DNA of 64,000 bases, taken from the NCBI GenBank assembly GCA_903908715.1, contig CAIVSY010000111.1, forward strand, positions 58,655 through 122,654. Direction: 5' to 3'. This stretch comes from an uncultured bacterium. GTDB lineage: Bacteria; Verrucomicrobiota; Kiritimatiellia; CAIKKV01; CAITUY01. Each line of letters starts with the position of its first letter. Within the stretch, counting starts at the first letter, position 1. Shown here one piece after another: positions 1 to 64,000 of this stretch. The notes under the pieces are model-generated. The model was not told the DNA's origin. It searched no databases and saw only the letters and a program-made list of their open reading frames with translations. Position numbers and translations under genes: made by a program.

Positions 1-157
1 CCGCCTTTTCACACGCCAGTACGGATGCCATCCCCAGCAGTACCGGGACCGGCACGGGCATTGAACCGTCACCATTCCTCATCAACCCTCAACCCTTCCC
101 GGGCTGCATCCGCATTCCGCTTGTCCAACCCACGTAATCCGGTTATTTTTCCGCCTT

Positions 158-961
158 ATGAAAGCCGTCAAATGGACTCCGGATAAGATCCGCGGATTGA
201 AGGGCAAGGCCAAGGTGGTCTGCGTGACCGCCTACGACTTCACCACGGCACGGTATGCCGATGCCGCGGGCATGCACCTGATCCTTGTCGGGGACTCCCT
301 TGCCACAACCGTCCTCGGCTATGCAAACACGATTCCCGTGACCGTATCGCAGATGCTCCACCACACCGCCGCGGTTTCCCGCGGCGCAGGCACAGCCATG
401 GTGGTGGCGGATATGCCGTTCATGTCCTACCAGGTCTCGACCGAACAGGCGCTGGCCAACGCCGCACGATTCATCAAGAAGGCCGGCGCCGATGCGGTGA
501 AACTGGAAGGCGGAGCCCTGCGCGCGGACACCATCCGCTCCCTGGTGAAGAACGGCATACCGGTCCTCGGCCACATCGGATTGACCCCGCAAACCGTCCT
601 GCAGACAGGCGGCTACAAGGTGCAGGGCAAGACCGACGCCTCCATCGAGGCCCTCCTTGCGGATGCACGCGCCGTGGAACAGGCCGGCGCTTTCGCGCTC
701 GTTGTGGAATGCGTACCCCGCGCCGTGGGGAAACTGATTTCCGAAACCGTCTCCATCCCCACGATCGGCATCGGCGCCGGCCCGGACTGCGACGGCCAGA
801 TCCTGGTGTCGCATGACCTGCTGGGACTCTCCGGCTCCACCGTGCCGCGGTTCGTCAAGCAGTATGCCGACCTCGGATCGCGCATCACCACCGCACTCGA
901 CCAATACCGCAGGGAAGTCGAGTCGGGCACCTTCCCGTCCGACGAACATTGCTACGGGTAA
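158..961 (+). CDS. panB: 3-methyl-2-oxobutanoate hydroxymethyltransferase (ketopantoate hydroxymethyltransferase)
   Basis: 267 aa matching PanB along its full length (VCVTAYD, VGDSLA, GAD-VKLEGG motifs). ATG at 158. Confidence 0.9.
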   Translation: MKAVKWTPDKIRGLKGKAKVVCVTAYDFTTARYADAAGMHLILVGDSLATTVLGYANTIPVTVSQMLHHTAAVSRGAGTAMVVADMPFMSYQVSTEQALANAARFIKKAGADAVKLEGGALRADTIRSLVKNGIPVLGHIGLTPQTVLQTGGYKVQGKTDASIEALLADARAVEQAGAFALVVECVPRAVGKLISETVSIPTIGIGAGPDCDGQILVSHDLLGLSGSTVPRFVKQYADLGSRITTALDQYRREVESGTFPSDEHCYG

Positions 962-2025
962 GACAGGATCTCCAGCCACCGCTGCCCCTTGGCTCCCATG
1001 CGCCATCCGCCACCTTCTCTTTGCACCAGGTGACAGCCATTCCGGCCCAGCACGCCGGCATCCGCCCGAAGGACAACCGCCTTGCGTTCCCCCGCCCGCC
1101 TGACCTCCTCCCCGGTCGCCATCCTGCCCCGGAGTGGCGTCCCGTTTTCTGAGCAGGACAGGACAATCCATCCAACACCAGTCCCGCCTTCCTCCCAGAG
1201 CGAGGGATACCGGCGGAAATAGTCCAACTCATGGCTGGTCTTCACAAGAATCTCAAACGCGACCGGAACGCGCTGAAGGAAATCCCGGAAAACAAACCCT
1301 CTCCGACCGCGCTGCGTGCGGAAGAATTCCACGGGGTCCAGCGCCAGCAGGTTCATGCCGTTGAACCTCCCATGGTCGGGTTTCATCTGTTGCGCCCGGA
1401 ACCAGTTCCCGAAGCCTGCGTTCGAAAGCAAACCAACCTCGAAATGAAGATGGCTCCGGGATGCCGGGATCACCGCGGCCGGCGTGTTACCCATCCGGCC
1501 AAGAACGGCTCCCGCCTCGACCGGGGCCCCCGCACGGATCGCCGGCTCCACCGAAGCCAGATGCGCATACAACGTATATACCTCACCCACCGGATCCTCA
1601 TGCAGCAGCACCACATAGATCCCGTAGTTGGAGTTGCCGGAAACCCGGTTAACATGCCCCACCGTGCCCTCGGCGACCGCAACCACCCCGTCCAGGGGCA
1701 GTCCGCGCGCGTCCCTCCGCACCGGCGCAATGTCGATCCCCTCGTGGAACGACGATGCCAACCCCTTCCCGGATCGCACGGTTCGCACCGAACCGTACAG
1801 GGCTGACGCGGGATTGCCGGATGCCGTGGGCTGAAACACCCCCGGCCGGTCCTTCTCAAGCAACGCCTCCTGCTCCGTGGGAAAAACCACCTTGCGGAAA
1901 GCCGGATCCTTCGGCCTGGGCTGTTCCGCCGGATGCGAAGCGGCTGGAATCTCCCGAGTGGCGGCATGCCACCAGAGACCAGCCCCCGCGAGTACCGCGA
2001 TTAAAATGACCACCCGGATACGCAT
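952..2025 (-). CDS. M23 family metallopeptidase (signal peptide plus M23 domain plus C-terminal tail)
   Basis: Internal ATG giving MRIRVVILIAVLAGAGLWW, read as a signal/TM segment. M23 signature HEGIDIA…GIYVVLLHE…YAHL…HLHFEV. The 3' end converges on panB with a 10-nt overlap. Confidence 0.65.
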   Translation of the reverse strand: MRIRVVILIAVLAGAGLWWHAATREIPAASHPAEQPRPKDPAFRKVVFPTEQEALLEKDRPGVFQPTASGNPASALYGSVRTVRSGKGLASSFHEGIDIAPVRRDARGLPLDGVVAVAEGTVGHVNRVSGNSNYGIYVVLLHEDPVGEVYTLYAHLASVEPAIRAGAPVEAGAVLGRMGNTPAAVIPASRSHLHFEVGLLSNAGFGNWFRAQQMKPDHGRFNGMNLLALDPVEFFRTQRGRRGFVFRDFLQRVPVAFEILVKTSHELDYFRRYPSLWEEGGTGVGWIVLSCSENGTPLRGRMATGEEVRRAGERKAVVLRADAGVLGRNGCHLVQREGGGWRMGAKGQRWLEILSYP

Positions 2026-2214
2026 GTTTTTCAAACCTCGGCCATCCCGCCCGCCACCGGAAAAAGCCGCGTGCATACCATAGTCGGAATCCCCGCGCAA
2101 TGCCTCCTTCGCCGGCCGCCACGGAAATACCCGGATTCTGGGTTTGACTCGCCTGCCTTTTTTTCAGACAAGAATTCCGTGAAATCCAACCGTAAGCGCA
2201 CATCGGCCCCAGGC

Positions 2215-3204
2215 ATGAAACCTATCGTGGGCCTGACCATGGGAGATCCGGCCGGCATTGGCCCCGAATTATGCCTCGCCATGCTGAACGATCGCACCGT
2301 CCGCGCCGCCTGCATTCCCGTCCTGTTCGGCGATGCTCGCCTCCTCGCCCGCGTCGCGAAACAGGTCGGGATCCCTTTCAATACACCGGTCGTACCGGCC
2401 GGTGACGGAGAGATCCCTGACCGCTGCTCCCGACTGGTGGTCGATCTCGATTGCCTGCACGGGGCCCCCGTCCGTGCCGGCCGGCTTTCCGCCGCGACCG
2501 GCTCCGCCGCCTACCAGTGCGTGGTCACCGCCGCCCGCGCCGCCCTGACCAGGCGGATCGATGCAATTGTCACCGCACCCCTTTGCAAGGAAGCCCTGCA
2601 CCTGGCGGGCTTATCCTATCCGGGTCATACGGAACTGCTGGCGGAACTCACGCACACCCGCAGGTATTGCATGATGCTGGCCTCCGAAAAAATCACCACG
2701 AGCCTCGTGACTACCCATACGGCCCTGAAGAATGTCCCTGCCGGAATCCGCACACCAAGGATCCTCGAGGTCATCCGCCTGACCCGCTCCGCCATGAAAT
2801 CCATGCGTGGCGGAAACCCCCGTCTGGTGGTTTGCGGCCTGAATCCCCATGGCGGTGAGAATGGGCTCATGGGCACGGAAGACCGCGACATCATCGCACC
2901 CGCCGTCGCGCAGGCCCGCAAGGAAGGCTGCGCCGTGGAAGGGCCCGTGCCGCCGGATACGGCGTTCCTGCCCGACCGGATGGCCCGGACCGATGCCTAC
3001 ATCTGCATGTACCACGACCAGGGCCTGATCCCGTTCAAGATGCTGGCTTTTGAAACCGGGGTGAACGTGACCCTCGGATTGCCGATCGTCCGCACCTCAC
3101 CCGATCACGGCACAGCATTCGATCTGGCCTGGAAAGGACTCGCGAACCCTTCCAGCATGCGGTCCGCCATCCTCTACGCCGCCCGCCTGGCCGGGTCCCG
3201 CTGA
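2215..3204 (+). CDS. pdxA: 4-hydroxythreonine-4-phosphate dehydrogenase
   Basis: Start trimmed to ATG 2215 (MKPIVGLTMGDPAGIGPE, the typical PdxA N-terminus). Conserved GLNPHGGE and HDQGLIP motifs. Confidence 0.85.
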   Translation: MKPIVGLTMGDPAGIGPELCLAMLNDRTVRAACIPVLFGDARLLARVAKQVGIPFNTPVVPAGDGEIPDRCSRLVVDLDCLHGAPVRAGRLSAATGSAAYQCVVTAARAALTRRIDAIVTAPLCKEALHLAGLSYPGHTELLAELTHTRRYCMMLASEKITTSLVTTHTALKNVPAGIRTPRILEVIRLTRSAMKSMRGGNPRLVVCGLNPHGGENGLMGTEDRDIIAPAVAQARKEGCAVEGPVPPDTAFLPDRMARTDAYICMYHDQGLIPFKMLAFETGVNVTLGLPIVRTSPDHGTAFDLAWKGLANPSSMRSAILYAARLAGSR

Positions 3205-3211
3205 CACCCTC

Positions 3212-4033
3212 TCACCCGAGCGCCACATCCAGGGTCATCATCACCGCAAAACCGACCATCGTCCCGATCGTGGCAATATCCGTTTCCTTGTCGGCCTGCG
3301 ATTCGGGAATGAGTTCCTCGACCACCACATAGATCATGGCTCCAGCCGCAAAAGCCAGCGCATAAGGCAATACGGGCCGCATCCACAACACCAGGGCCGC
3401 ACCAATCACACCCGCAACCGGCTCCACCATGCCCGACAACTGGCCCAGCCAGAAACTCTTCCGGCAGGACATTCCCTCGCGCCGCAACGGGACCGACACA
3501 GCCGCCCCTTCGGGAAAGTTCTGGATCCCGATCCCCAGCGCAAGCACCACCGCGCCCGCCAGCGTGGCGGAAGGCAATCCTGCGCCAAGCGCCCCGAAGG
3601 CCACGCCCACCGCAAGACCTTCCGGGATGTTGTGCAGGGTAATCGCCAGCACCAGCAGGACACTGCGCTGCCAACTCGTCTTGATCCCCTCCTCTTCTCC
3701 CGCAAGCCCCCACATGTGTAAATGCGGAAGAAGCTTGTCCACACCCCACAGGAACGCGCCACCGGCCAGGAAACCGATCAACGGCGCCACCCACGGGCTG
3801 CCGCCATCAGCCTCGCTCATCTCGATCGATGGCGCCAGCAAGGACCAGTAACTCGCCGCAATCATCACGCCCGCGGCAAAACCGAGCATGCCGTCCAGGA
3901 CCTTCCGGTTGATCGTTTTGAAAACAAAAACCGCCGTCGCACCCAGCGCCGTCACCCCCCACGTGAAACACGTGGCAAGCAACGCCTGCAGCACCGGATG
4001 CAATCCCTGGAACCATGCCACCATCCCGCTCAT
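3212..4033 (-). CDS. zupT: ZIP family zinc transporter
   Basis: 273 aa polytopic membrane protein with the ZIP signature HNIPEG and a second HN/EG metal motif. AGGAGG ribosome-binding site upstream of ATG 4033. Confidence 0.85.
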
Positions 4034-4118
4034 ATCTTGCCTCCTGACAGATGTGGCACCTTAGCAAATGTTCAAAGGTTTCGCCATAGGCGCCTTTTCA
4101 TGCTAGTTTGAACGGGTT

Positions 4119-5429
4119 ATGACGCAGTCCGCCGCCGAGCTGTATGAGGCATGGAGCCGGAAAAGCCTGGAACACGCCCTTTCCGAGGTTCCCGGGTACG
4201 CATCATGGCGCGCGCTCGACCCCGGTCCGCATACCCCGATCGATGCCCGCTACGCCGCCCTGCCCACCCTCACAAAACAGGCGCTCCGCGATCATTTCCC
4301 GCACGGATTCATCCCCGGCAACCGGGATTTCGACCAAGGTATGGCCTCCGGCGAAATCGAACTCGCCCAGACGAGCGGCAGCACCGAGGACCGGGTGACT
4401 CTGATCTTCCACTCCCCCTGGTGGGAGGCATCGGAACAAGCCTCATGGCAGTTGAACCGGCACGCCCGCCTCCTGGCAACCGGATCCCATCCGGAAGCTG
4501 TCCTCGCATCACCCCTCTGCGTCGGGCCCGGCTACGCCCCGCACCCGCAGGCAATGAAAACCAGGATCCTCGGACGCCACCTTTACTTGAATGAAAAGAT
4601 CAACCCGGCAACCTGGACCTCCGGGGACATCCGCCGCATGGCGGATGAACTGGCCTCGTACCAGCCCGTCGTGCTGGAGGCCGACCCCGCCTATCTGTCT
4701 TTCTTTGCCCGCCGCGCCCTGGCGCTGAATCTCGAGTTGTACCAGCCCCGGCTGATTTTCCTGACCTATTCGTTTCCCTCCCGCCTCTACCATAGACGCA
4801 TCCGTTCCGCCTTCTCCGCGCCTATCGCCAGTTCCTACGGATCCACCGAAACCGGACACGTCTTCCTGCAGTGCGAAGCCGGGCGACTTCACCAGAATGT
4901 CGCGCATTGCCGCGTGGATTTTCAACCGTGGGCTCCCCGATGGAACCGGCCGGACCACGGGCGGATGCTGGTGACCGTTTTCCATAATCCCTGGTTTTCC
5001 GTCCTGCGTTTCGATATCGGCGATATCGCCTGCCTGGATACCCGCGGCCCTTGCCCCTGCGGACGTCGGGACGGACTGACCCTCTCGTCAATCGCCGGGC
5101 GCACCAAGGATGTAACCTTTACACCGGAAGGACTTCCTGTCACGGTGGATGATCTGGATGACGCCTTGTCCGGAATCGAGGGCCTGGAGGGTTGGCAACT
5201 CGACCATCTCCAACCGGCCGCGTATCATCTCCGCCTTCTCCACGAAGGGCAAAAGAACCTGACCTTGCCGCAGCATTGCAGGGAAAGGCTCGCCGCCGTG
5301 TACGGGCCTGCGGCGGTCATCACCGTGGAACCGGGCGATGCACTGAAGCATGAACCTTCAGGGAAGTTCCGTTTTGCGCGGACCTTCTTCCCCGTCGATC
5401 ATGATGCCCTTTGGAGAAACCGCCCGTGA
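4119..5429 (+). CDS. Adenylate-forming enzyme, ANL superfamily, PaaK/coenzyme F390 synthetase/CapK branch
   Basis: 436 aa. P-loop-like TSGSTEDRV, a second SYGSTETGHV motif and a C-terminal PSGKFRF lysine motif typical of this branch of the ANL family. Substrate unknown. Confidence 0.6.
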   Translation: MTQSAAELYEAWSRKSLEHALSEVPGYASWRALDPGPHTPIDARYAALPTLTKQALRDHFPHGFIPGNRDFDQGMASGEIELAQTSGSTEDRVTLIFHSPWWEASEQASWQLNRHARLLATGSHPEAVLASPLCVGPGYAPHPQAMKTRILGRHLYLNEKINPATWTSGDIRRMADELASYQPVVLEADPAYLSFFARRALALNLELYQPRLIFLTYSFPSRLYHRRIRSAFSAPIASSYGSTETGHVFLQCEAGRLHQNVAHCRVDFQPWAPRWNRPDHGRMLVTVFHNPWFSVLRFDIGDIACLDTRGPCPCGRRDGLTLSSIAGRTKDVTFTPEGLPVTVDDLDDALSGIEGLEGWQLDHLQPAAYHLRLLHEGQKNLTLPQHCRERLAAVYGPAAVITVEPGDALKHEPSGKFRFARTFFPVDHDALWRNRP

Positions 5430-6202
5430 ATCCTCCTCCCAACGTTCAGGCGGGAATCTCTTTCCAGCCCATCCACCTTCTTGCGGGCGGGGGACGGAGC
5501 CGCCGCAAATCGGGGGATCCGCTGCTGGCTGACTGCCTGGCTCTCGCCGGAAAACCCGCACCCGAAGTCGCCTACGTGGGAGCCGCCAGCGGGGATGACC
5601 CCTCGTTCTTTAAATACTTGTCAGGTCTCTTCCGGGAGGCAGGGGCCGACCGCGTACACCTTGTCCCCCTTTCCTCCCCCGGGGCCGACGCCGATGCCGC
5701 ATGCCACCAGCTTTCCCGCGCGGATCTTGTCTTCATCAGCGGCGGGGATGTGGAGGCCGGCATGCAGTGCCTCCGCAGGCACAGACTGATCCCGTTCCTG
5801 CGCCGCCTGCATAGCGGTGGCAAGCCCTTCTTCGGACTTTCCGCAGGCAGCATCATGCTGTGCCACCACTGGGTCCGCTGGACCGATCCGGATGACGACG
5901 GGAGCGCCCGCCTTTTCCAGTGCCTGGGATTGGCGCCCCTCGTTTGCGATACCCACGCCGAAAAGGAGGACTGGGTGGAACTCAAGACCCTCTTGCACCT
6001 CATGCCGGAGGGAAACGTCGGCTATGGCATTCCTGCGGGCGGCGGGCTCCGCGTGTCCCGTCCGGATTGCATCCTGGCGCTGGGCAAGCCGATATCCAGG
6101 TTCCGCCGGGAACGTCAGGGAATCCGCAGGCTCCCGCCGCTGGAACCGGACGGACACCCGGCCCTTCATCCCCCGCTCACGCCCCCGCCGGAACCGCCTT
6201 GA
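5426..6202 (+). CDS. Peptidase S51 family protein (dipeptidase E/cyanophycinase-like)
   Basis: Nucleophile motif GLSAGSIM (GxSAG) and FISGGD motif. The only possible starts are TTG 5411 (track) or GTG 5426. The GTG overlaps the upstream TGA as GTGA, which I prefer. The 3' end converges on the next gene with a 26-nt overlap. Confidence 0.55.
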   Translation: MNPPPNVQAGISFQPIHLLAGGGRSRRKSGDPLLADCLALAGKPAPEVAYVGAASGDDPSFFKYLSGLFREAGADRVHLVPLSSPGADADAACHQLSRADLVFISGGDVEAGMQCLRRHRLIPFLRRLHSGGKPFFGLSAGSIMLCHHWVRWTDPDDDGSARLFQCLGLAPLVCDTHAEKEDWVELKTLLHLMPEGNVGYGIPAGGGLRVSRPDCILALGKPISRFRRERQGIRRLPPLEPDGHPALHPPLTPPPEPP

Positions 6203-6899
6203 TCACGTATGCATCATGCGAGGCCGCAATGACCTGCCCCGGTTCGACGACCAGAAACCGCTCTGGATCCCACGGGCCGTTCAGGAAATCAATCACCAGG
6301 CGCGCATCGCCGGTCAACTCATCACTCTTCCACCCCAGCCAGGCGGCGCACTCCCGCGTGTACTCCTTGTGCCGGTCGTTGTCCCCGAATCCCAGATCAA
6401 CATAGGCCGCGTTGTTGTACTCCCTGAGCCAGCCCTGCTCCATCTCCATAAGGTACCGGGCATTGTCTTCCCCGTACTTCTCCACATACTGGCGCATCAG
6501 CAGATCGTAACGTTCCTTGCCGGGCTGAACGGAACATTCAATCCAGCCCGGGGTATACCAGTAGGTACCCGGATGACTGTCGAAATACTCACGATACCTC
6601 TCTTTGGAACCCAGGAAGAACGTGATACAGTCATGGGCACGCGGGATCACGAGACGGTGCCGCCCGGCCCGGATCCCGGCCAGCCCGTTACTGCACAAGC
6701 CGTAACCGAGCAGCACAGCATCGCACGCCGGCTCATCCCACTCGTCCACCGCCGCCTGCAGCCGGTCGCGCAACAGCTCCGGTGTGTTGTGCAACCCCTG
6801 CTCCAGGAAATCAAAGGTATAGAAATTCCGCGCCAAGGCTGCGTGGTAGCAAAGCTCCCGCCACAACACCTGGCAGGCTATCAGGTGATAACGAGCCAT
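6177..6899 (-). CDS. Conserved hypothetical protein (possibly DUF1638-like)
   Basis: 240 aa, no TM segment, natural composition. LLGYGLC…HDCITFFLG block. The ATG abuts the tpx stop (TAAATG, 0-nt spacer), suggesting co-translation with tpx. Confidence 0.45.
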   Translation of the reverse strand: MARYHLIACQVLWRELCYHAALARNFYTFDFLEQGLHNTPELLRDRLQAAVDEWDEPACDAVLLGYGLCSNGLAGIRAGRHRLVIPRAHDCITFFLGSKERYREYFDSHPGTYWYTPGWIECSVQPGKERYDLLMRQYVEKYGEDNARYLMEMEQGWLREYNNAAYVDLGFGDNDRHKEYTRECAAWLGWKSDELTGDARLVIDFLNGPWDPERFLVVEPGQVIAASHDAYVIKAVPAGA

Positions 6900-7406
6900 T
6901 TATCCGCCCTTCTTCAGGGCCAGCAGCACGGCCTCATAGTTGGGTTCCTGCGCGATTTCCGGAACCTGCTCCGCGTAGATCACCTTGTTGTCCTTGCCCA
7001 GCACCAGCACCGCACGACTCATCAGGCCCGCCAGCGGCCCGGACACAATCGCCACACCGTAGGTCTTCCCGAATTCCGGCGACCGGAAGGTCGAAAGATT
7101 AACCACGTTCTGGAGCGAATGGCTCTCGCAAAACCGCTTCTGCGCAAAGGGCAGATCCGCCGAGATGTTCACAATCACGGTGTCCGGAAGAGCCCCCGCC
7201 TCGCGGTTGAACCGCTGGGCCGAAAGAGCGCACACCGGAGTGTCCAGACTGGGGACAATGTTCAGCACCTTCTTCCCCTGGAACGCATCGAGCCCCACAT
7301 CCGCCAGATCGGCGGCTGCCAGCTTGAACGCCGGCGCAACCATCCCTTCCCTGGGCAATGCGCCTGCTGTCTGAACCGGATTCCCCTTGAATGTAATCGT
7401 CGCCAT
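6900..7406 (-). CDS. tpx: Thiol peroxidase (atypical 2-Cys peroxiredoxin)
   Basis: 168 aa. Tpx-specific LNIVPSLDTPVC peroxidatic Cys context and a resolving Cys in RFCES. Confidence 0.85.
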   Translation of the reverse strand: MATITFKGNPVQTAGALPREGMVAPAFKLAAADLADVGLDAFQGKKVLNIVPSLDTPVCALSAQRFNREAGALPDTVIVNISADLPFAQKRFCESHSLQNVVNLSTFRSPEFGKTYGVAIVSGPLAGLMSRAVLVLGKDNKVIYAEQVPEIAQEPNYEAVLLALKKGG

Positions 7407-7525
7407 GGCTGTTCTCCTCTTGTTACTACAGGTTTTCCCAATCGGTCCGGCATCCTAGCACAATCCGCCGGATCCGTCACCTGCCGCGCCTCTGAATCCC
7501 GCACGAAGCAGCCCCCACTCCCGCT

Positions 7526-7554
7526 TTGACATCCCCCATAACCTCGCCTATTGT
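7526..7554 (+). promoter_or_regulatory. Candidate sigma-70 promoter for gspE (TTGACA, 17-nt spacer, TATTGT)
   Basis: Perfect -35 hexamer, 17-nt spacer and a 4/6 -10 hexamer, about 22 nt upstream of the gspE ATG. In the divergent tpx/gspE intergenic region. Confidence 0.4.
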
Positions 7555-7575
7555 ATTGGGCTGGAATACACGATT

Positions 7576-9282
7576 ATGACCACGGCACTGCCAACCAGTT
7601 TGACCGGCTTGCTGACCCGGACCGGCCTGCTTTCGGAATCCCAGATCGCCTCGGTCCTCCAGCATGCCCAGCAGACCGAGCTGTCCATCACCCGGGCGGT
7701 TACCACTCTGGGGTTTGCCGGCGAGGACGCCTTCCTGGAGGCGCTGGCCATGGCCCTGCATCTCCCCTTTGTCCGGCTCGGATCGCAGAACATCGAGGCC
7801 GATGTGCTCGCCAAGCTCCCGACCCGTGCCGTCTTCCAGTACAACGTGATCCCCTATGCGATCGAGAACGGCGCCCTGCGCGTCGCCACGAACGACCCCT
7901 TCGATGCCGGCCTCGTGGATGCCCTCCGGCTGGCATCCGGGATGCGCGTCCGCCTCGCCCTGGCGATGGAGAACGAGATCGCCGCCGCCATCAAGAAGTT
8001 CTACGGCGTCGGCGCCGACACGGTCGAAAAACTGATGCAGGACGGCGACCGGATCGAAGTCGCCCCGGAGGAAACCCTCGGCAAGACGGACCTGAGCGAA
8101 CTCGACCAGGAAGCCTCCATCGTCCGGTTTGTGAACCAGATCATCTGGGAGGCTTACCAGGAACGCTCCACGGATATCCATCTGGAGCCAATGGAGAACC
8201 AGCTCCGGATCCGGTACCGCGTGGACGGCGTCCTGCACCAGACCCCGCTCCCTCCCCAGCTGACCCGCTTCCAGGCCGCCATCATCTCACGTATCAAGGT
8301 CATGGCCAACATGGATATCGCCGAGAAACGCCTTCCCCAGGACGGGCGCATCGGCATGCGGATCCAGGGCGAGGATATCGACATCCGCGTCTCGACCATG
8401 CCTACCGTCTACGGCGAAAGCGTCAGCCTCCGCCTCCTCATGCGCGGCAAGGAGTTCATCGGGTTCAAGGAACTGGGTATGCGCCCGCGCGACGAAGCCA
8501 TCCTCCGGAAACTGATTGAAAAGCCGAACGGCATCATCCTCGTCACAGGCCCGACCGGCTCGGGCAAGTCCACCTCACTCTATGCCTACCTGCACGAAAT
8601 CAACACGATCGACCAGCGGATCATCACCGTCGAGGATCCGATCGAATACGAGATGGCAGGCATCAACCAGATCAGCGTCCGCTCGGAAATCGGATTGACC
8701 TTTGCCACCGCCCTGCGCCATATCCTGCGCCAGGACCCGGATATCATCATGATCGGTGAAATCCGCGACTTTGAGACCGCGGAAATCGCCATCCGCGCCT
8801 CGCTGACCGGGCATTTGGTCTTCAGCACGCTCCATACCAACGACGCGGCCGGAGCGGTGACCCGCCTCCTCGACATGGGCGTGGAACCCTTCCTGGTCGC
8901 GTCATCCCTGGAAGCGGTCGTCGCCCAGCGCCTCATCCGGCGCCTGTGCCCCTTCTGCAAGCGGCCGGCCAAGCCGGATGTCCCGTTCCTCTCCACCATC
9001 GGCTTCCCGGTCGACCGCCTTTCCAACACCCCCATCCTGGAGGCGGTCGGATGCGAGAAGTGCCGCATGACCGGGTTCAAGGGCCGCACAGGCCTCTATG
9101 AAGTCCTCCAGGTCACCGAGGAAATCGAACCTCTGATCCTCCAGCGTTCCTCCTCCCACGCGATCAAGTTGAAGGGTACCAGCCAGGGCATGATCACCCT
9201 CCGGGAAGACGGCTGGATGAAAGTCCTGGAAGGCGTTACCACGATCGAGGAAGTCCTGCGCGTATCGGAGGAAACGGATTGA
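7576..9282 (+). CDS. gspE: Type II secretion system ATPase GspE
   Basis: 568 aa. N-terminal T2SS-E N1 domain, Walker A GPTGSGKST, Asp/His boxes and a tetracysteine CPFC…CEKC motif. Confidence 0.9.
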   Translation: MTTALPTSLTGLLTRTGLLSESQIASVLQHAQQTELSITRAVTTLGFAGEDAFLEALAMALHLPFVRLGSQNIEADVLAKLPTRAVFQYNVIPYAIENGALRVATNDPFDAGLVDALRLASGMRVRLALAMENEIAAAIKKFYGVGADTVEKLMQDGDRIEVAPEETLGKTDLSELDQEASIVRFVNQIIWEAYQERSTDIHLEPMENQLRIRYRVDGVLHQTPLPPQLTRFQAAIISRIKVMANMDIAEKRLPQDGRIGMRIQGEDIDIRVSTMPTVYGESVSLRLLMRGKEFIGFKELGMRPRDEAILRKLIEKPNGIILVTGPTGSGKSTSLYAYLHEINTIDQRIITVEDPIEYEMAGINQISVRSEIGLTFATALRHILRQDPDIIMIGEIRDFETAEIAIRASLTGHLVFSTLHTNDAAGAVTRLLDMGVEPFLVASSLEAVVAQRLIRRLCPFCKRPAKPDVPFLSTIGFPVDRLSNTPILEAVGCEKCRMTGFKGRTGLYEVLQVTEEIEPLILQRSSSHAIKLKGTSQGMITLREDGWMKVLEGVTTIEEVLRVSEETD

Positions 9283-10514
9283 TCTTCTCCTATAAAGCCA
9301 AGGAAAAGTCCGGACAAACGGTGACCGGATCCCTCGAGGCCAACGACCGGATCAGCGCCCTGAAACAACTCTCGAAACTGGGACTGACCCCCATCTCGAT
9401 CGCCGCCTCCGAGTCCGGCACCGCCACTCCCGCCACTCCCGTCGCACAATTCAGGCTCACCCTGCGCCGCAAACCGCGCATGCGCACCGGCGAAGTCCTG
9501 AATTTCTCAACCGAACTCAGCGACCTGCTCGCCTCGGGCATGACCCTCGGCCATGCCCTCACGACGCTGAGCAAACGCAGGACCGGCGGCCCCGCCGATG
9601 ACATCATCCGGGACCTGCGAGACCAGATCGTGCAGGGTACCAACCTCTCCGACGCCATGGCTCGCCATCCGGACAGCTTCGGATCCCTGTATGTCAGCAT
9701 GGTGCGCGTCGGCGAAGCCAGCGGCGCCCTATCGGAAATCATGCTGCGCCTCGTGGAACACTACGAGCGCCTCCAGGACCTGAAGGAGAAGGTCATCATG
9801 GCCCTGGTCTACCCGGCGATCGTCCTCGGCATGGGCTTCGTTACGATGATCTTCTCCATGGTCTATGTTATCCCGAAGTTCTCCGCCATCTTCGAGGAAC
9901 TCGGCAGCACCCTGCCGCTGCCAACCCGTATGCTGATTGCCATGAGCGGATTCCTCCTGCGCTACGGGTGGCTGCTCCTCGGCCTCGTGGTCGCCGTCGG
10001 CGTCCTGCTCTCTCGCGCGCTGAAAACACCGGCCGGCCGCCTGCGATGGCACCGCGCCCAGCTGCGAATCCCGTTCCTGCGCAGCATCATCGCCTCCAGC
10101 ACCTATGCCAATTTCGCACGGACCCTCAGCACCCTGCTGACCAATGGCGTCCCCGCCCTGCAGGCGCTGGGTATCGTGGAACAGACCATCGGCAACGTCA
10201 TCATCGCCGGCGAAATCCGCAAGGCAAGGGACCGCGTCACCGATGGAACCACCATCTCGGGCCCGCTGGCCGCCGGCGGCGTCTTCCCGCCCCTGATGAC
10301 GGATATGCTGGCGATCGGCGAACAAACCGGCGATATGCCGGGCGCCCTGAAGCATATCGCGCATCGCTACGAAACCGAGCTGAGCCGGAATGTGAAACTC
10401 TTCACCACCGCACTGGAGCCCATTCTCATCGTCCTGGTCGCCGTTCTCGTGGGTTTCATTGCCGTCAGCATCGTGATGGCAGTGTTCAACGTCACAAACG
10501 GCCTTGGAGTCTGA
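9279..10514 (+). CDS. gspF: Type II secretion system inner-membrane platform protein GspF
   Basis: 411 aa. TTG start overlapping the gspE TGA (TTGA). Conserved GspF/PilC N-terminus (F-Y-KAK…G…G) and two GspF repeats with three TM segments. Confidence 0.85.
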   Translation: MIFSYKAKEKSGQTVTGSLEANDRISALKQLSKLGLTPISIAASESGTATPATPVAQFRLTLRRKPRMRTGEVLNFSTELSDLLASGMTLGHALTTLSKRRTGGPADDIIRDLRDQIVQGTNLSDAMARHPDSFGSLYVSMVRVGEASGALSEIMLRLVEHYERLQDLKEKVIMALVYPAIVLGMGFVTMIFSMVYVIPKFSAIFEELGSTLPLPTRMLIAMSGFLLRYGWLLLGLVVAVGVLLSRALKTPAGRLRWHRAQLRIPFLRSIIASSTYANFARTLSTLLTNGVPALQALGIVEQTIGNVIIAGEIRKARDRVTDGTTISGPLAAGGVFPPLMTDMLAIGEQTGDMPGALKHIAHRYETELSRNVKLFTTALEPILIVLVAVLVGFIAVSIVMAVFNVTNGLGV

Positions 10515-10529
10515 CGCCGAACCAGCGCC

Positions 10530-11381
10530 ATGAAATACGGGGCTCACATCTTCCTCTGGACCGAATGCTGGAACAACCGCGAACTCGGCCTGCTGGCCCG
10601 GGCGCGCCGGCTGGGGCTGGACACCCTCGAGATCGCCGTCGGAGACGATGTGGAGTTCGACAGCCGCGCCATCCGCAGGGAAGCGGAACAGCAGGGAATG
10701 GAGATCGTGACCAGCCCCGGCGGCCACTGGCCGATGCAGGCGGATGTCTCGCACCCGGATCCGTCCTGCAGGGACAATGCCCTGCAATGGCACAGGCAGT
10801 GGATCGAAAAAAGCGCCGAAGCCGGCGCCACAGCCTACACCGGCGCACTCTATTCGCACCCGGGCCACATCGAACGACGGAAACCCGATCCCGGGGAATT
10901 CCACCGTTCGGCCGGAAACCTGCACGCCCTTGCGGAATATGGACGGGAATGCGGCATCGCCATTGTCCTGGAACCGATGAGCCATTTCCGGGTCAGCCTC
11001 GTCAATACACCGGATCAGGTCATGCGCCTCATCGAAGCCGCCGACCACCCGAACCTGAAGGTCCTCCTGGACACCTACCACATGGTCACCGAAATCCGGG
11101 ATTTCCCGGCCGCCATACACAAGATGGCACCGCACCTCTGGGGCCTTCATGCCTGCGAGAATGACCGCGGCTGCCCGGGTGGCGGACTCATCCCGTGGCC
11201 GGCCATTACGCAAGCCCTCAAGGCTACCGGTTTCCACGGACACATCCTGATGGAAACCTATAACTCATCTCTCCGCAACGGCGAATTCGCCTGTTCCCGG
11301 GGGATGTTCCATAATGTCTGCCCCGATGGGGACGCTTTCGCCAAGTCAGGCATTGCCTTCCTGCGCGGCCTGATTGAGTAG
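10530..11381 (+). CDS. Sugar phosphate isomerase/epimerase (xylose isomerase-like TIM barrel)
   Basis: 283 aa. AP-endonuclease-2/xylose-isomerase-like TIM-barrel pattern (LGLDTLEI, VLEPMS, metal-ligand H/E/D spacing). Only 15 nt downstream of gspF. Confidence 0.65.
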   Translation: MKYGAHIFLWTECWNNRELGLLARARRLGLDTLEIAVGDDVEFDSRAIRREAEQQGMEIVTSPGGHWPMQADVSHPDPSCRDNALQWHRQWIEKSAEAGATAYTGALYSHPGHIERRKPDPGEFHRSAGNLHALAEYGRECGIAIVLEPMSHFRVSLVNTPDQVMRLIEAADHPNLKVLLDTYHMVTEIRDFPAAIHKMAPHLWGLHACENDRGCPGGGLIPWPAITQALKATGFHGHILMETYNSSLRNGEFACSRGMFHNVCPDGDAFAKSGIAFLRGLIE

Positions 11382-11545
11382 AAATTCCACTGCCATCCAG
11401 AAACGGCAAAATCTTTTCCCCGAATCTTGACTTTTTCCATCAATTTCTTCAACCTGCACCTCTTGAACCACTTCCGGCGAATGGAAAAGGAGAACATCTT
11501 CTGGAGAAATACCATTGCCGACAATGGCTCTTTCTGGATTCTAGA

Positions 11546-13543
11546 ATGAAGACAACAACCCTGATTCGAAAGCAAAAAATGGCAAAGAAAACCCGTGTAT
11601 CGAGCGTCAAAGGAAAACCAGATTTTTCAGCCAAGGCAAAGAAACTGCTCAACGGACGGCTGTTGAGTATCGGCATCCCCCAGGGGCAGGCCGTCCGCTT
11701 TTACCCCAAGGAATACGAGAAGATCCTTGCCTTTGCCGCAAAGTACGGAGCCACCGGTGTCGGCATCAGCATCCCGTACGAATACACATGGTTCCTTCCG
11801 GACAATACGGACCCGTATGCCTGCTGGTGCAACAATTTCACCCTGTTCCGCATCTTCCCGCCGAAAGCCCTTCAGCGCTGGATCCCGGTGAAGGAATCCC
11901 GGCGCCTGCAGGGACTGCTGCGCACCCAGCTCCAGATCGCCCGCAAGTACGGAATCACCCGGGCCTCCACCGGCGGCGCTGAACCGCTCTGGCTGCCGGA
12001 AGGGGTTTACGAGGCGCATCCGAACTGGCGCGGGGCCCAGCTCGAACTCGGCCGTATCGCCAAACGCCCCTATTTCGCGCCGGCAATCGATGATCCCGAA
12101 GTGCTGCAGCTCTACCATGACGCCATGCATGAACTGTCCACGAAATTCCCGGAGATTGAACATTTCGAGTGGCTGGCCAACGACTCCGGCAGCGGCATTC
12201 CCTGGGCGTCCAACCTCTACCCGGGCATGAATGGTCCGATCCGCCACCGCCACAATGACGGCGGCGCACGGCTGACCAACTGGCTCAAGGCCATGCAGGA
12301 TGGCTCGGCCAAGGCCGGCGCGAAGGTCCGGATCCATTGCTGGTTCCACGGAATGACCCCGGAATTCCATGCGTCCGCTGTTTCGAAACTGCGTTCCGGC
12401 CTCTTCGTGCGCTGGACCGGAGTGCCCGGCGAAAATATCGGCGGACCGGGAGCCGGATTCCCCGGCGGCATCTGGAGCACCTGTTATCCCGTGGTGGGCC
12501 TCGGTCACGGCGCCAGTTTCATCGGCGGCCTGCAGTCGATCTACAACAACCCGAACGGGGACAATGCACGTTGCGGCCTGGGCGTGGACATCCACCACCT
12601 GCCGCTGGCCCAACTGCTGATCGATACGTTCCTCGAAAACCCGGGCACAGGCATGATGCACCGCCTGGCAACCTCCCTCAAGGCGGCCAAGCGGATCACA
12701 GGCTCGGACAGCGGCGCCGAAACACTCCTGTCTGTCTGGGATGGCGTTTCGACTGCCGAAACCATCCTCCAGAAGGTGCAGCAAAAGGGATTCGGTCTGA
12801 TCATGCCCTTCTGCGGCGTCAGTATGCGCTGGTTCACCCGTCCGCTGGTTCCCCAGCCGGAGAAGCTGACGGTTGCGGAAAAGGCGCACTACCGCAAGCA
12901 CCTCCTGACCGTCGATTCGGAAGAGGACCTGGCCGACTACTGCCGCATCCTCGGGAAGCCGGTGTTCCACGGAGAAGGCGCCATGTGGATGGCTCGCTGG
13001 TCGCTGAATGATGTCGCCAACCGCTTCGGCGGCCTGGCCGGCACCGTGCAATCCCTTGCCAAGAATGCCCCGGATGCCGAATGGGCCGAGTGGCTTTCGC
13101 TCTACAGCCTGCGTCTGGCCGCCGCCGGATGCCTGGCCCGCACGGCCCGCAACGTCATCATGTACCAGTACGCGCTGGACACCGCGCGCCAGCCCCAGTT
13201 CGGACCAAACCCGATGGACTACGACGACAACATCATGTACGACCAGCGCGCGATCGTTATGCGCAAGATCGCCCGCGAAGAGGCCGACAACGTGATGGAA
13301 CTCATCGGCATCCTCGAGGAGGCCAGGGGACGCGGCATGATCCTTGACCAGGCTACGAAACCGGAAGAGGAAAGCGTGTTCCTCCTCGGCCCGAACCTGA
13401 TCGGCGACCTGAAGAAGAAACTGAAAATCATGATGGCGCACTGGCAGGAATACGAGACTCTCTATCCGGCCACCAAGGTCTACGACTTCGAGCCGGATCC
13501 GAAGGGCAATATCCTCCCGCCGCCCGCGCCGGCAGGCAAATAG
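11546..13543 (+). CDS. Hypothetical protein (665 aa, no recognisable family)
   Basis: Long ORF with natural (non-shadow) composition and a Lys-rich N-terminus without signal peptide. Preceded by a 164-nt lower-GC intergenic region. The antisense 604-aa ORF is a compositional shadow. Confidence 0.5.
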   Translation: MKTTTLIRKQKMAKKTRVSSVKGKPDFSAKAKKLLNGRLLSIGIPQGQAVRFYPKEYEKILAFAAKYGATGVGISIPYEYTWFLPDNTDPYACWCNNFTLFRIFPPKALQRWIPVKESRRLQGLLRTQLQIARKYGITRASTGGAEPLWLPEGVYEAHPNWRGAQLELGRIAKRPYFAPAIDDPEVLQLYHDAMHELSTKFPEIEHFEWLANDSGSGIPWASNLYPGMNGPIRHRHNDGGARLTNWLKAMQDGSAKAGAKVRIHCWFHGMTPEFHASAVSKLRSGLFVRWTGVPGENIGGPGAGFPGGIWSTCYPVVGLGHGASFIGGLQSIYNNPNGDNARCGLGVDIHHLPLAQLLIDTFLENPGTGMMHRLATSLKAAKRITGSDSGAETLLSVWDGVSTAETILQKVQQKGFGLIMPFCGVSMRWFTRPLVPQPEKLTVAEKAHYRKHLLTVDSEEDLADYCRILGKPVFHGEGAMWMARWSLNDVANRFGGLAGTVQSLAKNAPDAEWAEWLSLYSLRLAAAGCLARTARNVIMYQYALDTARQPQFGPNPMDYDDNIMYDQRAIVMRKIAREEADNVMELIGILEEARGRGMILDQATKPEEESVFLLGPNLIGDLKKKLKIMMAHWQEYETLYPATKVYDFEPDPKGNILPPPAPAGK

Positions 13544-13575
13544 TCGCGGCCTTCCCGTGCTGGAAAGAAGTCCAC

Positions 13576-13618
13576 GCCGGGAGATTCATGGGCAATCATG
13601 CGTCTCCCGGCTTTTTTT
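13576..13618 (+). terminator. Rho-independent terminator after the 665-aa ORF
   Basis: GCCGGGAGA…TCTCCCGGC, a 9-bp perfect stem followed by TTTTTTT. Confidence 0.6.
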
Positions 13619-13650
13619 GCCTGCCTTTGGCCTCCGGTCCGCTCTAGACT

Positions 13651-15177
13651 TTGATCACGGGAATACCGTATCCTCGCGGAATCATGACCGCGACAGTCCA
13701 GGACTTCGGACCCGAATTCACCGATTATCTGCGCGATGAATCCCGGCGCACAGGTCGTGCCGCGGCCATTGCCCTGCCAAGGAATGAAGACGAGGTGCGG
13801 CACGCCCTCCAGGTAGCCCGCCAGCGGGGTTGGACCGTCACGCCACAGGGCGCCCGTACCGGCATCGCCGCAGGCGCGGTACCGGAAGGCGGACTGATCC
13901 TCAACCTGAGCCACATGAACCACATGGGTCCGGTGCAACCGGGCGAGCGTATCACCGTGGAACCCGGTGTCGTGCTCTCCGAATTGCAGACGGCACTCGC
14001 CGGCCGAAATCTCTTCTTCCCGCCGGATCCCACCGAACGTTCAGCCTCCATTGGGGGCATGCTTTCGTGCAACGCTTCCGGCGCGCTCTCGTATCATTAT
14101 GGCCCGACCCGCAACTGGGTCCGGTCGGCCCGGATCATGCTGGCGGATGGCGATACCCTCCATCTTGAGCGGGGAATGAAAGCCAGGGCCCGCCATGTGG
14201 ACTTGGTTACCGGCGCCGGCCGGCGGATCCGAACGGAACTCCCGCTCCTGGACATGCCATCCGTGAAAAGTGCCGCCGGCTACCACGTGCGACCGGACAT
14301 GGATCTCCTCGACCTCTTCATCGGCATGGAAGGCACACTCGGCATCATTACCGCCGCCGAGCTCCAACTTCTGCCGCAACCGCATTGCCGGAACGCCCTG
14401 ACCGCCTTTTTCCCGAATGAGCCCGCGGCTCTTCAGTGCGTCCATTTTCTGCGCGGCGAAACCGGGATCCGGCTCCCGTCCCCTCCCGCCGCCATCGAGT
14501 TCTTCGACGCCCACGCCCTGAACCTGCTCCGGCAGGCCAAGGCTGGGAATCCCGCCTTCGCCAAACTGCCGGCGTTGGACAGCCGTTTCCATACCGCCCT
14601 GTACGTGGAATTCCACAGCGAGGATCCCGCGCCCGTCGAGGAATCGATCCTGCTGACCGCGGAACACCTGCAGACCGCAGGTGTCGGCGAGAACGACACC
14701 TGGTTCGCCGGCAGCGCCCGTGAAATCGAGACCATGAAGGACTTCCGCCATGCCACCCCTGAAGCGGTCAACCTGCTGATCGACCAGCGCAGGAAACAAC
14801 ACCCCACCCTGACCAAGCTGGGCACCGATATGTCGGTTCCCGATCCTGCGCTGGAAAGAGTCATGGCCCTCTACCATCAGGGCCTCGCCGGCGCGGGACT
14901 CGAATACGTCATCTTCGGTCACATCGGAAACAACCACGTGCACGTGAACATCCTGCCCCGCGATATGGATGACTTCCAGCGCGGCAAGGCCCTTTACCAG
15001 GAATGGGCCCGCGCCGTCGTGGCCCTGGGAGGTTCCGTCTCCGCCGAACACGGCATCGGGAAAATCAAGACGCCTCTCCTCCTCCAGATGTTCGGCGAAA
15101 GCGGCATCGCCGCCATGAAACACATCAAGCAGGTTTTCGATCCGGAAGGCCGCATGAACCCCGGCACCCTGTTCTAG
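13651..15177 (+). CDS. FAD-linked oxidase (GlcD/D-lactate dehydrogenase family)
   Basis: About 500 aa. FAD-binding PCMH domain (GARTG…GG) and a C-terminal FAD-oxidase domain (HIGNNHVHVNI, GGSVSAEHGIG). The true start may be ATG 13684. Confidence 0.75.
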   Translation: MITGIPYPRGIMTATVQDFGPEFTDYLRDESRRTGRAAAIALPRNEDEVRHALQVARQRGWTVTPQGARTGIAAGAVPEGGLILNLSHMNHMGPVQPGERITVEPGVVLSELQTALAGRNLFFPPDPTERSASIGGMLSCNASGALSYHYGPTRNWVRSARIMLADGDTLHLERGMKARARHVDLVTGAGRRIRTELPLLDMPSVKSAAGYHVRPDMDLLDLFIGMEGTLGIITAAELQLLPQPHCRNALTAFFPNEPAALQCVHFLRGETGIRLPSPPAAIEFFDAHALNLLRQAKAGNPAFAKLPALDSRFHTALYVEFHSEDPAPVEESILLTAEHLQTAGVGENDTWFAGSAREIETMKDFRHATPEAVNLLIDQRRKQHPTLTKLGTDMSVPDPALERVMALYHQGLAGAGLEYVIFGHIGNNHVHVNILPRDMDDFQRGKALYQEWARAVVALGGSVSAEHGIGKIKTPLLLQMFGESGIAAMKHIKQVFDPEGRMNPGTLF

Positions 15178-15270
15178 GAGCCCCCCATCGGAGACGTCAA
15201 AGAGGTCTTCCGCCGTCACAGCCGCTCTGCATGGAATAGCTGTTGTGACACCCCCCTCAAAATGATATAA

Positions 15271-15290
15271 CGAATTCGTAACGAATGACA
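15271..15290 (+). promoter_or_regulatory. 10-bp palindrome ACGAATTCGT plus AACGAAT direct repeat upstream of gspG
   Basis: Perfect palindrome immediately followed by a repeat of AACGAAT, about 20 nt upstream of the gspG start. Candidate operator. Confidence 0.3.
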
Positions 15291-15305
15291 ACCTATGGAG
15301 AACGT

Positions 15306-15728
15306 ATGAACAAGATCCAGCGAATCCTTCTCCTTGAACCCGCATCGGAAAACCGCAAGGCCGGCTTCACCCTCGTGGAAATCCTGCTTGTGGTCGCCAT
15401 ACTCGGGATTCTCTCGGGCGTGGCGGTCATCAGCCTGAAGGGCCGCACGAAATCAGCCAGCATTTCGGCCACCCGAACAAGCATCAAGGCAATCCAGACC
15501 GCCATCGACACCTACGAGGTCGACAACGGCGCCTATCCCGCCTCTCTGCAGGGCCTGCTGACCAAGACCAGCGAAAACAACTGGAACGGCCCCTACCTCA
15601 AGGATGGCCGCACCCCGAAGGATGCATGGGGCACCGAATTCGGCTACAGCCTGAAGGGCGACTCCTACGAAATCCGGTCGGCAGGACCCGACACCCAGAT
15701 GGGTTCGTCCGATGACATCACCAACTGA
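15306..15728 (+). CDS. gspG: Type II secretion major pseudopilin GspG
   Basis: Start set to the internal ATG (MNKIQ). Prepilin leader plus GFTLVEILLVVAILGIL N-methylation/cleavage motif, and a GspG core (NNWNGPYL). Confidence 0.85.
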   Translation: MNKIQRILLLEPASENRKAGFTLVEILLVVAILGILSGVAVISLKGRTKSASISATRTSIKAIQTAIDTYEVDNGAYPASLQGLLTKTSENNWNGPYLKDGRTPKDAWGTEFGYSLKGDSYEIRSAGPDTQMGSSDDITN

Positions 15729-16308
15729 CGGCCGCGCGAGGCGCCTCCCCGCCCGCTTCGCCTTTACCCTCGTGGAGGTCCTGCTGGTGCTGGCCATCCT
15801 CGGCATCACCACCGTCGTGACCATGCCGTACCTTGTCAAGTCCATCCGCGGCAATCGCCTGCGCGTAGCCGCCAACAGCGTCGTACGCGCAGGACGCTAC
15901 GCCCGGAGCATGGCCATTCTGGGAAATCGCGAAATGGTCCTCTCGTTCGACACCGCTAAAGCGACCCTTCAGGTGGCTCCCTACCGTTCCCCGCAGGCCG
16001 CACAGCCGGATGCACGGGCAACCTCACCGCAACCCCCCACACCCTCCACTGATCCCGTATCTCCCCAGGACGGCGCCTCGTCCGCCGCCCCCCCCATCAC
16101 CATTACGCGCGAACTCGACGGAGTACGGATCGAATCCGTACAGATTGCAAACCGCTCCGGCGCCTCCGGCGGAATCGTGGCAGTCCTCTACCGCAGCAAC
16201 GGCCGCTGCACGCCTTATGAGGTCAGACTCGTGGATGAGCGCGACGCCGCCATACGGATCACCGTCGATGCGCTCTCCTCCGCCTCCGCCACAAGGGAGG
16301 ATCGCTGA
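15712..16308 (+). CDS. gspH: Minor pseudopilin, GspH-like
   Basis: Prepilin-type N-terminus FAFTLVEVLLVLAILGI. 198 aa. Overlaps gspG by 17 nt. Confidence 0.6.
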   Translation: MTSPTDGRARRLPARFAFTLVEVLLVLAILGITTVVTMPYLVKSIRGNRLRVAANSVVRAGRYARSMAILGNREMVLSFDTAKATLQVAPYRSPQAAQPDARATSPQPPTPSTDPVSPQDGASSAAPPITITRELDGVRIESVQIANRSGASGGIVAVLYRSNGRCTPYEVRLVDERDAAIRITVDALSSASATREDR

Positions 16309-16311
16309 ACC

Positions 16312-16737
16312 ATGAGATCCGCCAGGCACGACAGGAACCGCACGGGACTGACCCTCGTGGAAGTCCTGATGGCCCTGGCCATCCTGGGCATCTCCGCCGC
16401 GGTCCTGATGACGGCCACTTCCCGCTGCCTGAGCGTGGTTCGTGTCGCCAACAACTACTATGAGGCCCGCCGCATCCTGGAACTGGCCGAGATCGAATAT
16501 CCTGTCCTCGTCTTCAAGGAGGACTCAGGACCCGCAGCCAAGGAAAAAATCCTGAATTCAAACGTCGGCCCCATCGAATATCCCGGAGGACTGGTTTTCA
16601 ACCGCGCCTGCACCCGTTCGGAAAACAACCAGGACCTGGTCGAGGTGAAAACCCGCGTCACCTGGTCGGCACGCGGCCGGTCAGGTTTCGAGGAAGTCTC
16701 CTCCTACCTCTATTTCACCAATGAAATCTCGTTGTAA
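16312..16737 (+). CDS. gspI: Minor pseudopilin, GspI-like
   Basis: GLTLVEVLMALAILGI prepilin motif. 141 aa. Confidence 0.6.
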   Translation: MRSARHDRNRTGLTLVEVLMALAILGISAAVLMTATSRCLSVVRVANNYYEARRILELAEIEYPVLVFKEDSGPAAKEKILNSNVGPIEYPGGLVFNRACTRSENNQDLVEVKTRVTWSARGRSGFEEVSSYLYFTNEISL

Positions 16738-17431
16738 CAACATCAGGCCAGGATCCGCGGCAGGCTTTACCCTGCTGGAACTCCTCGTCGGCATCGCCAT
16801 CTTCGTGCTGGTCGGATCGGTCACGTTCACCCTGATGGCGGCCGTGAGCAAGGCCTGGCAGCGCGGCACGGCCCTGTGCGAGAACCTCCATGCCGGCGAC
16901 TACGTCATGGACCAGATCGTGGATGGCCTGCTTGCCGCACGCTATCGCGACAACAACGACGGATTCCTGCTGGAGGACCGGGGGGACGGCAGCGGCGCAA
17001 TGGACTCCATCTCCTGGGTCAAGGAAGGCACCGCCCTCGTCGGCGAGGACTCCAAGATCGCCAGCACCTATCACCACATCCGCTTCTTTGTCGGGCGCGA
17101 CGAGGAAGGCACGTCCGGCGCCGCCTTCACAGTCTGGGGGGATGATTATCTCCAGCCCGACAACTTCGAACCCGAAGCCCTCCCGGCCGAGGTCCTCAGC
17201 GACCGCGTCGTCGGCTTTAACTGCCGCGTGGCCACCAACAATTTCGAAATGAACCGCCTCCAGTGGATGAACTCCTGGGACGAGGATATCGGCCAGGGGG
17301 ACAACATGACCAACCATATCCCGCGCTTTGTCGAGATCACGCTCTACCTGAAACCCCTGGCCGAAGGGGAACCGCCTGTCGAAATGCGACGCATGGCGGA
17401 CATCCCCGTGGCCAACAAGGGAATGAAATGA
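16721..17431 (+). CDS. gspJ: Minor pseudopilin, GspJ-like
   Basis: GFTLLELLVGIAIFVL prepilin motif. 236 aa. Overlaps gspI by 17 nt. Confidence 0.55.
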   Translation: MKSRCNNIRPGSAAGFTLLELLVGIAIFVLVGSVTFTLMAAVSKAWQRGTALCENLHAGDYVMDQIVDGLLAARYRDNNDGFLLEDRGDGSGAMDSISWVKEGTALVGEDSKIASTYHHIRFFVGRDEEGTSGAAFTVWGDDYLQPDNFEPEALPAEVLSDRVVGFNCRVATNNFEMNRLQWMNSWDEDIGQGDNMTNHIPRFVEITLYLKPLAEGEPPVEMRRMADIPVANKGMK

Positions 17432-18441
17432 AACGCAGCGGGTCAGCCCTCATCATCGTACTCTGGGTCATCGCCCTGCTGTCCGTCCTGATTGGCGGAT
17501 TCGCCTACGATATGCATCTGGAATCTCGCGTGGTTTCCTACCAGCGCAAGAAACTGAAGGCCATCTACCTGGCCAAAGGAGGAGTCGAACTCGCCCGCGC
17601 CCTGCTCGCCCGCAGCGCCCAGATCCAAGGCGCCACCGACCCCGACACCCTCAAGGCGGAACCCTGGTACCTGAACGCCAAACGCCTCCGCCAGGGGTAC
17701 GCCGTGGTCGGATTAACCGATTCACTCGGCGAAGGCACCATTATCGTGGATATCGCGCCCGAACCCGCCCTGCGCAATGTGAACACACTCAAGGACGACG
17801 ACTGGGAGCGCATCCTCGAGGTCGGCGGCGTACCGGAGGAAATGTGGAGCGAACTGGTCGACAGCTTCAACGACTGGCGCGACGCCGACGACCAGCCCAA
17901 CCTCGACGGCGCGGAAACCGATGACTACTACGCCCGCCTCGACCCCCCCTATAAGGCTCGCGGTCGCAAAGGCAAGTCCGCCTCCCTTGACACAGTCGAT
18001 GAACTTCTGCTCATCAAGGGTTTCTCCCGCACCATCCTCTACGGAGGCCCCCTGACCGAGGACGACACCAACAGCGTGGCCATTCCGGGCATCGCTGACC
18101 TGCTAACCGCGCTGAAGGATTCCGGCGAACAGGTCAATGTGAATGCCGCAGGCAAACGGGTTCTCATGACCCTGCCCGGCATTGACGATACCCTGGCCGA
18201 CGCCATTATCGACGCGCGGGAAGGGTTGACAGCCGGCACAAAAATGGGCGATGATTATTTTTTCAAGGATGCGAATGACTTTTTCGGGCGGATTCCCGAC
18301 CTGGGGGGAATCCCTCCGGACGATCAACAGCGGTTGAGATCCCTGGTGGGAACGGTGTCTTCCGTCTACCGTATCACCTCGATCGGTCGGGTTCATGGCG
18401 TGGAATACAAAATTGTTTCTGTGGTAACGGCTCAGCGATAA
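17428..18441 (+). CDS. gspK: Minor pseudopilin GspK
   Basis: ATG overlaps the gspJ stop (ATGA). GSALIIVLWVIALLSVL N-terminus. About 337 aa, typical GspK size. Confidence 0.65.
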   Translation: MKRSGSALIIVLWVIALLSVLIGGFAYDMHLESRVVSYQRKKLKAIYLAKGGVELARALLARSAQIQGATDPDTLKAEPWYLNAKRLRQGYAVVGLTDSLGEGTIIVDIAPEPALRNVNTLKDDDWERILEVGGVPEEMWSELVDSFNDWRDADDQPNLDGAETDDYYARLDPPYKARGRKGKSASLDTVDELLLIKGFSRTILYGGPLTEDDTNSVAIPGIADLLTALKDSGEQVNVNAAGKRVLMTLPGIDDTLADAIIDAREGLTAGTKMGDDYFFKDANDFFGRIPDLGGIPPDDQQRLRSLVGTVSSVYRITSIGRVHGVEYKIVSVVTAQR

Positions 18442-18446
18442 AACCT

Positions 18447-19841
18447 ATGACCGGGAAAACACACTCCAGCCTTGCCCTGACCGCCCGCTCGGCGGAATGG
18501 ATGGCCATTCCCAAGGCCGGCGAACCATCCACCCCGGGCCACGAAGTCGTTCTTCCCGCCGAATCCCCGCACCGGACCCTCATGGACGCCATAGCAGCCG
18601 ATCCGGATTCCATGGGTAAGGCCCTCCGGGAGAAGTGCGGCAGGCTTCCGAAACCCCTCACCACCGGAATTCCGGCATCCCATGTGCTCCTCCGCGTCCT
18701 GGACCTCCCCGAAGGCAGTCCCCAGGATCTTCGCGGCATGGTGGAACTGCAGGTCGACAAGCTCGCGCCATTCCCGGCTGACGAAGCCACCTTCTCCTAC
18801 GAGGTACTGGATACCGCCAACGGGCGCTGCCGCCTGTGGCTGGGCGCTATCCCAACGAAAACCGCGGAATCGCTGGGCTCCTGCCTCAGGGCAGCCGCCA
18901 TGCCGCCCCGGCGGATTGACATCAACCTCCTCGGATGGTGGCAACTCCTGCGCGACGCCGGGAAAACCGGGGATGGTAACGGCTCCCGGGCTTTCCTGAT
19001 CCTCGAAAACGAATCCTGCGACCTGGTTCTTGCCACAGCCGGAATCCCGGTCTCGGTCCGATCCCTCGACGGCCTCGAGGGTCTTTCGTCCGAGGAACTC
19101 GCCGAGGAAATCACCCGGGAATTCCTCTTTACCCTGACGTCTCTCGACCTCGACCGGACAGGGCAGCCGCTTACGGAAATCGCGGTCTGGCATCGCGGCA
19201 AGGCTCCGGATCTCACAATCCAGCGCCTGCACGAGCAAATCGGCGTGGCCGTGCATGCCTTCACCCTGGAGACCCTGCCCCCATTGGCTGAAGGCCTGAG
19301 CCGCAGGGCGATCGCCGGAACACCGCTGCTGGATCTGGCACCCGCCGCATGGCGCGAAGCCGAAGCCAGTCAACGTGCCAGGCGGCGGCTGGTCAGCGTC
19401 GGCGGGACCCTGCTGGGCCTCTGGGCCATCGCCATGGTGATCCTTTTCGGTGGTCTTCAGTATCACAAACAGCGCCTGGGACATCAGGAGACCCTGCTCG
19501 CCGGACTCGCTCCGGCCGCTGAAAACGCCCGTGCCGTGCGCGATCGGGTCAAAACCCTTGAACAGTATATCGAGCGGAAGCACTCGGCCTTGGAATGCCT
19601 GCGCGAAGTTTCCGACCTGCTCCCGCCGGGCATCGAGCTCAAGTCGTTCAACTACCGCAAGTCCAAGACCCTGGAATTGTCCGGCGAGGCTGACGCCGTC
19701 TCTCTCGTCTTCGACTTCAAGAAGGAGATGGAGAAGTCCGAGCTGTTTATCAAGACCGACCTGCCCCGCACCCAGCGGAACGCGCAGGGCAAGGAGGTAT
19801 TCAAGCTGATCGCCACACTGCCGGGAGGAGAGATACAATGA
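18447..19841 (+). CDS. gspL: GspL-like assembly protein (PilM-like cytoplasmic domain, TM segment, PilN-like periplasmic domain)
   Basis: 464 aa. One central TM segment (LLGLWAIAMVILFGGL) separates a cytoplasmic domain from a periplasmic domain. Position matches gspL in the operon order. Confidence 0.55.
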   Translation: MTGKTHSSLALTARSAEWMAIPKAGEPSTPGHEVVLPAESPHRTLMDAIAADPDSMGKALREKCGRLPKPLTTGIPASHVLLRVLDLPEGSPQDLRGMVELQVDKLAPFPADEATFSYEVLDTANGRCRLWLGAIPTKTAESLGSCLRAAAMPPRRIDINLLGWWQLLRDAGKTGDGNGSRAFLILENESCDLVLATAGIPVSVRSLDGLEGLSSEELAEEITREFLFTLTSLDLDRTGQPLTEIAVWHRGKAPDLTIQRLHEQIGVAVHAFTLETLPPLAEGLSRRAIAGTPLLDLAPAAWREAEASQRARRRLVSVGGTLLGLWAIAMVILFGGLQYHKQRLGHQETLLAGLAPAAENARAVRDRVKTLEQYIERKHSALECLREVSDLLPPGIELKSFNYRKSKTLELSGEADAVSLVFDFKKEMEKSELFIKTDLPRTQRNAQGKEVFKLIATLPGGEIQ

Positions 19842-20404
19842 AAATGTCCTCCCGGGAAATTCTTCTGGCCGGCATCACGGGCATGGTTGCCCTGTTCGGG
19901 GTCTCCTACCTCCTGGCTGTTCCGCGGATCAAGGACTGGAGTGTCCTGCGCGATAAGCGCGAGGAAGCGCAACGCCGCATCGACCTGACACAACGACTGA
20001 TCGAGCAGGCCCCCGCTTGGGACGTCAAGCTCAAGGAGCTACGGCGCAGGCTCCCGCAATATGCACCGGAAAAGGACGTCACGGCCGACCTGATGATCCG
20101 GATCGAAAAAATGGCTTCCGCCAGCGGACTGACCCTCGCAAGCCGTGACCTGGAAAAGGAAACGCGCTCCGCCGAAATGTACGAACTGGCTGCCAACTGC
20201 AAGTGGGAAGGCAAGCTGGAGCCCTTGGTCCAATTCCTCTTTGCACTCCAGCAGGAGGATGCTATCCTCGACGTCAGCCAACTTACGGTGGCACCAAACG
20301 AAAAGCGGATCCTGAAAGGAAGTTTCACCGTTTATTGCTCGTATTCCCGGGCCAAAGCCGGCGGATCCACCGATAAAAACGAACCCAAGGGCCAGCAACC
20401 ATGA
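19838..20404 (+). CDS. gspM: GspM/PilO-like inner-membrane protein
   Basis: 188 aa. N-terminal TM segment followed by a periplasmic domain. ATGA overlaps with both gspL and gspD. Confidence 0.5.
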   Translation: MKMSSREILLAGITGMVALFGVSYLLAVPRIKDWSVLRDKREEAQRRIDLTQRLIEQAPAWDVKLKELRRRLPQYAPEKDVTADLMIRIEKMASASGLTLASRDLEKETRSAEMYELAANCKWEGKLEPLVQFLFALQQEDAILDVSQLTVAPNEKRILKGSFTVYCSYSRAKAGGSTDKNEPKGQQP

Positions 20405-22776
20405 AATCCCCGATCCTGCGTACCTTCGGATGCATCGTAGCCATCCTGGCGGCCGGCCTCGGCGCCCCGCTCCCGGCCCAGATGCCGCCTGCAACGGCCA
20501 CTCCATCTGCGCCTCCCACCCCACCGGCGATCCCGGGCCTGACCCGCCCCGCACCAACCGTGAATCCTCAAACCGCCCCTTCAACCACCAAGACCGTCGC
20601 CCTGAAATTCAACGCCGCCCCCATGGAGCAGGTCCTGCAATTCTACAGCGAACTGACAGGCCGCACCATTCTCCCCGCGCCGGGAATCAATGCAACCGTC
20701 ACCCTGCGCAGCCAATCCGACCTGACCATCGCCGAAGCCATCCAGGCCATCAAGACCGTTCTCGCCATGAACAATGTCGGACTGGTCGACACCGGCCCCA
20801 AGTTCGTCAAGGTCGTCCCCATCGGCTCCGTCCAGCAGGAAGGCCTGCCGATACAGAGCAACATCTGGCAGGAAGTCCGCCACGAGGAAAATGACCAGTT
20901 GTTGAGCGAGATCATCCCGCTGAAATACATCGACCCCGCAGAGGCACAGAAAGCGATCAGCGGGCTGATCCATTCCTATGGCAAGATCCTGCCGCTGGAA
21001 CGAATCAACAGCCTGCTGATCGCCGACAGCTCCATCAATATCAACCGTATCAAGGACGTCCTCATCCAGATCGACCAACCCCTGGAACTGAAGGAAAAAC
21101 TGCATATCATGACCATCCGGCATGCGAAGGCGTCGGATATCAAGGCCCGCATGGAGGAAATCCTGGCCGACCAGAAGGAGAAGGAAAAACAAACTTCCGG
21201 CCGCCGCCTTAAGGAAACCGGATCCCCGGGCGTGGAAACCGCTACGCCGCCCACCATTCCAGGCGTCATCCGTGCACGGCCTGCCGCCACCACCCCGACC
21301 TCCACCACCGAACCGGCCGCAGTCGACGAAGGCGAGATGATCCGCGGCACGGTCAAGCTGATTGCCGACGACCGGACCGGTATGCTGATCATCATCACCC
21401 GCCCGGAAAATATGCTTTTCTTTGAACAGATCGTCACGGCCCTCGATGTACCCACCGCGCCGGATGTCAGCGTGCAGGTCATCCGCCTCGAATATGCCGA
21501 CGCCGAAAGCGTCGCGAGCATGCTGAACGCCCTGATCGGAGCGGCCTCATCCACGAAGGACAGCCAACCCGCTAAAGGCGCCACCAGCGGCACCGCCGCC
21601 TCTGCCGGGAAGACAGGAGAGTCCACCGAGCCCGCGCGCAGCAGCCAGCTCCAGGAGTTTATCGAACAGCAGCGCACGCTGGCCACCCGCTCCACCAGGG
21701 CCGGGGAAGCCAAGTCAAAGATCGGCCAGCTCTCGGCCGAAAATATCCGCATCCTGGCCGATGAACGGACAAACGCTCTCATCATCATGGCCAGCAAGGG
21801 TGATATGGCCTCCATCCTCGACCTGCTGAAGGATATGGACATCATGTTGTCCCAGGTGCTGATCGAGGCGGTCATCCTCCAGGTCGCACTGGACAAGACC
21901 CTGGAGCGCGGCGTGGACTGGGTCCAGCGCTCCATGGTGGCCTACGACACGGACAACGGCGGCCGCGATCCGCTCTTCGCCTTCGCGGGCGCAGGGGGCG
22001 GCGGAACCCTTTCGCCCAAGGATGCCTTGAGCCTCTCCTCCACCTTCTCCGCAGGTGGCGGCTTAACTTACTACTTCACACATTTCGGATTGAACATGGA
22101 TGCCGTCATAAAGCTCACCCAGACGGACTCCCGCGGAAAAGTTCTTTCCTCCCCGATCATCCTCACGACCGACAACAAGGAAGCCATCATCAAGATCACG
22201 GAAAACCGATACTTCTACAAGGGCGTGCGCTACGTGGGTTATTCGGGAACGGAGCAGCAACTGGCCCCCGATGTGGAATCCAAGGACATCGGGCTGACCT
22301 TGACCGTCAAACCGCGCATCAACGCGAAGAAGTTCGTCAGCATGGAGATCAAGCAGGAGATCCAGAATATCTCCGGCGAACAGGCAATCGAGGGGCAGGG
22401 CAACTGGCCGATCGTTGCCTCCCGCGAAATGACGGCCGCCATCTCCGTCCGCAGCGGCGAAACCATCGTGCTCGGCGGCCTTGTGGAGAAATCCGAGAAC
22501 AACAGCGGAATCCGCATTCCCCTCCTGGGTAGCATCCCGATCCTGGGCATCCCCTTCCGCTCCACCACCGATAAGGACCTGCGCCGCGAAATCGTCGTGT
22601 TTATCACACCCACTGTCCTGGATAACCCCGAGGAAATCGAGGCCGAATCCGCCCGCCGCAAGAGCGCCACCACAATGAACGGGGAGGGTATGTGGGAAAA
22701 CCGATGGTCGAACAGTAAACTGGCGGAGCCGCCCCGCGGTCGCGTGGGCCAGTGGTGGCGCAACCTCTTGAAATAG
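20401..22776 (+). CDS. gspD: Type II secretion outer-membrane secretin GspD
   Basis: 791 aa. Signal peptide, N0/N1 domains, a Thr/Pro/Ala-rich linker and a C-terminal secretin domain (VLSSPIILTTDNKEAII…IPILGIP). Confidence 0.9.
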   Translation: MKSPILRTFGCIVAILAAGLGAPLPAQMPPATATPSAPPTPPAIPGLTRPAPTVNPQTAPSTTKTVALKFNAAPMEQVLQFYSELTGRTILPAPGINATVTLRSQSDLTIAEAIQAIKTVLAMNNVGLVDTGPKFVKVVPIGSVQQEGLPIQSNIWQEVRHEENDQLLSEIIPLKYIDPAEAQKAISGLIHSYGKILPLERINSLLIADSSININRIKDVLIQIDQPLELKEKLHIMTIRHAKASDIKARMEEILADQKEKEKQTSGRRLKETGSPGVETATPPTIPGVIRARPAATTPTSTTEPAAVDEGEMIRGTVKLIADDRTGMLIIITRPENMLFFEQIVTALDVPTAPDVSVQVIRLEYADAESVASMLNALIGAASSTKDSQPAKGATSGTAASAGKTGESTEPARSSQLQEFIEQQRTLATRSTRAGEAKSKIGQLSAENIRILADERTNALIIMASKGDMASILDLLKDMDIMLSQVLIEAVILQVALDKTLERGVDWVQRSMVAYDTDNGGRDPLFAFAGAGGGGTLSPKDALSLSSTFSAGGGLTYYFTHFGLNMDAVIKLTQTDSRGKVLSSPIILTTDNKEAIIKITENRYFYKGVRYVGYSGTEQQLAPDVESKDIGLTLTVKPRINAKKFVSMEIKQEIQNISGEQAIEGQGNWPIVASREMTAAISVRSGETIVLGGLVEKSENNSGIRIPLLGSIPILGIPFRSTTDKDLRREIVVFITPTVLDNPEEIEAESARRKSATTMNGEGMWENRWSNSKLAEPPRGRVGQWWRNLLK

Positions 22777-22792
22777 CCGGAAAGGAAGAATC

Positions 22793-23446
22793 ATGAAGAA
22801 ATCATTTACCGTTACCGCCGCGTTGGCTCTTGCAATGCTGGCCGGTTCAGGATGCAGTTCGTTGCGCATCGTGCAGGGTCAGGCCGCACCGCCCAACTGG
22901 GTCGCCAACCCCTCCGCCCTGCCGGACGCTGATACCAATGCCTTCGTGTTCGCCAGCGGAATCAGCACCTACAACATGGTTCTCGAGGAGGGCATCAACG
23001 ATGCCCGGCATGATGCCATCCGGAAAATCGCCGAACGCGTCAGCGTAACCGCCGACGACATCTACCGGACAGACCGGAATGACAAGCTTTCGAATACCCA
23101 TACCGATATGCCGAATACCCCTCAGACGTTCTTCAACTCGCACAAGGCGGTCAGCACCGGCAGCAAGGTGGAAACAAAGAAAACCCGCAACCCGCAGGCA
23201 AACCATGTATCCCAGACCCGCCTGCACGGCATGGATGAGTTCAAGCTGTCGTACACGGTCTGGCAATACGGCCCAAGCCTCTGGGCAAAAATGATCTATG
23301 GCGATACCGCCGTCCGCTTCTACGATGTATACGTCCTGATGCGGTGCCCAAAGACAGAATTCACAAGGGCTCTGCGTCTTGAATCGGAGCAGGAAGGCAT
23401 CCTGCCCGCCGGCGAGGTCAGCCCAACCGAAGGGACCCGCCAGTAA
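22793..23446 (+). CDS. Lipoprotein (candidate secretin pilotin/accessory)
   Basis: 217 aa. Lipobox LAGSGC after the signal peptide. Lies 16 nt downstream of gspD. Confidence 0.5.
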   Translation: MKKSFTVTAALALAMLAGSGCSSLRIVQGQAAPPNWVANPSALPDADTNAFVFASGISTYNMVLEEGINDARHDAIRKIAERVSVTADDIYRTDRNDKLSNTHTDMPNTPQTFFNSHKAVSTGSKVETKKTRNPQANHVSQTRLHGMDEFKLSYTVWQYGPSLWAKMIYGDTAVRFYDVYVLMRCPKTEFTRALRLESEQEGILPAGEVSPTEGTRQ

Positions 23447-23519
23447 TTAGAATATTGACAAGCGGCGCCGTTTGGGATAAACAGCGTCGCTTTTTCACGG
23501 TTGGAAAGGTTATAGAATC

Positions 23520-23948
23520 ATGAAGACATCTCTTCCGAAAACAAGCGACATCCAGCGCGCCTGGCATCTGGTGGACGCATCGGGAAAACCGCTGGGCCGA
23601 TTGGCTGTCAAGGTGGCTAACCTGCTGCGGGGCCGCAACAAGGCTATTTTCACACCCCATATTGACACCGGCGATTTCGTTATCGTCATCAACGCCAAGG
23701 ACGTCAAGCTGACCGGCAGCAAGGACCAGAAGAAGGTCTACGCGCGCTATTCAGGCTACCGTAGCGGCCATAAGGTCACAACCGTCAAGACCATGCGCGA
23801 GCGTCACCCGGAAAGAATCATCCAGAAGGCTGTCGAAGGCATGCTGCCGGACAACAAGATGAGCCGGGTCATCGCCAAGCGCCTGAAGGTCTACGCCAAC
23901 GGGCATCACCCGCATGCGTCGCAGACCCCCGCACCGATCAAACTGTAA
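23520..23948 (+). CDS. rplM: 50S ribosomal protein L13
   Basis: 142 aa with full-length L13 identity pattern (RLAVKVANLLRGRNKAIFTPH…). Confidence 0.95.
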   Translation: MKTSLPKTSDIQRAWHLVDASGKPLGRLAVKVANLLRGRNKAIFTPHIDTGDFVIVINAKDVKLTGSKDQKKVYARYSGYRSGHKVTTVKTMRERHPERIIQKAVEGMLPDNKMSRVIAKRLKVYANGHHPHASQTPAPIKL

Positions 23949-23966
23949 ACAGGAAGGAATACTCCC

Positions 23967-24365
23967 GTGTCCGAAAAAGTCCCCACATTCAGTGCAACCG
24001 GCCGCCGCAAGACCGCGGTCGCCCGCGTCAACCTCGTGCCTGGAACCGGCAAGTGGCAGGTCAACAGCAAGGATCCGATGATCTACTTCGGAACCGAAGC
24101 TGTCGTGAAATTCATTGAACAGCCGATGAAGCTGACCGAAACCCGCGAGAAATTCGACCTTTGCGCGGATCTGAATGGCGGTGGAATCGTCGGTCAGGCC
24201 GGCGCCCTGCGCCACGCCATCGCGCGCGCACTGATTCTTTCCGATGCATCGCTCCGCGAAGTCCTGAAGGGCAGCGGATGCCTGACCCGTGATTCCCGTA
24301 TGAAGGAACGCAAGAAGTACGGTCAGCCCGGCGCCCGCAAACGCTTCCAGTTCTCGAAGCGTTAA
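23967..24365 (+). CDS. rpsI: 30S ribosomal protein S9
   Basis: 132 aa. S9 signature GGGIVGQAGALRHAIARAL and C-terminal KKYGQPGARKRFQFSKR. Confidence 0.95.
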   Translation: MSEKVPTFSATGRRKTAVARVNLVPGTGKWQVNSKDPMIYFGTEAVVKFIEQPMKLTETREKFDLCADLNGGGIVGQAGALRHAIARALILSDASLREVLKGSGCLTRDSRMKERKKYGQPGARKRFQFSKR

Positions 24366-24404
24366 ACCAACTGCCCGCGGCAAACGGGCCTGCGTAAACG
24401 GAAA

Positions 24405-24440
24405 CCCGCGGCGGATGTCAGAATCCGCGGCGGGTTTTTT
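24405..24440. terminator. Bidirectional intrinsic terminator (rpsI versus acyltransferase)
   Basis: CCCGCGGCGGAT-loop-ATCCGCGGCGGG with one mismatch, followed by TTTTTT. Sits between the convergent 3' ends of rpsI and the acyltransferase gene. Confidence 0.6.
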
Positions 24441-25350
24441 ATCGCTCCCTGCCGGAGGGAACCGGATCGAGGACCCATCGCTTGTTGTACCAGAACCACT
24501 GACCGGGATCCTCACGGATTCCCCGCTCCACAACATCCAGCACCGCCTGGGTCATCCGCTGGATATCGGCCTGTTTCTCCATTCCGGGATCCGCCAGCAC
24601 CGGCGCATGCATACGCCCCTCATGACGCGCCCAGCCAGTACGCCGCATCAGGATCGGATACACCGGGACGCCGGTATGCCGCGCAAACATCGCCATCCCG
24701 GGACCGACATTGGCCTCACCGCCCAGAAAACGCACACGAACCCCCTCCTCCCGCATACGGACATCGGGAAGCATCGCCAGGAAACCACCCTGCTCCAGGC
24801 GACGGACAATCTCCCTCAAAGACCCGGCACCCCGCAGAGTGATCGGAATCCCCGCCCGCTCCCGTGCCCGGTTGAGATAACGGTCAAACAGCGGATTGCG
24901 CTGCTTGCCGGCCACGGAAAACACCGGCATGCCGAGAAGTTGCATCGCACGCCCGGCTAATTCCCAGGATCCCATGTGGGGCACGGCGATCACCGCACCC
25001 TGACCCCTCTCCTTCTGCTCCTTCAACGCCGCCAGGAAATCACAATCGGCAATCGCCTGGAACCGTTCCAAGGTCAGGGAAGGCGACCGGATGATATCCA
25101 CCGCCGTGAACATCAGGTTGCGCAAGGACTCCCATGCAATCCGCCGCACCTCACGCTCCTCGTAACGATCCCCGAATACGAGGCGGATCCGTCGTTCCGC
25201 TTCAGCCCTCCGGAACCGCACCAGATGGAAACCGATGAACGCAAGACCCCAAGCCACGGCAAGTGCAATGCGGTAAGGGAGAACACCTACAACCCAAGCC
25301 ATTCCCCGCAGAAACCCATACTCCAGCAAATGCTTGACCCGGTATTTCAT
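24439..25350 (-). CDS. Lipid A biosynthesis lauroyl/myristoyl acyltransferase (LpxL/HtrB lysophospholipid acyltransferase family)
   Basis: 303 aa. N-terminal TM segment and PHMGSWE (H-x4-E, equivalent to HFGNWE in LpxL). ATGA overlap with the upstream DUF362 gene. Confidence 0.75.
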   Translation of the reverse strand: MKYRVKHLLEYGFLRGMAWVVGVLPYRIALAVAWGLAFIGFHLVRFRRAEAERRIRLVFGDRYEEREVRRIAWESLRNLMFTAVDIIRSPSLTLERFQAIADCDFLAALKEQKERGQGAVIAVPHMGSWELAGRAMQLLGMPVFSVAGKQRNPLFDRYLNRARERAGIPITLRGAGSLREIVRRLEQGGFLAMLPDVRMREEGVRVRFLGGEANVGPGMAMFARHTGVPVYPILMRRTGWARHEGRMHAPVLADPGMEKQADIQRMTQAVLDVVERGIREDPGQWFWYNKRWVLDPVPSGRER

Positions 25351-26504
25351 TCAACCCCTCCCCGCCCCTTGCGCCGCGGCCGCAGGGCCTGGATGACGCG
25401 GAACACGGGACCCGGCGCCATTTCAATGGCATGCGCCGGGCAGATTTCATGACAGCAGCAACAGGCAATACAGAGTCCGGAATTGAGTAACGGACTTGAA
25501 CCGGGCTCCATGTGCAAGGCATTGGCCGGACACGCCCGGACACACTTGCCGCAGGAAATACAGGCCGCACCGAAAACCGGGCGATGCCAGAACGCCGGAG
25601 CCACCATCCGGATCAACCAGCCGGGAATCCACGCTGTCGGCACGACCCGCGCCAGACGGAATTCCCGTACCCGCCCGCAATCCGCGCCCCCTTCTACTTC
25701 AATGTCCTCCGCATGGGCATTCCCGTGCCCGAGACGTTCCGCCGCCGCAAGGTGGGCAATCCGAGCCGGCTCCATCCCCAGCATCCAGCAGAAAACAGAA
25801 TCCAGCGCCACCCCGTCCGCCGAAGCTCCCACGATCCCAAGAGGGAAAGGCCGGCCCGCCGATGGCCCATCCCCATCCATCGCCAACACCCCATCCGCAA
25901 TCGCAAGAACCGGCTTCACCCTGCCATAAACCCGGGCCAGCATCTCGCTGAACTCCGACACACGGGGATACTGCTTGTGCAAGGCCGTCTTCTGGAATCC
26001 CGGAACCACGCCATACAGGTTCTTGACCGAAGCTGTGAGTCCCGTAAGCACATGAGTCTTGACCTTTGGCACCGTGATGATGGCGTCCGATTCCAGCACC
26101 GGCCGGGCAATCGTAAAGGAGATCCCTCCATCCTCAAACGTTTCCGATCCCGCCTTCTCCAGGTTCACAAGGGGCACAGACTCCTCCCTGCAAACCGCCG
26201 CCACGCCGGTCCTGTCCCACACCCTTGCCAGATCCGCGACATTGGCCGGGCTATCCCCCACCCAGGGCGAGGCGCCAGCCCCCTTGACGAGACGGATCAC
26301 CGCACGAACCATCTCCGGGTGTGTCGTGACCGCCTCTTCCGGTCGCGCGTCGGTGAGAAGATTGGGCTTGATGAGAACCTGCTGACCGGGGCGTACGAAT
26401 ATACCCATTCCGCCAAGACGGGCCATGAGGCCCTCCACGGATCCGGCAACCGCATCGTAACTGTCGCATCGAGCAAGGATCACCCGCGAGGTCATGCGCA
26501 GCAA
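25347..26504 (-). CDS. DUF362 domain protein with C-terminal 4Fe-4S dicluster ferredoxin domain
   Basis: 385 aa. C-terminal CxxCxxCxxxCP twice (CISCGKCVRACP, CIACCCCHEICP). Confidence 0.6.
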   Translation of the reverse strand: MLRMTSRVILARCDSYDAVAGSVEGLMARLGGMGIFVRPGQQVLIKPNLLTDARPEEAVTTHPEMVRAVIRLVKGAGASPWVGDSPANVADLARVWDRTGVAAVCREESVPLVNLEKAGSETFEDGGISFTIARPVLESDAIITVPKVKTHVLTGLTASVKNLYGVVPGFQKTALHKQYPRVSEFSEMLARVYGRVKPVLAIADGVLAMDGDGPSAGRPFPLGIVGASADGVALDSVFCWMLGMEPARIAHLAAAERLGHGNAHAEDIEVEGGADCGRVREFRLARVVPTAWIPGWLIRMVAPAFWHRPVFGAACISCGKCVRACPANALHMEPGSSPLLNSGLCIACCCCHEICPAHAIEMAPGPVFRVIQALRPRRKGRGGVE

Positions 26505-26543
26505 GGTACCGCCCCCTCCCCACCCTCCACAAGAGCAAAACCA

Positions 26544-27107
26544 TCACCAGTAGATGAAACTGGCCAGCAGGTCCCGGTCGGCTTCCGGCAGTTCCGAAAG
26601 ATCGGGTATGATGTAGCGGTTGTCAAAGGCATCCAGCAGGACCTTGCCCGATGACCCATAGTCTTCCGCGCGATCCCCGCGCCAAGGCATGACAAAGTCG
26701 AGTTTGCCACGGGTCGTTTCGACCTTGAAGAACAACAAGCCAAACCGGTTCTCGATCTTGTGGATGCGGATGATCCTCCGCTCGAAATAATGCTTGGCCA
26801 TGCTCTTGCGAACCATGTCCTGAGCCTCTTGCGAAAAAACCTTCAGGTCGTCAATAATCCCGATCTCCCGCTCCTTCTCATTCCGGTCATTGGTGTCCGT
26901 GTACCGCAGGGATATGAACCGGTCCGGCTGGCTGACGGGAAAGAGGACCACGGCATAGACCCCGCGGTACAACGTGTCGCCCTGGACCGCGCAATGCATG
27001 AGGGAGAATGAACCCTCGAAAAGGTTGGTGTTCTCCGGCGTCAACAGCCGGACCCCGACTTGTCCCAGCCGGGCGTCATCATAAACCTGGACTCCGGGCG
27101 CCTGCAT
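26544..27107 (-). CDS. Small cytoplasmic protein (DUF1854-like, an ABC-transporter-associated family, tentative)
   Basis: 187 aa, no TM segment. Its start lies 1 nt after the ABC exporter stop, suggesting translational coupling. Confidence 0.45.
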   Translation of the reverse strand: MQAPGVQVYDDARLGQVGVRLLTPENTNLFEGSFSLMHCAVQGDTLYRGVYAVVLFPVSQPDRFISLRYTDTNDRNEKEREIGIIDDLKVFSQEAQDMVRKSMAKHYFERRIIRIHKIENRFGLLFFKVETTRGKLDFVMPWRGDRAEDYGSSGKVLLDAFDNRYIIPDLSELPEADRDLLASFIYW

Positions 27108-27108
27108 C

Positions 27109-29412
27109 CTATTGAACCTCCAGCCGTGTCAGCTCCGTCTGAATCTTGACCAGTTTATAGTACACTCCCTGCTTCTCCAGGAGCTGCTCATGGGTGCCGG
27201 CCTCAATCACACGACCTTCGTCGATGACAAAAATGTGGTCGGCATTCTTGAGTGTCGAGAGCCTGTGTGCAATGGCAATCGTTGTCCGGCCCCTGCACAG
27301 GGTTGTCAGGGCCTTCTGGATTTCCTGTTCCGACTCGGTATCCACCGAGGAGGTCGCCTCGTCGAGGATGAGGATCTTGGGATCGCACAGCAGGGCACGG
27401 GCAATGCTGATGCGCTGTCGTTCACCGCCGGAGAGGCCCGCCCCTTGCTCACCGAGCTTGGTGTCATATGCCAGCGGTCGGCGCGCAATGAAATCATGAG
27501 CGTTGGCGGCGCGTGCGGCGTTCAGGATGGCCAGTGGGGACGCATCGGGCCGGCCGTAGGCGATGTTCTCGGCAATGCTGGCGCGGAAAAGGAACGGTTC
27601 CTGCAGGACCAGGGCCATCTGGCGGCGCAGGTCCTGTTGCTTCATCTCTCGCACATCCACGCCATCCACAAGAATTTTCCCCTCCAGGGGGTCGTAGAAC
27701 CGGCACAACAGGTTCACCAGCGTTGTCTTGCCAGACCCGCTCTTTCCCACGATCCCGATAAACTGTCCGGGCTCGATGGTCAGCGAAACGTTCTTCAGAA
27801 CCGGCGCGTAGGGATCGTACCCGAACGTCACATTCCGGAACTCGATCCGCCCTTCCATATGGCTCACCGGGCGCGCATCCTTGGTCTCGACCACCACCAC
27901 CGTGGCATCCAGCACCTCAAATACCCGCTGCCCGGCCGAGAGAAAACCCGTCACCCAGTTGGAGAACATGCTCAAGGCCGAAATCGGCCCGTAGAACATC
28001 CCCATATACCCGAAGAAGGCCATCAGGGTACCCAGGGTGATCTTGTCCTGCAGCACCTCGCGCCCGCCCGCATACCAGATGATCAAGCCGCCTAACCCGA
28101 ATACAAAACCCATGATCGGGTTGAATGTCGCCACGCTGGTCTCGAGGGAACGACGGCTTTCCTGAAGATACCCCGCCGTTGCGCCGAAACGACGCCGCTC
28201 ACGGTCCTCCTGGCTGAAGGCCTTCACTAAACGGATACCCGACAGCAGGCCCGATAGCAATTGCGCCGTCTTGGACTGACTGTCCCAGACCTTGTAGTAG
28301 CGGGGATAGATATGACGCCAGAAGAACGTGGTACCAACCACCACGAAGGGAATGGGCAGCAATACCAGCAATGCCAGCTTCCAGTTCATGAAGAACAACA
28401 TGCTGCCGATACCCAGAACCAGCATCATGTTGAGCATGAACCCTTGCGCCACCTGCGTCACAAATCCCTGGAAATAGTCGACGTCCCACAACACCCGGCT
28501 CATCAGACTTCCCACGGAATGACGGTTGTAATACTCCACCGCCAGGCTCATGAGTTTCGCCTGCAGCTTTTCCCTCAACTCCTTTGTGATCCGGGTCCCG
28601 ATCACACTGGTGGTCCGCCCGATGAAGATGTTCAGCAGGCAGCGTCCGCCCGATGCCACCACCAGGCCCAACAGGATCATCAGCAGGATGCGAACACTCT
28701 CCGCTCCCGAAAGAGGCTCCGCGCCCGGCTCCGGCTTGAGGACCCTGTCCACCATCGTCTTCTGCAGGAATGGCGGCAGCAGATCCAGGCATACCCCGGC
28801 GATCATCACCAGGAACAACAGGAGAATACTCGGCCAATAGGGCCGCATGAGCCCCAGGGTGCGGGCGAAGATTCCACGCCCGCCGCGGCATCGCGGACAC
28901 TGCGCCTTGCGGCCAGGCAAAGGCAGGCCGCATTGCTCACACCGCATATCACTCTGAGCCGACAACGCGGATTCCGGCAAAGGCTGCCCCTCAATCCGCC
29001 TCTGGATGTGGCGGGCCACCCGCCCGAACAACTCGCGCTCGGCATTACTGAATCGCGCCACATCCACGTACAGGCCATCCATCTTGACCTGCAGGAAGGC
29101 GCTGCCGACCTTCTGGTACGACCGGACTTTCTGGATATCCTTCAGGAGGAAAGGCCCTACAGGCGACTCCCGGGGCTCACCGGCCTTGAGCGCCGCAATC
29201 CGGTCCTCCGCCACCAGAGTCCACACCTCGGCTGGTTCACCTGCCAGATCCAGATCGCTGCGAACGGCAAACAAGAGTGCCTGGTCCGAAAACCCGAGGG
29301 AAAAAGCCTGCTCCCGTACCCCATCGGGAATCCGGCGGAAACAAAGCACGGCAGGGATCCCCTGCTCTTTACTTGTCATGATTGTCATCCCCTCCCTGCC
29401 TCTCCATGCCAC
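27109..29412 (-). CDS. ABC exporter, fused permease and ATPase (MsbA-like), with a roughly 170-aa N-terminal cytoplasmic extension
   Basis: 767 aa. Six-TM exporter domain, Walker A GKSGSGKTT, signature LSGGERQRISIARALL and Walker B ILILDEATS. The N-terminal extension carries CEQCG…CPRCRG (a zinc-ribbon-like four-Cys motif). Confidence 0.85.
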   Translation of the reverse strand: MAWRGREGMTIMTSKEQGIPAVLCFRRIPDGVREQAFSLGFSDQALLFAVRSDLDLAGEPAEVWTLVAEDRIAALKAGEPRESPVGPFLLKDIQKVRSYQKVGSAFLQVKMDGLYVDVARFSNAERELFGRVARHIQRRIEGQPLPESALSAQSDMRCEQCGLPLPGRKAQCPRCRGGRGIFARTLGLMRPYWPSILLLFLVMIAGVCLDLLPPFLQKTMVDRVLKPEPGAEPLSGAESVRILLMILLGLVVASGGRCLLNIFIGRTTSVIGTRITKELREKLQAKLMSLAVEYYNRHSVGSLMSRVLWDVDYFQGFVTQVAQGFMLNMMLVLGIGSMLFFMNWKLALLVLLPIPFVVVGTTFFWRHIYPRYYKVWDSQSKTAQLLSGLLSGIRLVKAFSQEDRERRRFGATAGYLQESRRSLETSVATFNPIMGFVFGLGGLIIWYAGGREVLQDKITLGTLMAFFGYMGMFYGPISALSMFSNWVTGFLSAGQRVFEVLDATVVVVETKDARPVSHMEGRIEFRNVTFGYDPYAPVLKNVSLTIEPGQFIGIVGKSGSGKTTLVNLLCRFYDPLEGKILVDGVDVREMKQQDLRRQMALVLQEPFLFRASIAENIAYGRPDASPLAILNAARAANAHDFIARRPLAYDTKLGEQGAGLSGGERQRISIARALLCDPKILILDEATSSVDTESEQEIQKALTTLCRGRTTIAIAHRLSTLKNADHIFVIDEGRVIEAGTHEQLLEKQGVYYKLVKIQTELTRLEVQ

Positions 29413-29464
29413 GAACTGCAGGAGGAACGGCCGGAGGTTACAACGGATTACACAGGACCCGGGT

Positions 29465-30421
29465 TCACTTCGCCGACTTGAGCATCACCCGGACGTCTTC
29501 CAACTTGCCGGCGCTGCCGAGCTTGACGTTCTTTTCCGCGATGAACTTGGCGTATTCCTTCATGAACACCTTGCCCGGGGGGCGCAGGTCGAAATTCTTC
29601 GGATCGTCACGGAATGACTCGCGATGCACGCGGCACCACACCAGCCGGCCGTCGGTATCGATGTTGATTTTGGTAACGCCCAGCGTCGCCGCGCGCTTGA
29701 ATTCGTCGGCATTAACACCCTTGGCGCCCTTGAGTTGGCCGCCGGCAGCGTTGATGCGGGCCACTTCGTCCTGCGGAACACTGCTGGAACCGTGCATGAC
29801 CAGTGGGAATCCGGGCAACCGCTTCTGGATCGCCGCCAGAACATCAAAGTGCAAGCCCTGCGAACCCGAGAACTTGAAGGCTCCATGGCTCGTGCCAATT
29901 GCACAGGCCAGGCTGTCGCACCCGCTCTTCTTGACAAACTCCTCCGCCTGCGCCGGATCGGTCAGCTTGGCATCGGCTTCCGCCACGGAAACGTGCTCCT
30001 CCACGCCGCCCAGCTTGCCCAACTCGGCCTCCACGCTGATCCCGCGCGCATGCGCCGCATCCACGACCCGCTTGGTAATCTCAATGTTCTTTTCAAACGG
30101 CTCGGCGCTGGCATCAATCATCACAGAACTGTAGAACCCGCTCTTGATGCAATCCATGCAGGTTTCCTCGTCACCATGATCCAGATGCACCGCGAAAATC
30201 GCATCCGGGAAGATCTCGTCGGCCGTCCGGATCATGGCCTCGAGCATCTTCTTGTTCGTGTAGGAGCGGGCTCCCTTGGACAACTGGATGATGAACGGGG
30301 CCTTGCTGTCGATATTCCCCTGGAACAGACCCATCGTCTGCTCCAGGTTGTTGATGTTATAGGCGCCAATCGCATACTTGCCATACGCATGGCTGAACAA
30401 CTGCTTCGTCGCGACAATCAT
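29465..30421 (-). CDS. fba: Fructose-bisphosphate aldolase, class II
   Basis: Start trimmed to ATG 30421 (AGGAGA ribosome-binding site). 319 aa. Class II FBA motifs (HLDHG, GTSHG, zinc ligands). Confidence 0.85.
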   Translation of the reverse strand: MIVATKQLFSHAYGKYAIGAYNINNLEQTMGLFQGNIDSKAPFIIQLSKGARSYTNKKMLEAMIRTADEIFPDAIFAVHLDHGDEETCMDCIKSGFYSSVMIDASAEPFEKNIEITKRVVDAAHARGISVEAELGKLGGVEEHVSVAEADAKLTDPAQAEEFVKKSGCDSLACAIGTSHGAFKFSGSQGLHFDVLAAIQKRLPGFPLVMHGSSSVPQDEVARINAAGGQLKGAKGVNADEFKRAATLGVTKINIDTDGRLVWCRVHRESFRDDPKNFDLRPPGKVFMKEYAKFIAEKNVKLGSAGKLEDVRVMLKSAK

Positions 30422-30608
30422 ATTCTCCTGCCTTCCTTGCGTTAAATAAATCGGGTGACCCCGGCGACTCCTTCCGCCGGAGAAGAAACGATACTGTAGA
30501 GCATGCCGCCTGTACGTCAACAACATATTCCCGCGCTCCACCAGCCTGCTTTTCCTGTTGCCAATCCTCCGTTTCTCTTGGCACCCTGATCTCCTGACAG
30601 GGAGAACC

Positions 30609-31451
30609 ATGAGCACAACCGTTTCCCATCCGATTCCCGCCCGCGGAAACCTGTTCCACAGGACTTCCATGTTGCTCGGCCACCCGGCCATGCAGGCCCT
30701 GGCAAAGACCCGCGTGGCGCTCTTTGGGGTTGGCGGCGTCGGCAGCTGGGCCGCCGAGGCGCTGGTCCGGTCCGGCGTGGAACATCTCCTGCTGGTGGAT
30801 TCGGACTGCATCTGCTCCACCAACGTCAATCGCCAGATCCAGGCGACGGCCCTTAACACCGGCATGTCCAAGGTCGAGGCGTTGCGCCTCCGCCTGCTGG
30901 AGATCAACCCCCATGCGGCGATCGCCACACACCATGGCGCCTATAACGAACATACCGCCAACCAGTTCACCCTCGCGGAATTCGATTACGTTCTCGACGC
31001 CATCGACAGCCTGAAAAACAAGGTTCTCCTGATCCAGCGCACCCTTGAGGCCGGGGTGCCCTTGTACGCCTCAATGGGTGCCGCCGCCAAACTGGACCCC
31101 ACCCTGGTCCGGGTCGCCCCCCTTGCAAAAACCCGGATCTGCCCCCTCGCCCGAATGGTCCGGAAACGGCTGCACCGCCTCGGTGTTCCCTGCGATTTCC
31201 CCTGCGTCTACAGCGAGGAAATGCCCTTGACCCCGGCCGCCGAGTCGCTCTGCGGAACCGGCCGGTGCGCCTGCTCCCGGAAGCCGACCGGGGCCACGAA
31301 AGGCGATGGCGATTCGGCAGATCCCGACTGGTGCGCCTTGAAAAGGCAGATCAACGGAACGGTTGTGCACGTGACCGCTGTTTTCGGGCTGACCCTGGCC
31401 AGCCTCGTCATCCGCGATATTGCCGGGAAACACCCGCCCCGCCAGGCGTAA
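30609..31451 (+). CDS. tcdA: tRNA threonylcarbamoyladenosine dehydratase (ThiF/MoeB-type E1-like, TcdA/CsdL)
   Basis: Start at ATG 30609 (GGAGAA ribosome-binding site). Rossmann motif LFGVGGVGSW and TcdA-type organisation without ThiS or rhodanese parts. Confidence 0.75.
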   Translation: MSTTVSHPIPARGNLFHRTSMLLGHPAMQALAKTRVALFGVGGVGSWAAEALVRSGVEHLLLVDSDCICSTNVNRQIQATALNTGMSKVEALRLRLLEINPHAAIATHHGAYNEHTANQFTLAEFDYVLDAIDSLKNKVLLIQRTLEAGVPLYASMGAAAKLDPTLVRVAPLAKTRICPLARMVRKRLHRLGVPCDFPCVYSEEMPLTPAAESLCGTGRCACSRKPTGATKGDGDSADPDWCALKRQINGTVVHVTAVFGLTLASLVIRDIAGKHPPRQA

Positions 31452-31489
31452 TGCCGCGGGGCTGCAACGGTCCCAGGATGGACCGGCTC

Positions 31490-32620
31490 CTAGACGGCCG
31501 GAACCTTCATCGGCGTGCCGCCCGACCGCAGGGACAGTGTGGCCTGGCATCCCGTAGCCACGGCCATCCGGGCCGCCTCCGGAGTGGCGGTCGTCTTACC
31601 GCCATGCCGGGCAAACTGCAGGAATTCCTTAACGATGACCGGGTCTGCGCCGCCATGACCCCCATCATCCGCCTTGTCGCCCCGATGCACTTCATCCCCG
31701 ATGATCCGGTAATGATCCGCACGCTGGTTCCACAGGAAGATGGGGCTGTCAGGCCCGTCCCCGAGGTTCTCCATCCGCCCCTCGGTTCCGATGAGGGTGT
31801 AGTTCCGGCAGGAATCCGGAGTAAAATGGCATTGCAGATAAGAGCCGACAATGCCGTTCTCCATTTCCATGATCACGGCACTCTGGTCTTCCACGTCGAT
31901 CTTCGGGCTGAACCCCTTCTGCTTGAGAGGCGGCCAGTGTGCGCTGTTGAACATCGCATTACCCAGTTCCGACTCCTTCCGCCGCCCGCAGCGGTTATAG
32001 ACCGAGAGATTCCCGAACGCGGATACGCGCTTGCTGTAAGACCCCGTCAGCCAGTGCATCATGTCGATGTCGTGGGCGCCCTTCTGCAACAACAGGCCCG
32101 TGCTGTACCGGCGCTCGGAATGCCAGTCGCGGAAATAGGCGTCCCCGCCGTAGGAAACGAAATGACGGCACCAGATGGTCCTGACTTCGCCGATCGCACC
32201 CTTATCAACCAGTTCCTTCATCTTCCGGAAAATAGTCATGTACCGCATGTTGTGCCCGACAAACAGCCGCGCCTTCCTCTCCTTCGCCTTGCGCAGCAGC
32301 CGGTCGCAACCCTTGATGGTGATCGCCATGGGCTTTTCCAGGTAGACCGCGATACCCCGTTCCAGCGAAGCCACCCCTTGCTCCTCATGCAGGAAATCCG
32401 GGGAGGTGACAAACACCGCATCGAGATCCATAGCCAGCAGGTCCTGATACTTGCGTGTGGCGAAAACATCCTTCCCGTACCATTCCCTCCCGGCTTCCAA
32501 CGCCTTGGGATTCACATCACAGCATGCCACAACCCGGGAGCCCTGCCCCGGCTTGTGCGCATGACGCGCCAGTTGACCCCGCCCGCCGGTTCCAATGACT
32601 CCAATGCGCAGATCCTTCAT
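31490..32620 (-). CDS. Gfo/Idh/MocA family NAD(P)-dependent oxidoreductase
   Basis: Start at ATG 32620 (AGGAGA ribosome-binding site). IGVIGTGGRG Rossmann motif and EKP motif (YLEKPMA). Confidence 0.8.
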   Translation of the reverse strand: MKDLRIGVIGTGGRGQLARHAHKPGQGSRVVACCDVNPKALEAGREWYGKDVFATRKYQDLLAMDLDAVFVTSPDFLHEEQGVASLERGIAVYLEKPMAITIKGCDRLLRKAKERKARLFVGHNMRYMTIFRKMKELVDKGAIGEVRTIWCRHFVSYGGDAYFRDWHSERRYSTGLLLQKGAHDIDMMHWLTGSYSKRVSAFGNLSVYNRCGRRKESELGNAMFNSAHWPPLKQKGFSPKIDVEDQSAVIMEMENGIVGSYLQCHFTPDSCRNYTLIGTEGRMENLGDGPDSPIFLWNQRADHYRIIGDEVHRGDKADDGGHGGADPVIVKEFLQFARHGGKTTATPEAARMAVATGCQATLSLRSGGTPMKVPAV

Positions 32621-32796
32621 GATTCTCCTCTGGAATAGGTTCACATAACAAGTGCCGTCATCGAACCACACACACGTCCGGTAATCCAGAAAAAACCTGC
32701 TTTCCGCAACGCCTGCGCTCCTTGCCGACTGTCTTCGCACTTGCGCCAAGATCCAGCCGGGTGTACATACAAAGGCACAACCAACGAGGTGTTCCA

Positions 32797-34644
32797 ATGG
32801 CATCACGAATTACCCCCACCGGCCACACGGACGGCGAACGGCAGGAGATCGCCGGCTCCACCAAGCCCCTGCTGTTCGAAATCGCCTGGGAAGTCTGCCA
32901 GCAGCTGGGCGGCATCTACACCGTGATCCGGTCCAAGGTACCCAGCATTGTCGAGCACTGGGGCAGCCGCTATTGCCTTGTGGGCCCGTATAACCCGCAG
33001 ACGTCCCCGACCGAATTCGAGGAAGCGCAGCCGACCGGGATCCTGCGCGACACGATGAATATCCTGCGCGAACAGGGCATTGAGGCCCATTACGGCCACT
33101 GGCTGATCACCGGACGCCCGCGCGTGATCCTCCTGAACCCGGAATCCGTCCGGCCCGCCATGGGCTGGGTGAAATACCTGCTCTGGGAGCATCACGACAT
33201 CAGTCTCCCTGCGGACGATGCACTGATCAACCAGGTTGTATCCTTCGGGCACTGCGTGGAACACCTGTTCCGCGCAGTGGCGCGGGTGCAAACGGCCCGC
33301 CGCCCGATCATCGCCCACTTCCACGAGTGGATGGGGGCCTCCGCCATTCCGGAAGTCCGCCGCGCGGAAATTCCCGTTTCCATCGTCTTCACCACTCATG
33401 CCACCCTTCTCGGCCGTTATCTGGCCATGAATGACCCGTGGTTCTACGACCATGTGCCGTTCGTGGACTGGCTGGCAGACGCGCGGCGCTTCAACATCGA
33501 GGCGCAGGTTCGCATCGAACGGGCTGCCGCCCATGGATGTCATATCTTCACCACGGTGAGTGAGATCACAGGCTACGAATGCGAGCACCTGCTGGGACGG
33601 AAACCGGATGTCCTGCTGCCGAACGGCTTGAATATCGAGCGGTTCGTCGCCCTGCACGAGTTCCAGAACCTCCACCGGGTCTACAAGGAGAAGATCAACG
33701 AGTTCGTGATGGCCCACTTCTTCCCCAGCTACTCGTTCGATCTGGACCGGACTCTCTATTTCTTCACCTCGGGCCGCTTTGAATACCGCAACAAGGGGTT
33801 CGACCTGACCCTCGAGGCGCTGGCACGCCTGAACTGGCGCATGAAACAGTCGGGCACCAACAAAACAGTCGTGTTCTTCATCATCACCCGCCAACCAATC
33901 CGCTCCATCAACGCCGAAGCCCTCCGCCGCCGTGCCATGATGCAGGAAATGCAGCACGACTGCCGCGCCATCGCCGACCAGATCGGCGAGCGCCTGTTCG
34001 TCGCCACATCCACCGGAAAGTTCCCGGCCATGGAGGAACTCGTCGACGACTACTGGCGCCTGCGGCTCCGCCGCCTGATGCACGTCTGGCGTTCCTCCAG
34101 CATGCCCACGGTCGTCACGCATGACCTGATGGATGACAGCCGCGACGAAATCCTGAACCAGATCCGCTCCTGTTCCCTCATCAACCTGCCCGGCGACCCC
34201 GTGAAGGTGGTCTACCACCCGGATTTCGTCACCACGAACGACCCCCTGTTCGGTATGGACTATGACCAGTTCGTGCGCGGATGCCATCTGGGAATATTCC
34301 CCAGCTCCTACGAGCCATGGGGGTACGCTCCTCTGGAATGCGCCGCCCTCGGCCTGCCGTCCATCACCAGCAACCTGGCCGGCTTCGGCAATTACGTGGA
34401 GCACAACATTCCCGACAATGTCCGGAACGGGATGCTGGTGCTGAACCGGCGCTTCAGCGCGTTCGACGAATCGGCCAACGCGCTGACCCAGATGATGTTC
34501 GACTTCCTGCAGATGGACCGCAGGGAGCGAATTGCCCAGCGGAACCGCGTGCAGAACGTGTCCGAACAGTTCGATTGGCACCAGTTGGGAAGCCATTACG
34601 CCGAGGCGTACACTCAGGTGCTCACGCGCAGCGGACAGGACTGA
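32797..34644 (+). CDS. Glycogen synthase, eukaryotic-type (GT3 family)
   Basis: N-terminal LLFEIAWEVCQQLGGIYTVIRSKVP…LVGPYNP. This aligns with the hallmark N-terminus of animal/fungal glycogen synthases (LFEVAWEV…GGIYTV). 615 aa. Confidence 0.8.
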   Translation: MASRITPTGHTDGERQEIAGSTKPLLFEIAWEVCQQLGGIYTVIRSKVPSIVEHWGSRYCLVGPYNPQTSPTEFEEAQPTGILRDTMNILREQGIEAHYGHWLITGRPRVILLNPESVRPAMGWVKYLLWEHHDISLPADDALINQVVSFGHCVEHLFRAVARVQTARRPIIAHFHEWMGASAIPEVRRAEIPVSIVFTTHATLLGRYLAMNDPWFYDHVPFVDWLADARRFNIEAQVRIERAAAHGCHIFTTVSEITGYECEHLLGRKPDVLLPNGLNIERFVALHEFQNLHRVYKEKINEFVMAHFFPSYSFDLDRTLYFFTSGRFEYRNKGFDLTLEALARLNWRMKQSGTNKTVVFFIITRQPIRSINAEALRRRAMMQEMQHDCRAIADQIGERLFVATSTGKFPAMEELVDDYWRLRLRRLMHVWRSSSMPTVVTHDLMDDSRDEILNQIRSCSLINLPGDPVKVVYHPDFVTTNDPLFGMDYDQFVRGCHLGIFPSSYEPWGYAPLECAALGLPSITSNLAGFGNYVEHNIPDNVRNGMLVLNRRFSAFDESANALTQMMFDFLQMDRRERIAQRNRVQNVSEQFDWHQLGSHYAEAYTQVLTRSGQD

Positions 34645-34795
34645 GAAGCTATCGGACCATCAATCATTCCCCATCCTCCCCTCATCTCAGTTCCAAAACA
34701 GTTCCCATGGCGGGCGCGAGTTCATACAGCCCCATATCCACCCGCCAGTAAGGACATCAGCCGGAACGACTCAGTTCAAACCACCCTCACCCCAG

Positions 34796-34818
34796 CCCTC
34801 TCCCGTCAAGGGAGAGGG
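34796..34818 (+). other. Perfect 9-bp GC-rich hairpin (CCCTCTCCC-GTCAA-GGGAGAGGG) without U-tract
   Basis: Lies in the 304-nt non-coding gap between the glycogen synthase and the response regulator. Confidence 0.4.
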
Positions 34819-34909
34819 AATTGTGAATCCTTGTGAGGCTCCATCGGTTTCGAGCATTTTCCCCGCTCATTCCCGTTCAGGAATACGCTTTACCTTCCAC
34901 AAGGCTAAC

Positions 34910-34918
34910 TGGTATAGT
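34910..34918 (+). promoter_or_regulatory. Extended -10 element TGgTATAGT upstream of the LuxR-type regulator
   Basis: TGnTATAGT about 30 nt upstream of ATG 34949. Confidence 0.35.
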
Positions 34919-34948
34919 TTGCGTCCATTTTTTCAACGAAAAGATTTA

Positions 34949-35602
34949 ATGCCCAACCCCCGGAAAATCACAGTCCTGCTCGTGGACGACCATCAACTGG
35001 TCAGGGAGAGCTGCCGGGAAATCCTTTCCAAGGAGCCAGACATGGAGGTCATCGGCGAGGCCTCAGACGGCCTGATGGCCGTCGAATTGGCCCAGGAATT
35101 GCAACCCGATGTAGTCGTCATGGATGTAACCATGCCGCATATGGGCGGCATCGAAGCCACACGCCTGATCCGCGAAGCTCTTCGTCACACCATCGTCCTG
35201 GCCTTGTCCATGCATACGAATCCGGGCATGATCTGCGCCATCCTTAATGCTGGAGCCGCCGGCTATGTGAGCAAGACCTGCCGATCGAGCGAATTGCCCG
35301 CCGCCATCCGCATCGTGACCCAGGGGGGGACCTACGTGGATGATTCCGTCGCAATGGCAGTCGCCACCGAAAAGGAAAGAAAAGGAGGACAAGCCCCCTT
35401 CCTCTCCATGCTTACGGAACGCGAAAGGGAAGTCCTGCGGCTGCTTGCCGACGGCAATAGCGCCGAGATGATCGCCCGGAAACTCGATATCAGCGAAAAA
35501 ACCGTGTTTTCACACAGGAAAAACCTGACACGAAAGCTGGGTATCGAGACGATCGCCGAACTGACGAAATTGGCCATACGGGAAGGCCTGATAACCATCT
35601 AA
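34949..35602 (+). CDS. Two-component response regulator, NarL/FixJ (LuxR) family
   Basis: 217 aa. Receiver domain (VLLVDDHQLVRE, phospho-acceptor D in VVVMDVTMP) and a C-terminal LuxR helix-turn-helix (LTEREREVLRLLADGNS…IA). No cognate kinase adjacent. Confidence 0.85.
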   Translation: MPNPRKITVLLVDDHQLVRESCREILSKEPDMEVIGEASDGLMAVELAQELQPDVVVMDVTMPHMGGIEATRLIREALRHTIVLALSMHTNPGMICAILNAGAAGYVSKTCRSSELPAAIRIVTQGGTYVDDSVAMAVATEKERKGGQAPFLSMLTEREREVLRLLADGNSAEMIARKLDISEKTVFSHRKNLTRKLGIETIAELTKLAIREGLITI

Positions 35603-35606
35603 ACCG

Positions 35607-36497
35607 TCACGGGGCCGAAGGCAGAACGGACTTCTCGGGCAGCAAGCCCTCCCGCAGGATGGCAAGATTACGTTCCATGGCCTGTATATAGGCGTCCGCC
35701 CGAATCGGTCCCGTCACCACAGGATCCAGCATCAAAACCTTGGCCCCCGTCTCACCCGCAATAACCTTCGCGGATCCGGACGGGAATTGAGGCTCCGCAA
35801 AGATCGCCCGTATCCTTTTCGCCCGCACAGTCTGGATGGTCTTCTTCAACTCCTGCGCTCCAGGTTCCGACCCAGGATGCCGCTGAACAACAGCGGCAAT
35901 CTTGAAACCGAATTCTGCCGCAAAATACGGAAAGGCGTCATGGAAGGTGACAATATTCTTTTGTTGTATCTCATTGACATCCTTTAAGAAACGCTTTCTC
36001 AAACTATCCAGTCGTTGCATATAAGCCGTAGCATTTTCCGCATACCGATCCGCATGGTCAGGGTCGGCCGCGGCCAATCCTTCGGCAATCCGCCTTACCT
36101 GACGCATATGCAATGCAATCCCAAGCCAAACATGCGGATTGACCTCCCCTTCGCCCATTATCGGCTCGATCCCCTCGCTTGCGTTAATGACCTTCACATT
36201 CCCAAGGCGGCTCATCGGCTCATCAAGAAACGAATCCGCACCCATCCCGTTACATATAACGACATCCGCCTTGGATAAACGGACCATATCGTCTGCCGAA
36301 AGGCTGAAGTCATGCAAACACCCCCCATCCGGCGGCGCCAAACACTGCACCTTCAAGTCCGGGACCCCTGCGACAACATTAAGGGTGGCAATGTGGATCG
36401 GATAAAGGCTTGTGATGACCTGCATCTCCCTCCCTGAGCACTCCACCCCGATAAGAATCATCAGCACCCAAAAGAACCAGTTCCTGAGTCTCTGCAT
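35607..36497 (-). CDS. Metal ABC transporter substrate-binding protein (ZnuA/TroA cluster A-I)
   Basis: 296 aa. N-terminal signal/TM segment, His ligand contexts (PIHIA, NPHVWL, TFHDAFPYF). No permease or ATPase gene adjacent. Confidence 0.75.
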   Translation of the reverse strand: MQRLRNWFFWVLMILIGVECSGREMQVITSLYPIHIATLNVVAGVPDLKVQCLAPPDGGCLHDFSLSADDMVRLSKADVVICNGMGADSFLDEPMSRLGNVKVINASEGIEPIMGEGEVNPHVWLGIALHMRQVRRIAEGLAAADPDHADRYAENATAYMQRLDSLRKRFLKDVNEIQQKNIVTFHDAFPYFAAEFGFKIAAVVQRHPGSEPGAQELKKTIQTVRAKRIRAIFAEPQFPSGSAKVIAGETGAKVLMLDPVVTGPIRADAYIQAMERNLAILREGLLPEKSVLPSAP

Positions 36498-36519
36498 CCT
36501 TCACATGCCTTTCCGCTCT

Positions 36520-37617
36520 CTATCCATTGCCCAAAAGGGCAATCAGCACCAAATCAACGATAAAAAGGGCCACAATCGAAGCTTCCAGAATCAGCATGAG
36601 CCTGTTGTTGCTGTCCTGTTGAAGCATCGTATAAAGGCTGTCCAGCGTCCGCAACTTCTGAATCACGCTGTCTTCCCATTTTCCCAGATGAAATCTTTCC
36701 GCGCACCCCATGTAGACGCGGGCCAAGTGCCAGTCCCCGAAGAACTTGGAGATATTGGAAAGTTCGTCGGCCATCTTGGTGATGTCCATCCGAATCCCGC
36801 GCAGCTCTTTCAAGACACGGCTGCGAGCGCCTAGTGCATGCACTTTCGCAGCCCGCTCCACGTCATCATAGGCCTTGTCGAGTGCACGGTCCAGCATCTG
36901 ATCGTAGGCGCGCCACTGGCCCAATTGGACACTCGCCAGTTCCATTACGTACAAGGTGTCACTGAACTCGCCCGGTTTGTCCAGAACCAGCGAGGCATCC
37001 CAATCCACAACCACCAGGTCATTCCCGTAATAGGCGTAGGAATGCTGCAGTGTCTCCCCAACCTCCTGCAGGCTCAAGATCGAAGCCCTCGCCTCGCCGG
37101 CCAGGAGCCCGGCAACCTCACGTCTATGGGACTCCAGCCATGCCCCGCTGTCCTCCTGCTCCAACGGGGTCTCCACACAGTAAACCGTATACACTTCCGG
37201 ACCGGACAGGGATTCAACGGGGGTGTCCAATCCGGCGCGGATACGCTCAAATACCCGCCTGGCAATCTGATCCGCACGGTCCTGCAACATTCCGCCATCC
37301 GCAAACACAAGCCGCCGGTACCGCAGCAACTCCCCCACCGAACCGCAGTTCACAGGAATGCGGATCTTCACCGACAGGGCGCCAACGGAAAAAATTTTCA
37401 CCGAAGGAAGAAGGCGTATCACTTCCCCATCCGTTTCTTCCGTGATTTCCTGCATCTGGACCGAGAGGGGACGGTAGACAGGAAACCCCATCGGCGAATC
37501 CTTGAGCCGCCCGAAACGGAAAGGCTCGAGCGGCTCACGCATGGCGACCTCTATGGATTTGAGATCCGCTTCCTGCGCAATGTCGTAGGCATGGAAATAT
37601 ACAACTTCAGCCTTCAT
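36520..37617 (-). CDS. Hypothetical membrane-anchored protein (cytoplasmic domain plus single C-terminal TM segment; DUF155/Rmd1-like architecture possible)
   Basis: Start trimmed to ATG 37617 (MKAEVVYFHAYD). C-terminal LMLILEASIVALFIVDLVLIALLG. Confidence 0.45.
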   Translation of the reverse strand: MKAEVVYFHAYDIAQEADLKSIEVAMREPLEPFRFGRLKDSPMGFPVYRPLSVQMQEITEETDGEVIRLLPSVKIFSVGALSVKIRIPVNCGSVGELLRYRRLVFADGGMLQDRADQIARRVFERIRAGLDTPVESLSGPEVYTVYCVETPLEQEDSGAWLESHRREVAGLLAGEARASILSLQEVGETLQHSYAYYGNDLVVVDWDASLVLDKPGEFSDTLYVMELASVQLGQWRAYDQMLDRALDKAYDDVERAAKVHALGARSRVLKELRGIRMDITKMADELSNISKFFGDWHLARVYMGCAERFHLGKWEDSVIQKLRTLDSLYTMLQQDSNNRLMLILEASIVALFIVDLVLIALLGNG

Positions 37618-37713
37618 GGGGGGCCCTCCAGCTGAATGATACCGTTTCCCACGAAAAAAACCAATCCCACCGGCCCCACTTCCCCACACCCTGCGTCCAG
37701 CAACGGGCGACTG

Positions 37714-39024
37714 TCAGCCTTCAACAACTTGCATGGCAATCCCGGCCCATTCCGTCAGACGAGCCGGATCATATCGTACCGTGCTGATATCCTTGAGAAT
37801 GATCTCCAGAGGACACCCGTGCCTTTGACAGATCGTGCGCGTTGCCAGAAGATCGGCTCTCACCTGGTCCCCATGGAACTGGTCCGTAGCGAGAAAGGCA
37901 GGACTGGGCTTGCGGGAGTACACGAATTCGTCGCGCATTTCCGCTGCCCCGCGCTCCTGATCGACCCACGGGCTCATGGAAACCTTGCGGACGTTCGGAA
38001 TCTTACGCACCTGCGCCATCTTCATGTCCAAGGGTTCACAGCAGCCGTAATAGACCAACCCGAAGCGCCTGGCGATCCGGCTGACATATGTTACCTCGAA
38101 TTCATCGAACATGTCGGGTGAAACCGTACCCAGCATCTGCGCCATGGAGAACATCCAAAGGTCCTTGACCCTCGGGGAATCCGGATTATAGCCGGGCGCC
38201 GGCAGGTCATCCGTATAAGCCCCCGTGCAATGCACTTCATCCTGCGGACCGCAAAGCAATCCCTGCGCCTCCAACTGGTCCAGTTGGCTCAAATATCCAT
38301 CCGTCACACGGGAAAGCAGCTCATGCATCAGTTCCGGGTTGTCTACCATCATGTAAAGGGCATTCTCAACCCCCATCCACATGGAGACGGGGTCCCAGAT
38401 GGTCTTGTAGGACGGATCCGCCCCGGACGCGCGCACTTCCAGCAAGCCATCGAAAAGCTCATGCGCGACCGCCATCTTCTGCTCCGTTTCAGCGGCCTCA
38501 TGCCAGATGCGGGGCATCTTGATCTTCTCAAGATCCTCCATGGTGTTGAACTGGTTCTCGTACTTGTGCCCAACGACGCTGTTTGAGGGATCGCCCACCG
38601 CAATCTCCTCCTGGATCGAAACGCCAAAACCCGTATTGTGGATAACCTTGTGCACGTCAATATAAGACTCCACGACCTTATCCACCGGGAAATGCCGCCA
38701 CTGGTAGAGGGTCTTCCGCAGAATGTCCTCGTAGTAGCGGCAGAAGGAATCCGTGCAACGCAAGGTCAACTCATCGTTGACGTTGATCTCGTTCCAGCAC
38801 ACCTGATCGATCATGACCATCGGACGGACCGGCTTGCGTGCGTTGAGCTTACGCCACATGGCGCGCTTCTCTGCCTGGACAGGCAACGCTGCAATTTCCG
38901 CAACACGGGCCGCCAAGTCGCGTATGATCTTCTTGTCCTGCGCACATATCTTCATGGTGTCCAAACTCTCTCCCATTGCCTGACCCAAGAGGGCACGGTC
39001 TGCCATCGACATGAACCGACGCAA
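37714..39024 (-). CDS. Hypothetical protein (URO-D/MtaA-like fold suspected)
   Basis: 436 aa, natural composition, no TM segment. Weak resemblance to uroporphyrinogen-decarboxylase-family (MtaA/CmuA-type) proteins. Confidence 0.4.
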   Translation of the reverse strand: MRRFMSMADRALLGQAMGESLDTMKICAQDKKIIRDLAARVAEIAALPVQAEKRAMWRKLNARKPVRPMVMIDQVCWNEINVNDELTLRCTDSFCRYYEDILRKTLYQWRHFPVDKVVESYIDVHKVIHNTGFGVSIQEEIAVGDPSNSVVGHKYENQFNTMEDLEKIKMPRIWHEAAETEQKMAVAHELFDGLLEVRASGADPSYKTIWDPVSMWMGVENALYMMVDNPELMHELLSRVTDGYLSQLDQLEAQGLLCGPQDEVHCTGAYTDDLPAPGYNPDSPRVKDLWMFSMAQMLGTVSPDMFDEFEVTYVSRIARRFGLVYYGCCEPLDMKMAQVRKIPNVRKVSMSPWVDQERGAAEMRDEFVYSRKPSPAFLATDQFHGDQVRADLLATRTICQRHGCPLEIILKDISTVRYDPARLTEWAGIAMQVVEG

Positions 39025-39126
39025 AAACTATGGGGTATCACGTCAGGAGTCAACTTCCATCACAACGGCTGCGGAACAACTGCTTTGGGCTTTCCTCTCA
39101 GAGCCGAATGTTCCTATAATGGCCGG

Positions 39127-42100
39127 GTGAAAGCATTGCGTACCCTTGTCATGCTCTTGCTGGCAACCGCCCTCTATTCGGTCCGGCATACCCTGCAAGG
39201 GGATCACACACCCTTATCCCCTACCGCCGGTCCGCATGCCAGTCCCTTGCACGCAGACGCCAGAGGAATCCCAAACGCCCCTCTCCCACCCCCGCAAAAC
39301 GTAACGGGTACAATACCGGCGGCCATGAGCCCTGGTCCAGACCCCACCTCGCAACTTCCGACAGTTGCATCCCGCTTCACACCCATCTCCCCCGCCGGCC
39401 AGTTGACCCGAGTGGTGCGCCTGGTGCGCACGAATACCAAGTACGCCTTCTGGCGTATCGAGGAAATCCGCGGAACGGCATCCGGCCCTACCCCGCCTTC
39501 CACCCGCTCCCGTATGATTGCTGTGGCCGACCACGTGATTGTCCGCACCAAGCCGGGCCTACCGCGGAACACCCTCGCGGCTGTTTGTGCCCGCCACGGC
39601 GCCACCATACGGAAGTCCCTTCACCTGCCTGATCACTACCTTGTTGCCGTTCCAGAGGCCGATCTGGATACACTCCCCAATCTCATGGCCCGCCTGAACA
39701 GCGAAACCTCTTCCATCCTCTACGCCGAACCTGACCATATTGTTTTTGCCACCCAGACCTTTCCCAATGATCCCTCCTTCACCAACCTCTGGGGACTGCA
39801 TAACACAGGACAATCCGGAGGCAAGACAGATGCCGATATCGACGCTCCGGAAGCCTGGGATATCTCCCAGGGGAGCCCGGAAATGATTGTTGGCGTGATC
39901 GATTCCGGCGTGGATCTCTCCCATCCGGACTTGGCCTCGAACATCTGGACTAATCCCATGGAAACGGCGAACGGGCTGGATGATGACGGCAATGGCTATG
40001 TCGACGACCTCAACGGATGGGATTTCCTGACGGAGGACAATTCCCCCAGCGACGCCAATTCACACGGGACTCACTGTGCCGGCACCATTGCGGCCATCGG
40101 CAACAACGACCTTGGGGTCGCCGGGCTGACCTGGCGATGCAAGATCATGCCCCTGCGTTTCCTGGATGCGAGTGGAAGCGGGACCACTTCCGACGCCATG
40201 GAAGCCATTCTCTATGCAACCGACCTGCGGCGCCGCGGCATCCCTATCCGCCTCACCAGCAACAGCTGGGGTGGCGGCGGAGATCTGTCACTTTCCGAAG
40301 CCATCCGTGCCAGTGGCGAAGCGGGCATGCTGTTTGTTGCAGCCGCCGGAAACTCCGGATCCAACAACGACCTTCAGCCTTTCTATCCAGCCAGTTATTC
40401 CTGGGACAATATCATCTCGGTGGCGGCAACAGACCGCCTGGATGAACGCGCAAGCTTTTCCTGTTATGGCGCAAACTCCGTGGATCTGGCTGCGCCCGGC
40501 TCCGACATCTACAGCACGGTACCCGGCGGCTACGGATCGAAGAGCGGCACCTCGATGGCCACCCCGCATGTGGCCGCCCTCGCCGCCCTCCTGTGGAGCG
40601 AACGACCCGAAGCCAGTCCTGCCGAAATCCGCACCCTTCTCTTCTCTACCGTGGATCCGCTGCCCTCGCTCGCCGGGAAAATGGTCACAGGCGGAAGAAT
40701 CAACGCCCGGAAGGCACTCGAGAAGCTTTTCCGGATCACGCATTCCCCCGCCGGAAACCGCATCAATACTGGATCCCCTTACGTCATAACGGCCAGCATA
40801 GCCCCGCCAGCCCTGGCGGATACCAATCAGGTGTGGCTGTACTGGAATCAGGATGAATCCACCAATTTCCTGGCAGTCCCGATGGAGCCGGTCCAGTCAA
40901 ACCTGTTCCAGGCATCCATCCCCACCCAACCGGAAGGGTCCACCATCAGCTACTGGCTGAAGGCTGTATCCCTCTCCGGCTTGACTGCGACGCACCCGTC
41001 CAACGCACCCGGCGCCATTCACCGCTTCACCCTGATGCCATCCGTGACCCTGGAGGTCACCGGAACACCGGGAACCAACGGCCCGGCAAGCCCCGATTAC
41101 GGGCTACACATCCTCCCGTCAAACATGGAAGTAACGGCCACCGCCGTATGGCATACCACCCCACTGCAAGGAGCAAGATGGGCCTGCCTCGGCTGGACCG
41201 GTACAGGCGATACGCCCGAGAGCGGTTCCTCCAATTCCCTGGTCTTCACCCTGGATCATCCCTCAACCCTCGAATGGCGCTGGACCAGGGAATTCGGACT
41301 GGATCAGACCACCCTGGTGGCAGGCGTCCAGGAAACCACAACCTGGTGGCAGGCCGACTCCACAGCCACAACCCTCACCGCACCGGAAAGCCTTGCACGC
41401 CAGGGAACCAACTTCATGTTCGTCTACTGGAATCTGGATGGAGCCCGTCAACCCTCCCCCGAAGAACCAGCCGTGAACCCCATTGCCGGTATCCCAATGG
41501 GAGCGCCACGCAAAGCCTCAGCCCTATATGTATCCGCCGACCTTGACGCCGATGCCGACACCATGCCGGACTGGTGGGAACTGCGGTTCTTCGGCACAAC
41601 CAATGCCGCTCCGGAAAGCGATGACGATGGCGATGGGTTCTCCAACCTGGATGAGTACCGGGATCACACCTCGCCCCGCAGCACCAATGACGCCCCCGTT
41701 CTGCCCCTGATTCTTCATACGCCCTTGGAAGACCCGATGCCCCGCCCTGCCCCGTACACGTTGGAAGCCTATGTGGCCGATAATTTCGATGTGGCCGACG
41801 TTATGCTGTTCTGGATCCGTTCCGGCAATCCTGTGCAATCCATTCCAATGACAGAAGCCCCGGATATCAACCAATATTCAGCCATAATTCCCGCGCCGGG
41901 CACGAACGGAGATGTCCTTGTGTACTGGATCACTGCCAGTGATCCGCTGGGCCAGACCGCCACCAACGGCCCTCACACCGTGCATGTTTCCTATCCCTTG
42001 CTGCAAGTCACCCCTCACGCCTTTTCTCCTGTTGTCGAGCCCCAGACAACCACCAATCAACCCCTCTCCATCAAAAATCTCGGGAATGCCGTACTGGATA

Positions 42101-44184
42101 CCGTCATCCAGGCCATCCACGCCGGCTATTCGAACACTTTCGACTCGAGCGCCGGAGAATGGGTCACAAGCGGAACCGGCGGCCCCTGGAACCTTTCCTC
42201 CAACCGGTTTATCTCGGCACCCCTCGCGTGGTATTGCGGCAATCCCGTCACGCGCCGCTACTCCAGCAGTATGCACGCCCGCCTGGATTCGCCTCCCTTT
42301 TACCTGGGCAGCAATTCTGTCCTCTCCTTCAATCATTGGATCAAGTCGGAACTCGACACTCAGTACGGGCGCTACGGATGGAAACCCAATCATGCATGGG
42401 ACGGCGGCATCGTCGAGATTTCCACCAACAGCGGCGTCGCCTTCCACCAGATCGCTCCGCTCGGCGGATACTCCCACGCCATAACCGGGTGGAGTCAATC
42501 CCCCTGGCCTTCGGAAACCCCATGTTTCGCCGGGTCAGGCGCATGGTCACAGGCGGTCTTCGATCTGGGCGCCTACTCAAGGAAACTCATCATCCTGCGG
42601 TTTCACTTCGGAACGGACTCGAACACCGAGGATGAGGGGTGGTATATCGACAACGTGGTCATCTCCCCCTCTCCATCAACCGAACCATGGCTTTCATGGC
42701 ACCCCACAAACCTCTCGATTCAGGCCTATTCAGGCAGCACTGCCACGATTTCCTTTGCCGCCGGCACGATCCCCACCGGCGACCGCGAGGCCGCACTCGT
42801 GGTAACCTGCAATGACCCTGTCACACCGTCGACAGTCATCCCCATCCATCTACGCGTACGTTCAAAACCCCTGCTCGCCCCCCTGACTGCCGCACAGACC
42901 TCCACCAATGGCGAAGGATGGGTAACCCTGTCCACCTCCGTTCAGGACAAGGATGGCGACCCTTGCTCCATTGAACTGGAATGGACGACCAATAGCAGTT
43001 CATGGGGCAAGGCGTGGATCCGCTCCGCTTCACCCGGCTTCGGATCCGCTTCGACACAAACCTCCACCCCTCCCCAGGTCACCAACATCCTGACGACCGA
43101 CGCAACCCAGATGATTACCAATTCGATTTCGTTAATCTGGGATACATCCACCAATGGGAACAACCTCGGATACACCTCATCGGCACGCATTCGCGCGCGC
43201 CCAATCGACTCCTGGATGTCGGGCACATGGCAGACAAGCGCGCTCCTCACCGTGGATAATGTGGCCCCGCCGGCCGTCCCCCGGTTTACGAATCTCGCGC
43301 AATCCGTGGGAACCTGGTCCCCCGACCCTTCCATGAACCTTTTCTGGCGCCGAGTGACAGACATCGGAACCGGTCTGGCAGGATATCGCATCACAATCCG
43401 GAACAGCACACTGGCGATCCTGAATCAATACGATACCACCGAAACCTCGCTGCGCACACCTTCCCTCCCCGACGGTTCCAACTGGTGGGCATCCGTCTCC
43501 CCGAGGGATCTTCGTGGCAATCTCGGCCCGGCCGTTACGATTGGCCCCTATGCCATGGATACGATGCCGCCATCAGCCACCTCCGCCGTCATCCATCTGG
43601 ATTTTGGCCCCGGCCGGACCTGCCTTGTGGCCTCCGATCATTTTCCAGCCAGCTGGGCGGGATTTTCCGACTCCGGCTCGGGAATCTCCGGGTATTTCTG
43701 CGCTCTGGCCCCAACCCAACCGCTCCCGGCTTCCCCTTGGAACCCTGCGTCAACCGCCATAGTCACCGGCGTTCAAATGGACCTGACCAATGTCGTTCAA
43801 GTGTGGGCAATCGACAAGACCGGATGGATCAGCCCGCCGGCAACCCGTGCCTTCCTGGCTCTTAGTGCAGGCGGGGATTGGGACCGCGACGGCATGCCAA
43901 ACCTGTCCGAAGGCACCGCAGGAACAGACCCCGCCAACTCTTTAAGCCTTCTCCGCCTGGAAACACAGGCTAACCCGGATGGATCCATCACTCTCTCATG
44001 GCCGGCATTCACAAACCGGCTTTACACACTTGCCTGGCATGATACGCTGCTCCCCGCGGACGCTAACTGGCTGCCTCTGACGAATTGTCTTCGAATTTCC
44101 GGCATGGACGGCAGGATGATGCATACCGATCAGGTTCGGACCAACCCCGCCCGTTTCTACCGGTTAACCGTGGAGGAACCATGA
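39127..44184 (+). CDS. Secreted subtilisin-like serine peptidase (S8) with a very large C-terminal multidomain region
   Basis: In-frame GTG 39127 (or ATG 39151) gives signal peptide KALRTLVMLLLATALYS. TATAAT lies 9 nt upstream. S8 triad contexts VIDSGVD, HGTHCAG and GTSMATPHVA. About 1,300 aa of β-rich repeats follow, including a MAM/jelly-roll-like block (GWYIDNVVI). The track ORF starts earlier only because it runs antisense through the upstream gene. Confidence 0.85.
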   Translation: MKALRTLVMLLLATALYSVRHTLQGDHTPLSPTAGPHASPLHADARGIPNAPLPPPQNVTGTIPAAMSPGPDPTSQLPTVASRFTPISPAGQLTRVVRLVRTNTKYAFWRIEEIRGTASGPTPPSTRSRMIAVADHVIVRTKPGLPRNTLAAVCARHGATIRKSLHLPDHYLVAVPEADLDTLPNLMARLNSETSSILYAEPDHIVFATQTFPNDPSFTNLWGLHNTGQSGGKTDADIDAPEAWDISQGSPEMIVGVIDSGVDLSHPDLASNIWTNPMETANGLDDDGNGYVDDLNGWDFLTEDNSPSDANSHGTHCAGTIAAIGNNDLGVAGLTWRCKIMPLRFLDASGSGTTSDAMEAILYATDLRRRGIPIRLTSNSWGGGGDLSLSEAIRASGEAGMLFVAAAGNSGSNNDLQPFYPASYSWDNIISVAATDRLDERASFSCYGANSVDLAAPGSDIYSTVPGGYGSKSGTSMATPHVAALAALLWSERPEASPAEIRTLLFSTVDPLPSLAGKMVTGGRINARKALEKLFRITHSPAGNRINTGSPYVITASIAPPALADTNQVWLYWNQDESTNFLAVPMEPVQSNLFQASIPTQPEGSTISYWLKAVSLSGLTATHPSNAPGAIHRFTLMPSVTLEVTGTPGTNGPASPDYGLHILPSNMEVTATAVWHTTPLQGARWACLGWTGTGDTPESGSSNSLVFTLDHPSTLEWRWTREFGLDQTTLVAGVQETTTWWQADSTATTLTAPESLARQGTNFMFVYWNLDGARQPSPEEPAVNPIAGIPMGAPRKASALYVSADLDADADTMPDWWELRFFGTTNAAPESDDDGDGFSNLDEYRDHTSPRSTNDAPVLPLILHTPLEDPMPRPAPYTLEAYVADNFDVADVMLFWIRSGNPVQSIPMTEAPDINQYSAIIPAPGTNGDVLVYWITASDPLGQTATNGPHTVHVSYPLLQVTPHAFSPVVEPQTTTNQPLSIKNLGNAVLDTVIQAIHAGYSNTFDSSAGEWVTSGTGGPWNLSSNRFISAPLAWYCGNPVTRRYSSSMHARLDSPPFYLGSNSVLSFNHWIKSELDTQYGRYGWKPNHAWDGGIVEISTNSGVAFHQIAPLGGYSHAITGWSQSPWPSETPCFAGSGAWSQAVFDLGAYSRKLIILRFHFGTDSNTEDEGWYIDNVVISPSPSTEPWLSWHPTNLSIQAYSGSTATISFAAGTIPTGDREAALVVTCNDPVTPSTVIPIHLRVRSKPLLAPLTAAQTSTNGEGWVTLSTSVQDKDGDPCSIELEWTTNSSSWGKAWIRSASPGFGSASTQTSTPPQVTNILTTDATQMITNSISLIWDTSTNGNNLGYTSSARIRARPIDSWMSGTWQTSALLTVDNVAPPAVPRFTNLAQSVGTWSPDPSMNLFWRRVTDIGTGLAGYRITIRNSTLAILNQYDTTETSLRTPSLPDGSNWWASVSPRDLRGNLGPAVTIGPYAMDTMPPSATSAVIHLDFGPGRTCLVASDHFPASWAGFSDSGSGISGYFCALAPTQPLPASPWNPASTAIVTGVQMDLTNVVQVWAIDKTGWISPPATRAFLALSAGGDWDRDGMPNLSEGTAGTDPANSLSLLRLETQANPDGSITLSWPAFTNRLYTLAWHDTLLPADANWLPLTNCLRISGMDGRMMHTDQVRTNPARFYRLTVEEP

Positions 44185-44531
44185 TTCGAAAAGCCGCCGA
44201 AATGAAAACCGAAGTCCGCTCCGCCATGCGCGGAGGGTCCGGGTCCGTCACCATCCAGCATTTCTTCGAAAAGGAAGAAATCACCGCCAAGTCGCGCCTG
44301 TGCGCCCGCCTGACACTTCCGCCTGGATCCAGCATTGGCGTGCATGATCACGTGAACGAGGATGAAGTCTACATCATTACAAAAGGCACCGGGGTCTTGA
44401 ACGACGGAAAGTCCAACACGCCTGTTTCCGCCGGGGACGCGGTTCTCACGGGCAAAGGGGAATCACACGCCATCACCAATACCGGCTCATCCGATCTGGA
44501 AATCATCGCCGTCATCCTGTGCTATGCCTGA
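44181..44531 (+). CDS. Cupin domain protein
   Basis: 116 aa from ATG 44181 (GGAGGA ribosome-binding site). The start overlaps the peptidase stop (ATGA). Cupin motifs G(V)HDH…E and G…H…N. Confidence 0.65.
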   Translation: MIRKAAEMKTEVRSAMRGGSGSVTIQHFFEKEEITAKSRLCARLTLPPGSSIGVHDHVNEDEVYIITKGTGVLNDGKSNTPVSAGDAVLTGKGESHAITNTGSSDLEIIAVILCYA

Positions 44532-45648
44532 CCCCGAAGCCATGCTGCCAGATACCCTCCTCCTGCCTGCCCACGTCCTGCACACAAGGGGAGCCATTCG
44601 TAAACTGCTTCCGGAATGCCTCCGCTACGGCCGCCGGGGTCTCATCCTTCACGGACGGGCACTGGAAACCCGCGGCACCGTCGCCTCCCTCCTGGGCCCC
44701 GCCCCGGACGGCTCTGATCTCGTCATTCTCCGCCATCAAGGCGGGGAACCAACCGTCGCCGAACTCGACGCCCTGATCCAGAAAATCCATGCGCATGGCA
44801 CCGAATGGGTCGCTGGAATCGGCGGGGGCAGTGTACTGGACCTCGCCAAAGCCGCCGCCGCCCTCGCAAATGCACCCCGCGACCCCTGGCAATACCATGA
44901 TGGCGCGCCATTGGAAACTCCCGGCATTCCTTTCATCGCCGCCCCCACCACGGCAGGAACCGGCTCGGAGGCCACCGTCAATGCTGTTCTGACGAACGAG
45001 CGGACCAACTGCAAGAAATCAATCCGGGATCATTCCATGATGGCGCGCATCGTCATCCTGGATGCCGACCTCCTCACTTCCTGCCCGCATCCCGTCATCG
45101 CGGCCTCAGGAATGGACGCCCTCACACAGGCAATCGAGGCCTTCACCAGCCGGCATGCAACCACCTTCAGTGACGCCCTCGCCCTGGAAGGCATCCGCCT
45201 CCTGTCCGCCAACCTTCTCCCTGGCTGGGAAAATCCGGAGAGCCCGCATATGGACGCCCTTCTGTCCGGCAGTTTCCTGGCAGGCATCGCCCTGTCTTCC
45301 GCCCGGCTGGGCGTCGTTCATGGCATTGCCCACCCCCTGGGTTCCATCTACCATATGCCCCACGGGCAAGTCTGCGCCGCATGCCTGCCGCATGCCATCG
45401 ACCTAAACCGGGAAGTCATCGGAAGGAAATATGACCGGATGAGTCAGACGATTGGCACCGACCTTCAGACCTTTGTCAGACAACTCGCCTCCGGGCTCGG
45501 ACTGGGACGCCCTTTCGCCGGTCTGCCTGTGAAAGACCGCGAACGAATCATCGCCGAAACCTTGTCATCCGGCTCCACCAAGGCAAACCCCAAGACCATC
45601 GACCGCAAGGATGTGGAATGGATGCTGGACCGCCTTTTCAGAATCTAG
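44524..45648 (+). CDS. Iron-containing alcohol dehydrogenase family protein
   Basis: 374 aa. Fe-ADH GGGSVLD nucleotide motif and metal-binding His cluster (HGIAHPLG, HMPHG). Overlaps the cupin gene by 8 nt. Confidence 0.8.
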   Translation: MPDPEAMLPDTLLLPAHVLHTRGAIRKLLPECLRYGRRGLILHGRALETRGTVASLLGPAPDGSDLVILRHQGGEPTVAELDALIQKIHAHGTEWVAGIGGGSVLDLAKAAAALANAPRDPWQYHDGAPLETPGIPFIAAPTTAGTGSEATVNAVLTNERTNCKKSIRDHSMMARIVILDADLLTSCPHPVIAASGMDALTQAIEAFTSRHATTFSDALALEGIRLLSANLLPGWENPESPHMDALLSGSFLAGIALSSARLGVVHGIAHPLGSIYHMPHGQVCAACLPHAIDLNREVIGRKYDRMSQTIGTDLQTFVRQLASGLGLGRPFAGLPVKDRERIIAETLSSGSTKANPKTIDRKDVEWMLDRLFRI

Positions 45649-45866
45649 GCACAAGCAAACCATCGCAACCACGGATCGAGCAGACATCGGCTTCGCTTCA
45701 GGCGTGGCAGCCCTCACAAACACTATTGCTTTCCACAAGTCATTCTGGCATAGGGTCCATTTCGCAGAAACGGGTATCGGCAAGAAGAGCAAACGACAAC
45801 ACCGGGGCCGACAACGCCGGGCATTCAGAAAGTCATAATAGAAACAATCAGGAAAACAGGATAGCC

Positions 45867-47135
45867 ATGCAGAGAAAACAGCAAACTCCCATTCGCGTCG
45901 GCGTCATCGGCGTGGGCCGCGGTGAGAGCTTCGCGAACGGCGCCAACGACCTCACCGGCATGAAGCTGGTCGCGCTCTGCGACCAGTGGAAGGAGCGCGT
46001 GGAACGATCCGCGAAGAACTACGGCGTAACCGCTTACACCGACTTCGACAAGTTCCTCGAGCATGACATGGATGCCGTGATCCTGGCGAACTACTTCCAC
46101 GAACATGCCCCCTTCGCCATCAAGGCGCTGGAAGCAGGCAAGCACGTGATGAGCGAGTGCAGCAGCAACGCCACCCTCGCAGAAGGCGTCGCCCTGTGCC
46201 GCGCGGTCGAGAAGTCAAAGAAAATCTACATGCTCGCCGAGAACTACCCCTACACGAAGTTCAACATGGAGATGCGCCGCCTGTACGGGACCGGTGAGAT
46301 CGGACGGGTCATGTTCGCCGAGGGCGAGTACAACCACCCTATGGACATCGAATCCAACGCCTCGATCTCACTGGGCGAGAAGCATTGGCGCAACTGGATT
46401 CCCTCCACCTACTACTGCACCCATGCGCTGGCGCCGCTGATGATGATCACCGACACCATGCCCATCTCCGTGAACGCCCATGCCATAGCCGGCCGCGATG
46501 TGACCGAGGCGGACTACGCCGGCAAGCGGAACGACCCCGGCAGCTGCATCCTCTGCCGCATGGACAACGGAGCGGTCTTCCACATCTTCGGACTCTGGTG
46601 TCCGGGGCACAGCAACTGGTACCGCGTCCACGGCACCAAGGGCGCCATGGAGGTCGTGCGCGGCCACGGTTACTTCGGCACCGAGCAGGTCCGCGTCTGG
46701 CACGAGGAATGGCACCGCGGCAAAGGCGTGCCGTCCGAACGGGTCTATGTTCCCGACTGGCCGGAGCACGGCGACCTTGCGAGCCGGGCCGGCCACGGCG
46801 GCGGTGACTTCTGGACCAACTTCGAGTTCGTCAATGCCATCCGCACCGGCAAGCAGCCGTACCTCGACGTCTACCGCGGCGTGGCCATGAGCTCGGTCGG
46901 CATTCTTGCCTGGAAGAGCGCGTTACAGAACGGCGCGCCATTCGAGATGCCGGACTGGAAGAAGGAATCCAGCCGCAAGAAGTGGGAGAACGACCAGTGG
47001 TCGCCGTTCCCGTCGCATGCCAACCGCCAGCCCAACCAGCCGCCGCCCAGCATCCTCGGGATGAACGAGCCCTCGGCCGCGAACATGGCCCGGGCCCGCA
47101 AGCTATGGAAGAAGCATGGCTACAAAGGGAAGTGA
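45867..47135 (+). CDS. Gfo/Idh/MocA family oxidoreductase (paralogue 1, GHGGGDFW motif)
   Basis: Start at ATG 45867. IRVGVIGVGRG Rossmann motif. Shares ENYPY and AGHGGGDFW blocks with the ORFs at 50874 and 55144. Confidence 0.8.
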   Translation: MQRKQQTPIRVGVIGVGRGESFANGANDLTGMKLVALCDQWKERVERSAKNYGVTAYTDFDKFLEHDMDAVILANYFHEHAPFAIKALEAGKHVMSECSSNATLAEGVALCRAVEKSKKIYMLAENYPYTKFNMEMRRLYGTGEIGRVMFAEGEYNHPMDIESNASISLGEKHWRNWIPSTYYCTHALAPLMMITDTMPISVNAHAIAGRDVTEADYAGKRNDPGSCILCRMDNGAVFHIFGLWCPGHSNWYRVHGTKGAMEVVRGHGYFGTEQVRVWHEEWHRGKGVPSERVYVPDWPEHGDLASRAGHGGGDFWTNFEFVNAIRTGKQPYLDVYRGVAMSSVGILAWKSALQNGAPFEMPDWKKESSRKKWENDQWSPFPSHANRQPNQPPPSILGMNEPSAANMARARKLWKKHGYKGK

Positions 47136-47172
47136 GCAGAGTTCATAAAATGAACCGCAAAGATGCACCCTC

Positions 47173-47913
47173 ATGAACCCCTGGGATATAGCCCTGATCG
47201 CCGTGGTCTCGGTCATGGGAACCGCCGTGGCCTACCTCCGCAATCCGCAACATAAGGCGTTCATGCTGATGCTCCCGGTGCCGTTCTCCCTGGCAACCAT
47301 GTCAGTGGGGCAACCGGTCGACGCCACAAATGTCGTGGGGATCGCTGTCCTGTTCCTTTTCTCCGCAGGGGTCTGGTTCCTCCATGCCCGCCTCCGCTGG
47401 CCCATCGTGCCAGTGATCCTCCTCTGCGCCATCGCCTACTGCCTCATCGGATCTGGACTGGCTCGTCTGCTCCCTAAGGGTAATCTCGCCTTCTGGGCGG
47501 CAATCGCCATCGTCGGCCTCATCGCCCTGCTCCTGATACGGAGCCTCCCCCATTTGGAGGAACCCCACTACCGCACACCGCTGCCCGTCTGGATCAAACT
47601 TCCGGCCATTGCGCTGATCATTCTTGGCATCGTTGCCATCAAGCAGCAACTCGGCGGGTTCATGACCGCATTCCCGATGGTCGGCACCATCACCGCCTAT
47701 GAGGCACGGCACAGCCTCTGGACCATCCTCCGGCGCATCCCCTGGATCATGATCCTCATCCTCCCCATGCATAGCGTCATGCGTCTCACCCAGGACCATA
47801 TCGGGGTGGGCGGGGCGCTGCTGGTCGGCTGGCCGGTTTTCCTGTTTTTCCTCTGGCTCCTGCGCAGAAGCTACACCGTGGCGTCCCACCCTATCGCACA
47901 AGGGGAGGCATGA
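47173..47913 (+). CDS. Polytopic membrane protein, unknown function
   Basis: 246 aa with about 7 hydrophobic helices. Its stop overlaps the start of the next gene (ATGATG). Confidence 0.5.
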   Translation: MNPWDIALIAVVSVMGTAVAYLRNPQHKAFMLMLPVPFSLATMSVGQPVDATNVVGIAVLFLFSAGVWFLHARLRWPIVPVILLCAIAYCLIGSGLARLLPKGNLAFWAAIAIVGLIALLLIRSLPHLEEPHYRTPLPVWIKLPAIALIILGIVAIKQQLGGFMTAFPMVGTITAYEARHSLWTILRRIPWIMILILPMHSVMRLTQDHIGVGGALLVGWPVFLFFLWLLRRSYTVASHPIAQGEA

Positions 47914-49640
47914 TGTTCATGCGTTGGCCAAGATCCTGCCTTGCGCCTGGTCAAAGGTTACTGGCAACAATCGCGGGAGGACTGCTCATGATCGTGAATG
48001 CCCATGCCGCCGGGGAAGACGACCCGATCCGCCTGCACGTCGGTAACCGTGTGCTGAACCCGATTGATTCACGTCTCTTCGGGCAGTTCCTCGAACGCCC
48101 GAGCTGGGGTGAGACCGGGCCGGAAGCGGCGGTAAACCATGAGGGATCCCTGCCGGGAGACATCACCACGGAACTGCGCGCCATGCGCATCCCCATTGTG
48201 CGCTTTCCAGGCGGCACGGATGTCGACTTCACCGACTGGACCGACATGGTTTCAAATGTGCCCGGCCGCGCGGAACCCGGCCGCCCCGTCACCGTGGGAC
48301 ACCAAGGCCACAAGGTGACGAACCGCTTCGGCTACGATGAATACTTCCGCCTCGCCAAGGACCTGGACTGGCAGACCATCCTGGTCGTCAACTTCCTCGA
48401 CGGCCTGCTGAAGCGCAAGCCGCTTGATGAGGCCGCACGCCACGCGGCCGGCCTCGTCGCCTACGTCACTGCCCGCGAAGGCTCGAAACTCCCCCCGGGA
48501 ATGCCAGACTGGCCCGCCCTGCGCCGTTCCAACGGGCACGCCGAGCCGCATGGGGTCAGGATCTTCCAGATCGGCAACGAATGGTTCATGGGGCATTACA
48601 AGGAGCATGCCCTGAAGACCACCGGCGCCAGGGACATGAAGGAGTTGGCCGCCTGGTACGTCACCTGCATCGCTGCCTACGCGGATGCCATGCGCGCGGT
48701 GGATCCAGGCATCGAACTCATCATGGATGCCCAGATGGGCGACGGCGAACTCGAGCGGCTGGTACTCGAGCATCCCGAGGTCCGGCGCCGCGTCCAGTAT
48801 GTGGCCATGCATCGCTATGCACCGTGGAAGACCGCAGCCGCCGAACGCGACGGCAAGTCCGTCCCCTTGGACAGCCTCGATCCGGCGGAGACCTGGCTCG
48901 CCCTGGCCTCCACTCCAGGCTGCTATGAGGACGGGGTGAGTACTGCCTTCGGAACAAGGCACCTCTTTCTTAAGGACCTCGGCTACAAGGTCGCGGCCAC
49001 CGAATGGAACTGGAACGGATCCGGCCTGCGTGCGCTCAGGCTGCCTGCCGGCCTCCATTACACCCATGCCGCCGCTCTCGGCGCCGCCGGCTTCCTGCAG
49101 GGCCTGCTGCGCCTCGGCGACCTGGTCGCCATCGCCAACCAGTCCATGCTGGTTGGCCAGAACTGGCAGATCGCCGCCATCCGCCCGGCCAACCCGGAGA
49201 AGGGGTCTCCCCTCCACCTCAACGGCCAGGGGGCCGTGACCACCCTTTACAACCTCCACCACGGCGACCGCCGGCTGGAACTCACCGCGGAGCATGTGCC
49301 GACAGTCGTGCAGCATCTGGCACTGGGAGCGGCCTCTCCGATTCCGCAGGTTGCCCTGCTCGACGCAGTGGCCACCCGCTCCGAAAAGTCGCTCTACCTG
49401 CACGTAATCAACCGCGCCTGCGACCGGGACCTTGCGGCGGAAATCGACCTGAAAGCACTCGGCGTGGGCGACAGCAGGGCGACACTCCATTCACTCGTCC
49501 CCGCACCGATGGAAGCCGATCCGCGGAAGATGCGCGCGATCATGATCAACCAGGACGCAACGGCGACGGTCCGAAACGGGATCGGCGCTGTGGTTTTTCC
49601 GCGATGCTCGGTCTCGGTAATGGAAATCAATCTCGAATGA
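47910..49640 (+). CDS. Secreted glycoside hydrolase, clan GH-A-like (β/α)8 barrel plus C-terminal β-sandwich (GH51/GH79-like)
   Basis: 576 aa. Signal peptide (…LLMIVNAHAAG), FQIGNEWF (NE acid/base motif of clan GH-A), and a C-terminal β-sandwich region. Confidence 0.5.
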   Translation: MMFMRWPRSCLAPGQRLLATIAGGLLMIVNAHAAGEDDPIRLHVGNRVLNPIDSRLFGQFLERPSWGETGPEAAVNHEGSLPGDITTELRAMRIPIVRFPGGTDVDFTDWTDMVSNVPGRAEPGRPVTVGHQGHKVTNRFGYDEYFRLAKDLDWQTILVVNFLDGLLKRKPLDEAARHAAGLVAYVTAREGSKLPPGMPDWPALRRSNGHAEPHGVRIFQIGNEWFMGHYKEHALKTTGARDMKELAAWYVTCIAAYADAMRAVDPGIELIMDAQMGDGELERLVLEHPEVRRRVQYVAMHRYAPWKTAAAERDGKSVPLDSLDPAETWLALASTPGCYEDGVSTAFGTRHLFLKDLGYKVAATEWNWNGSGLRALRLPAGLHYTHAAALGAAGFLQGLLRLGDLVAIANQSMLVGQNWQIAAIRPANPEKGSPLHLNGQGAVTTLYNLHHGDRRLELTAEHVPTVVQHLALGAASPIPQVALLDAVATRSEKSLYLHVINRACDRDLAAEIDLKALGVGDSRATLHSLVPAPMEADPRKMRAIMINQDATATVRNGIGAVVFPRCSVSVMEINLE

Positions 49641-49668
49641 AAGCACTGCAATCAAGGGGACATCCTCA

Positions 49669-50835
49669 ATGAACAACACGCAAGGGTTTACTCAGTTTTC
49701 CGGAAAGTGGCAGGAACGCGCACAGCTCACATGGGATACCATTGCGCTGAAGCCCACGAAGGGCATTCCCACCTGGGGCATCAACGACATGCAATGGTCG
49801 CACTTGGATGACCTGAGCGGCAACCCGCGCGGCAGCTATGAGAGGGAGCCCGAACGCGTATACCTGGAGTTCCAGCAGAAGGCCGTGGGCTGCTGCGGCG
49901 GTGACCAATGGATCCCCACCAACCCGCTCTCCATGAAGGACCAGGGCTATGAGACCGAAGAGCGCAGCGCCACAACCGGATCACACGAGATTGTCTGCGA
50001 CGGCATGGTGATCGACTCGCCGGAGGCGGTCGTCGAGCATTTGGAGAAACATTGGTTCCCAAACATGGTGTCCTGGGGGCAGAACGTGGAGAAGGACGCG
50101 GACGCGTTCGTTGCCAGGCACATCGCCGAGGAAGTGGACATCCAGAAGTTCTTCGGAATGAACATGCTCAAGTGGCCCTACTGGAACATGCATCCCCACT
50201 TCCGGTACTACGAATACGGCTACGAGAACTACTTCATGGCCTACGCGCTCTATCCGGAGGTGATCGAGCACGACTTCAAGTTGCAGGCGGACCTTGGCGA
50301 GATCCACAACAAGCTGTATGCCCGCGCCATCATCGAGGGCGGGCTCCCGCGCCTGATGCGGCTCGATCACGACATGGCTGACTCGCGCGGCATGCTTGTG
50401 GACATCAAGACGCTCGACAAGATCTGGCTCCCCCACTTCGCACGCTCCATCAAGCCGCTGATCGATGCCGGTATTCGCTGCATCTGGCACTGCGACGGTA
50501 ACCTGATGGACCTCGTGCCGCGCCTGCTGGAGTCCGGGCTCGGCGGCTTCCAGGGGTTCCAGTACGAGGATGGCATGGATTACGAGAAGATCTGCAAGAT
50601 GAAGACCCGCGACGGCGACGACCTCTTCATCATCGCCGGCGTCTCGGTCACCACCACCATCCCCCTCGGCACACCCGCCGACATCCGCAAGCAGATGAAG
50701 TGGCTCGTGGACAACGGCCCGAAGCGCGGCCTCATGCTGGGCGGATCCAGCTCCATCGCGCCCGGTGTGCCGATCGAGAACATCAAGGCCCTGTGCGAGG
50801 GTTTTGCGTATTACCGCGAACACGGAAGAGGATAG
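49669..50835 (+). CDS. Uroporphyrinogen decarboxylase (URO-D) family protein, MtaA/CmuA-like
   Basis: 388 aa. CDGNLMDLVPRLLESGLGGFQGFQ and LMLGGSSSIAPGVPIENIKAL resemble the URO-D/MtaA C-terminal half. Confidence 0.55.
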   Translation: MNNTQGFTQFSGKWQERAQLTWDTIALKPTKGIPTWGINDMQWSHLDDLSGNPRGSYEREPERVYLEFQQKAVGCCGGDQWIPTNPLSMKDQGYETEERSATTGSHEIVCDGMVIDSPEAVVEHLEKHWFPNMVSWGQNVEKDADAFVARHIAEEVDIQKFFGMNMLKWPYWNMHPHFRYYEYGYENYFMAYALYPEVIEHDFKLQADLGEIHNKLYARAIIEGGLPRLMRLDHDMADSRGMLVDIKTLDKIWLPHFARSIKPLIDAGIRCIWHCDGNLMDLVPRLLESGLGGFQGFQYEDGMDYEKICKMKTRDGDDLFIIAGVSVTTTIPLGTPADIRKQMKWLVDNGPKRGLMLGGSSSIAPGVPIENIKALCEGFAYYREHGRG

Positions 50836-50873
50836 GAAGAGTCTAGAAGGAATCCAGAAGAGAAAGACAGACA

Positions 50874-52820
50874 ATGAAACAGGTAAAGCTATTCAACACC
50901 AACAAGCGCGTCAAACTGGGCATGTGGGGGCTGGGGCGCGGCTTCAGCTTCTTCGACATGTGCAAGCAGCTCAACATCGATGTGGTCGCCGGCTGCGACT
51001 ACAACGAGCACATGCGCGAGAACTTCCTGCGCCACAACCCCGGCGCCTTCGCCACGGCCGATGCGGATGAGTTCCTGCAACAGGATTTCGACGCGGTGCT
51101 GCTGGCCACCTATTGCCCTAACCATGCACCCGATGCCATCCGTTGCCTCAAGGCGGGCAAGCATGTGTTGTCGGAGGTAACCTCTTTCCGCACCATGGCC
51201 GAGGGCGTCGAACTGGTCGATGCGGTCGAGAAATACGGGAAGATTTACAACCTGGCCGAAAATTATCCCTTCAGCGCGGCCAATTCATGGCTCACCCGGA
51301 AGTGGAAGGAAGGCCTCTTCGGCGAGCTCCAGTACGCCGAGTACGAGTACGTCCACGAGTGCCGCGGCCTCCAGTACACCTACATCGATGGCGTGCCGGT
51401 CCAGCCCGGCCACGCCCTGCACAATTGGCGCAGCTGGCAGGCGTACCACTATTACTGCACCCACTCGCTCGGCCCGGTCATGATCATCACCGGCCTGCGG
51501 CCGGTCCAGGTCGTGGCGCTCCCTACGGCCCACGCCATCCCGGGCCAGGTCCGGCCCCGCGTTGACGGGCATGATATGGCGGTCGCGCCCTCGCTCATCC
51601 GCATGAGCAATGGCGGCGTGGTCCGCAATCTCATGGGCACCACCACAAACGACACCCACCACCAACGCCTCTGGGGCACGCTCGCCTCAGCTGAGGTCGA
51701 AGGCGACAGCCTCTCCCTGCGCCTGGGCGGGTCCGGCGGAACCCTCAAGCAGCCCGTCACACCCAGCTGGGACAGCCTCGGAAAACTGGCAGCCAGTACC
51801 GGCCACGGCGGCGGCGACTTCTGGGTCCTTTACTACTTCGTCCGCCAAATCCTCACGGGTGAACCGGCCCCGTTCGACATCTACACCGCCGCCGATGTCA
51901 CCATCCCCGGCATCCTCTCCCTGCGCTCCGCAGTGGAGGGCGGCAAGGCCTACGACGTCCCGGACTTCCGCGATAAGGCCCAACGCGAAGCCTGGCGCAA
52001 CGACACCTGGGCCCAGGAGCCGATCGACACGCGGACCTACGCATTCGGACCTGGCGCAGATACATCACGCGGCGCGGCCGACTTCTCCCGCACGATGGCC
52101 GACCTTACCCGCCACGCCCCGGATGTGCGCGCCTGGCTCGATTGGCAGAAGGTCGAGATCCAGAGCCCCGAGGCCATCGTTCCGGTCGGACAGACCGTCG
52201 TGAACAATCATCCGGCCACCGTCGAGATCTACCGGCGCGCCCGCCGTATCGCCGAGGCCTACCCCGGCACCGAAGGCGCACGCGTACTGCTGGAGATGCT
52301 CGACCTCGGCTGCGAGAAGGATGTCCTGGACAAGGGGTTCCTGGCCAAGGTCAAGCGGACGCTCGCCGCCATCAAGCGCAAGCACAACCTCTCCGGACTT
52401 CGCATCGAGGACGTCAAGGCCACCGGCCTGTTGCCGAAGCCGAAGAAGATCGCCGAGGCGGTCAAGCCCGGCAAAACGGTGCGCTTCTCGCATGACGCCG
52501 AGTTCGCAACCCACGGCGGCGGCATGTGGTTCGTCTGCCACATCCACGAGAAGAAGAAGGACGGCCTAATCTACCTGCGCGGCACGATCGATATGGCGAA
52601 GGCTGGCAAGGGCACGCTCCTCTACGGCGTGGACGGCCCCGCCAAACTCTGGCTGAACGGCAAGGAAGTGGATTGCCGGCCTGCCGCGAAAAATCCCGTC
52701 ATTCCCGATCAGTACAAGCTCAACGTGTCCTGGAAGAAAGGCGCAAACGAGGTACTCTTCGCGCTGGATACAAAGAAGGGCCATTCCTGGGGCGTCTGCG
52801 CACGGGGCGAGTTGAATTAG
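50874..52820 (+). CDS. Gfo/Idh/MocA family oxidoreductase (paralogue 2) fused to a roughly 250-aa C-terminal extension
   Basis: The N-terminal 400 aa is a Gfo/Idh/MocA fold with ENYPF and TGHGGGDFW motifs. The extension ends in a β-sandwich-like segment (…KLWLNGKEV…). Confidence 0.75.
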   Translation: MKQVKLFNTNKRVKLGMWGLGRGFSFFDMCKQLNIDVVAGCDYNEHMRENFLRHNPGAFATADADEFLQQDFDAVLLATYCPNHAPDAIRCLKAGKHVLSEVTSFRTMAEGVELVDAVEKYGKIYNLAENYPFSAANSWLTRKWKEGLFGELQYAEYEYVHECRGLQYTYIDGVPVQPGHALHNWRSWQAYHYYCTHSLGPVMIITGLRPVQVVALPTAHAIPGQVRPRVDGHDMAVAPSLIRMSNGGVVRNLMGTTTNDTHHQRLWGTLASAEVEGDSLSLRLGGSGGTLKQPVTPSWDSLGKLAASTGHGGGDFWVLYYFVRQILTGEPAPFDIYTAADVTIPGILSLRSAVEGGKAYDVPDFRDKAQREAWRNDTWAQEPIDTRTYAFGPGADTSRGAADFSRTMADLTRHAPDVRAWLDWQKVEIQSPEAIVPVGQTVVNNHPATVEIYRRARRIAEAYPGTEGARVLLEMLDLGCEKDVLDKGFLAKVKRTLAAIKRKHNLSGLRIEDVKATGLLPKPKKIAEAVKPGKTVRFSHDAEFATHGGGMWFVCHIHEKKKDGLIYLRGTIDMAKAGKGTLLYGVDGPAKLWLNGKEVDCRPAAKNPVIPDQYKLNVSWKKGANEVLFALDTKKGHSWGVCARGELN

Positions 52821-52838
52821 ACAAAAAGGGAACACCAC

Positions 52839-53906
52839 ATGACCGACCTCATCCATATCAAGGACGTTGACCGCAAGTTCTACGCCGAGCGCATCCGGGA
52901 CTGGCTGCCGGAAAGAATCATCGACGTTCACACCCATATCTGGCGCAAGAGCGACTTTGTCGCGAACGAAAAGGTCAAAGGCGCACAGAACATTGTCAGT
53001 TGGCCCGGCCTCGTGGCCGCCGATAACCCGGTCGAGGACCTGGTCGAGACCTACAGGCTCATGTTGCCCGGCAAGAAGGTCACCCCGTTGGTCTTCCCGA
53101 CCGTGCCGCAGGAGGGCAACCTCGAGGCCCAGAACCGGTACACGTCCGAGGCGTCGAAAAGGGCAAAGCTTCCGGCCCTGATCTGGAGCAGCCCGAAGTG
53201 GAGCGCCAGCGAATTCGAGCAGCGCATCCGCAACGGCGGCTTTCTCGGCATCAAGGCCTACCTCACCGACGCCGCCGACTACATTCCGGCCAAGGAGGTG
53301 CGGATGTACGACTTCTTCCCGCACCACCAGCTCGAGGTCTGCGACCGCAACAAGTGGATCGTGATGCTGCACATCCCGCGGGATGGCCGTCTTAAGGATC
53401 CGGTCAACATCGCACAGATGATTGAGATCGACCGCGACTTCCCGAACGCGCAGGTCATCATCGCCCACGTCGGCCGCGCCTACGTCGACGCCGACATGGA
53501 GGGAGCCTTCGAGAAGCTTTCCGTGACGCGAAACATCGTCTTCGACTTCTCGGCCAACACCAACGCCAACGTCTTCACGGCCCTCCTGCGCTGCGTCGGA
53601 CCGAAGCGGGTCTGCTTCGGCAGCGACATGCCCATCCTGCGCATGCGCATGAAGCGCATCGAGCGCAACGGCCACTACGTCAACCTCGTCCCCAGGGGCC
53701 TCTACGGCGACGTCTCGAACGACAAGAACATGGGCGAAGTCGACGGCGCCGAAGCCGACGCCCTCACCTTCTTCCTCTACGAGGAACTCAACGCCTTCCG
53801 CACAGCCGCCGAACGCGTCGGCCTCTCCCGCGCCGACCTCGAGGACGTCTTCTACAACAACGCGGCGCACATACTGAAGAAGGCCGGATATGCAAACCTT
53901 GGCTAG
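52839..53906 (+). CDS. Amidohydrolase-2 family metal-dependent hydrolase (TIM barrel; lactonase/decarboxylase family)
   Basis: 355 aa. IDVHTHIW N-terminal His-x-His metal motif and a later HVGRAY…D pattern. Confidence 0.65.
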   Translation: MTDLIHIKDVDRKFYAERIRDWLPERIIDVHTHIWRKSDFVANEKVKGAQNIVSWPGLVAADNPVEDLVETYRLMLPGKKVTPLVFPTVPQEGNLEAQNRYTSEASKRAKLPALIWSSPKWSASEFEQRIRNGGFLGIKAYLTDAADYIPAKEVRMYDFFPHHQLEVCDRNKWIVMLHIPRDGRLKDPVNIAQMIEIDRDFPNAQVIIAHVGRAYVDADMEGAFEKLSVTRNIVFDFSANTNANVFTALLRCVGPKRVCFGSDMPILRMRMKRIERNGHYVNLVPRGLYGDVSNDKNMGEVDGAEADALTFFLYEELNAFRTAAERVGLSRADLEDVFYNNAAHILKKAGYANLG

Positions 53907-54012
53907 CGGAGGCTACCCAAAAGAACTGGAGGGCCGGTTTTCACCCCGACCCAAGAGCAGCGGGCGGCGTGGAAGCCGTCCCTCCACAGGTAAGAAACGA
54001 TAAGGACACAAT

Positions 54013-55104
54013 ATGGACACCCTGCTGTACAAGTCCGACTGGAAGGAAACCAAGGAACGCTACAAGGCCTGGTGGAATCATGAGTACATCGGCCGCGCCG
54101 CCATCTGGGTGGAGGCGCCGCTGGACAATCCGCCGCCCATTGCCGAACCGCCCCGCCATACCTCGGTGCACCAGAAGTGGTACGATCTCGAACACATCGA
54201 CCGCTGGAACCGGTACAACATGGCCCGGACGTTCTACGGCGGTGAGGCGGTTCCCCACTGGCACCCCGGCTATCCCGGCAACAACAGCATGTACGCGCTG
54301 CTGGGAGGCAAGGTCAACCTGGATGAGGAGACCGGGTGGGCCGACGAACATCACCTGCCGCTGGCTGAGAACACGGATTTCCGCCGCCTCAAAACCAACC
54401 TCCAGCACCCCGACTGGCTATGGACTCAGGAGATGCTGCGCTTCGCGGTTGAGCGCTCAGCCGGCAAGTGCCTTGTCGCCACCGGCGCTTTCGGCGGCTC
54501 CGGCGACACGCTGGCGGGCCTGCGCGGCAACCAGCAACTTCTCGTCGACTGCATGGACTGCCCCGACTGGGTGCGCGAGGCCGACCTCTATCTGATGGAT
54601 CTCTGGATCGAGCACTACGAGCGCCTCTACGCCTGCGTGGACCAGCACAATGAGGGCTCGATCGGCTGGTTCCCGCTCTGGGCACCCGGAAAATTCTACG
54701 CCGCCCAAAACGACTTCTCCTACATGATCGGGCCCCACACCTTCCGCGAACTGTTCATGCCGGCGCTGCGCAAGCAAATGGACTACCTGGACTATGCCAT
54801 CTACCATGTGGACGGCAAAGGTGCCTTTGCCCACGTCGAAGCCCTCTGCGAGATCGAACGGCTCCAGGCCATCCAGATCCTGCCCGGCGAGGGGCAGCCC
54901 AGTGCACTGCATTTCATGGATGTGCTGCACAAGGTGCAGCGCGCGGGCAAGAACCTCCAATTCTACCTGCCGCCCGATGAAATCGAACAGGCCCTGTCGC
55001 AACTGTCTGCACGTGGACTGATCATCCACACCTGGGCGCGCAGCGAGACCGAGGCCAGGGAACTCCTGAGGAATGTGGAGCGGTGGTCCGTCGACAGGGG
55101 ATAA
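54013..55104 (+). CDS. Hypothetical protein
   Basis: 363 aa, natural composition, no TM segment. Sits between the amidohydrolase and the third Gfo/Idh/MocA gene. Confidence 0.45.
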   Translation: MDTLLYKSDWKETKERYKAWWNHEYIGRAAIWVEAPLDNPPPIAEPPRHTSVHQKWYDLEHIDRWNRYNMARTFYGGEAVPHWHPGYPGNNSMYALLGGKVNLDEETGWADEHHLPLAENTDFRRLKTNLQHPDWLWTQEMLRFAVERSAGKCLVATGAFGGSGDTLAGLRGNQQLLVDCMDCPDWVREADLYLMDLWIEHYERLYACVDQHNEGSIGWFPLWAPGKFYAAQNDFSYMIGPHTFRELFMPALRKQMDYLDYAIYHVDGKGAFAHVEALCEIERLQAIQILPGEGQPSALHFMDVLHKVQRAGKNLQFYLPPDEIEQALSQLSARGLIIHTWARSETEARELLRNVERWSVDRG

Positions 55105-55143
55105 GGAATTTGTTATAGAGCCCGGCAACAGGAGACAAACGAC

Positions 55144-56253
55144 ATGAAATCCACGCTCAATCTCGGAATCGTTGGAGCCTGCGGACGCGGTTCCAGCTTC
55201 AAGGCCGCCTGCGACGCCATGCCCAATGTTTCCGTACACGCCGTGTGCGACACGAACGAGGCAGGCCTCGCCGAGGCCCGCGAGCGCCTCGGGGCCCGTG
55301 AGCAATACACCAGCTACGAGGCCATGATCGAGAAATCGGACCTCGACGCGGTCATCATCGGCACGCCCATGCATTTCCACGTGCCGCAGGCGCTCGCCGC
55401 GCTCCAGCGCAACCTGCACGTGCTTTCTGAAGTGACCGCCGGGATCTCGATCGAGGAATGCCGCGCGCTCGTCGCCGCCTGCAAGGCGAGCAAGGGCGTC
55501 TATATGATGGCCGAGAACTACACCTACATGCAGCAGAACGTGATTGTCCGCGAGTTGGTCCGCCGCGGCCTGTTCGGAACGCCGTACTACGCCGAGGGCG
55601 AATACATCCACGAGCTCAAGGGCCTGAACGAGGCCACCGTCTGGCGCCGCAAGTGGCAGACCGGCATCAACGGCGTCACCTACGGCACCCACAGCCTCGG
55701 CCCCATTCTCCAGTGGATGCCCGGCGAACGCGTGGTCTCCGTTTGCGGCGCCGGCTCAGGCCACCATTACCGCGACGCGCGCGGCGCCCAGTACGAGAAC
55801 GAGGATTCCTGCATCATGCTCTGCAAAATGACCTCCGGCGGCCTGGTCAAGATCCGTGTGGACATGCTCTCCGACCGCCCGCATGCCTGCACCAACTACC
55901 AGCTCCAGGGCACCGATGGCGCCTACGAGTCCGGCCGGGCGCATGGGGAGAAGGACCGCGTCTGGCTGCGTGCGCGCTCCTCGAACTGCGACAACTGGAC
56001 CGACCTCGCCGATCTCAAGGAGGAATTCCTCCCCGACTTCTGGAAGGAAGGCATGGAGCGCGCCGAGGCAGCCGGCCACGGCGGCGGTGACTACTTCGAA
56101 ATCCTCGACTTCGTCGACGCCATCCTCGGCCGACGCCCTTGCCCCATCGGCATCCACGAGGCGATGGATATGACCTTGCCGGGGCTGGTCAGCCAGCAGT
56201 CCATACTCCGGAGCGGAGCCTGGCTCGATGTCCCCGATTCGCGCACATGGTAA
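55144..56253 (+). CDS. Gfo/Idh/MocA family oxidoreductase (paralogue 3, GHGGGDYF motif)
   Basis: 369 aa. LGIVGACGRG Rossmann motif, ENYTY and AGHGGGDYF blocks. Confidence 0.8.
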   Translation: MKSTLNLGIVGACGRGSSFKAACDAMPNVSVHAVCDTNEAGLAEARERLGAREQYTSYEAMIEKSDLDAVIIGTPMHFHVPQALAALQRNLHVLSEVTAGISIEECRALVAACKASKGVYMMAENYTYMQQNVIVRELVRRGLFGTPYYAEGEYIHELKGLNEATVWRRKWQTGINGVTYGTHSLGPILQWMPGERVVSVCGAGSGHHYRDARGAQYENEDSCIMLCKMTSGGLVKIRVDMLSDRPHACTNYQLQGTDGAYESGRAHGEKDRVWLRARSSNCDNWTDLADLKEEFLPDFWKEGMERAEAAGHGGGDYFEILDFVDAILGRRPCPIGIHEAMDMTLPGLVSQQSILRSGAWLDVPDSRTW

Positions 56254-56353
56254 AAAGCCGCCCGCCCAGGAATCGGACGCGGTTGAGTCGATCCGGCGCA
56301 CGCCCTGCACCATGGAACGGATTGACGAGCACCGGCTTGGAATGCCGAATTCT

Positions 56354-57175
56354 TCACCCCCCTGACCGGGCAACCGGTGTTTCTCCCAGCAATAGCTGAA
56401 GGACAACATCCGCCTGCATGTGCGCCGCAATACCCACTCGCGGCGCCATCAGCCCACGTCCCGGTCGCGCATCCTTCTGCAGGTCTCCGATCACATACAC
56501 GCGGGCGCCCATCTTCAGCACCCCCAGGCTCTCCAGTGAACCGTAGCCCGCCACCCCGGAAGCCATGACCACCGGTTTCCCGGGAAATGCCTGTCCGAAG
56601 CTCTCTACAAGCATCGCCTTGGCCTGCGGGGAATCAAACGCTTCCACCAGAATATCCACCCCTCCAAAAACCACCGGGACATTCCCGGACTCGAGTCGCA
56701 CACAGTGTGTCACAACCGTCACATAGGGATTCACCCGGCGAAGATTCGACGCCAGCGCCTCCGTCTTTGGCAGCCCCAGCTGATCGACAAAATACTGCTG
56801 GCGGTTCAGGTTGGACGGCTCCACAACATCGAAGTCGGCCAGCACAAGGCAGCCCACTCCCGTGCGGGCCAATGCGACGGCAACCGCCGAACCCAGACCT
56901 CCGAGCCCCGCAATCCCCACAACGGCGGACTTCACCCGCTCATGCACGCCGGGCGTGTGGCGTGCCACCAGCAGGAACTCCAACTCCTCGCGCGAAGGGA
57001 TTTCCCCCCTGCGTATAAACACCACGCGGTCGCCCTCCGACAGGGCACAATCCTTCGCCGCAACCGCTCCATTCCGGATGACGACGTCGGCCCCCGGCCT
57101 GAGCCGGTCGCGCAGGGAAAAAAGGCTTATGCCTTCCTCCACCTCCACGACCTGCTCCGCCACATGGACATGCAT
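56354..57175 (-). CDS. thiF: ThiF-family adenylyltransferase with N-terminal ThiS-like β-grasp domain
   Basis: N-terminal 60 aa ThiS-like (…GDRVVFIRRGE) with no GG at the junction. ThiF Rossmann motif VGIAGLGGLGS. The protein ends …ARSGG. Confidence 0.7.
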   Translation of the reverse strand: MHVHVAEQVVEVEEGISLFSLRDRLRPGADVVIRNGAVAAKDCALSEGDRVVFIRRGEIPSREELEFLLVARHTPGVHERVKSAVVGIAGLGGLGSAVAVALARTGVGCLVLADFDVVEPSNLNRQQYFVDQLGLPKTEALASNLRRVNPYVTVVTHCVRLESGNVPVVFGGVDILVEAFDSPQAKAMLVESFGQAFPGKPVVMASGVAGYGSLESLGVLKMGARVYVIGDLQKDARPGRGLMAPRVGIAAHMQADVVLQLLLGETPVARSGG

Positions 57176-57205
57176 ATTCCCACCGCCATTCGCCCTGCAA
57201 GAGGA

Positions 57206-58783
57206 TCAGAACGTCGCCGAGAACGACATGGTCGCATGGATCTGGTGCGCGATCTTCGCGACCACCGCTTCCTCCACGCCCTTGTTCACGCGGAAAATCG
57301 CAAGCGACTGGTCACTGTTCATGGGATGCGAATGGCGCACATCTTCGATATTCAGCGAAGCCTCCGCCAAGGCCGCGCCAATCAATCCGACCACACCGGG
57401 CCGGTCCTTGTACTGGAAGCACACCACATGCCCCTTGGGCTCGAAATAGAGCTTGTCGAAATCATTGATCCTCGAAACCATCACCACGCCTTCGGCCACG
57501 GTCCCGCGGACGCTGACCTGCTTCATAGTCTGAGCATCGATGTTTCCGATGAGATCCACTGTGATCGAATTCGCAAAGCCCTTCCGGTCATCCGGCTGGC
57601 GGCTTCGGTAGGAAATGCCGCGTTCCTGCAGGAACTTGAGGGCCACCTTCGAGTCCGCCGAACGGTTGAACTCCTCCCACAAGGCGGCCACCGCCGGAAC
57701 CACCAGGTAATCGGCGAACGGCTGCAGCGAACCGTAGCAGCTCATCTCGATCTCCTTGAGGTTGGCCCCCTTGCCCAGAACCATCCGGCAAACCTTGGCA
57801 AGCGTGTTGACCAGAACACAATAGGCTTCATCCAGTCCTTCCGGGATATCCCGGTTGACGATGTAGGACGTCACGCCCTTTTCATCGAACTCAATCAGTT
57901 GCTCGGCGGAACGCCGCGCGGCATTCGCGTTGGCCTCCTTGGTGCTGGCCCCCAGGTGCGGCACCATGATATCCGCAATATCCGCGATGCTCTTCGGGCC
58001 TGGCTCGTCCTTGGGATACACGTCATTCAGAAGGCGCAGCCCCTTCTCCGCCTTGCTCTTGCGGAACGCGTCCTCGTCCAGCACGCCGGCGCGCGCGCAG
58101 TTGATGACCGTGGCGCCTTTCTTCATCAGGCCCAGCAGCTTGGCGCCAATCAGTTTCTTGGTCTCGGCGGTCTCGGGAATGTGGAGACTCACATAGTCGG
58201 ATTTGGCAAAAATCGTCTCCAGGTCCGTCAATTCCACATCCACTTCCGAGGCGCGTTCGGCCGACACCATGGGATCATATCCCAGCAACCTGCACTCGAA
58301 CCCGGAAAGCCTCTTTGCGACGAGACGTCCGATGTTCCCCAGTCCGACAATGCCCACGGTCTTGCCGGCCACTTCACGGCCCATGAACGCCTTCTTTTCC
58401 CACTCCCCTGCGCGACAGGAGGCATCCGCCTTGATCAGGTGCCGCGCATCGGCCAGCATGAGCGCCACGACTTCCTCGGCCACGCCGTTGGAATTCGCCC
58501 CCGGCGTGTTCATCACGTCCACGCCCTTCTTGCGCGCATACTTGGTGTCGATGGTATTGAAACCCGCTCCCGCCCGGATCACAACCTTGAGCGACGGCAG
58601 CATATTGATGATATCAGCCGTGACCGGTTCGCTGCGCACGATGAGCGCATAGGCATCGGGATGCTTTCCACACAAGGCCACCACATCACCGCCATCGTCC
58701 TGTACGACCTCATAATGACCGTTCGCCTTGAGAATATCCCCTGCCACCTTGTCCAACTTCGTGGGTATCAACACCTTCTTCAT
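57206..58783 (-). CDS. serA: D-3-phosphoglycerate dehydrogenase
   Basis: 525 aa. 2-hydroxyacid dehydrogenase NAD motif GIVGLGNIGR, catalytic R/E/H, and C-terminal ASB/ACT domains. Confidence 0.9.
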   Translation of the reverse strand: MKKVLIPTKLDKVAGDILKANGHYEVVQDDGGDVVALCGKHPDAYALIVRSEPVTADIINMLPSLKVVIRAGAGFNTIDTKYARKKGVDVMNTPGANSNGVAEEVVALMLADARHLIKADASCRAGEWEKKAFMGREVAGKTVGIVGLGNIGRLVAKRLSGFECRLLGYDPMVSAERASEVDVELTDLETIFAKSDYVSLHIPETAETKKLIGAKLLGLMKKGATVINCARAGVLDEDAFRKSKAEKGLRLLNDVYPKDEPGPKSIADIADIMVPHLGASTKEANANAARRSAEQLIEFDEKGVTSYIVNRDIPEGLDEAYCVLVNTLAKVCRMVLGKGANLKEIEMSCYGSLQPFADYLVVPAVAALWEEFNRSADSKVALKFLQERGISYRSRQPDDRKGFANSITVDLIGNIDAQTMKQVSVRGTVAEGVVMVSRINDFDKLYFEPKGHVVCFQYKDRPGVVGLIGAALAEASLNIEDVRHSHPMNSDQSLAIFRVNKGVEEAVVAKIAHQIHATMSFSATF

Positions 58784-58828
58784 GTCATTTCCTCTCCTTC
58801 TTGAACGATTCTCCGCCGCCCTGCGTCT

Positions 58829-61270
58829 TCACCTGGCTTGCGGTTTGAAACACAGCTCCACTACATCCTGGAAAGTCCGCACGAAGTGCGGACGCAACCC
58901 CTTGCGTATATGCGCGGGAAGCTCCTGGTAATCCTTCTCGTTTTCCTTCGGGAATATCAGGTCGACCACCTGGGCACGCTTGGCCGCTATGGTCTTCTCC
59001 TTGATCCCGCCGATCGGCAACACGAAACCGCTCAGCGAAAGCTCCCCGGTCATCGCGTAATGCGCGCGGATCGGCTGGTTCCGCGCCAGGGAGTAGAGGG
59101 CCGTCGCCATCGTGATTCCTGCCGAAGGCCCGTCCTTCGGCGTTGCCCCAGCCGGTACATGCAGGTGGACAAAATGCGTCTCGAAGAACTCCCGGGCCCG
59201 GACATCATCGCTCAAGAGCGAGCGCACAAAGGTGTAGGCGATTTCGGAAGATTCAACCATGACGTTGCCCAGCTGTCCGGTCTGCTTGAATCCCGGACTC
59301 TTCGCCACCACGCCAGTCGCCTCAATGTACAGCGTGGAACCTCCAAGGCTGGTCCAAGCCAACCCCATCACAACACCCACCCGGGGTTTCTTGAACGGAT
59401 CACTTTCCGAGTAAATCCGCCGCCCCAGGAAATCGGTCAGGTTCTTGACCCCCACGGTAACGCGGTCCGCCTTGCCTTCCACGATCCGCTTAACCGCCTT
59501 GCGGCAGATCTTCTTGACCTGGTTCTCCAGGCCGCGAACACCCGGCTCGCGCGCATACCCGTCGATCGTGGCCTCCAGGGCCGCATCGGTGATCTCCAGG
59601 CGGCGTGGCTCAATCCCGTGCGCCTTGAGTTGCTTCGGGAGCAGGAATCGCCGGGCAATCTGGAGCTTCTCCTCCAGGATATACCCCGAAAGCTTGATGA
59701 TCTCCATGCGGTCCAGCAACGGCGCGGGGATCGTATCCGCCTGATTTGCCGTGCAGATGAACATCACATTGGAAAGATCGAACCGGACATCCAGGTAGTG
59801 GTCCAGGAAGTCCTTGTTCTGCTCGGGATCCAGAACCTCCAGAAGCGCCGACGCGGGATCCCCCTGGTAACTGGCGCCGATCTTGTCCACCTCGTCCAGC
59901 ATGATAACCGGATTCTGGGTCTTGCAGACCTTGATCGCCTGCAGGAATTTCCCCGGCATCGCACCGATATACGTCCTCCGATGCCCCTTGATCTCCGCCT
60001 CGTCCCGCATCCCGCCTACCGAAAAACGGTAGAACTTACGTCCCACGCTACGGGCAATCGACTGCCCGATGGAGGTCTTGCCGACCCCCGGAGGCCCGAT
60101 GAAACAGATGATCGAACCCGATATGTTCCCCTTGAGAATCCCCACCGACAGGAATTCGAGAATACGGTCCTTCACATCCTCCAGCCCGTAGTGATCGCCA
60201 TTGAGAATCGACGAGGCTTTCCGGATGTCATAACTGTCCTTGCTGAACACGCCCCATGGCAGGGAGGTGAGCCAGTCAACATAATTGCGGCTGACGGAGA
60301 ACTCCGGCGAGTGCGGCTCGATCACGGCCAGCTTGTTCATCTCCTCGTCGATCCGCTCCTTGGCCTCGTCCGTCAGCGTCAGCTTGGACAAGCGCTCCTT
60401 GAACTCGTCGAGCTCGGTCTCCTTCCCCTCCTTGAGCAGTCCCAATTCCTTCTTGATGGCCTTGAGCTGTTCCCGCAGGAAGAAATCCCGCTGCTGCTTG
60501 GAAACCTTTTCCTCGATCTGCTTGCTGATCTTGGCCTGCAGCCGCGAGATGTCGATCTCCCGCTTGAGAAGCAGCAGGACCTTCTCGATCCGGACCCGGA
60601 TGCTGAAGGCCTCGAGCACCTCCTGCAGATCCTTTCCGCTGGCGGTCGTCATCACCGCCGCGAAATCCGCCAGCCGCCCGGGTTCACGGATATTGGACCG
60701 GTTCAGGAAGAGATTCAGTTCCTCCTTGAACAGGGGGTTCAGTTGCAGCAGGTCCTTCATGGCAGTCACAATGCTCAGCGAATACGCCTTGAGCTCGTCG
60801 TTGTCCGCCATCTCGGTCTCAATCACATAATGCACCCGGACCTTGATGTACGGATCCTCCGAGAGCACATCCAGGATGCGGAACCTTTCCAGGATACCCA
60901 GCATGACCTGGATCGCGCCTTCCGCCCCGGCTTGAGAAACCTGTACAATCTCCGCAATGACACCCACCTTGTGAAGATCCTCCGCCTTACGGGGAATCGG
61001 ACGGTCCTCCACTCCCGGAACCTCGCGGGCCAGGACGAGCCCGACGAACTTGGAGGAAGACTTGGCCGCCGTACTGATCAGTTCCTTGAGCGGCCCGTCA
61101 TCAATGCTGAGCGGCACCATCATCCGAGGGAAAAGCGGCCTCGACATCAACGGAAGGACCGGTAGCGTTTCCGGGAAAACATACCGCGCAGGGATAATGT
61201 TCTTTTCCGAAGACTTCTCTCCCTGCTCCTTTTCCACAACTTCCGCTTCGACTGCCTTCGTATCGGCCAT
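58829..61270 (-). CDS. lon: ATP-dependent protease Lon
   Basis: Start at ATG 61270 (GGAGG ribosome-binding site). LON N-domain, AAA+ Walker [10 protein letters not shown], and protease domain [15 protein letters not shown] with catalytic Ser. Confidence 0.95.
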
Positions 61271-61330
61271 ACCTCGCCTCCGTACTACCCTCGGATATTT
61301 CCAGTATGAAACGATTGGAGAAAAATTCAA

Positions 61331-61774
61331 TCAATAAGCCAAGGAAACCCGAATTCTTCCGGAACCGGACCGGACAGGGATCCTGGCTTCCTCGTAGCGC
61401 GGAGCCCGCCATGTCCGCCGGGCCCCGCCGGACACCCCATACCCTTCACGCGGCCGACCCAGGATGTCGAAGTCCAGATGCCCATCCCCATCCTGGTCAT
61501 GGTACACAAGCACCGCGTACTCCCCCGGGGAAACTCCACCAACCGTGACAACCGTGACCGCACCGGTTACACCAGCAACCGCGCCTGTCACAGCCCTTGA
61601 TTCGTCCCGCGGGAAGCCGGCCTCCATGAACAATCCCACCCGCAGGGAGCCGTTGGTCCCGCGCAGGCCGGAAACCTCGACTTCCACACGCACAAGCTCC
61701 TCCGCACACAACCTTGCTGCACAGGTCGCCAAAAGCCAACCCCACCAGATGCATCGCGTCACCATGCCCGTCAT
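61331..61774 (-). CDS. DUF2141 family secreted protein
   Basis: ATG overlaps the asnB stop (ATGA). Signal-like N-terminus. VLVYHDQDGDGHLDFDILGRPREGYGVS matches the DUF2141 core (YNDxNGNGKLD…G.P.EGYGFS). Confidence 0.55.
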   Translation of the reverse strand: MTGMVTRCIWWGWLLATCAARLCAEELVRVEVEVSGLRGTNGSLRVGLFMEAGFPRDESRAVTGAVAGVTGAVTVVTVGGVSPGEYAVLVYHDQDGDGHLDFDILGRPREGYGVSGGARRTWRAPRYEEARIPVRSGSGRIRVSLAY

Positions 61775-63636
61775 CCCCGGAAAAACCGGTTGTGCCAGAT
61801 CGCCACGTTCATCAACGCCCATAATACATGGTTATGGTTGTGTTTCATCGCCAGATGCTCACCGATAAGGGCATTGACGTGATCCACGCTCATGTTCTCC
61901 CGGATCACAGGCGACTCGTTGAGCAGCGAGGTCATGTAGTCCCGGAGCCGGTCCCGCAGGAGATGCTTCACCGGGAGGCTGTACCCCTGCTTGCCTCTGT
62001 ATACGATCGAATCCGGCAGGATCCCCTTCAAGGCGGAGCGGAAAACATACTTGGTGGTCATACGGCGCAGTTTCCAGTCGCCGGGCAGTCCCGCCATGTA
62101 TTCCACGAAGACATGATCGATCAGCGGCACACGGATCTCAAGCGAACTGGCCATGCTCATCTTGTCAACCTTCATCAGCACGCTGTCCGTCATCATGAAA
62201 CGCATATCCAGGTAGACTTCCCGGTTGACGCGGTCTGTCGTGGCGCAATGGGCCATGTGGTCACGGATCAGCCGGAACCGGTCGAATACCGCCTTCTCGC
62301 GGAAACCGCGGGAGAAAAGCTTGAGATCCTGTTCCAGCCCGGAGAAATACTGCCACCGCAAGTGTTCCCCCTCGGGCGGGAGGCTGGCCCCCTCCACGAA
62401 ACGCTTGAGCATGTTGACCGCCCCCTTTTTCTGAGGCTGGTCGGGCAAACCCGCAACAAGGGGCCCCACCACATAACGCCGCACCGGCGCGGGGATAAAG
62501 CGGAAATACTGGTTAAGCCGGCTGGCCTTGAACCGGTCATACCCCGCGAAACTCTCGTCGCCCCCCTCGCCGCTCAGGCAGACGGTGATGAATTCGCGCG
62601 CCTTGCGGCATACCAGCATCAGTGGAACCGCCGAAAGGTCCGTCATAGGCTCATCGAGGTGCCACACGGACTGCTCGATGTTCTCCGCGTTCAGATCATC
62701 AATCATGAGCACGTGATGCTCCGTACCGAAGGCGTCGGCCACGATCCTGGCATATTCCAGTTCGCTGAAGGTCTTGTCGTGGTAGCCAATGGTAAAAGTC
62801 CGGAGCGGACCGCTGATGTGGCGGCGCATCATCGCCACCAGCGCGCTGGAATCGAGGCCGCCGGAAAGGAAAACCCCGAGAGGAACATCACTAATCAGGT
62901 GGCTCTTTACGCAGGAGTCGAGATGGAACCGGAGGGTTTCCACGGCGTCCTCGAACCGGATGTCCTGCTTCGGCGCCATGTCCAGGTCCCAGTATGCCTT
63001 CACCTCAGCCTGCCCGTCACGCCACAGCAATTGGTGTCCGGCAGGCAGCTTCCAGATGTTCCGGAACATGGTCTCGGGAGCCGGCACGAACTCGAATCCA
63101 AGGTAATCGTACAATGCCTGGTGATTGACTTCACGGGGAATCGACCGGTCCTCGAGAATGGCCTTGATTTCAGAGGCAAAGACCAGTTTTCCACCCGCCT
63201 GATGATAGTAGAGCGGCTTGATTCCGATCCTGTCCCGCACGAGCCATAACCAACGGCGGCGGCTGTCCCAAAGCGCAAACGCAAACATTCCCCGGAGCTT
63301 GTGAACCGCCTCGGTTCCATACTCCTCGTATGCATGCAGGATGACCTCGGTGTCGGTCCGGCTGGCGAAGGTATGCCCCCGCCGGATCAGATCGTCGCGC
63401 AATTCCTTGAAATTATAGATCTCCCCATTGAAGACCAGCCTGAGGGAGCCATCCTCATTCGCCATCGGCTGGCGGCCATGGTCGCTCAAATCGATGATAC
63501 TGAGCCGGCGATGCCCGAGGGAAACCCCTTCGTCGCAATACAAACCCTCCTGGTCAGGGCCGCGATGACGGATCGTATCCGCCATCCGCTTGACCAGTTT
63601 CTCGTCCCTCCAGCTGAACCCTACGATTCCACACAT
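61771..63636 (-). CDS. asnB: Asparagine synthase (glutamine-hydrolysing)
   Basis: 621 aa. N-terminal MCGI nucleophile Cys2 and PP-loop SGGLDSS. Confidence 0.9.
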   Translation of the reverse strand: MCGIVGFSWRDEKLVKRMADTIRHRGPDQEGLYCDEGVSLGHRRLSIIDLSDHGRQPMANEDGSLRLVFNGEIYNFKELRDDLIRRGHTFASRTDTEVILHAYEEYGTEAVHKLRGMFAFALWDSRRRWLWLVRDRIGIKPLYYHQAGGKLVFASEIKAILEDRSIPREVNHQALYDYLGFEFVPAPETMFRNIWKLPAGHQLLWRDGQAEVKAYWDLDMAPKQDIRFEDAVETLRFHLDSCVKSHLISDVPLGVFLSGGLDSSALVAMMRRHISGPLRTFTIGYHDKTFSELEYARIVADAFGTEHHVLMIDDLNAENIEQSVWHLDEPMTDLSAVPLMLVCRKAREFITVCLSGEGGDESFAGYDRFKASRLNQYFRFIPAPVRRYVVGPLVAGLPDQPQKKGAVNMLKRFVEGASLPPEGEHLRWQYFSGLEQDLKLFSRGFREKAVFDRFRLIRDHMAHCATTDRVNREVYLDMRFMMTDSVLMKVDKMSMASSLEIRVPLIDHVFVEYMAGLPGDWKLRRMTTKYVFRSALKGILPDSIVYRGKQGYSLPVKHLLRDRLRDYMTSLLNESPVIRENMSVDHVNALIGEHLAMKHNHNHVLWALMNVAIWHNRFFRG

Positions 63637-63669
63637 GCATCACCCCATCCTTCTCCAATCCCTGCATCC

Positions 63670-63984
63670 TCAGTGGTTCAGAGGCCTGCGCATCTCGACA
63701 ATGACCGGCGAGCCCCAGCGCCGGGTCAGGCCAAGCAGCCGGCAACAGGCTTCAAGTCCGGCTGAGAAAGGCCGACAGCGCAACATCCTGTGCAAGACCA
63801 TGGGCAGGAAGAACTGCGGTGCACGGCGCGCCTCCCTGTACCCGTGGCGGGCAAACTCCGTCCGCACCTCCTCATGCACGAAAAGACGCCAGTGCCGGGT
63901 ATTGCCTTCCATCTTCTTCTTGGCATTGAACAATGCAGGGGCAAAGGCATTGATCCCCTGGCTGGTCGGATAGTCCACAATCAC
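63670..63984 (-). CDS. Hypothetical protein, probably the 3' part of a gene whose 5' end lies beyond the window
   Basis: The frame stays open to the window edge. The annotated start is GTG. Confidence 0.3.
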   Translation of the reverse strand: MIVDYPTSQGINAFAPALFNAKKKMEGNTRHWRLFVHEEVRTEFARHGYREARRAPQFFLPMVLHRMLRCRPFSAGLEACCRLLGLTRRWGSPVIVEMRRPLNH

Positions 63985-64000
63985 AGTCCCCCGCGAAACC

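Follow-up and report, generated by a model that had tools for sequence, protein, structure and literature searches.

On sequence grounds, we put at about 0.5 the probability that the eight genes at positions 45867–56253 of the window (the whole 64,000-nt stretch of DNA analyzed here) are one copy of a widespread, uncharacterized cytoplasmic module for carbohydrate or glycoside breakdown by GH109-type redox chemistry. The host is probably a bacterium of Lentisphaerota type. All eight open reading frames lie on the plus strand with intergenic spacing of −4 to 106 bp, and public gene calls on the same contig match this layout. The co-directional eight-gene block described in the first-pass annotation is thus borne out, except that one ORF (54013–55104) was listed there twice, as a “hypothetical” protein and as a second URO-D-like one, so that there is no ninth gene. 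None of the six soluble proteins of the block carries a signal peptide; the glycoside hydrolase has one. Between the amidohydrolase gene and ORF7 lies a stable intergenic RNA hairpin, detected as an inverted repeat and by folding (53927–53986, plus strand; 25-nt arms, −41.1 kcal/mol, z −3.2 against shuffles); it has no U-tract, and a pattern scan called no terminator.

Recurrence and surroundings of the gene set

Of 83 related loci anchored on ORF7, 37 contain the core set, namely URO-D-like proteins A and B, a GH109-like Gfo protein, an amidohydrolase-2 and, in some cases, the membrane protein. These core loci belong to Lentisphaerota, Verrucomicrobiota, Planctomycetota, Armatimonadota, Omnitrophota, Chloroflexota, TA06, Desantisbacteria and Bacillota, so that the module is spread over at least nine phyla. 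ORF7 directly adjoins a module Gfo gene in 23 of the 31 loci holding both, and independent look-ups anchored on ORF4 returned the same gene set. Because it recurs across phyla, the arrangement reflects more than chance. Gfo families are abundant in PVC-type phyla, whose genomes could assemble such genes by accident without any functional unit, and the window indeed has a fourth Gfo gene outside the block. The dbCAN GH109 model is moreover known to lack specificity (PMC5615132). Nevertheless, at least nine phyla carry the same orthologous set in a tight, co-directional arrangement, which contradicts accidental clustering and makes it the most improbable of the explanations considered.

In other genomes, the module is often accompanied by genes for an AraA-like isomerase (16 loci), an FGGY kinase (16), class-III aminotransferases (15), a DeoR regulator (13) and a DeoC-type aldolase (13), as well as MFS or CUT1 ABC sugar transporters. 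Isomerase, kinase, aldolase, aminotransferase and DeoR genes are absent from the 64-kb window. Upstream of the block, a cupin (117 aa) and a lactaldehyde-reductase-like, Fe-dependent alcohol dehydrogenase (374 aa), assigned by Pfam and NCBIfam, are encoded on the plus strand at 44178–45648. The two genes overlap by 8 bp and end 219 bp before the co-directional first Gfo gene; none of the 83 related loci encodes a homologue of either, and they are possibly linked to the block in function.

The second gene of the block (47173–47913, plus strand) encodes a polytopic membrane protein of 246 aa that belongs to no assigned family, a possible transporter by hydropathy. It had been described as a 7-TM protein whose stop overlaps the start of the following hydrolase gene; the polytopic character and the overlap (TGA with the ATG at 47910) stand, while the hydropathy profile gives 6–9 hydrophobic segments. 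Homologues with 43–62% identity adjoin module genes in four loci (L016, L023, L060 and L075), and a TauE match remains under threshold and occurs in one of five family members.

The hydrolase itself (47910–49640, plus strand; 576 aa) is a divergent GH51-like enzyme with the previously noted FQIGNEWF motif and an N-terminal signal-peptide-like segment ending in NAHA|AGE. Its start is ambiguous, as a Shine-Dalgarno-like GGAGG precedes both 47910 and 47988 and public calls use the latter; the long form is favored because relatives have signal peptides at the same place. It matches GH51 arabinofuranosidases (3s2c and 3ug3) at E 4e-15 in an alignment that extends over the two catalytic motifs and into the C-terminal sandwich, and both catalytic glutamates are kept. 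With GH51 α-L-arabinofuranosidases such as Thermotoga 3ug3 and Geobacillus 1pz3 it shares the (β/α)8 barrel, the C-terminal sandwich, the GNE acid/base motif and the EWN nucleophile motif, but it is very divergent and secreted; it reaches only 74 bits against NCBIfam ArfA (E 9e-21; cutoff 625), and its Alpha-L-AF_C score lies under the Pfam threshold. None of the 83 ORF7-anchored loci contains the gene, and the module is absent from five loci carrying the gene’s own relatives; this GH51-like gene is no regular companion of the module. In two other genomes (L090 and L091), different arabinofuranosidase-family genes (GH51 or GH127) lie beside the module.

Three Gfo/Idh/MocA proteins resembling GH109

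A Pfam scan finds PF01408 in all three predicted oxidoreductases, as initially proposed. These are the cytoplasmic Gfo1 (45867–47135, plus strand; 422 aa; also PF22725), whose N-terminus has no hydrophobic segment, Gfo2 (50874–52820, plus strand; 648 aa) and Gfo3 (55144–56253, plus strand; 369 aa). The GHGGGD[FY][WF] block is found in all three, while the ENYP[YF] block said to be common to them holds for Gfo1 and Gfo2 and reads ENYTY in Gfo3. Gfo1 carries the motifs AENYPY, EGEYNH, YYCTHALAP and GHGGGDFW, and Gfo3 carries AENYTY, EGEYIH, TYGTHSLGP and GHGGGDYF. Their supposed recent duplication is contradicted by a mutual identity of 32–37%, as against 53–79% to orthologues in other phyla; by sequence, they are ancient paralogues. 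Orthologues of Gfo1 (54–73% identity) occur in 14 other loci and those of Gfo3 (52–79%) in 17, and Gfo2 has orthologues (53–68%) in L013, L026, L047 and L049, with the full C-terminal extension only in L047. This extension of 250 aa comprises a helical part and a terminal domain of ~90 aa that also ends GH20, GH127, GH32-like and DUF2961 proteins.

Among solved structures, all three proteins match GH109 best, and the matches include the C-terminal catalytic domain. Gfo1 matches 6t2b at E 1e-17 in the N-terminal domain as well as around the GHGG loop, Gfo2 matches it at E 2.7e-15, and Gfo3 at E 1.2e-27 over residues 5–365, with NagA 2ixa at E 1.9e-24. Judged by sequence, Gfo3 is the most GH109-like of the three, scoring 49.7 bits for PF21252 (Glyco_hydro_109_C; cutoff 27). 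Counting against the GH109 reading, Gfo1 and Gfo2 score at or under this threshold (22 bits, under the cutoff, for Gfo2). Inositol dehydrogenases match the Gfo proteins at ~1e-11 and biliverdin reductase at 1e-5 in the N-terminal part only. An affiliation with such reductases, raised at the outset as what would speak against a role in sugar metabolism, is thus not seen, and the proteins group with sugar-active enzymes (GH109 E 1e-27 to 3e-15).

The active site follows the same pattern. The catalytic residues of AmGH109A are Tyr226, His259 and His404 (PMC10755693), and the aligned residues are invariant across the module Gfo proteins compared (51 of 51, drawn from 34 loci). Where classical dehydrogenases carry Glu-Lys-Pro (EKP), Gfo1–3 have Glu-Asn; across the module proteins, the lysine position is occupied by Asn (45/51) or Thr (6/51). 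EKP is kept in a classical Gfo protein elsewhere in the window and in the neighbor family Gfo_c9. Because the window’s classical EKP-type protein also has a GGHGG-type loop, this loop alone is not diagnostic. Gfo1–3 therefore share with the NAD+-dependent GH109 α-N-acetylgalactosaminidases (Elizabethkingia NagA 2ixa and Akkermansia AmGH109A 6t2b) the two-domain architecture, Glu-Asn in place of Glu-Lys-Pro, and the catalytic Tyr, His and GGHGG-loop His. They differ in that identity is only ~20–30% (alignments judged by eye), that the characterized enzymes are secreted while Gfo1–3 are cytoplasmic and have no signal peptide, and that Gfo2 has its extension. To our knowledge, GH109 genes do not adjoin URO-D-fold and amidohydrolase-2 genes, as Gfo1–3 do.

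The GH188 sulfoquinovosidases, including SqgA, are likewise cytoplasmic NAD+-dependent Gfo-fold glycosidases, act as a gateway to an isomerase-kinase-aldolase type of route and have His residues structurally conserved with GH109 (PMC10755693). SqgA, unlike the window Gfo proteins, retains a lysine that touches C3-OH (Lys107; PMC10755693), similarity is low (E 3e-8 in the N-terminal part, 3e-5 around the GHGG loop), and the window locus has no sulfonate-handling genes.

The three proteins might instead be plain dehydrogenases or reductases that act on a free (amino)sugar, aminopolyol or cyclitol and cleave no glycosidic bond. Redox and transamination would then convert an unusual monosaccharide into a standard aldose, with the URO-D-fold proteins and the amidohydrolase serving as isomerases or decarboxylases. 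All module enzymes are cytoplasmic, a second classical Gfo family (levoglucosan-dehydrogenase-like, EKP) often adjoins the module, and its repeated neighbors include aminotransferases of the class-III and DegT types, acetyltransferases, alanine dehydrogenase and a histidinol-dehydrogenase-like gene. We nonetheless consider this reading rather unlikely, though the strongest competitor, since the GH109-type triad is invariant, the Gfo2 C-terminal domain is otherwise found on glycoside hydrolases, and the module has GH51 or GH127 genes beside it in the window as well as in L090 and L091.

URO-D-fold proteins and the amidohydrolase

Two URO-D/MtaA-like proteins had been proposed, and both assignments hold, for ORF4 by Pfam and for ORF7 by predicted structure only. 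ORF4 (49669–50835, plus strand; 388 aa) is a TIM barrel in which PF01208 is limited to the C-terminal half (26.5 bits); its AF2 model (pLDDT 83) has MtaA and UROD as top Foldseek matches. Its family comprises hundreds of metagenomic proteins at 65–80% identity with invariant WHCDGN and SSSIAP motifs. ORF7 (54013–55104, plus strand; 363 aa) has no Pfam match and an invariant YHVDG motif.

The shared MtaA fold, together with an MttB-family protein encoded at the related locus L092, could suggest methyltransferases that O-demethylate methylated sugars, in line with the methylated glycoside initially considered. However, on alignment to MtaA 4ay7 the zinc ligands His-x-Cys…Cys become His-Cys-Asp and Ser-Ser-Ser in ORF4, and ORF7 has His-Val-Asp at the zinc His-x-Cys. 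NCBIfam MtaA scores are far under cutoff (28 bits versus 400), and no corrinoid-binding protein is found in the eight-gene block or among the annotated conserved neighbor families. The lost ligands and the missing corrinoid partner contradict methyl transfer, which is very improbable. ORF4 is neither a canonical methyltransferase nor HemE; Asp and Ser stand in it at the positions of the MtaA zinc cysteines. Compared with MtaA/MtbA/CmuA methylcobamide methyltransferases and HemE, the two proteins show 10–14% identity, no HemE-level family scores and a gene context of sugar catabolism.

The amidohydrolase-2 enzyme (52839–53906, plus strand; 355 aa) is confirmed by PF04909 (Amidohydro_2, E 1.4e-23) and found in 23 related loci. 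Its predicted metal ligands (HxH, His, His and Asp; H31, H33, H178, H210 and D263) do not vary among 15 homologues. The best PDB matches of the family profile are uncharacterized hydrolases (3cjp, E 4e-9) followed by aromatic-acid decarboxylases. The Amidohydro_2 family includes lactonases, and the protein had been suggested to be a sugar lactonase; no specific support emerged, as fuconolactonase 4dlf, the sole sugar lactonase structure recovered, matches at a non-significant E of 0.21.

This result also bears on a stepwise pathway like those of AL/BT2156-2160 or DgpABC, in which free 3-keto-glycosides or lactones would pass from the Gfo enzymes to a xylose-isomerase-like lyase and an amidohydrolase-2 lactonase. 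AL1-5/BT2156-2160, DgpABC and LgdA-C share with the block the redox-elimination logic of a Gfo/Idh/MocA oxidoreductase with metal-dependent TIM-barrel partners, and the AL/BT authors predict other operons with a stepwise process in different architectures (bioRxiv 10.1101/2024.03.25.586180). Their TIM barrels, however, are xylose-isomerase-like or DUF1080 while those of the window have the URO-D fold, and the AL/BT enzymes are periplasmic, unlike the window’s cytoplasmic set. The family shared with AL3/BT2158, DgpA and LgdA gives weak, N-terminal matches only (E 1e-6 to 1e-10), confined to the Rossmann domain. Neither a xylose-isomerase-like nor a DUF1080 gene occurs in the locus or among the annotated conserved neighbor families. 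The window’s sole candidate 3-keto-glycoside lyase (ORF 10530–11381) is indeed a xylose-isomerase-like TIM barrel, but it is unlinked, lying 35 kb upstream between GspE/GspF and a secretin in a type II secretion cluster. As the Gfo proteins moreover have no dehydrogenase EKP lysine and resemble GH109, a stepwise pathway is unlikely.

A putative route and its meaning

Of the oxidative glycan pathway originally envisaged, the carbohydrate-related and catabolic character stands and redox assistance is plausible, while the lyase and lactonase parts found no support and methyl transfer is contradicted. The chemistry of the module is probably redox-assisted. GH109 enzymes oxidize C3 and then carry out elimination, hydration and reduction; since GH109 chemistry itself proceeds via C3 oxidation, a non-Koshland, redox-assisted mechanism is plausible here. 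In the GH109-type reading, the secreted GH51-like enzyme would trim an extracellular glycan, and a small glycoside or modified sugar would be imported, perhaps via the membrane protein. The cytoplasmic GH109-like enzymes, the three paralogues possibly differing in specificity, would transiently oxidize C3 with tightly bound NAD+, thereby acidifying H2 and eliminating the C1 substituent before hydration and re-reduction. The metal-dependent URO-D-fold proteins and the amidohydrolase-2 may then act on enone or keto intermediates or on the released modified sugar by isomerization, hydration, decarboxylation or ring opening, and the product would enter an isomerase-kinase-aldolase route encoded elsewhere in the genome. 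Aminotransferase and alanine-dehydrogenase neighbors are frequent in other genomes and hint at an amino group on the natural substrate.

Against this reading count the secretion of the characterized GH109 enzymes, the missing lower-pathway genes in the window and the lack of conservation of the GH51-like gene with the module. If the Gfo proteins completed the whole GH109 cycle alone, three further enzymes would be left without explanation. Because it pairs GH109-like enzymes with two URO-D-fold proteins and a metal hydrolase, the module offers a genuine way into unknown carbohydrate chemistry.

Gene layout of the block and its flanks

The block consists of eight plus-strand genes, namely Gfo1 (45867–47135), a membrane protein (47173–47913), a glycoside hydrolase (47910–49640), ORF4 (49669–50835), Gfo2 (50874–52820), an amidohydrolase-2 protein (52839–53906), ORF7 (54013–55104) and Gfo3 (55144–56253), where Gfo1–Gfo3 denote Gfo/Idh/MocA proteins and ORF4 and ORF7 are TIM barrels of the URO-D/MtaA fold. 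They make up eight of the ten plus-strand ORFs within 44178–56253, are spaced by -4 to 106 bp, and are bounded at the end of the block by a convergent ThiF/ThiS-like gene. The first-pass annotation had likewise counted eight genes, although its items summed to nine; its hypothetical protein and its second URO-D-like protein are a single ORF, ORF7. Public gene calls for the contig match these ORFs except for the start of the glycoside hydrolase, which is placed at 47988. Pfam recognizes three Gfo/Idh/MocA proteins, one weak URO-D and one Amidohydro_2 protein in the block, yields no match for ORF7 and gives sub-threshold matches only for the membrane protein and the glycoside hydrolase. Neither GC nor GC3 marks the block as a foreign island, a promoter and terminator scan revealed no excess over shuffled sequence, and Rfam had no match at E <= 0.1 in 43500–57500. 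Between the amidohydrolase gene and ORF7, a gap of 106 bp contains a stable hairpin at 53927–53986 with arms of 25 nt, a folding energy of -41 kcal/mol (z -3.2) and no U-tract; within the operon, it may serve in mRNA processing or stability.

The glycoside hydrolase aligns through to its C-terminus with the Thermotoga GH51 arabinofuranosidases 3s2c and 3ug3, including the GNE acid/base, the EWN nucleophile and the C-terminal beta-sandwich. Since these catalytic motifs are kept while the Pfam and NCBIfam family scores fall far under the curated cutoffs, the protein is regarded as a distant GH51 member or as belonging to a sister family. Of its two possible starts, the one at 47910 lies downstream of a strong AAGGGGAGG, forms an ATGA overlap with the preceding stop codon and opens a Sec-type signal peptide; the one at 47988 is also preceded by GGGAGG. 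The long form is favored because the signal peptides of its relatives fall at the same place. The adjoining membrane protein has six to nine hydrophobic segments, and a TauE/SafE identity was dropped as sub-threshold and present in one of five homologues.

Upstream of the block by 219 bp lie a cupin gene and an Fe-alcohol dehydrogenase gene (44178–45648), with an overlap of 8 bp; the closest match of the dehydrogenase is lactaldehyde reductase FucO (196 bits, under the cutoff). Reducing the aldehyde product of an aldolase would suit this pair, which, however, is not conserved along with the module, defined here as ORF4, ORF7, a GH109-like Gfo protein, the amidohydrolase and sometimes the membrane protein. 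Directly upstream of the cupin gene, 38638–44184 encodes a secreted protein of the subtilisin-like type (Peptidase_S8) that is very large (~1600–1850 aa) and has a weak InhA-like MAM match in precomputed annotation.

Relation of the Gfo proteins to GH109

All three Gfo proteins carry the N-terminal NAD-binding Rossmann domain PF01408 (63, 28 and 62 bits for Gfo1, Gfo2 and Gfo3), a type of domain that is not specific to GH109 (PMC5615132). The GH109-type C-terminal domain PF21252 was found in Gfo3 (49.7 bits, over the cutoff of 27), fell under that cutoff in Gfo2 (22.1 bits) and, for Gfo1, was absent from our own scan but present in precomputed hits. For each of the three, the best match among solved structures is a GH109 enzyme. 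With phmmer, Gfo3 matches the Akkermansia enzyme 6t2b at E 1.2e-27 over residues 5–365 of 369 (NagA 2ixa, E 1.9e-24), Gfo1 matches 6t2b at E 1e-17 in two stretches covering ~64% of the protein, and Gfo2 does so at E 2.7e-15 over ~40% of its 648 aa, which amounts to roughly two-thirds of the Gfo portion. Assignment to GH109 has been based on a match to the Akkermansia GH109 with E <= 1e-6 over >= 50% of the query (PMC5615132), and the Gfo proteins were scored as belonging on this basis, with phmmer in place of BLASTP. These GH109 alignments reach the C-terminal catalytic region, whereas inositol dehydrogenases, DgpA, levoglucosan dehydrogenase, AL/BT-type 3-dehydrogenases and biliverdin reductase align with the Rossmann half only (E 1e-5 to 1e-14).

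The catalytic residues of AmGH109A are Tyr226, His259 and His404, the last lying in the GGHGG loop (PMC10755693; GH188 paper). In alignments to 6t2b and 2ixa they correspond to the Tyr of EGEYxH, the His of THxLxP and the His of GHGGGD; none of the three positions varies among the 51 related Gfo ORFs, which come from 34 loci. In the same 51 ORFs, the position of the lysine in the Glu-Lys-Pro (EKP) motif of classical Gfo dehydrogenases is occupied by Asn (45) or Thr (6). EKP is kept in a fourth Gfo protein of the window (31490–32806, minus strand) and in a classical Gfo neighbor family at related loci, Gfo_c9. The fourth Gfo protein combines EKP with a DDGGHGGAD loop, and a GGHGG-type loop alone is therefore not diagnostic of a GH109-like protein. 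Its gene adjoins a 597-aa ORF without Pfam match (32803–34596, minus strand) and lies near a class II fructose-bisphosphate aldolase gene (29465–30928, minus strand).

At the level of sequence, these alignments establish a predicted GH109-type active site in the dehydrogenase-fold members of the module. They also bear on the main rival explanation, that the Gfo proteins are plain dehydrogenases acting on a free modified sugar: the invariant Tyr/His/His set speaks against it, and we consider it unlikely, though the foremost of the alternatives.

The GHGGGD motif noted earlier is indeed common to Gfo1, Gfo2 and Gfo3; the ENYP motif is found in two of them, Gfo3 having ENYTY. The proteins had been taken for recent paralogues, yet they share 32–37% identity with one another as against 53–79% with their respective orthologues in other phyla, and they are thus old paralogues. 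All three lack a signal peptide. Gfo2 is extended by 250 aa, and the extension by itself has no sequence relatives in the PDB. A mobile domain occupies its final ~90 residues and also forms the C-terminal end of GH20, GH127, GH32-like, DUF2961 and HEAT/PA14 proteins. This region (residues ~510–648, window 52400–52817) has no Pfam model and gave 376 matches at E<=1e-3 among 1.8 billion representatives. Owing to its recurrence at the ends of these proteins, it may be a new glycan-binding or localization domain.

The URO-D-fold proteins and the amidohydrolase

ORF4 matches PF01208 in its C-terminal half only (residues 218–377, 26.5 bits), and neither ORF4 nor ORF7 has an NCBIfam HemE match or a full-length URO-D/HemE match. 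The 533 homologues of ORF7 are mostly >50% identical, and a methionine-synthase-like or URO-D-like label comes from few sources. AlphaFold models (pLDDT 93 for ORF7 and 83 for ORF4) have MtaA and uroporphyrinogen decarboxylase as their first Foldseek matches, each at E ~1e-7, and the ORF7 profile found no match among PDB sequences. Kinship between ORF4 and ORF7 would rest solely on the common modeled fold and an aligned HxDG motif, as hhalign gave no significant match (probability 0.2).

In a profile alignment with MtaA (4ay7), WHCDGN of ORF4 falls on LHICGN and SSSIAP on GCGIAP, so that the zinc cysteines of MtaA correspond to Asp and Ser; ORF7 has YHVDG at the equivalent motif. The His-x-Cys...Cys zinc site of MtaA and CmuA is hence absent from both proteins, and no corrinoid/B12-binding family was found in ten scanned window proteins or in the annotated recurrent neighbor families. 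With the zinc ligands replaced, no corrinoid partner and no HemE match, ORF4 and ORF7 are neither canonical methyltransferases nor HemE. Demethylation of a methylated sugar, to which the structural match to MtaA could point, is very improbable in the light of these replacements. At one related locus (L092), an MttB-superfamily (trimethylamine/quaternary-amine methyltransferase-like) gene at 11762–13234 lies between the amidohydrolase and a class-III aminotransferase; it is the sole hint of methyl-transfer chemistry near the module. Both URO-D-fold families have an invariant His-x-Asp and many invariant aromatic and acidic residues, which suggests a divalent-metal, sugar-type active site.

The amidohydrolase conserves the metal ligands HxH, His, His and Asp. 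As a single sequence it has no relative in the PDB, and its family profile best matches uncharacterized hydrolases (3cjp, E 4e-9), followed by salicylate and resorcylate decarboxylases. Its proposed role as a sugar lactonase found no support, since significant similarity to lactonases of the cog3618 type is absent (L-fucono-1,5-lactonase 4dlf reaches E 0.21 by family profile) and hydrolases and decarboxylases score better.

The 3-keto-glycoside lyase role given to the xylose-isomerase-like ORF at 10530–11381 fares no better, as this gene sits 35 kb from the block between GspE/GspF and a secretin. The surrounding type II secretion cluster (7576–22776; GspE 7576–9282, GspF 9279–10514, secretin 20401–22776), which also embeds a 665-aa protein without Pfam match (11546–13543), is an unexpected site for a sugar-isomerase-fold gene. 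Neither PF01261 nor DUF1080 was found in the block or in annotated conserved neighbor families; the xylose-isomerase-like/DUF1080 partner of AL/BT2156-2160-type systems is lacking, the nearest PF01261 gene being the one in the secretion cluster. The stepwise model of the first-pass annotation, combining this lyase with a lactonase, is improbable given the placement of the one and the relatives of the other.

Recurrence, predicted function and significance

A scan for the ORF7 family with one genome per species recovered 80 loci from many phyla, which were compared by tblastn and all-against-all clustering of their ORFs. The core is present at 37 of 83 loci. Among the core loci and the window, a GH109-like Gfo occurs in 34, ORF4 in 26, the amidohydrolase in 23 and the membrane protein in 5, and ORF7 immediately adjoins the module Gfo in 23 of the 31 loci having both. 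Given this recurrence, chance co-location is a negligible explanation. This reading, the stepwise model and demethylation are all less likely than plain dehydrogenases.

Recurrent neighbors include an AraA-like isomerase and an FGGY kinase closest to xylulokinase (16 loci each), a DeoR regulator and a DeoC/LacD-type class I aldolase (13 each), a classical, levoglucosan-dehydrogenase-like Gfo (12), two families of class-III aminotransferases (8 and 7) and a third URO-D-like family (6), as well as MFS or CUT1 ABC transporters, GNAT and hexapeptide acetyltransferases and a DegT aminotransferase. The same set emerged independently when ORF4 homologues served as anchors, together with an alanine dehydrogenase, a histidinol-dehydrogenase-like gene, a convergent GH127 (L091) and a GH51 with a distant ORF7 paralogue (L090). 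The loci closest to the window in synteny are L013 and L075, which point to a probable Lentisphaerota/Victivallales source. By tblastn, the window itself has no AraA-like, FGGY, DeoC, DeoR or aminotransferase gene. Conversely, its GH51-like, cupin and Fe-alcohol dehydrogenase genes have no counterparts at the 83 ORF7-anchored loci. The GH51-like gene was dropped as a core component because none of five metagenome loci with its relatives carries module genes.

At L090 (GCA_046766175.1, 10001–18658), an ORF4 orthologue is accompanied by an AraC regulator, a canonical GH51 (607 aa), a sulfatase, an aminoglycoside-type N-acetyltransferase, two unknown 470-aa proteins and the distant ORF7 paralogue (25–30% identity). 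Since a GH109-like Gfo is absent there, the URO-D-fold pair can evidently accompany a Koshland glycosidase instead. At eight other loci (L003, L011, L012 and five more; e.g., L003 6772–11083), an ORF7 homologue away from Gfo genes directly follows a ~1078-aa protein whose only domain is Glyco_hydro_42M, and both genes lie inside a tryptophan biosynthesis operon (trpE, G, D, C, F, B, A).

Taken together, the data establish the module as a conserved, catabolic-type carbohydrate unit that is predicted to be cytoplasmic. The most likely reading of its function, with a probability of roughly one half, is that an imported glycoside is cleaved or transformed with the help of redox chemistry. Keto or enone intermediates, or the released modified sugar, would then be substrates of the URO-D-fold and amidohydrolase proteins, and the product would enter an isomerase-kinase-aldolase route. 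Two leads concern the substrate: the amine-handling neighbors suggest that it is amino-substituted, and the links to GH51, GH127 and AraA-like proteins suggest a pentofuranoside connection. A bolder and rather unlikely proposal is that the ORF4 and ORF7 families form a new metal-dependent class of sugar-transforming TIM barrels. As lyases, hydratases or isomerases, they would convert 3-keto or enone intermediates and be obligate partners of cytoplasmic GH109-like NAD+ enzymes, in a new non-Koshland architecture spread by gene transfer over at least nine mostly uncultured phyla and possibly directed at a glycoside with an amino group or some other modification.

The Gfo part of the module is ordinary, since counts of GH109-like genes in PVC genomes are routine and often use a non-specific model (PMC5615132). 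The module itself was not described in the literature found by full-text search, and as far as we found, the same holds for the conserved coupling of a GH109-like Gfo to a pair of URO-D-fold proteins that lack methyltransferase zinc ligands. The roles so far tied to the URO-D fold are methyl transfer and the decarboxylation of tetrapyrroles. Recent work has shown that redox-assisted (non-Koshland) cleavage of glycosides is widespread; to our knowledge, few such architectures are known (GH4, GH109, GH188, AL/BT2156-2160, DgpABC and Lgd), and the module would add one. It fits the further architectures of non-Koshland glycan breakdown that have been predicted (bioRxiv 10.1101/2024.03.25.586180). 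Carriers of the module belong to the Lentisphaerota, Planctomycetota, Verrucomicrobiota, Armatimonadota, Omnitrophota and Chloroflexota. We know of no explanation for most of the large Gfo/Idh/MocA and "GH109" gene counts of these lineages. With 50–80% conservation between phyla, the ORF4 and ORF7 families offer enzymologists clear targets, and thousands of metagenomic genes would gain an annotation once one member is solved.
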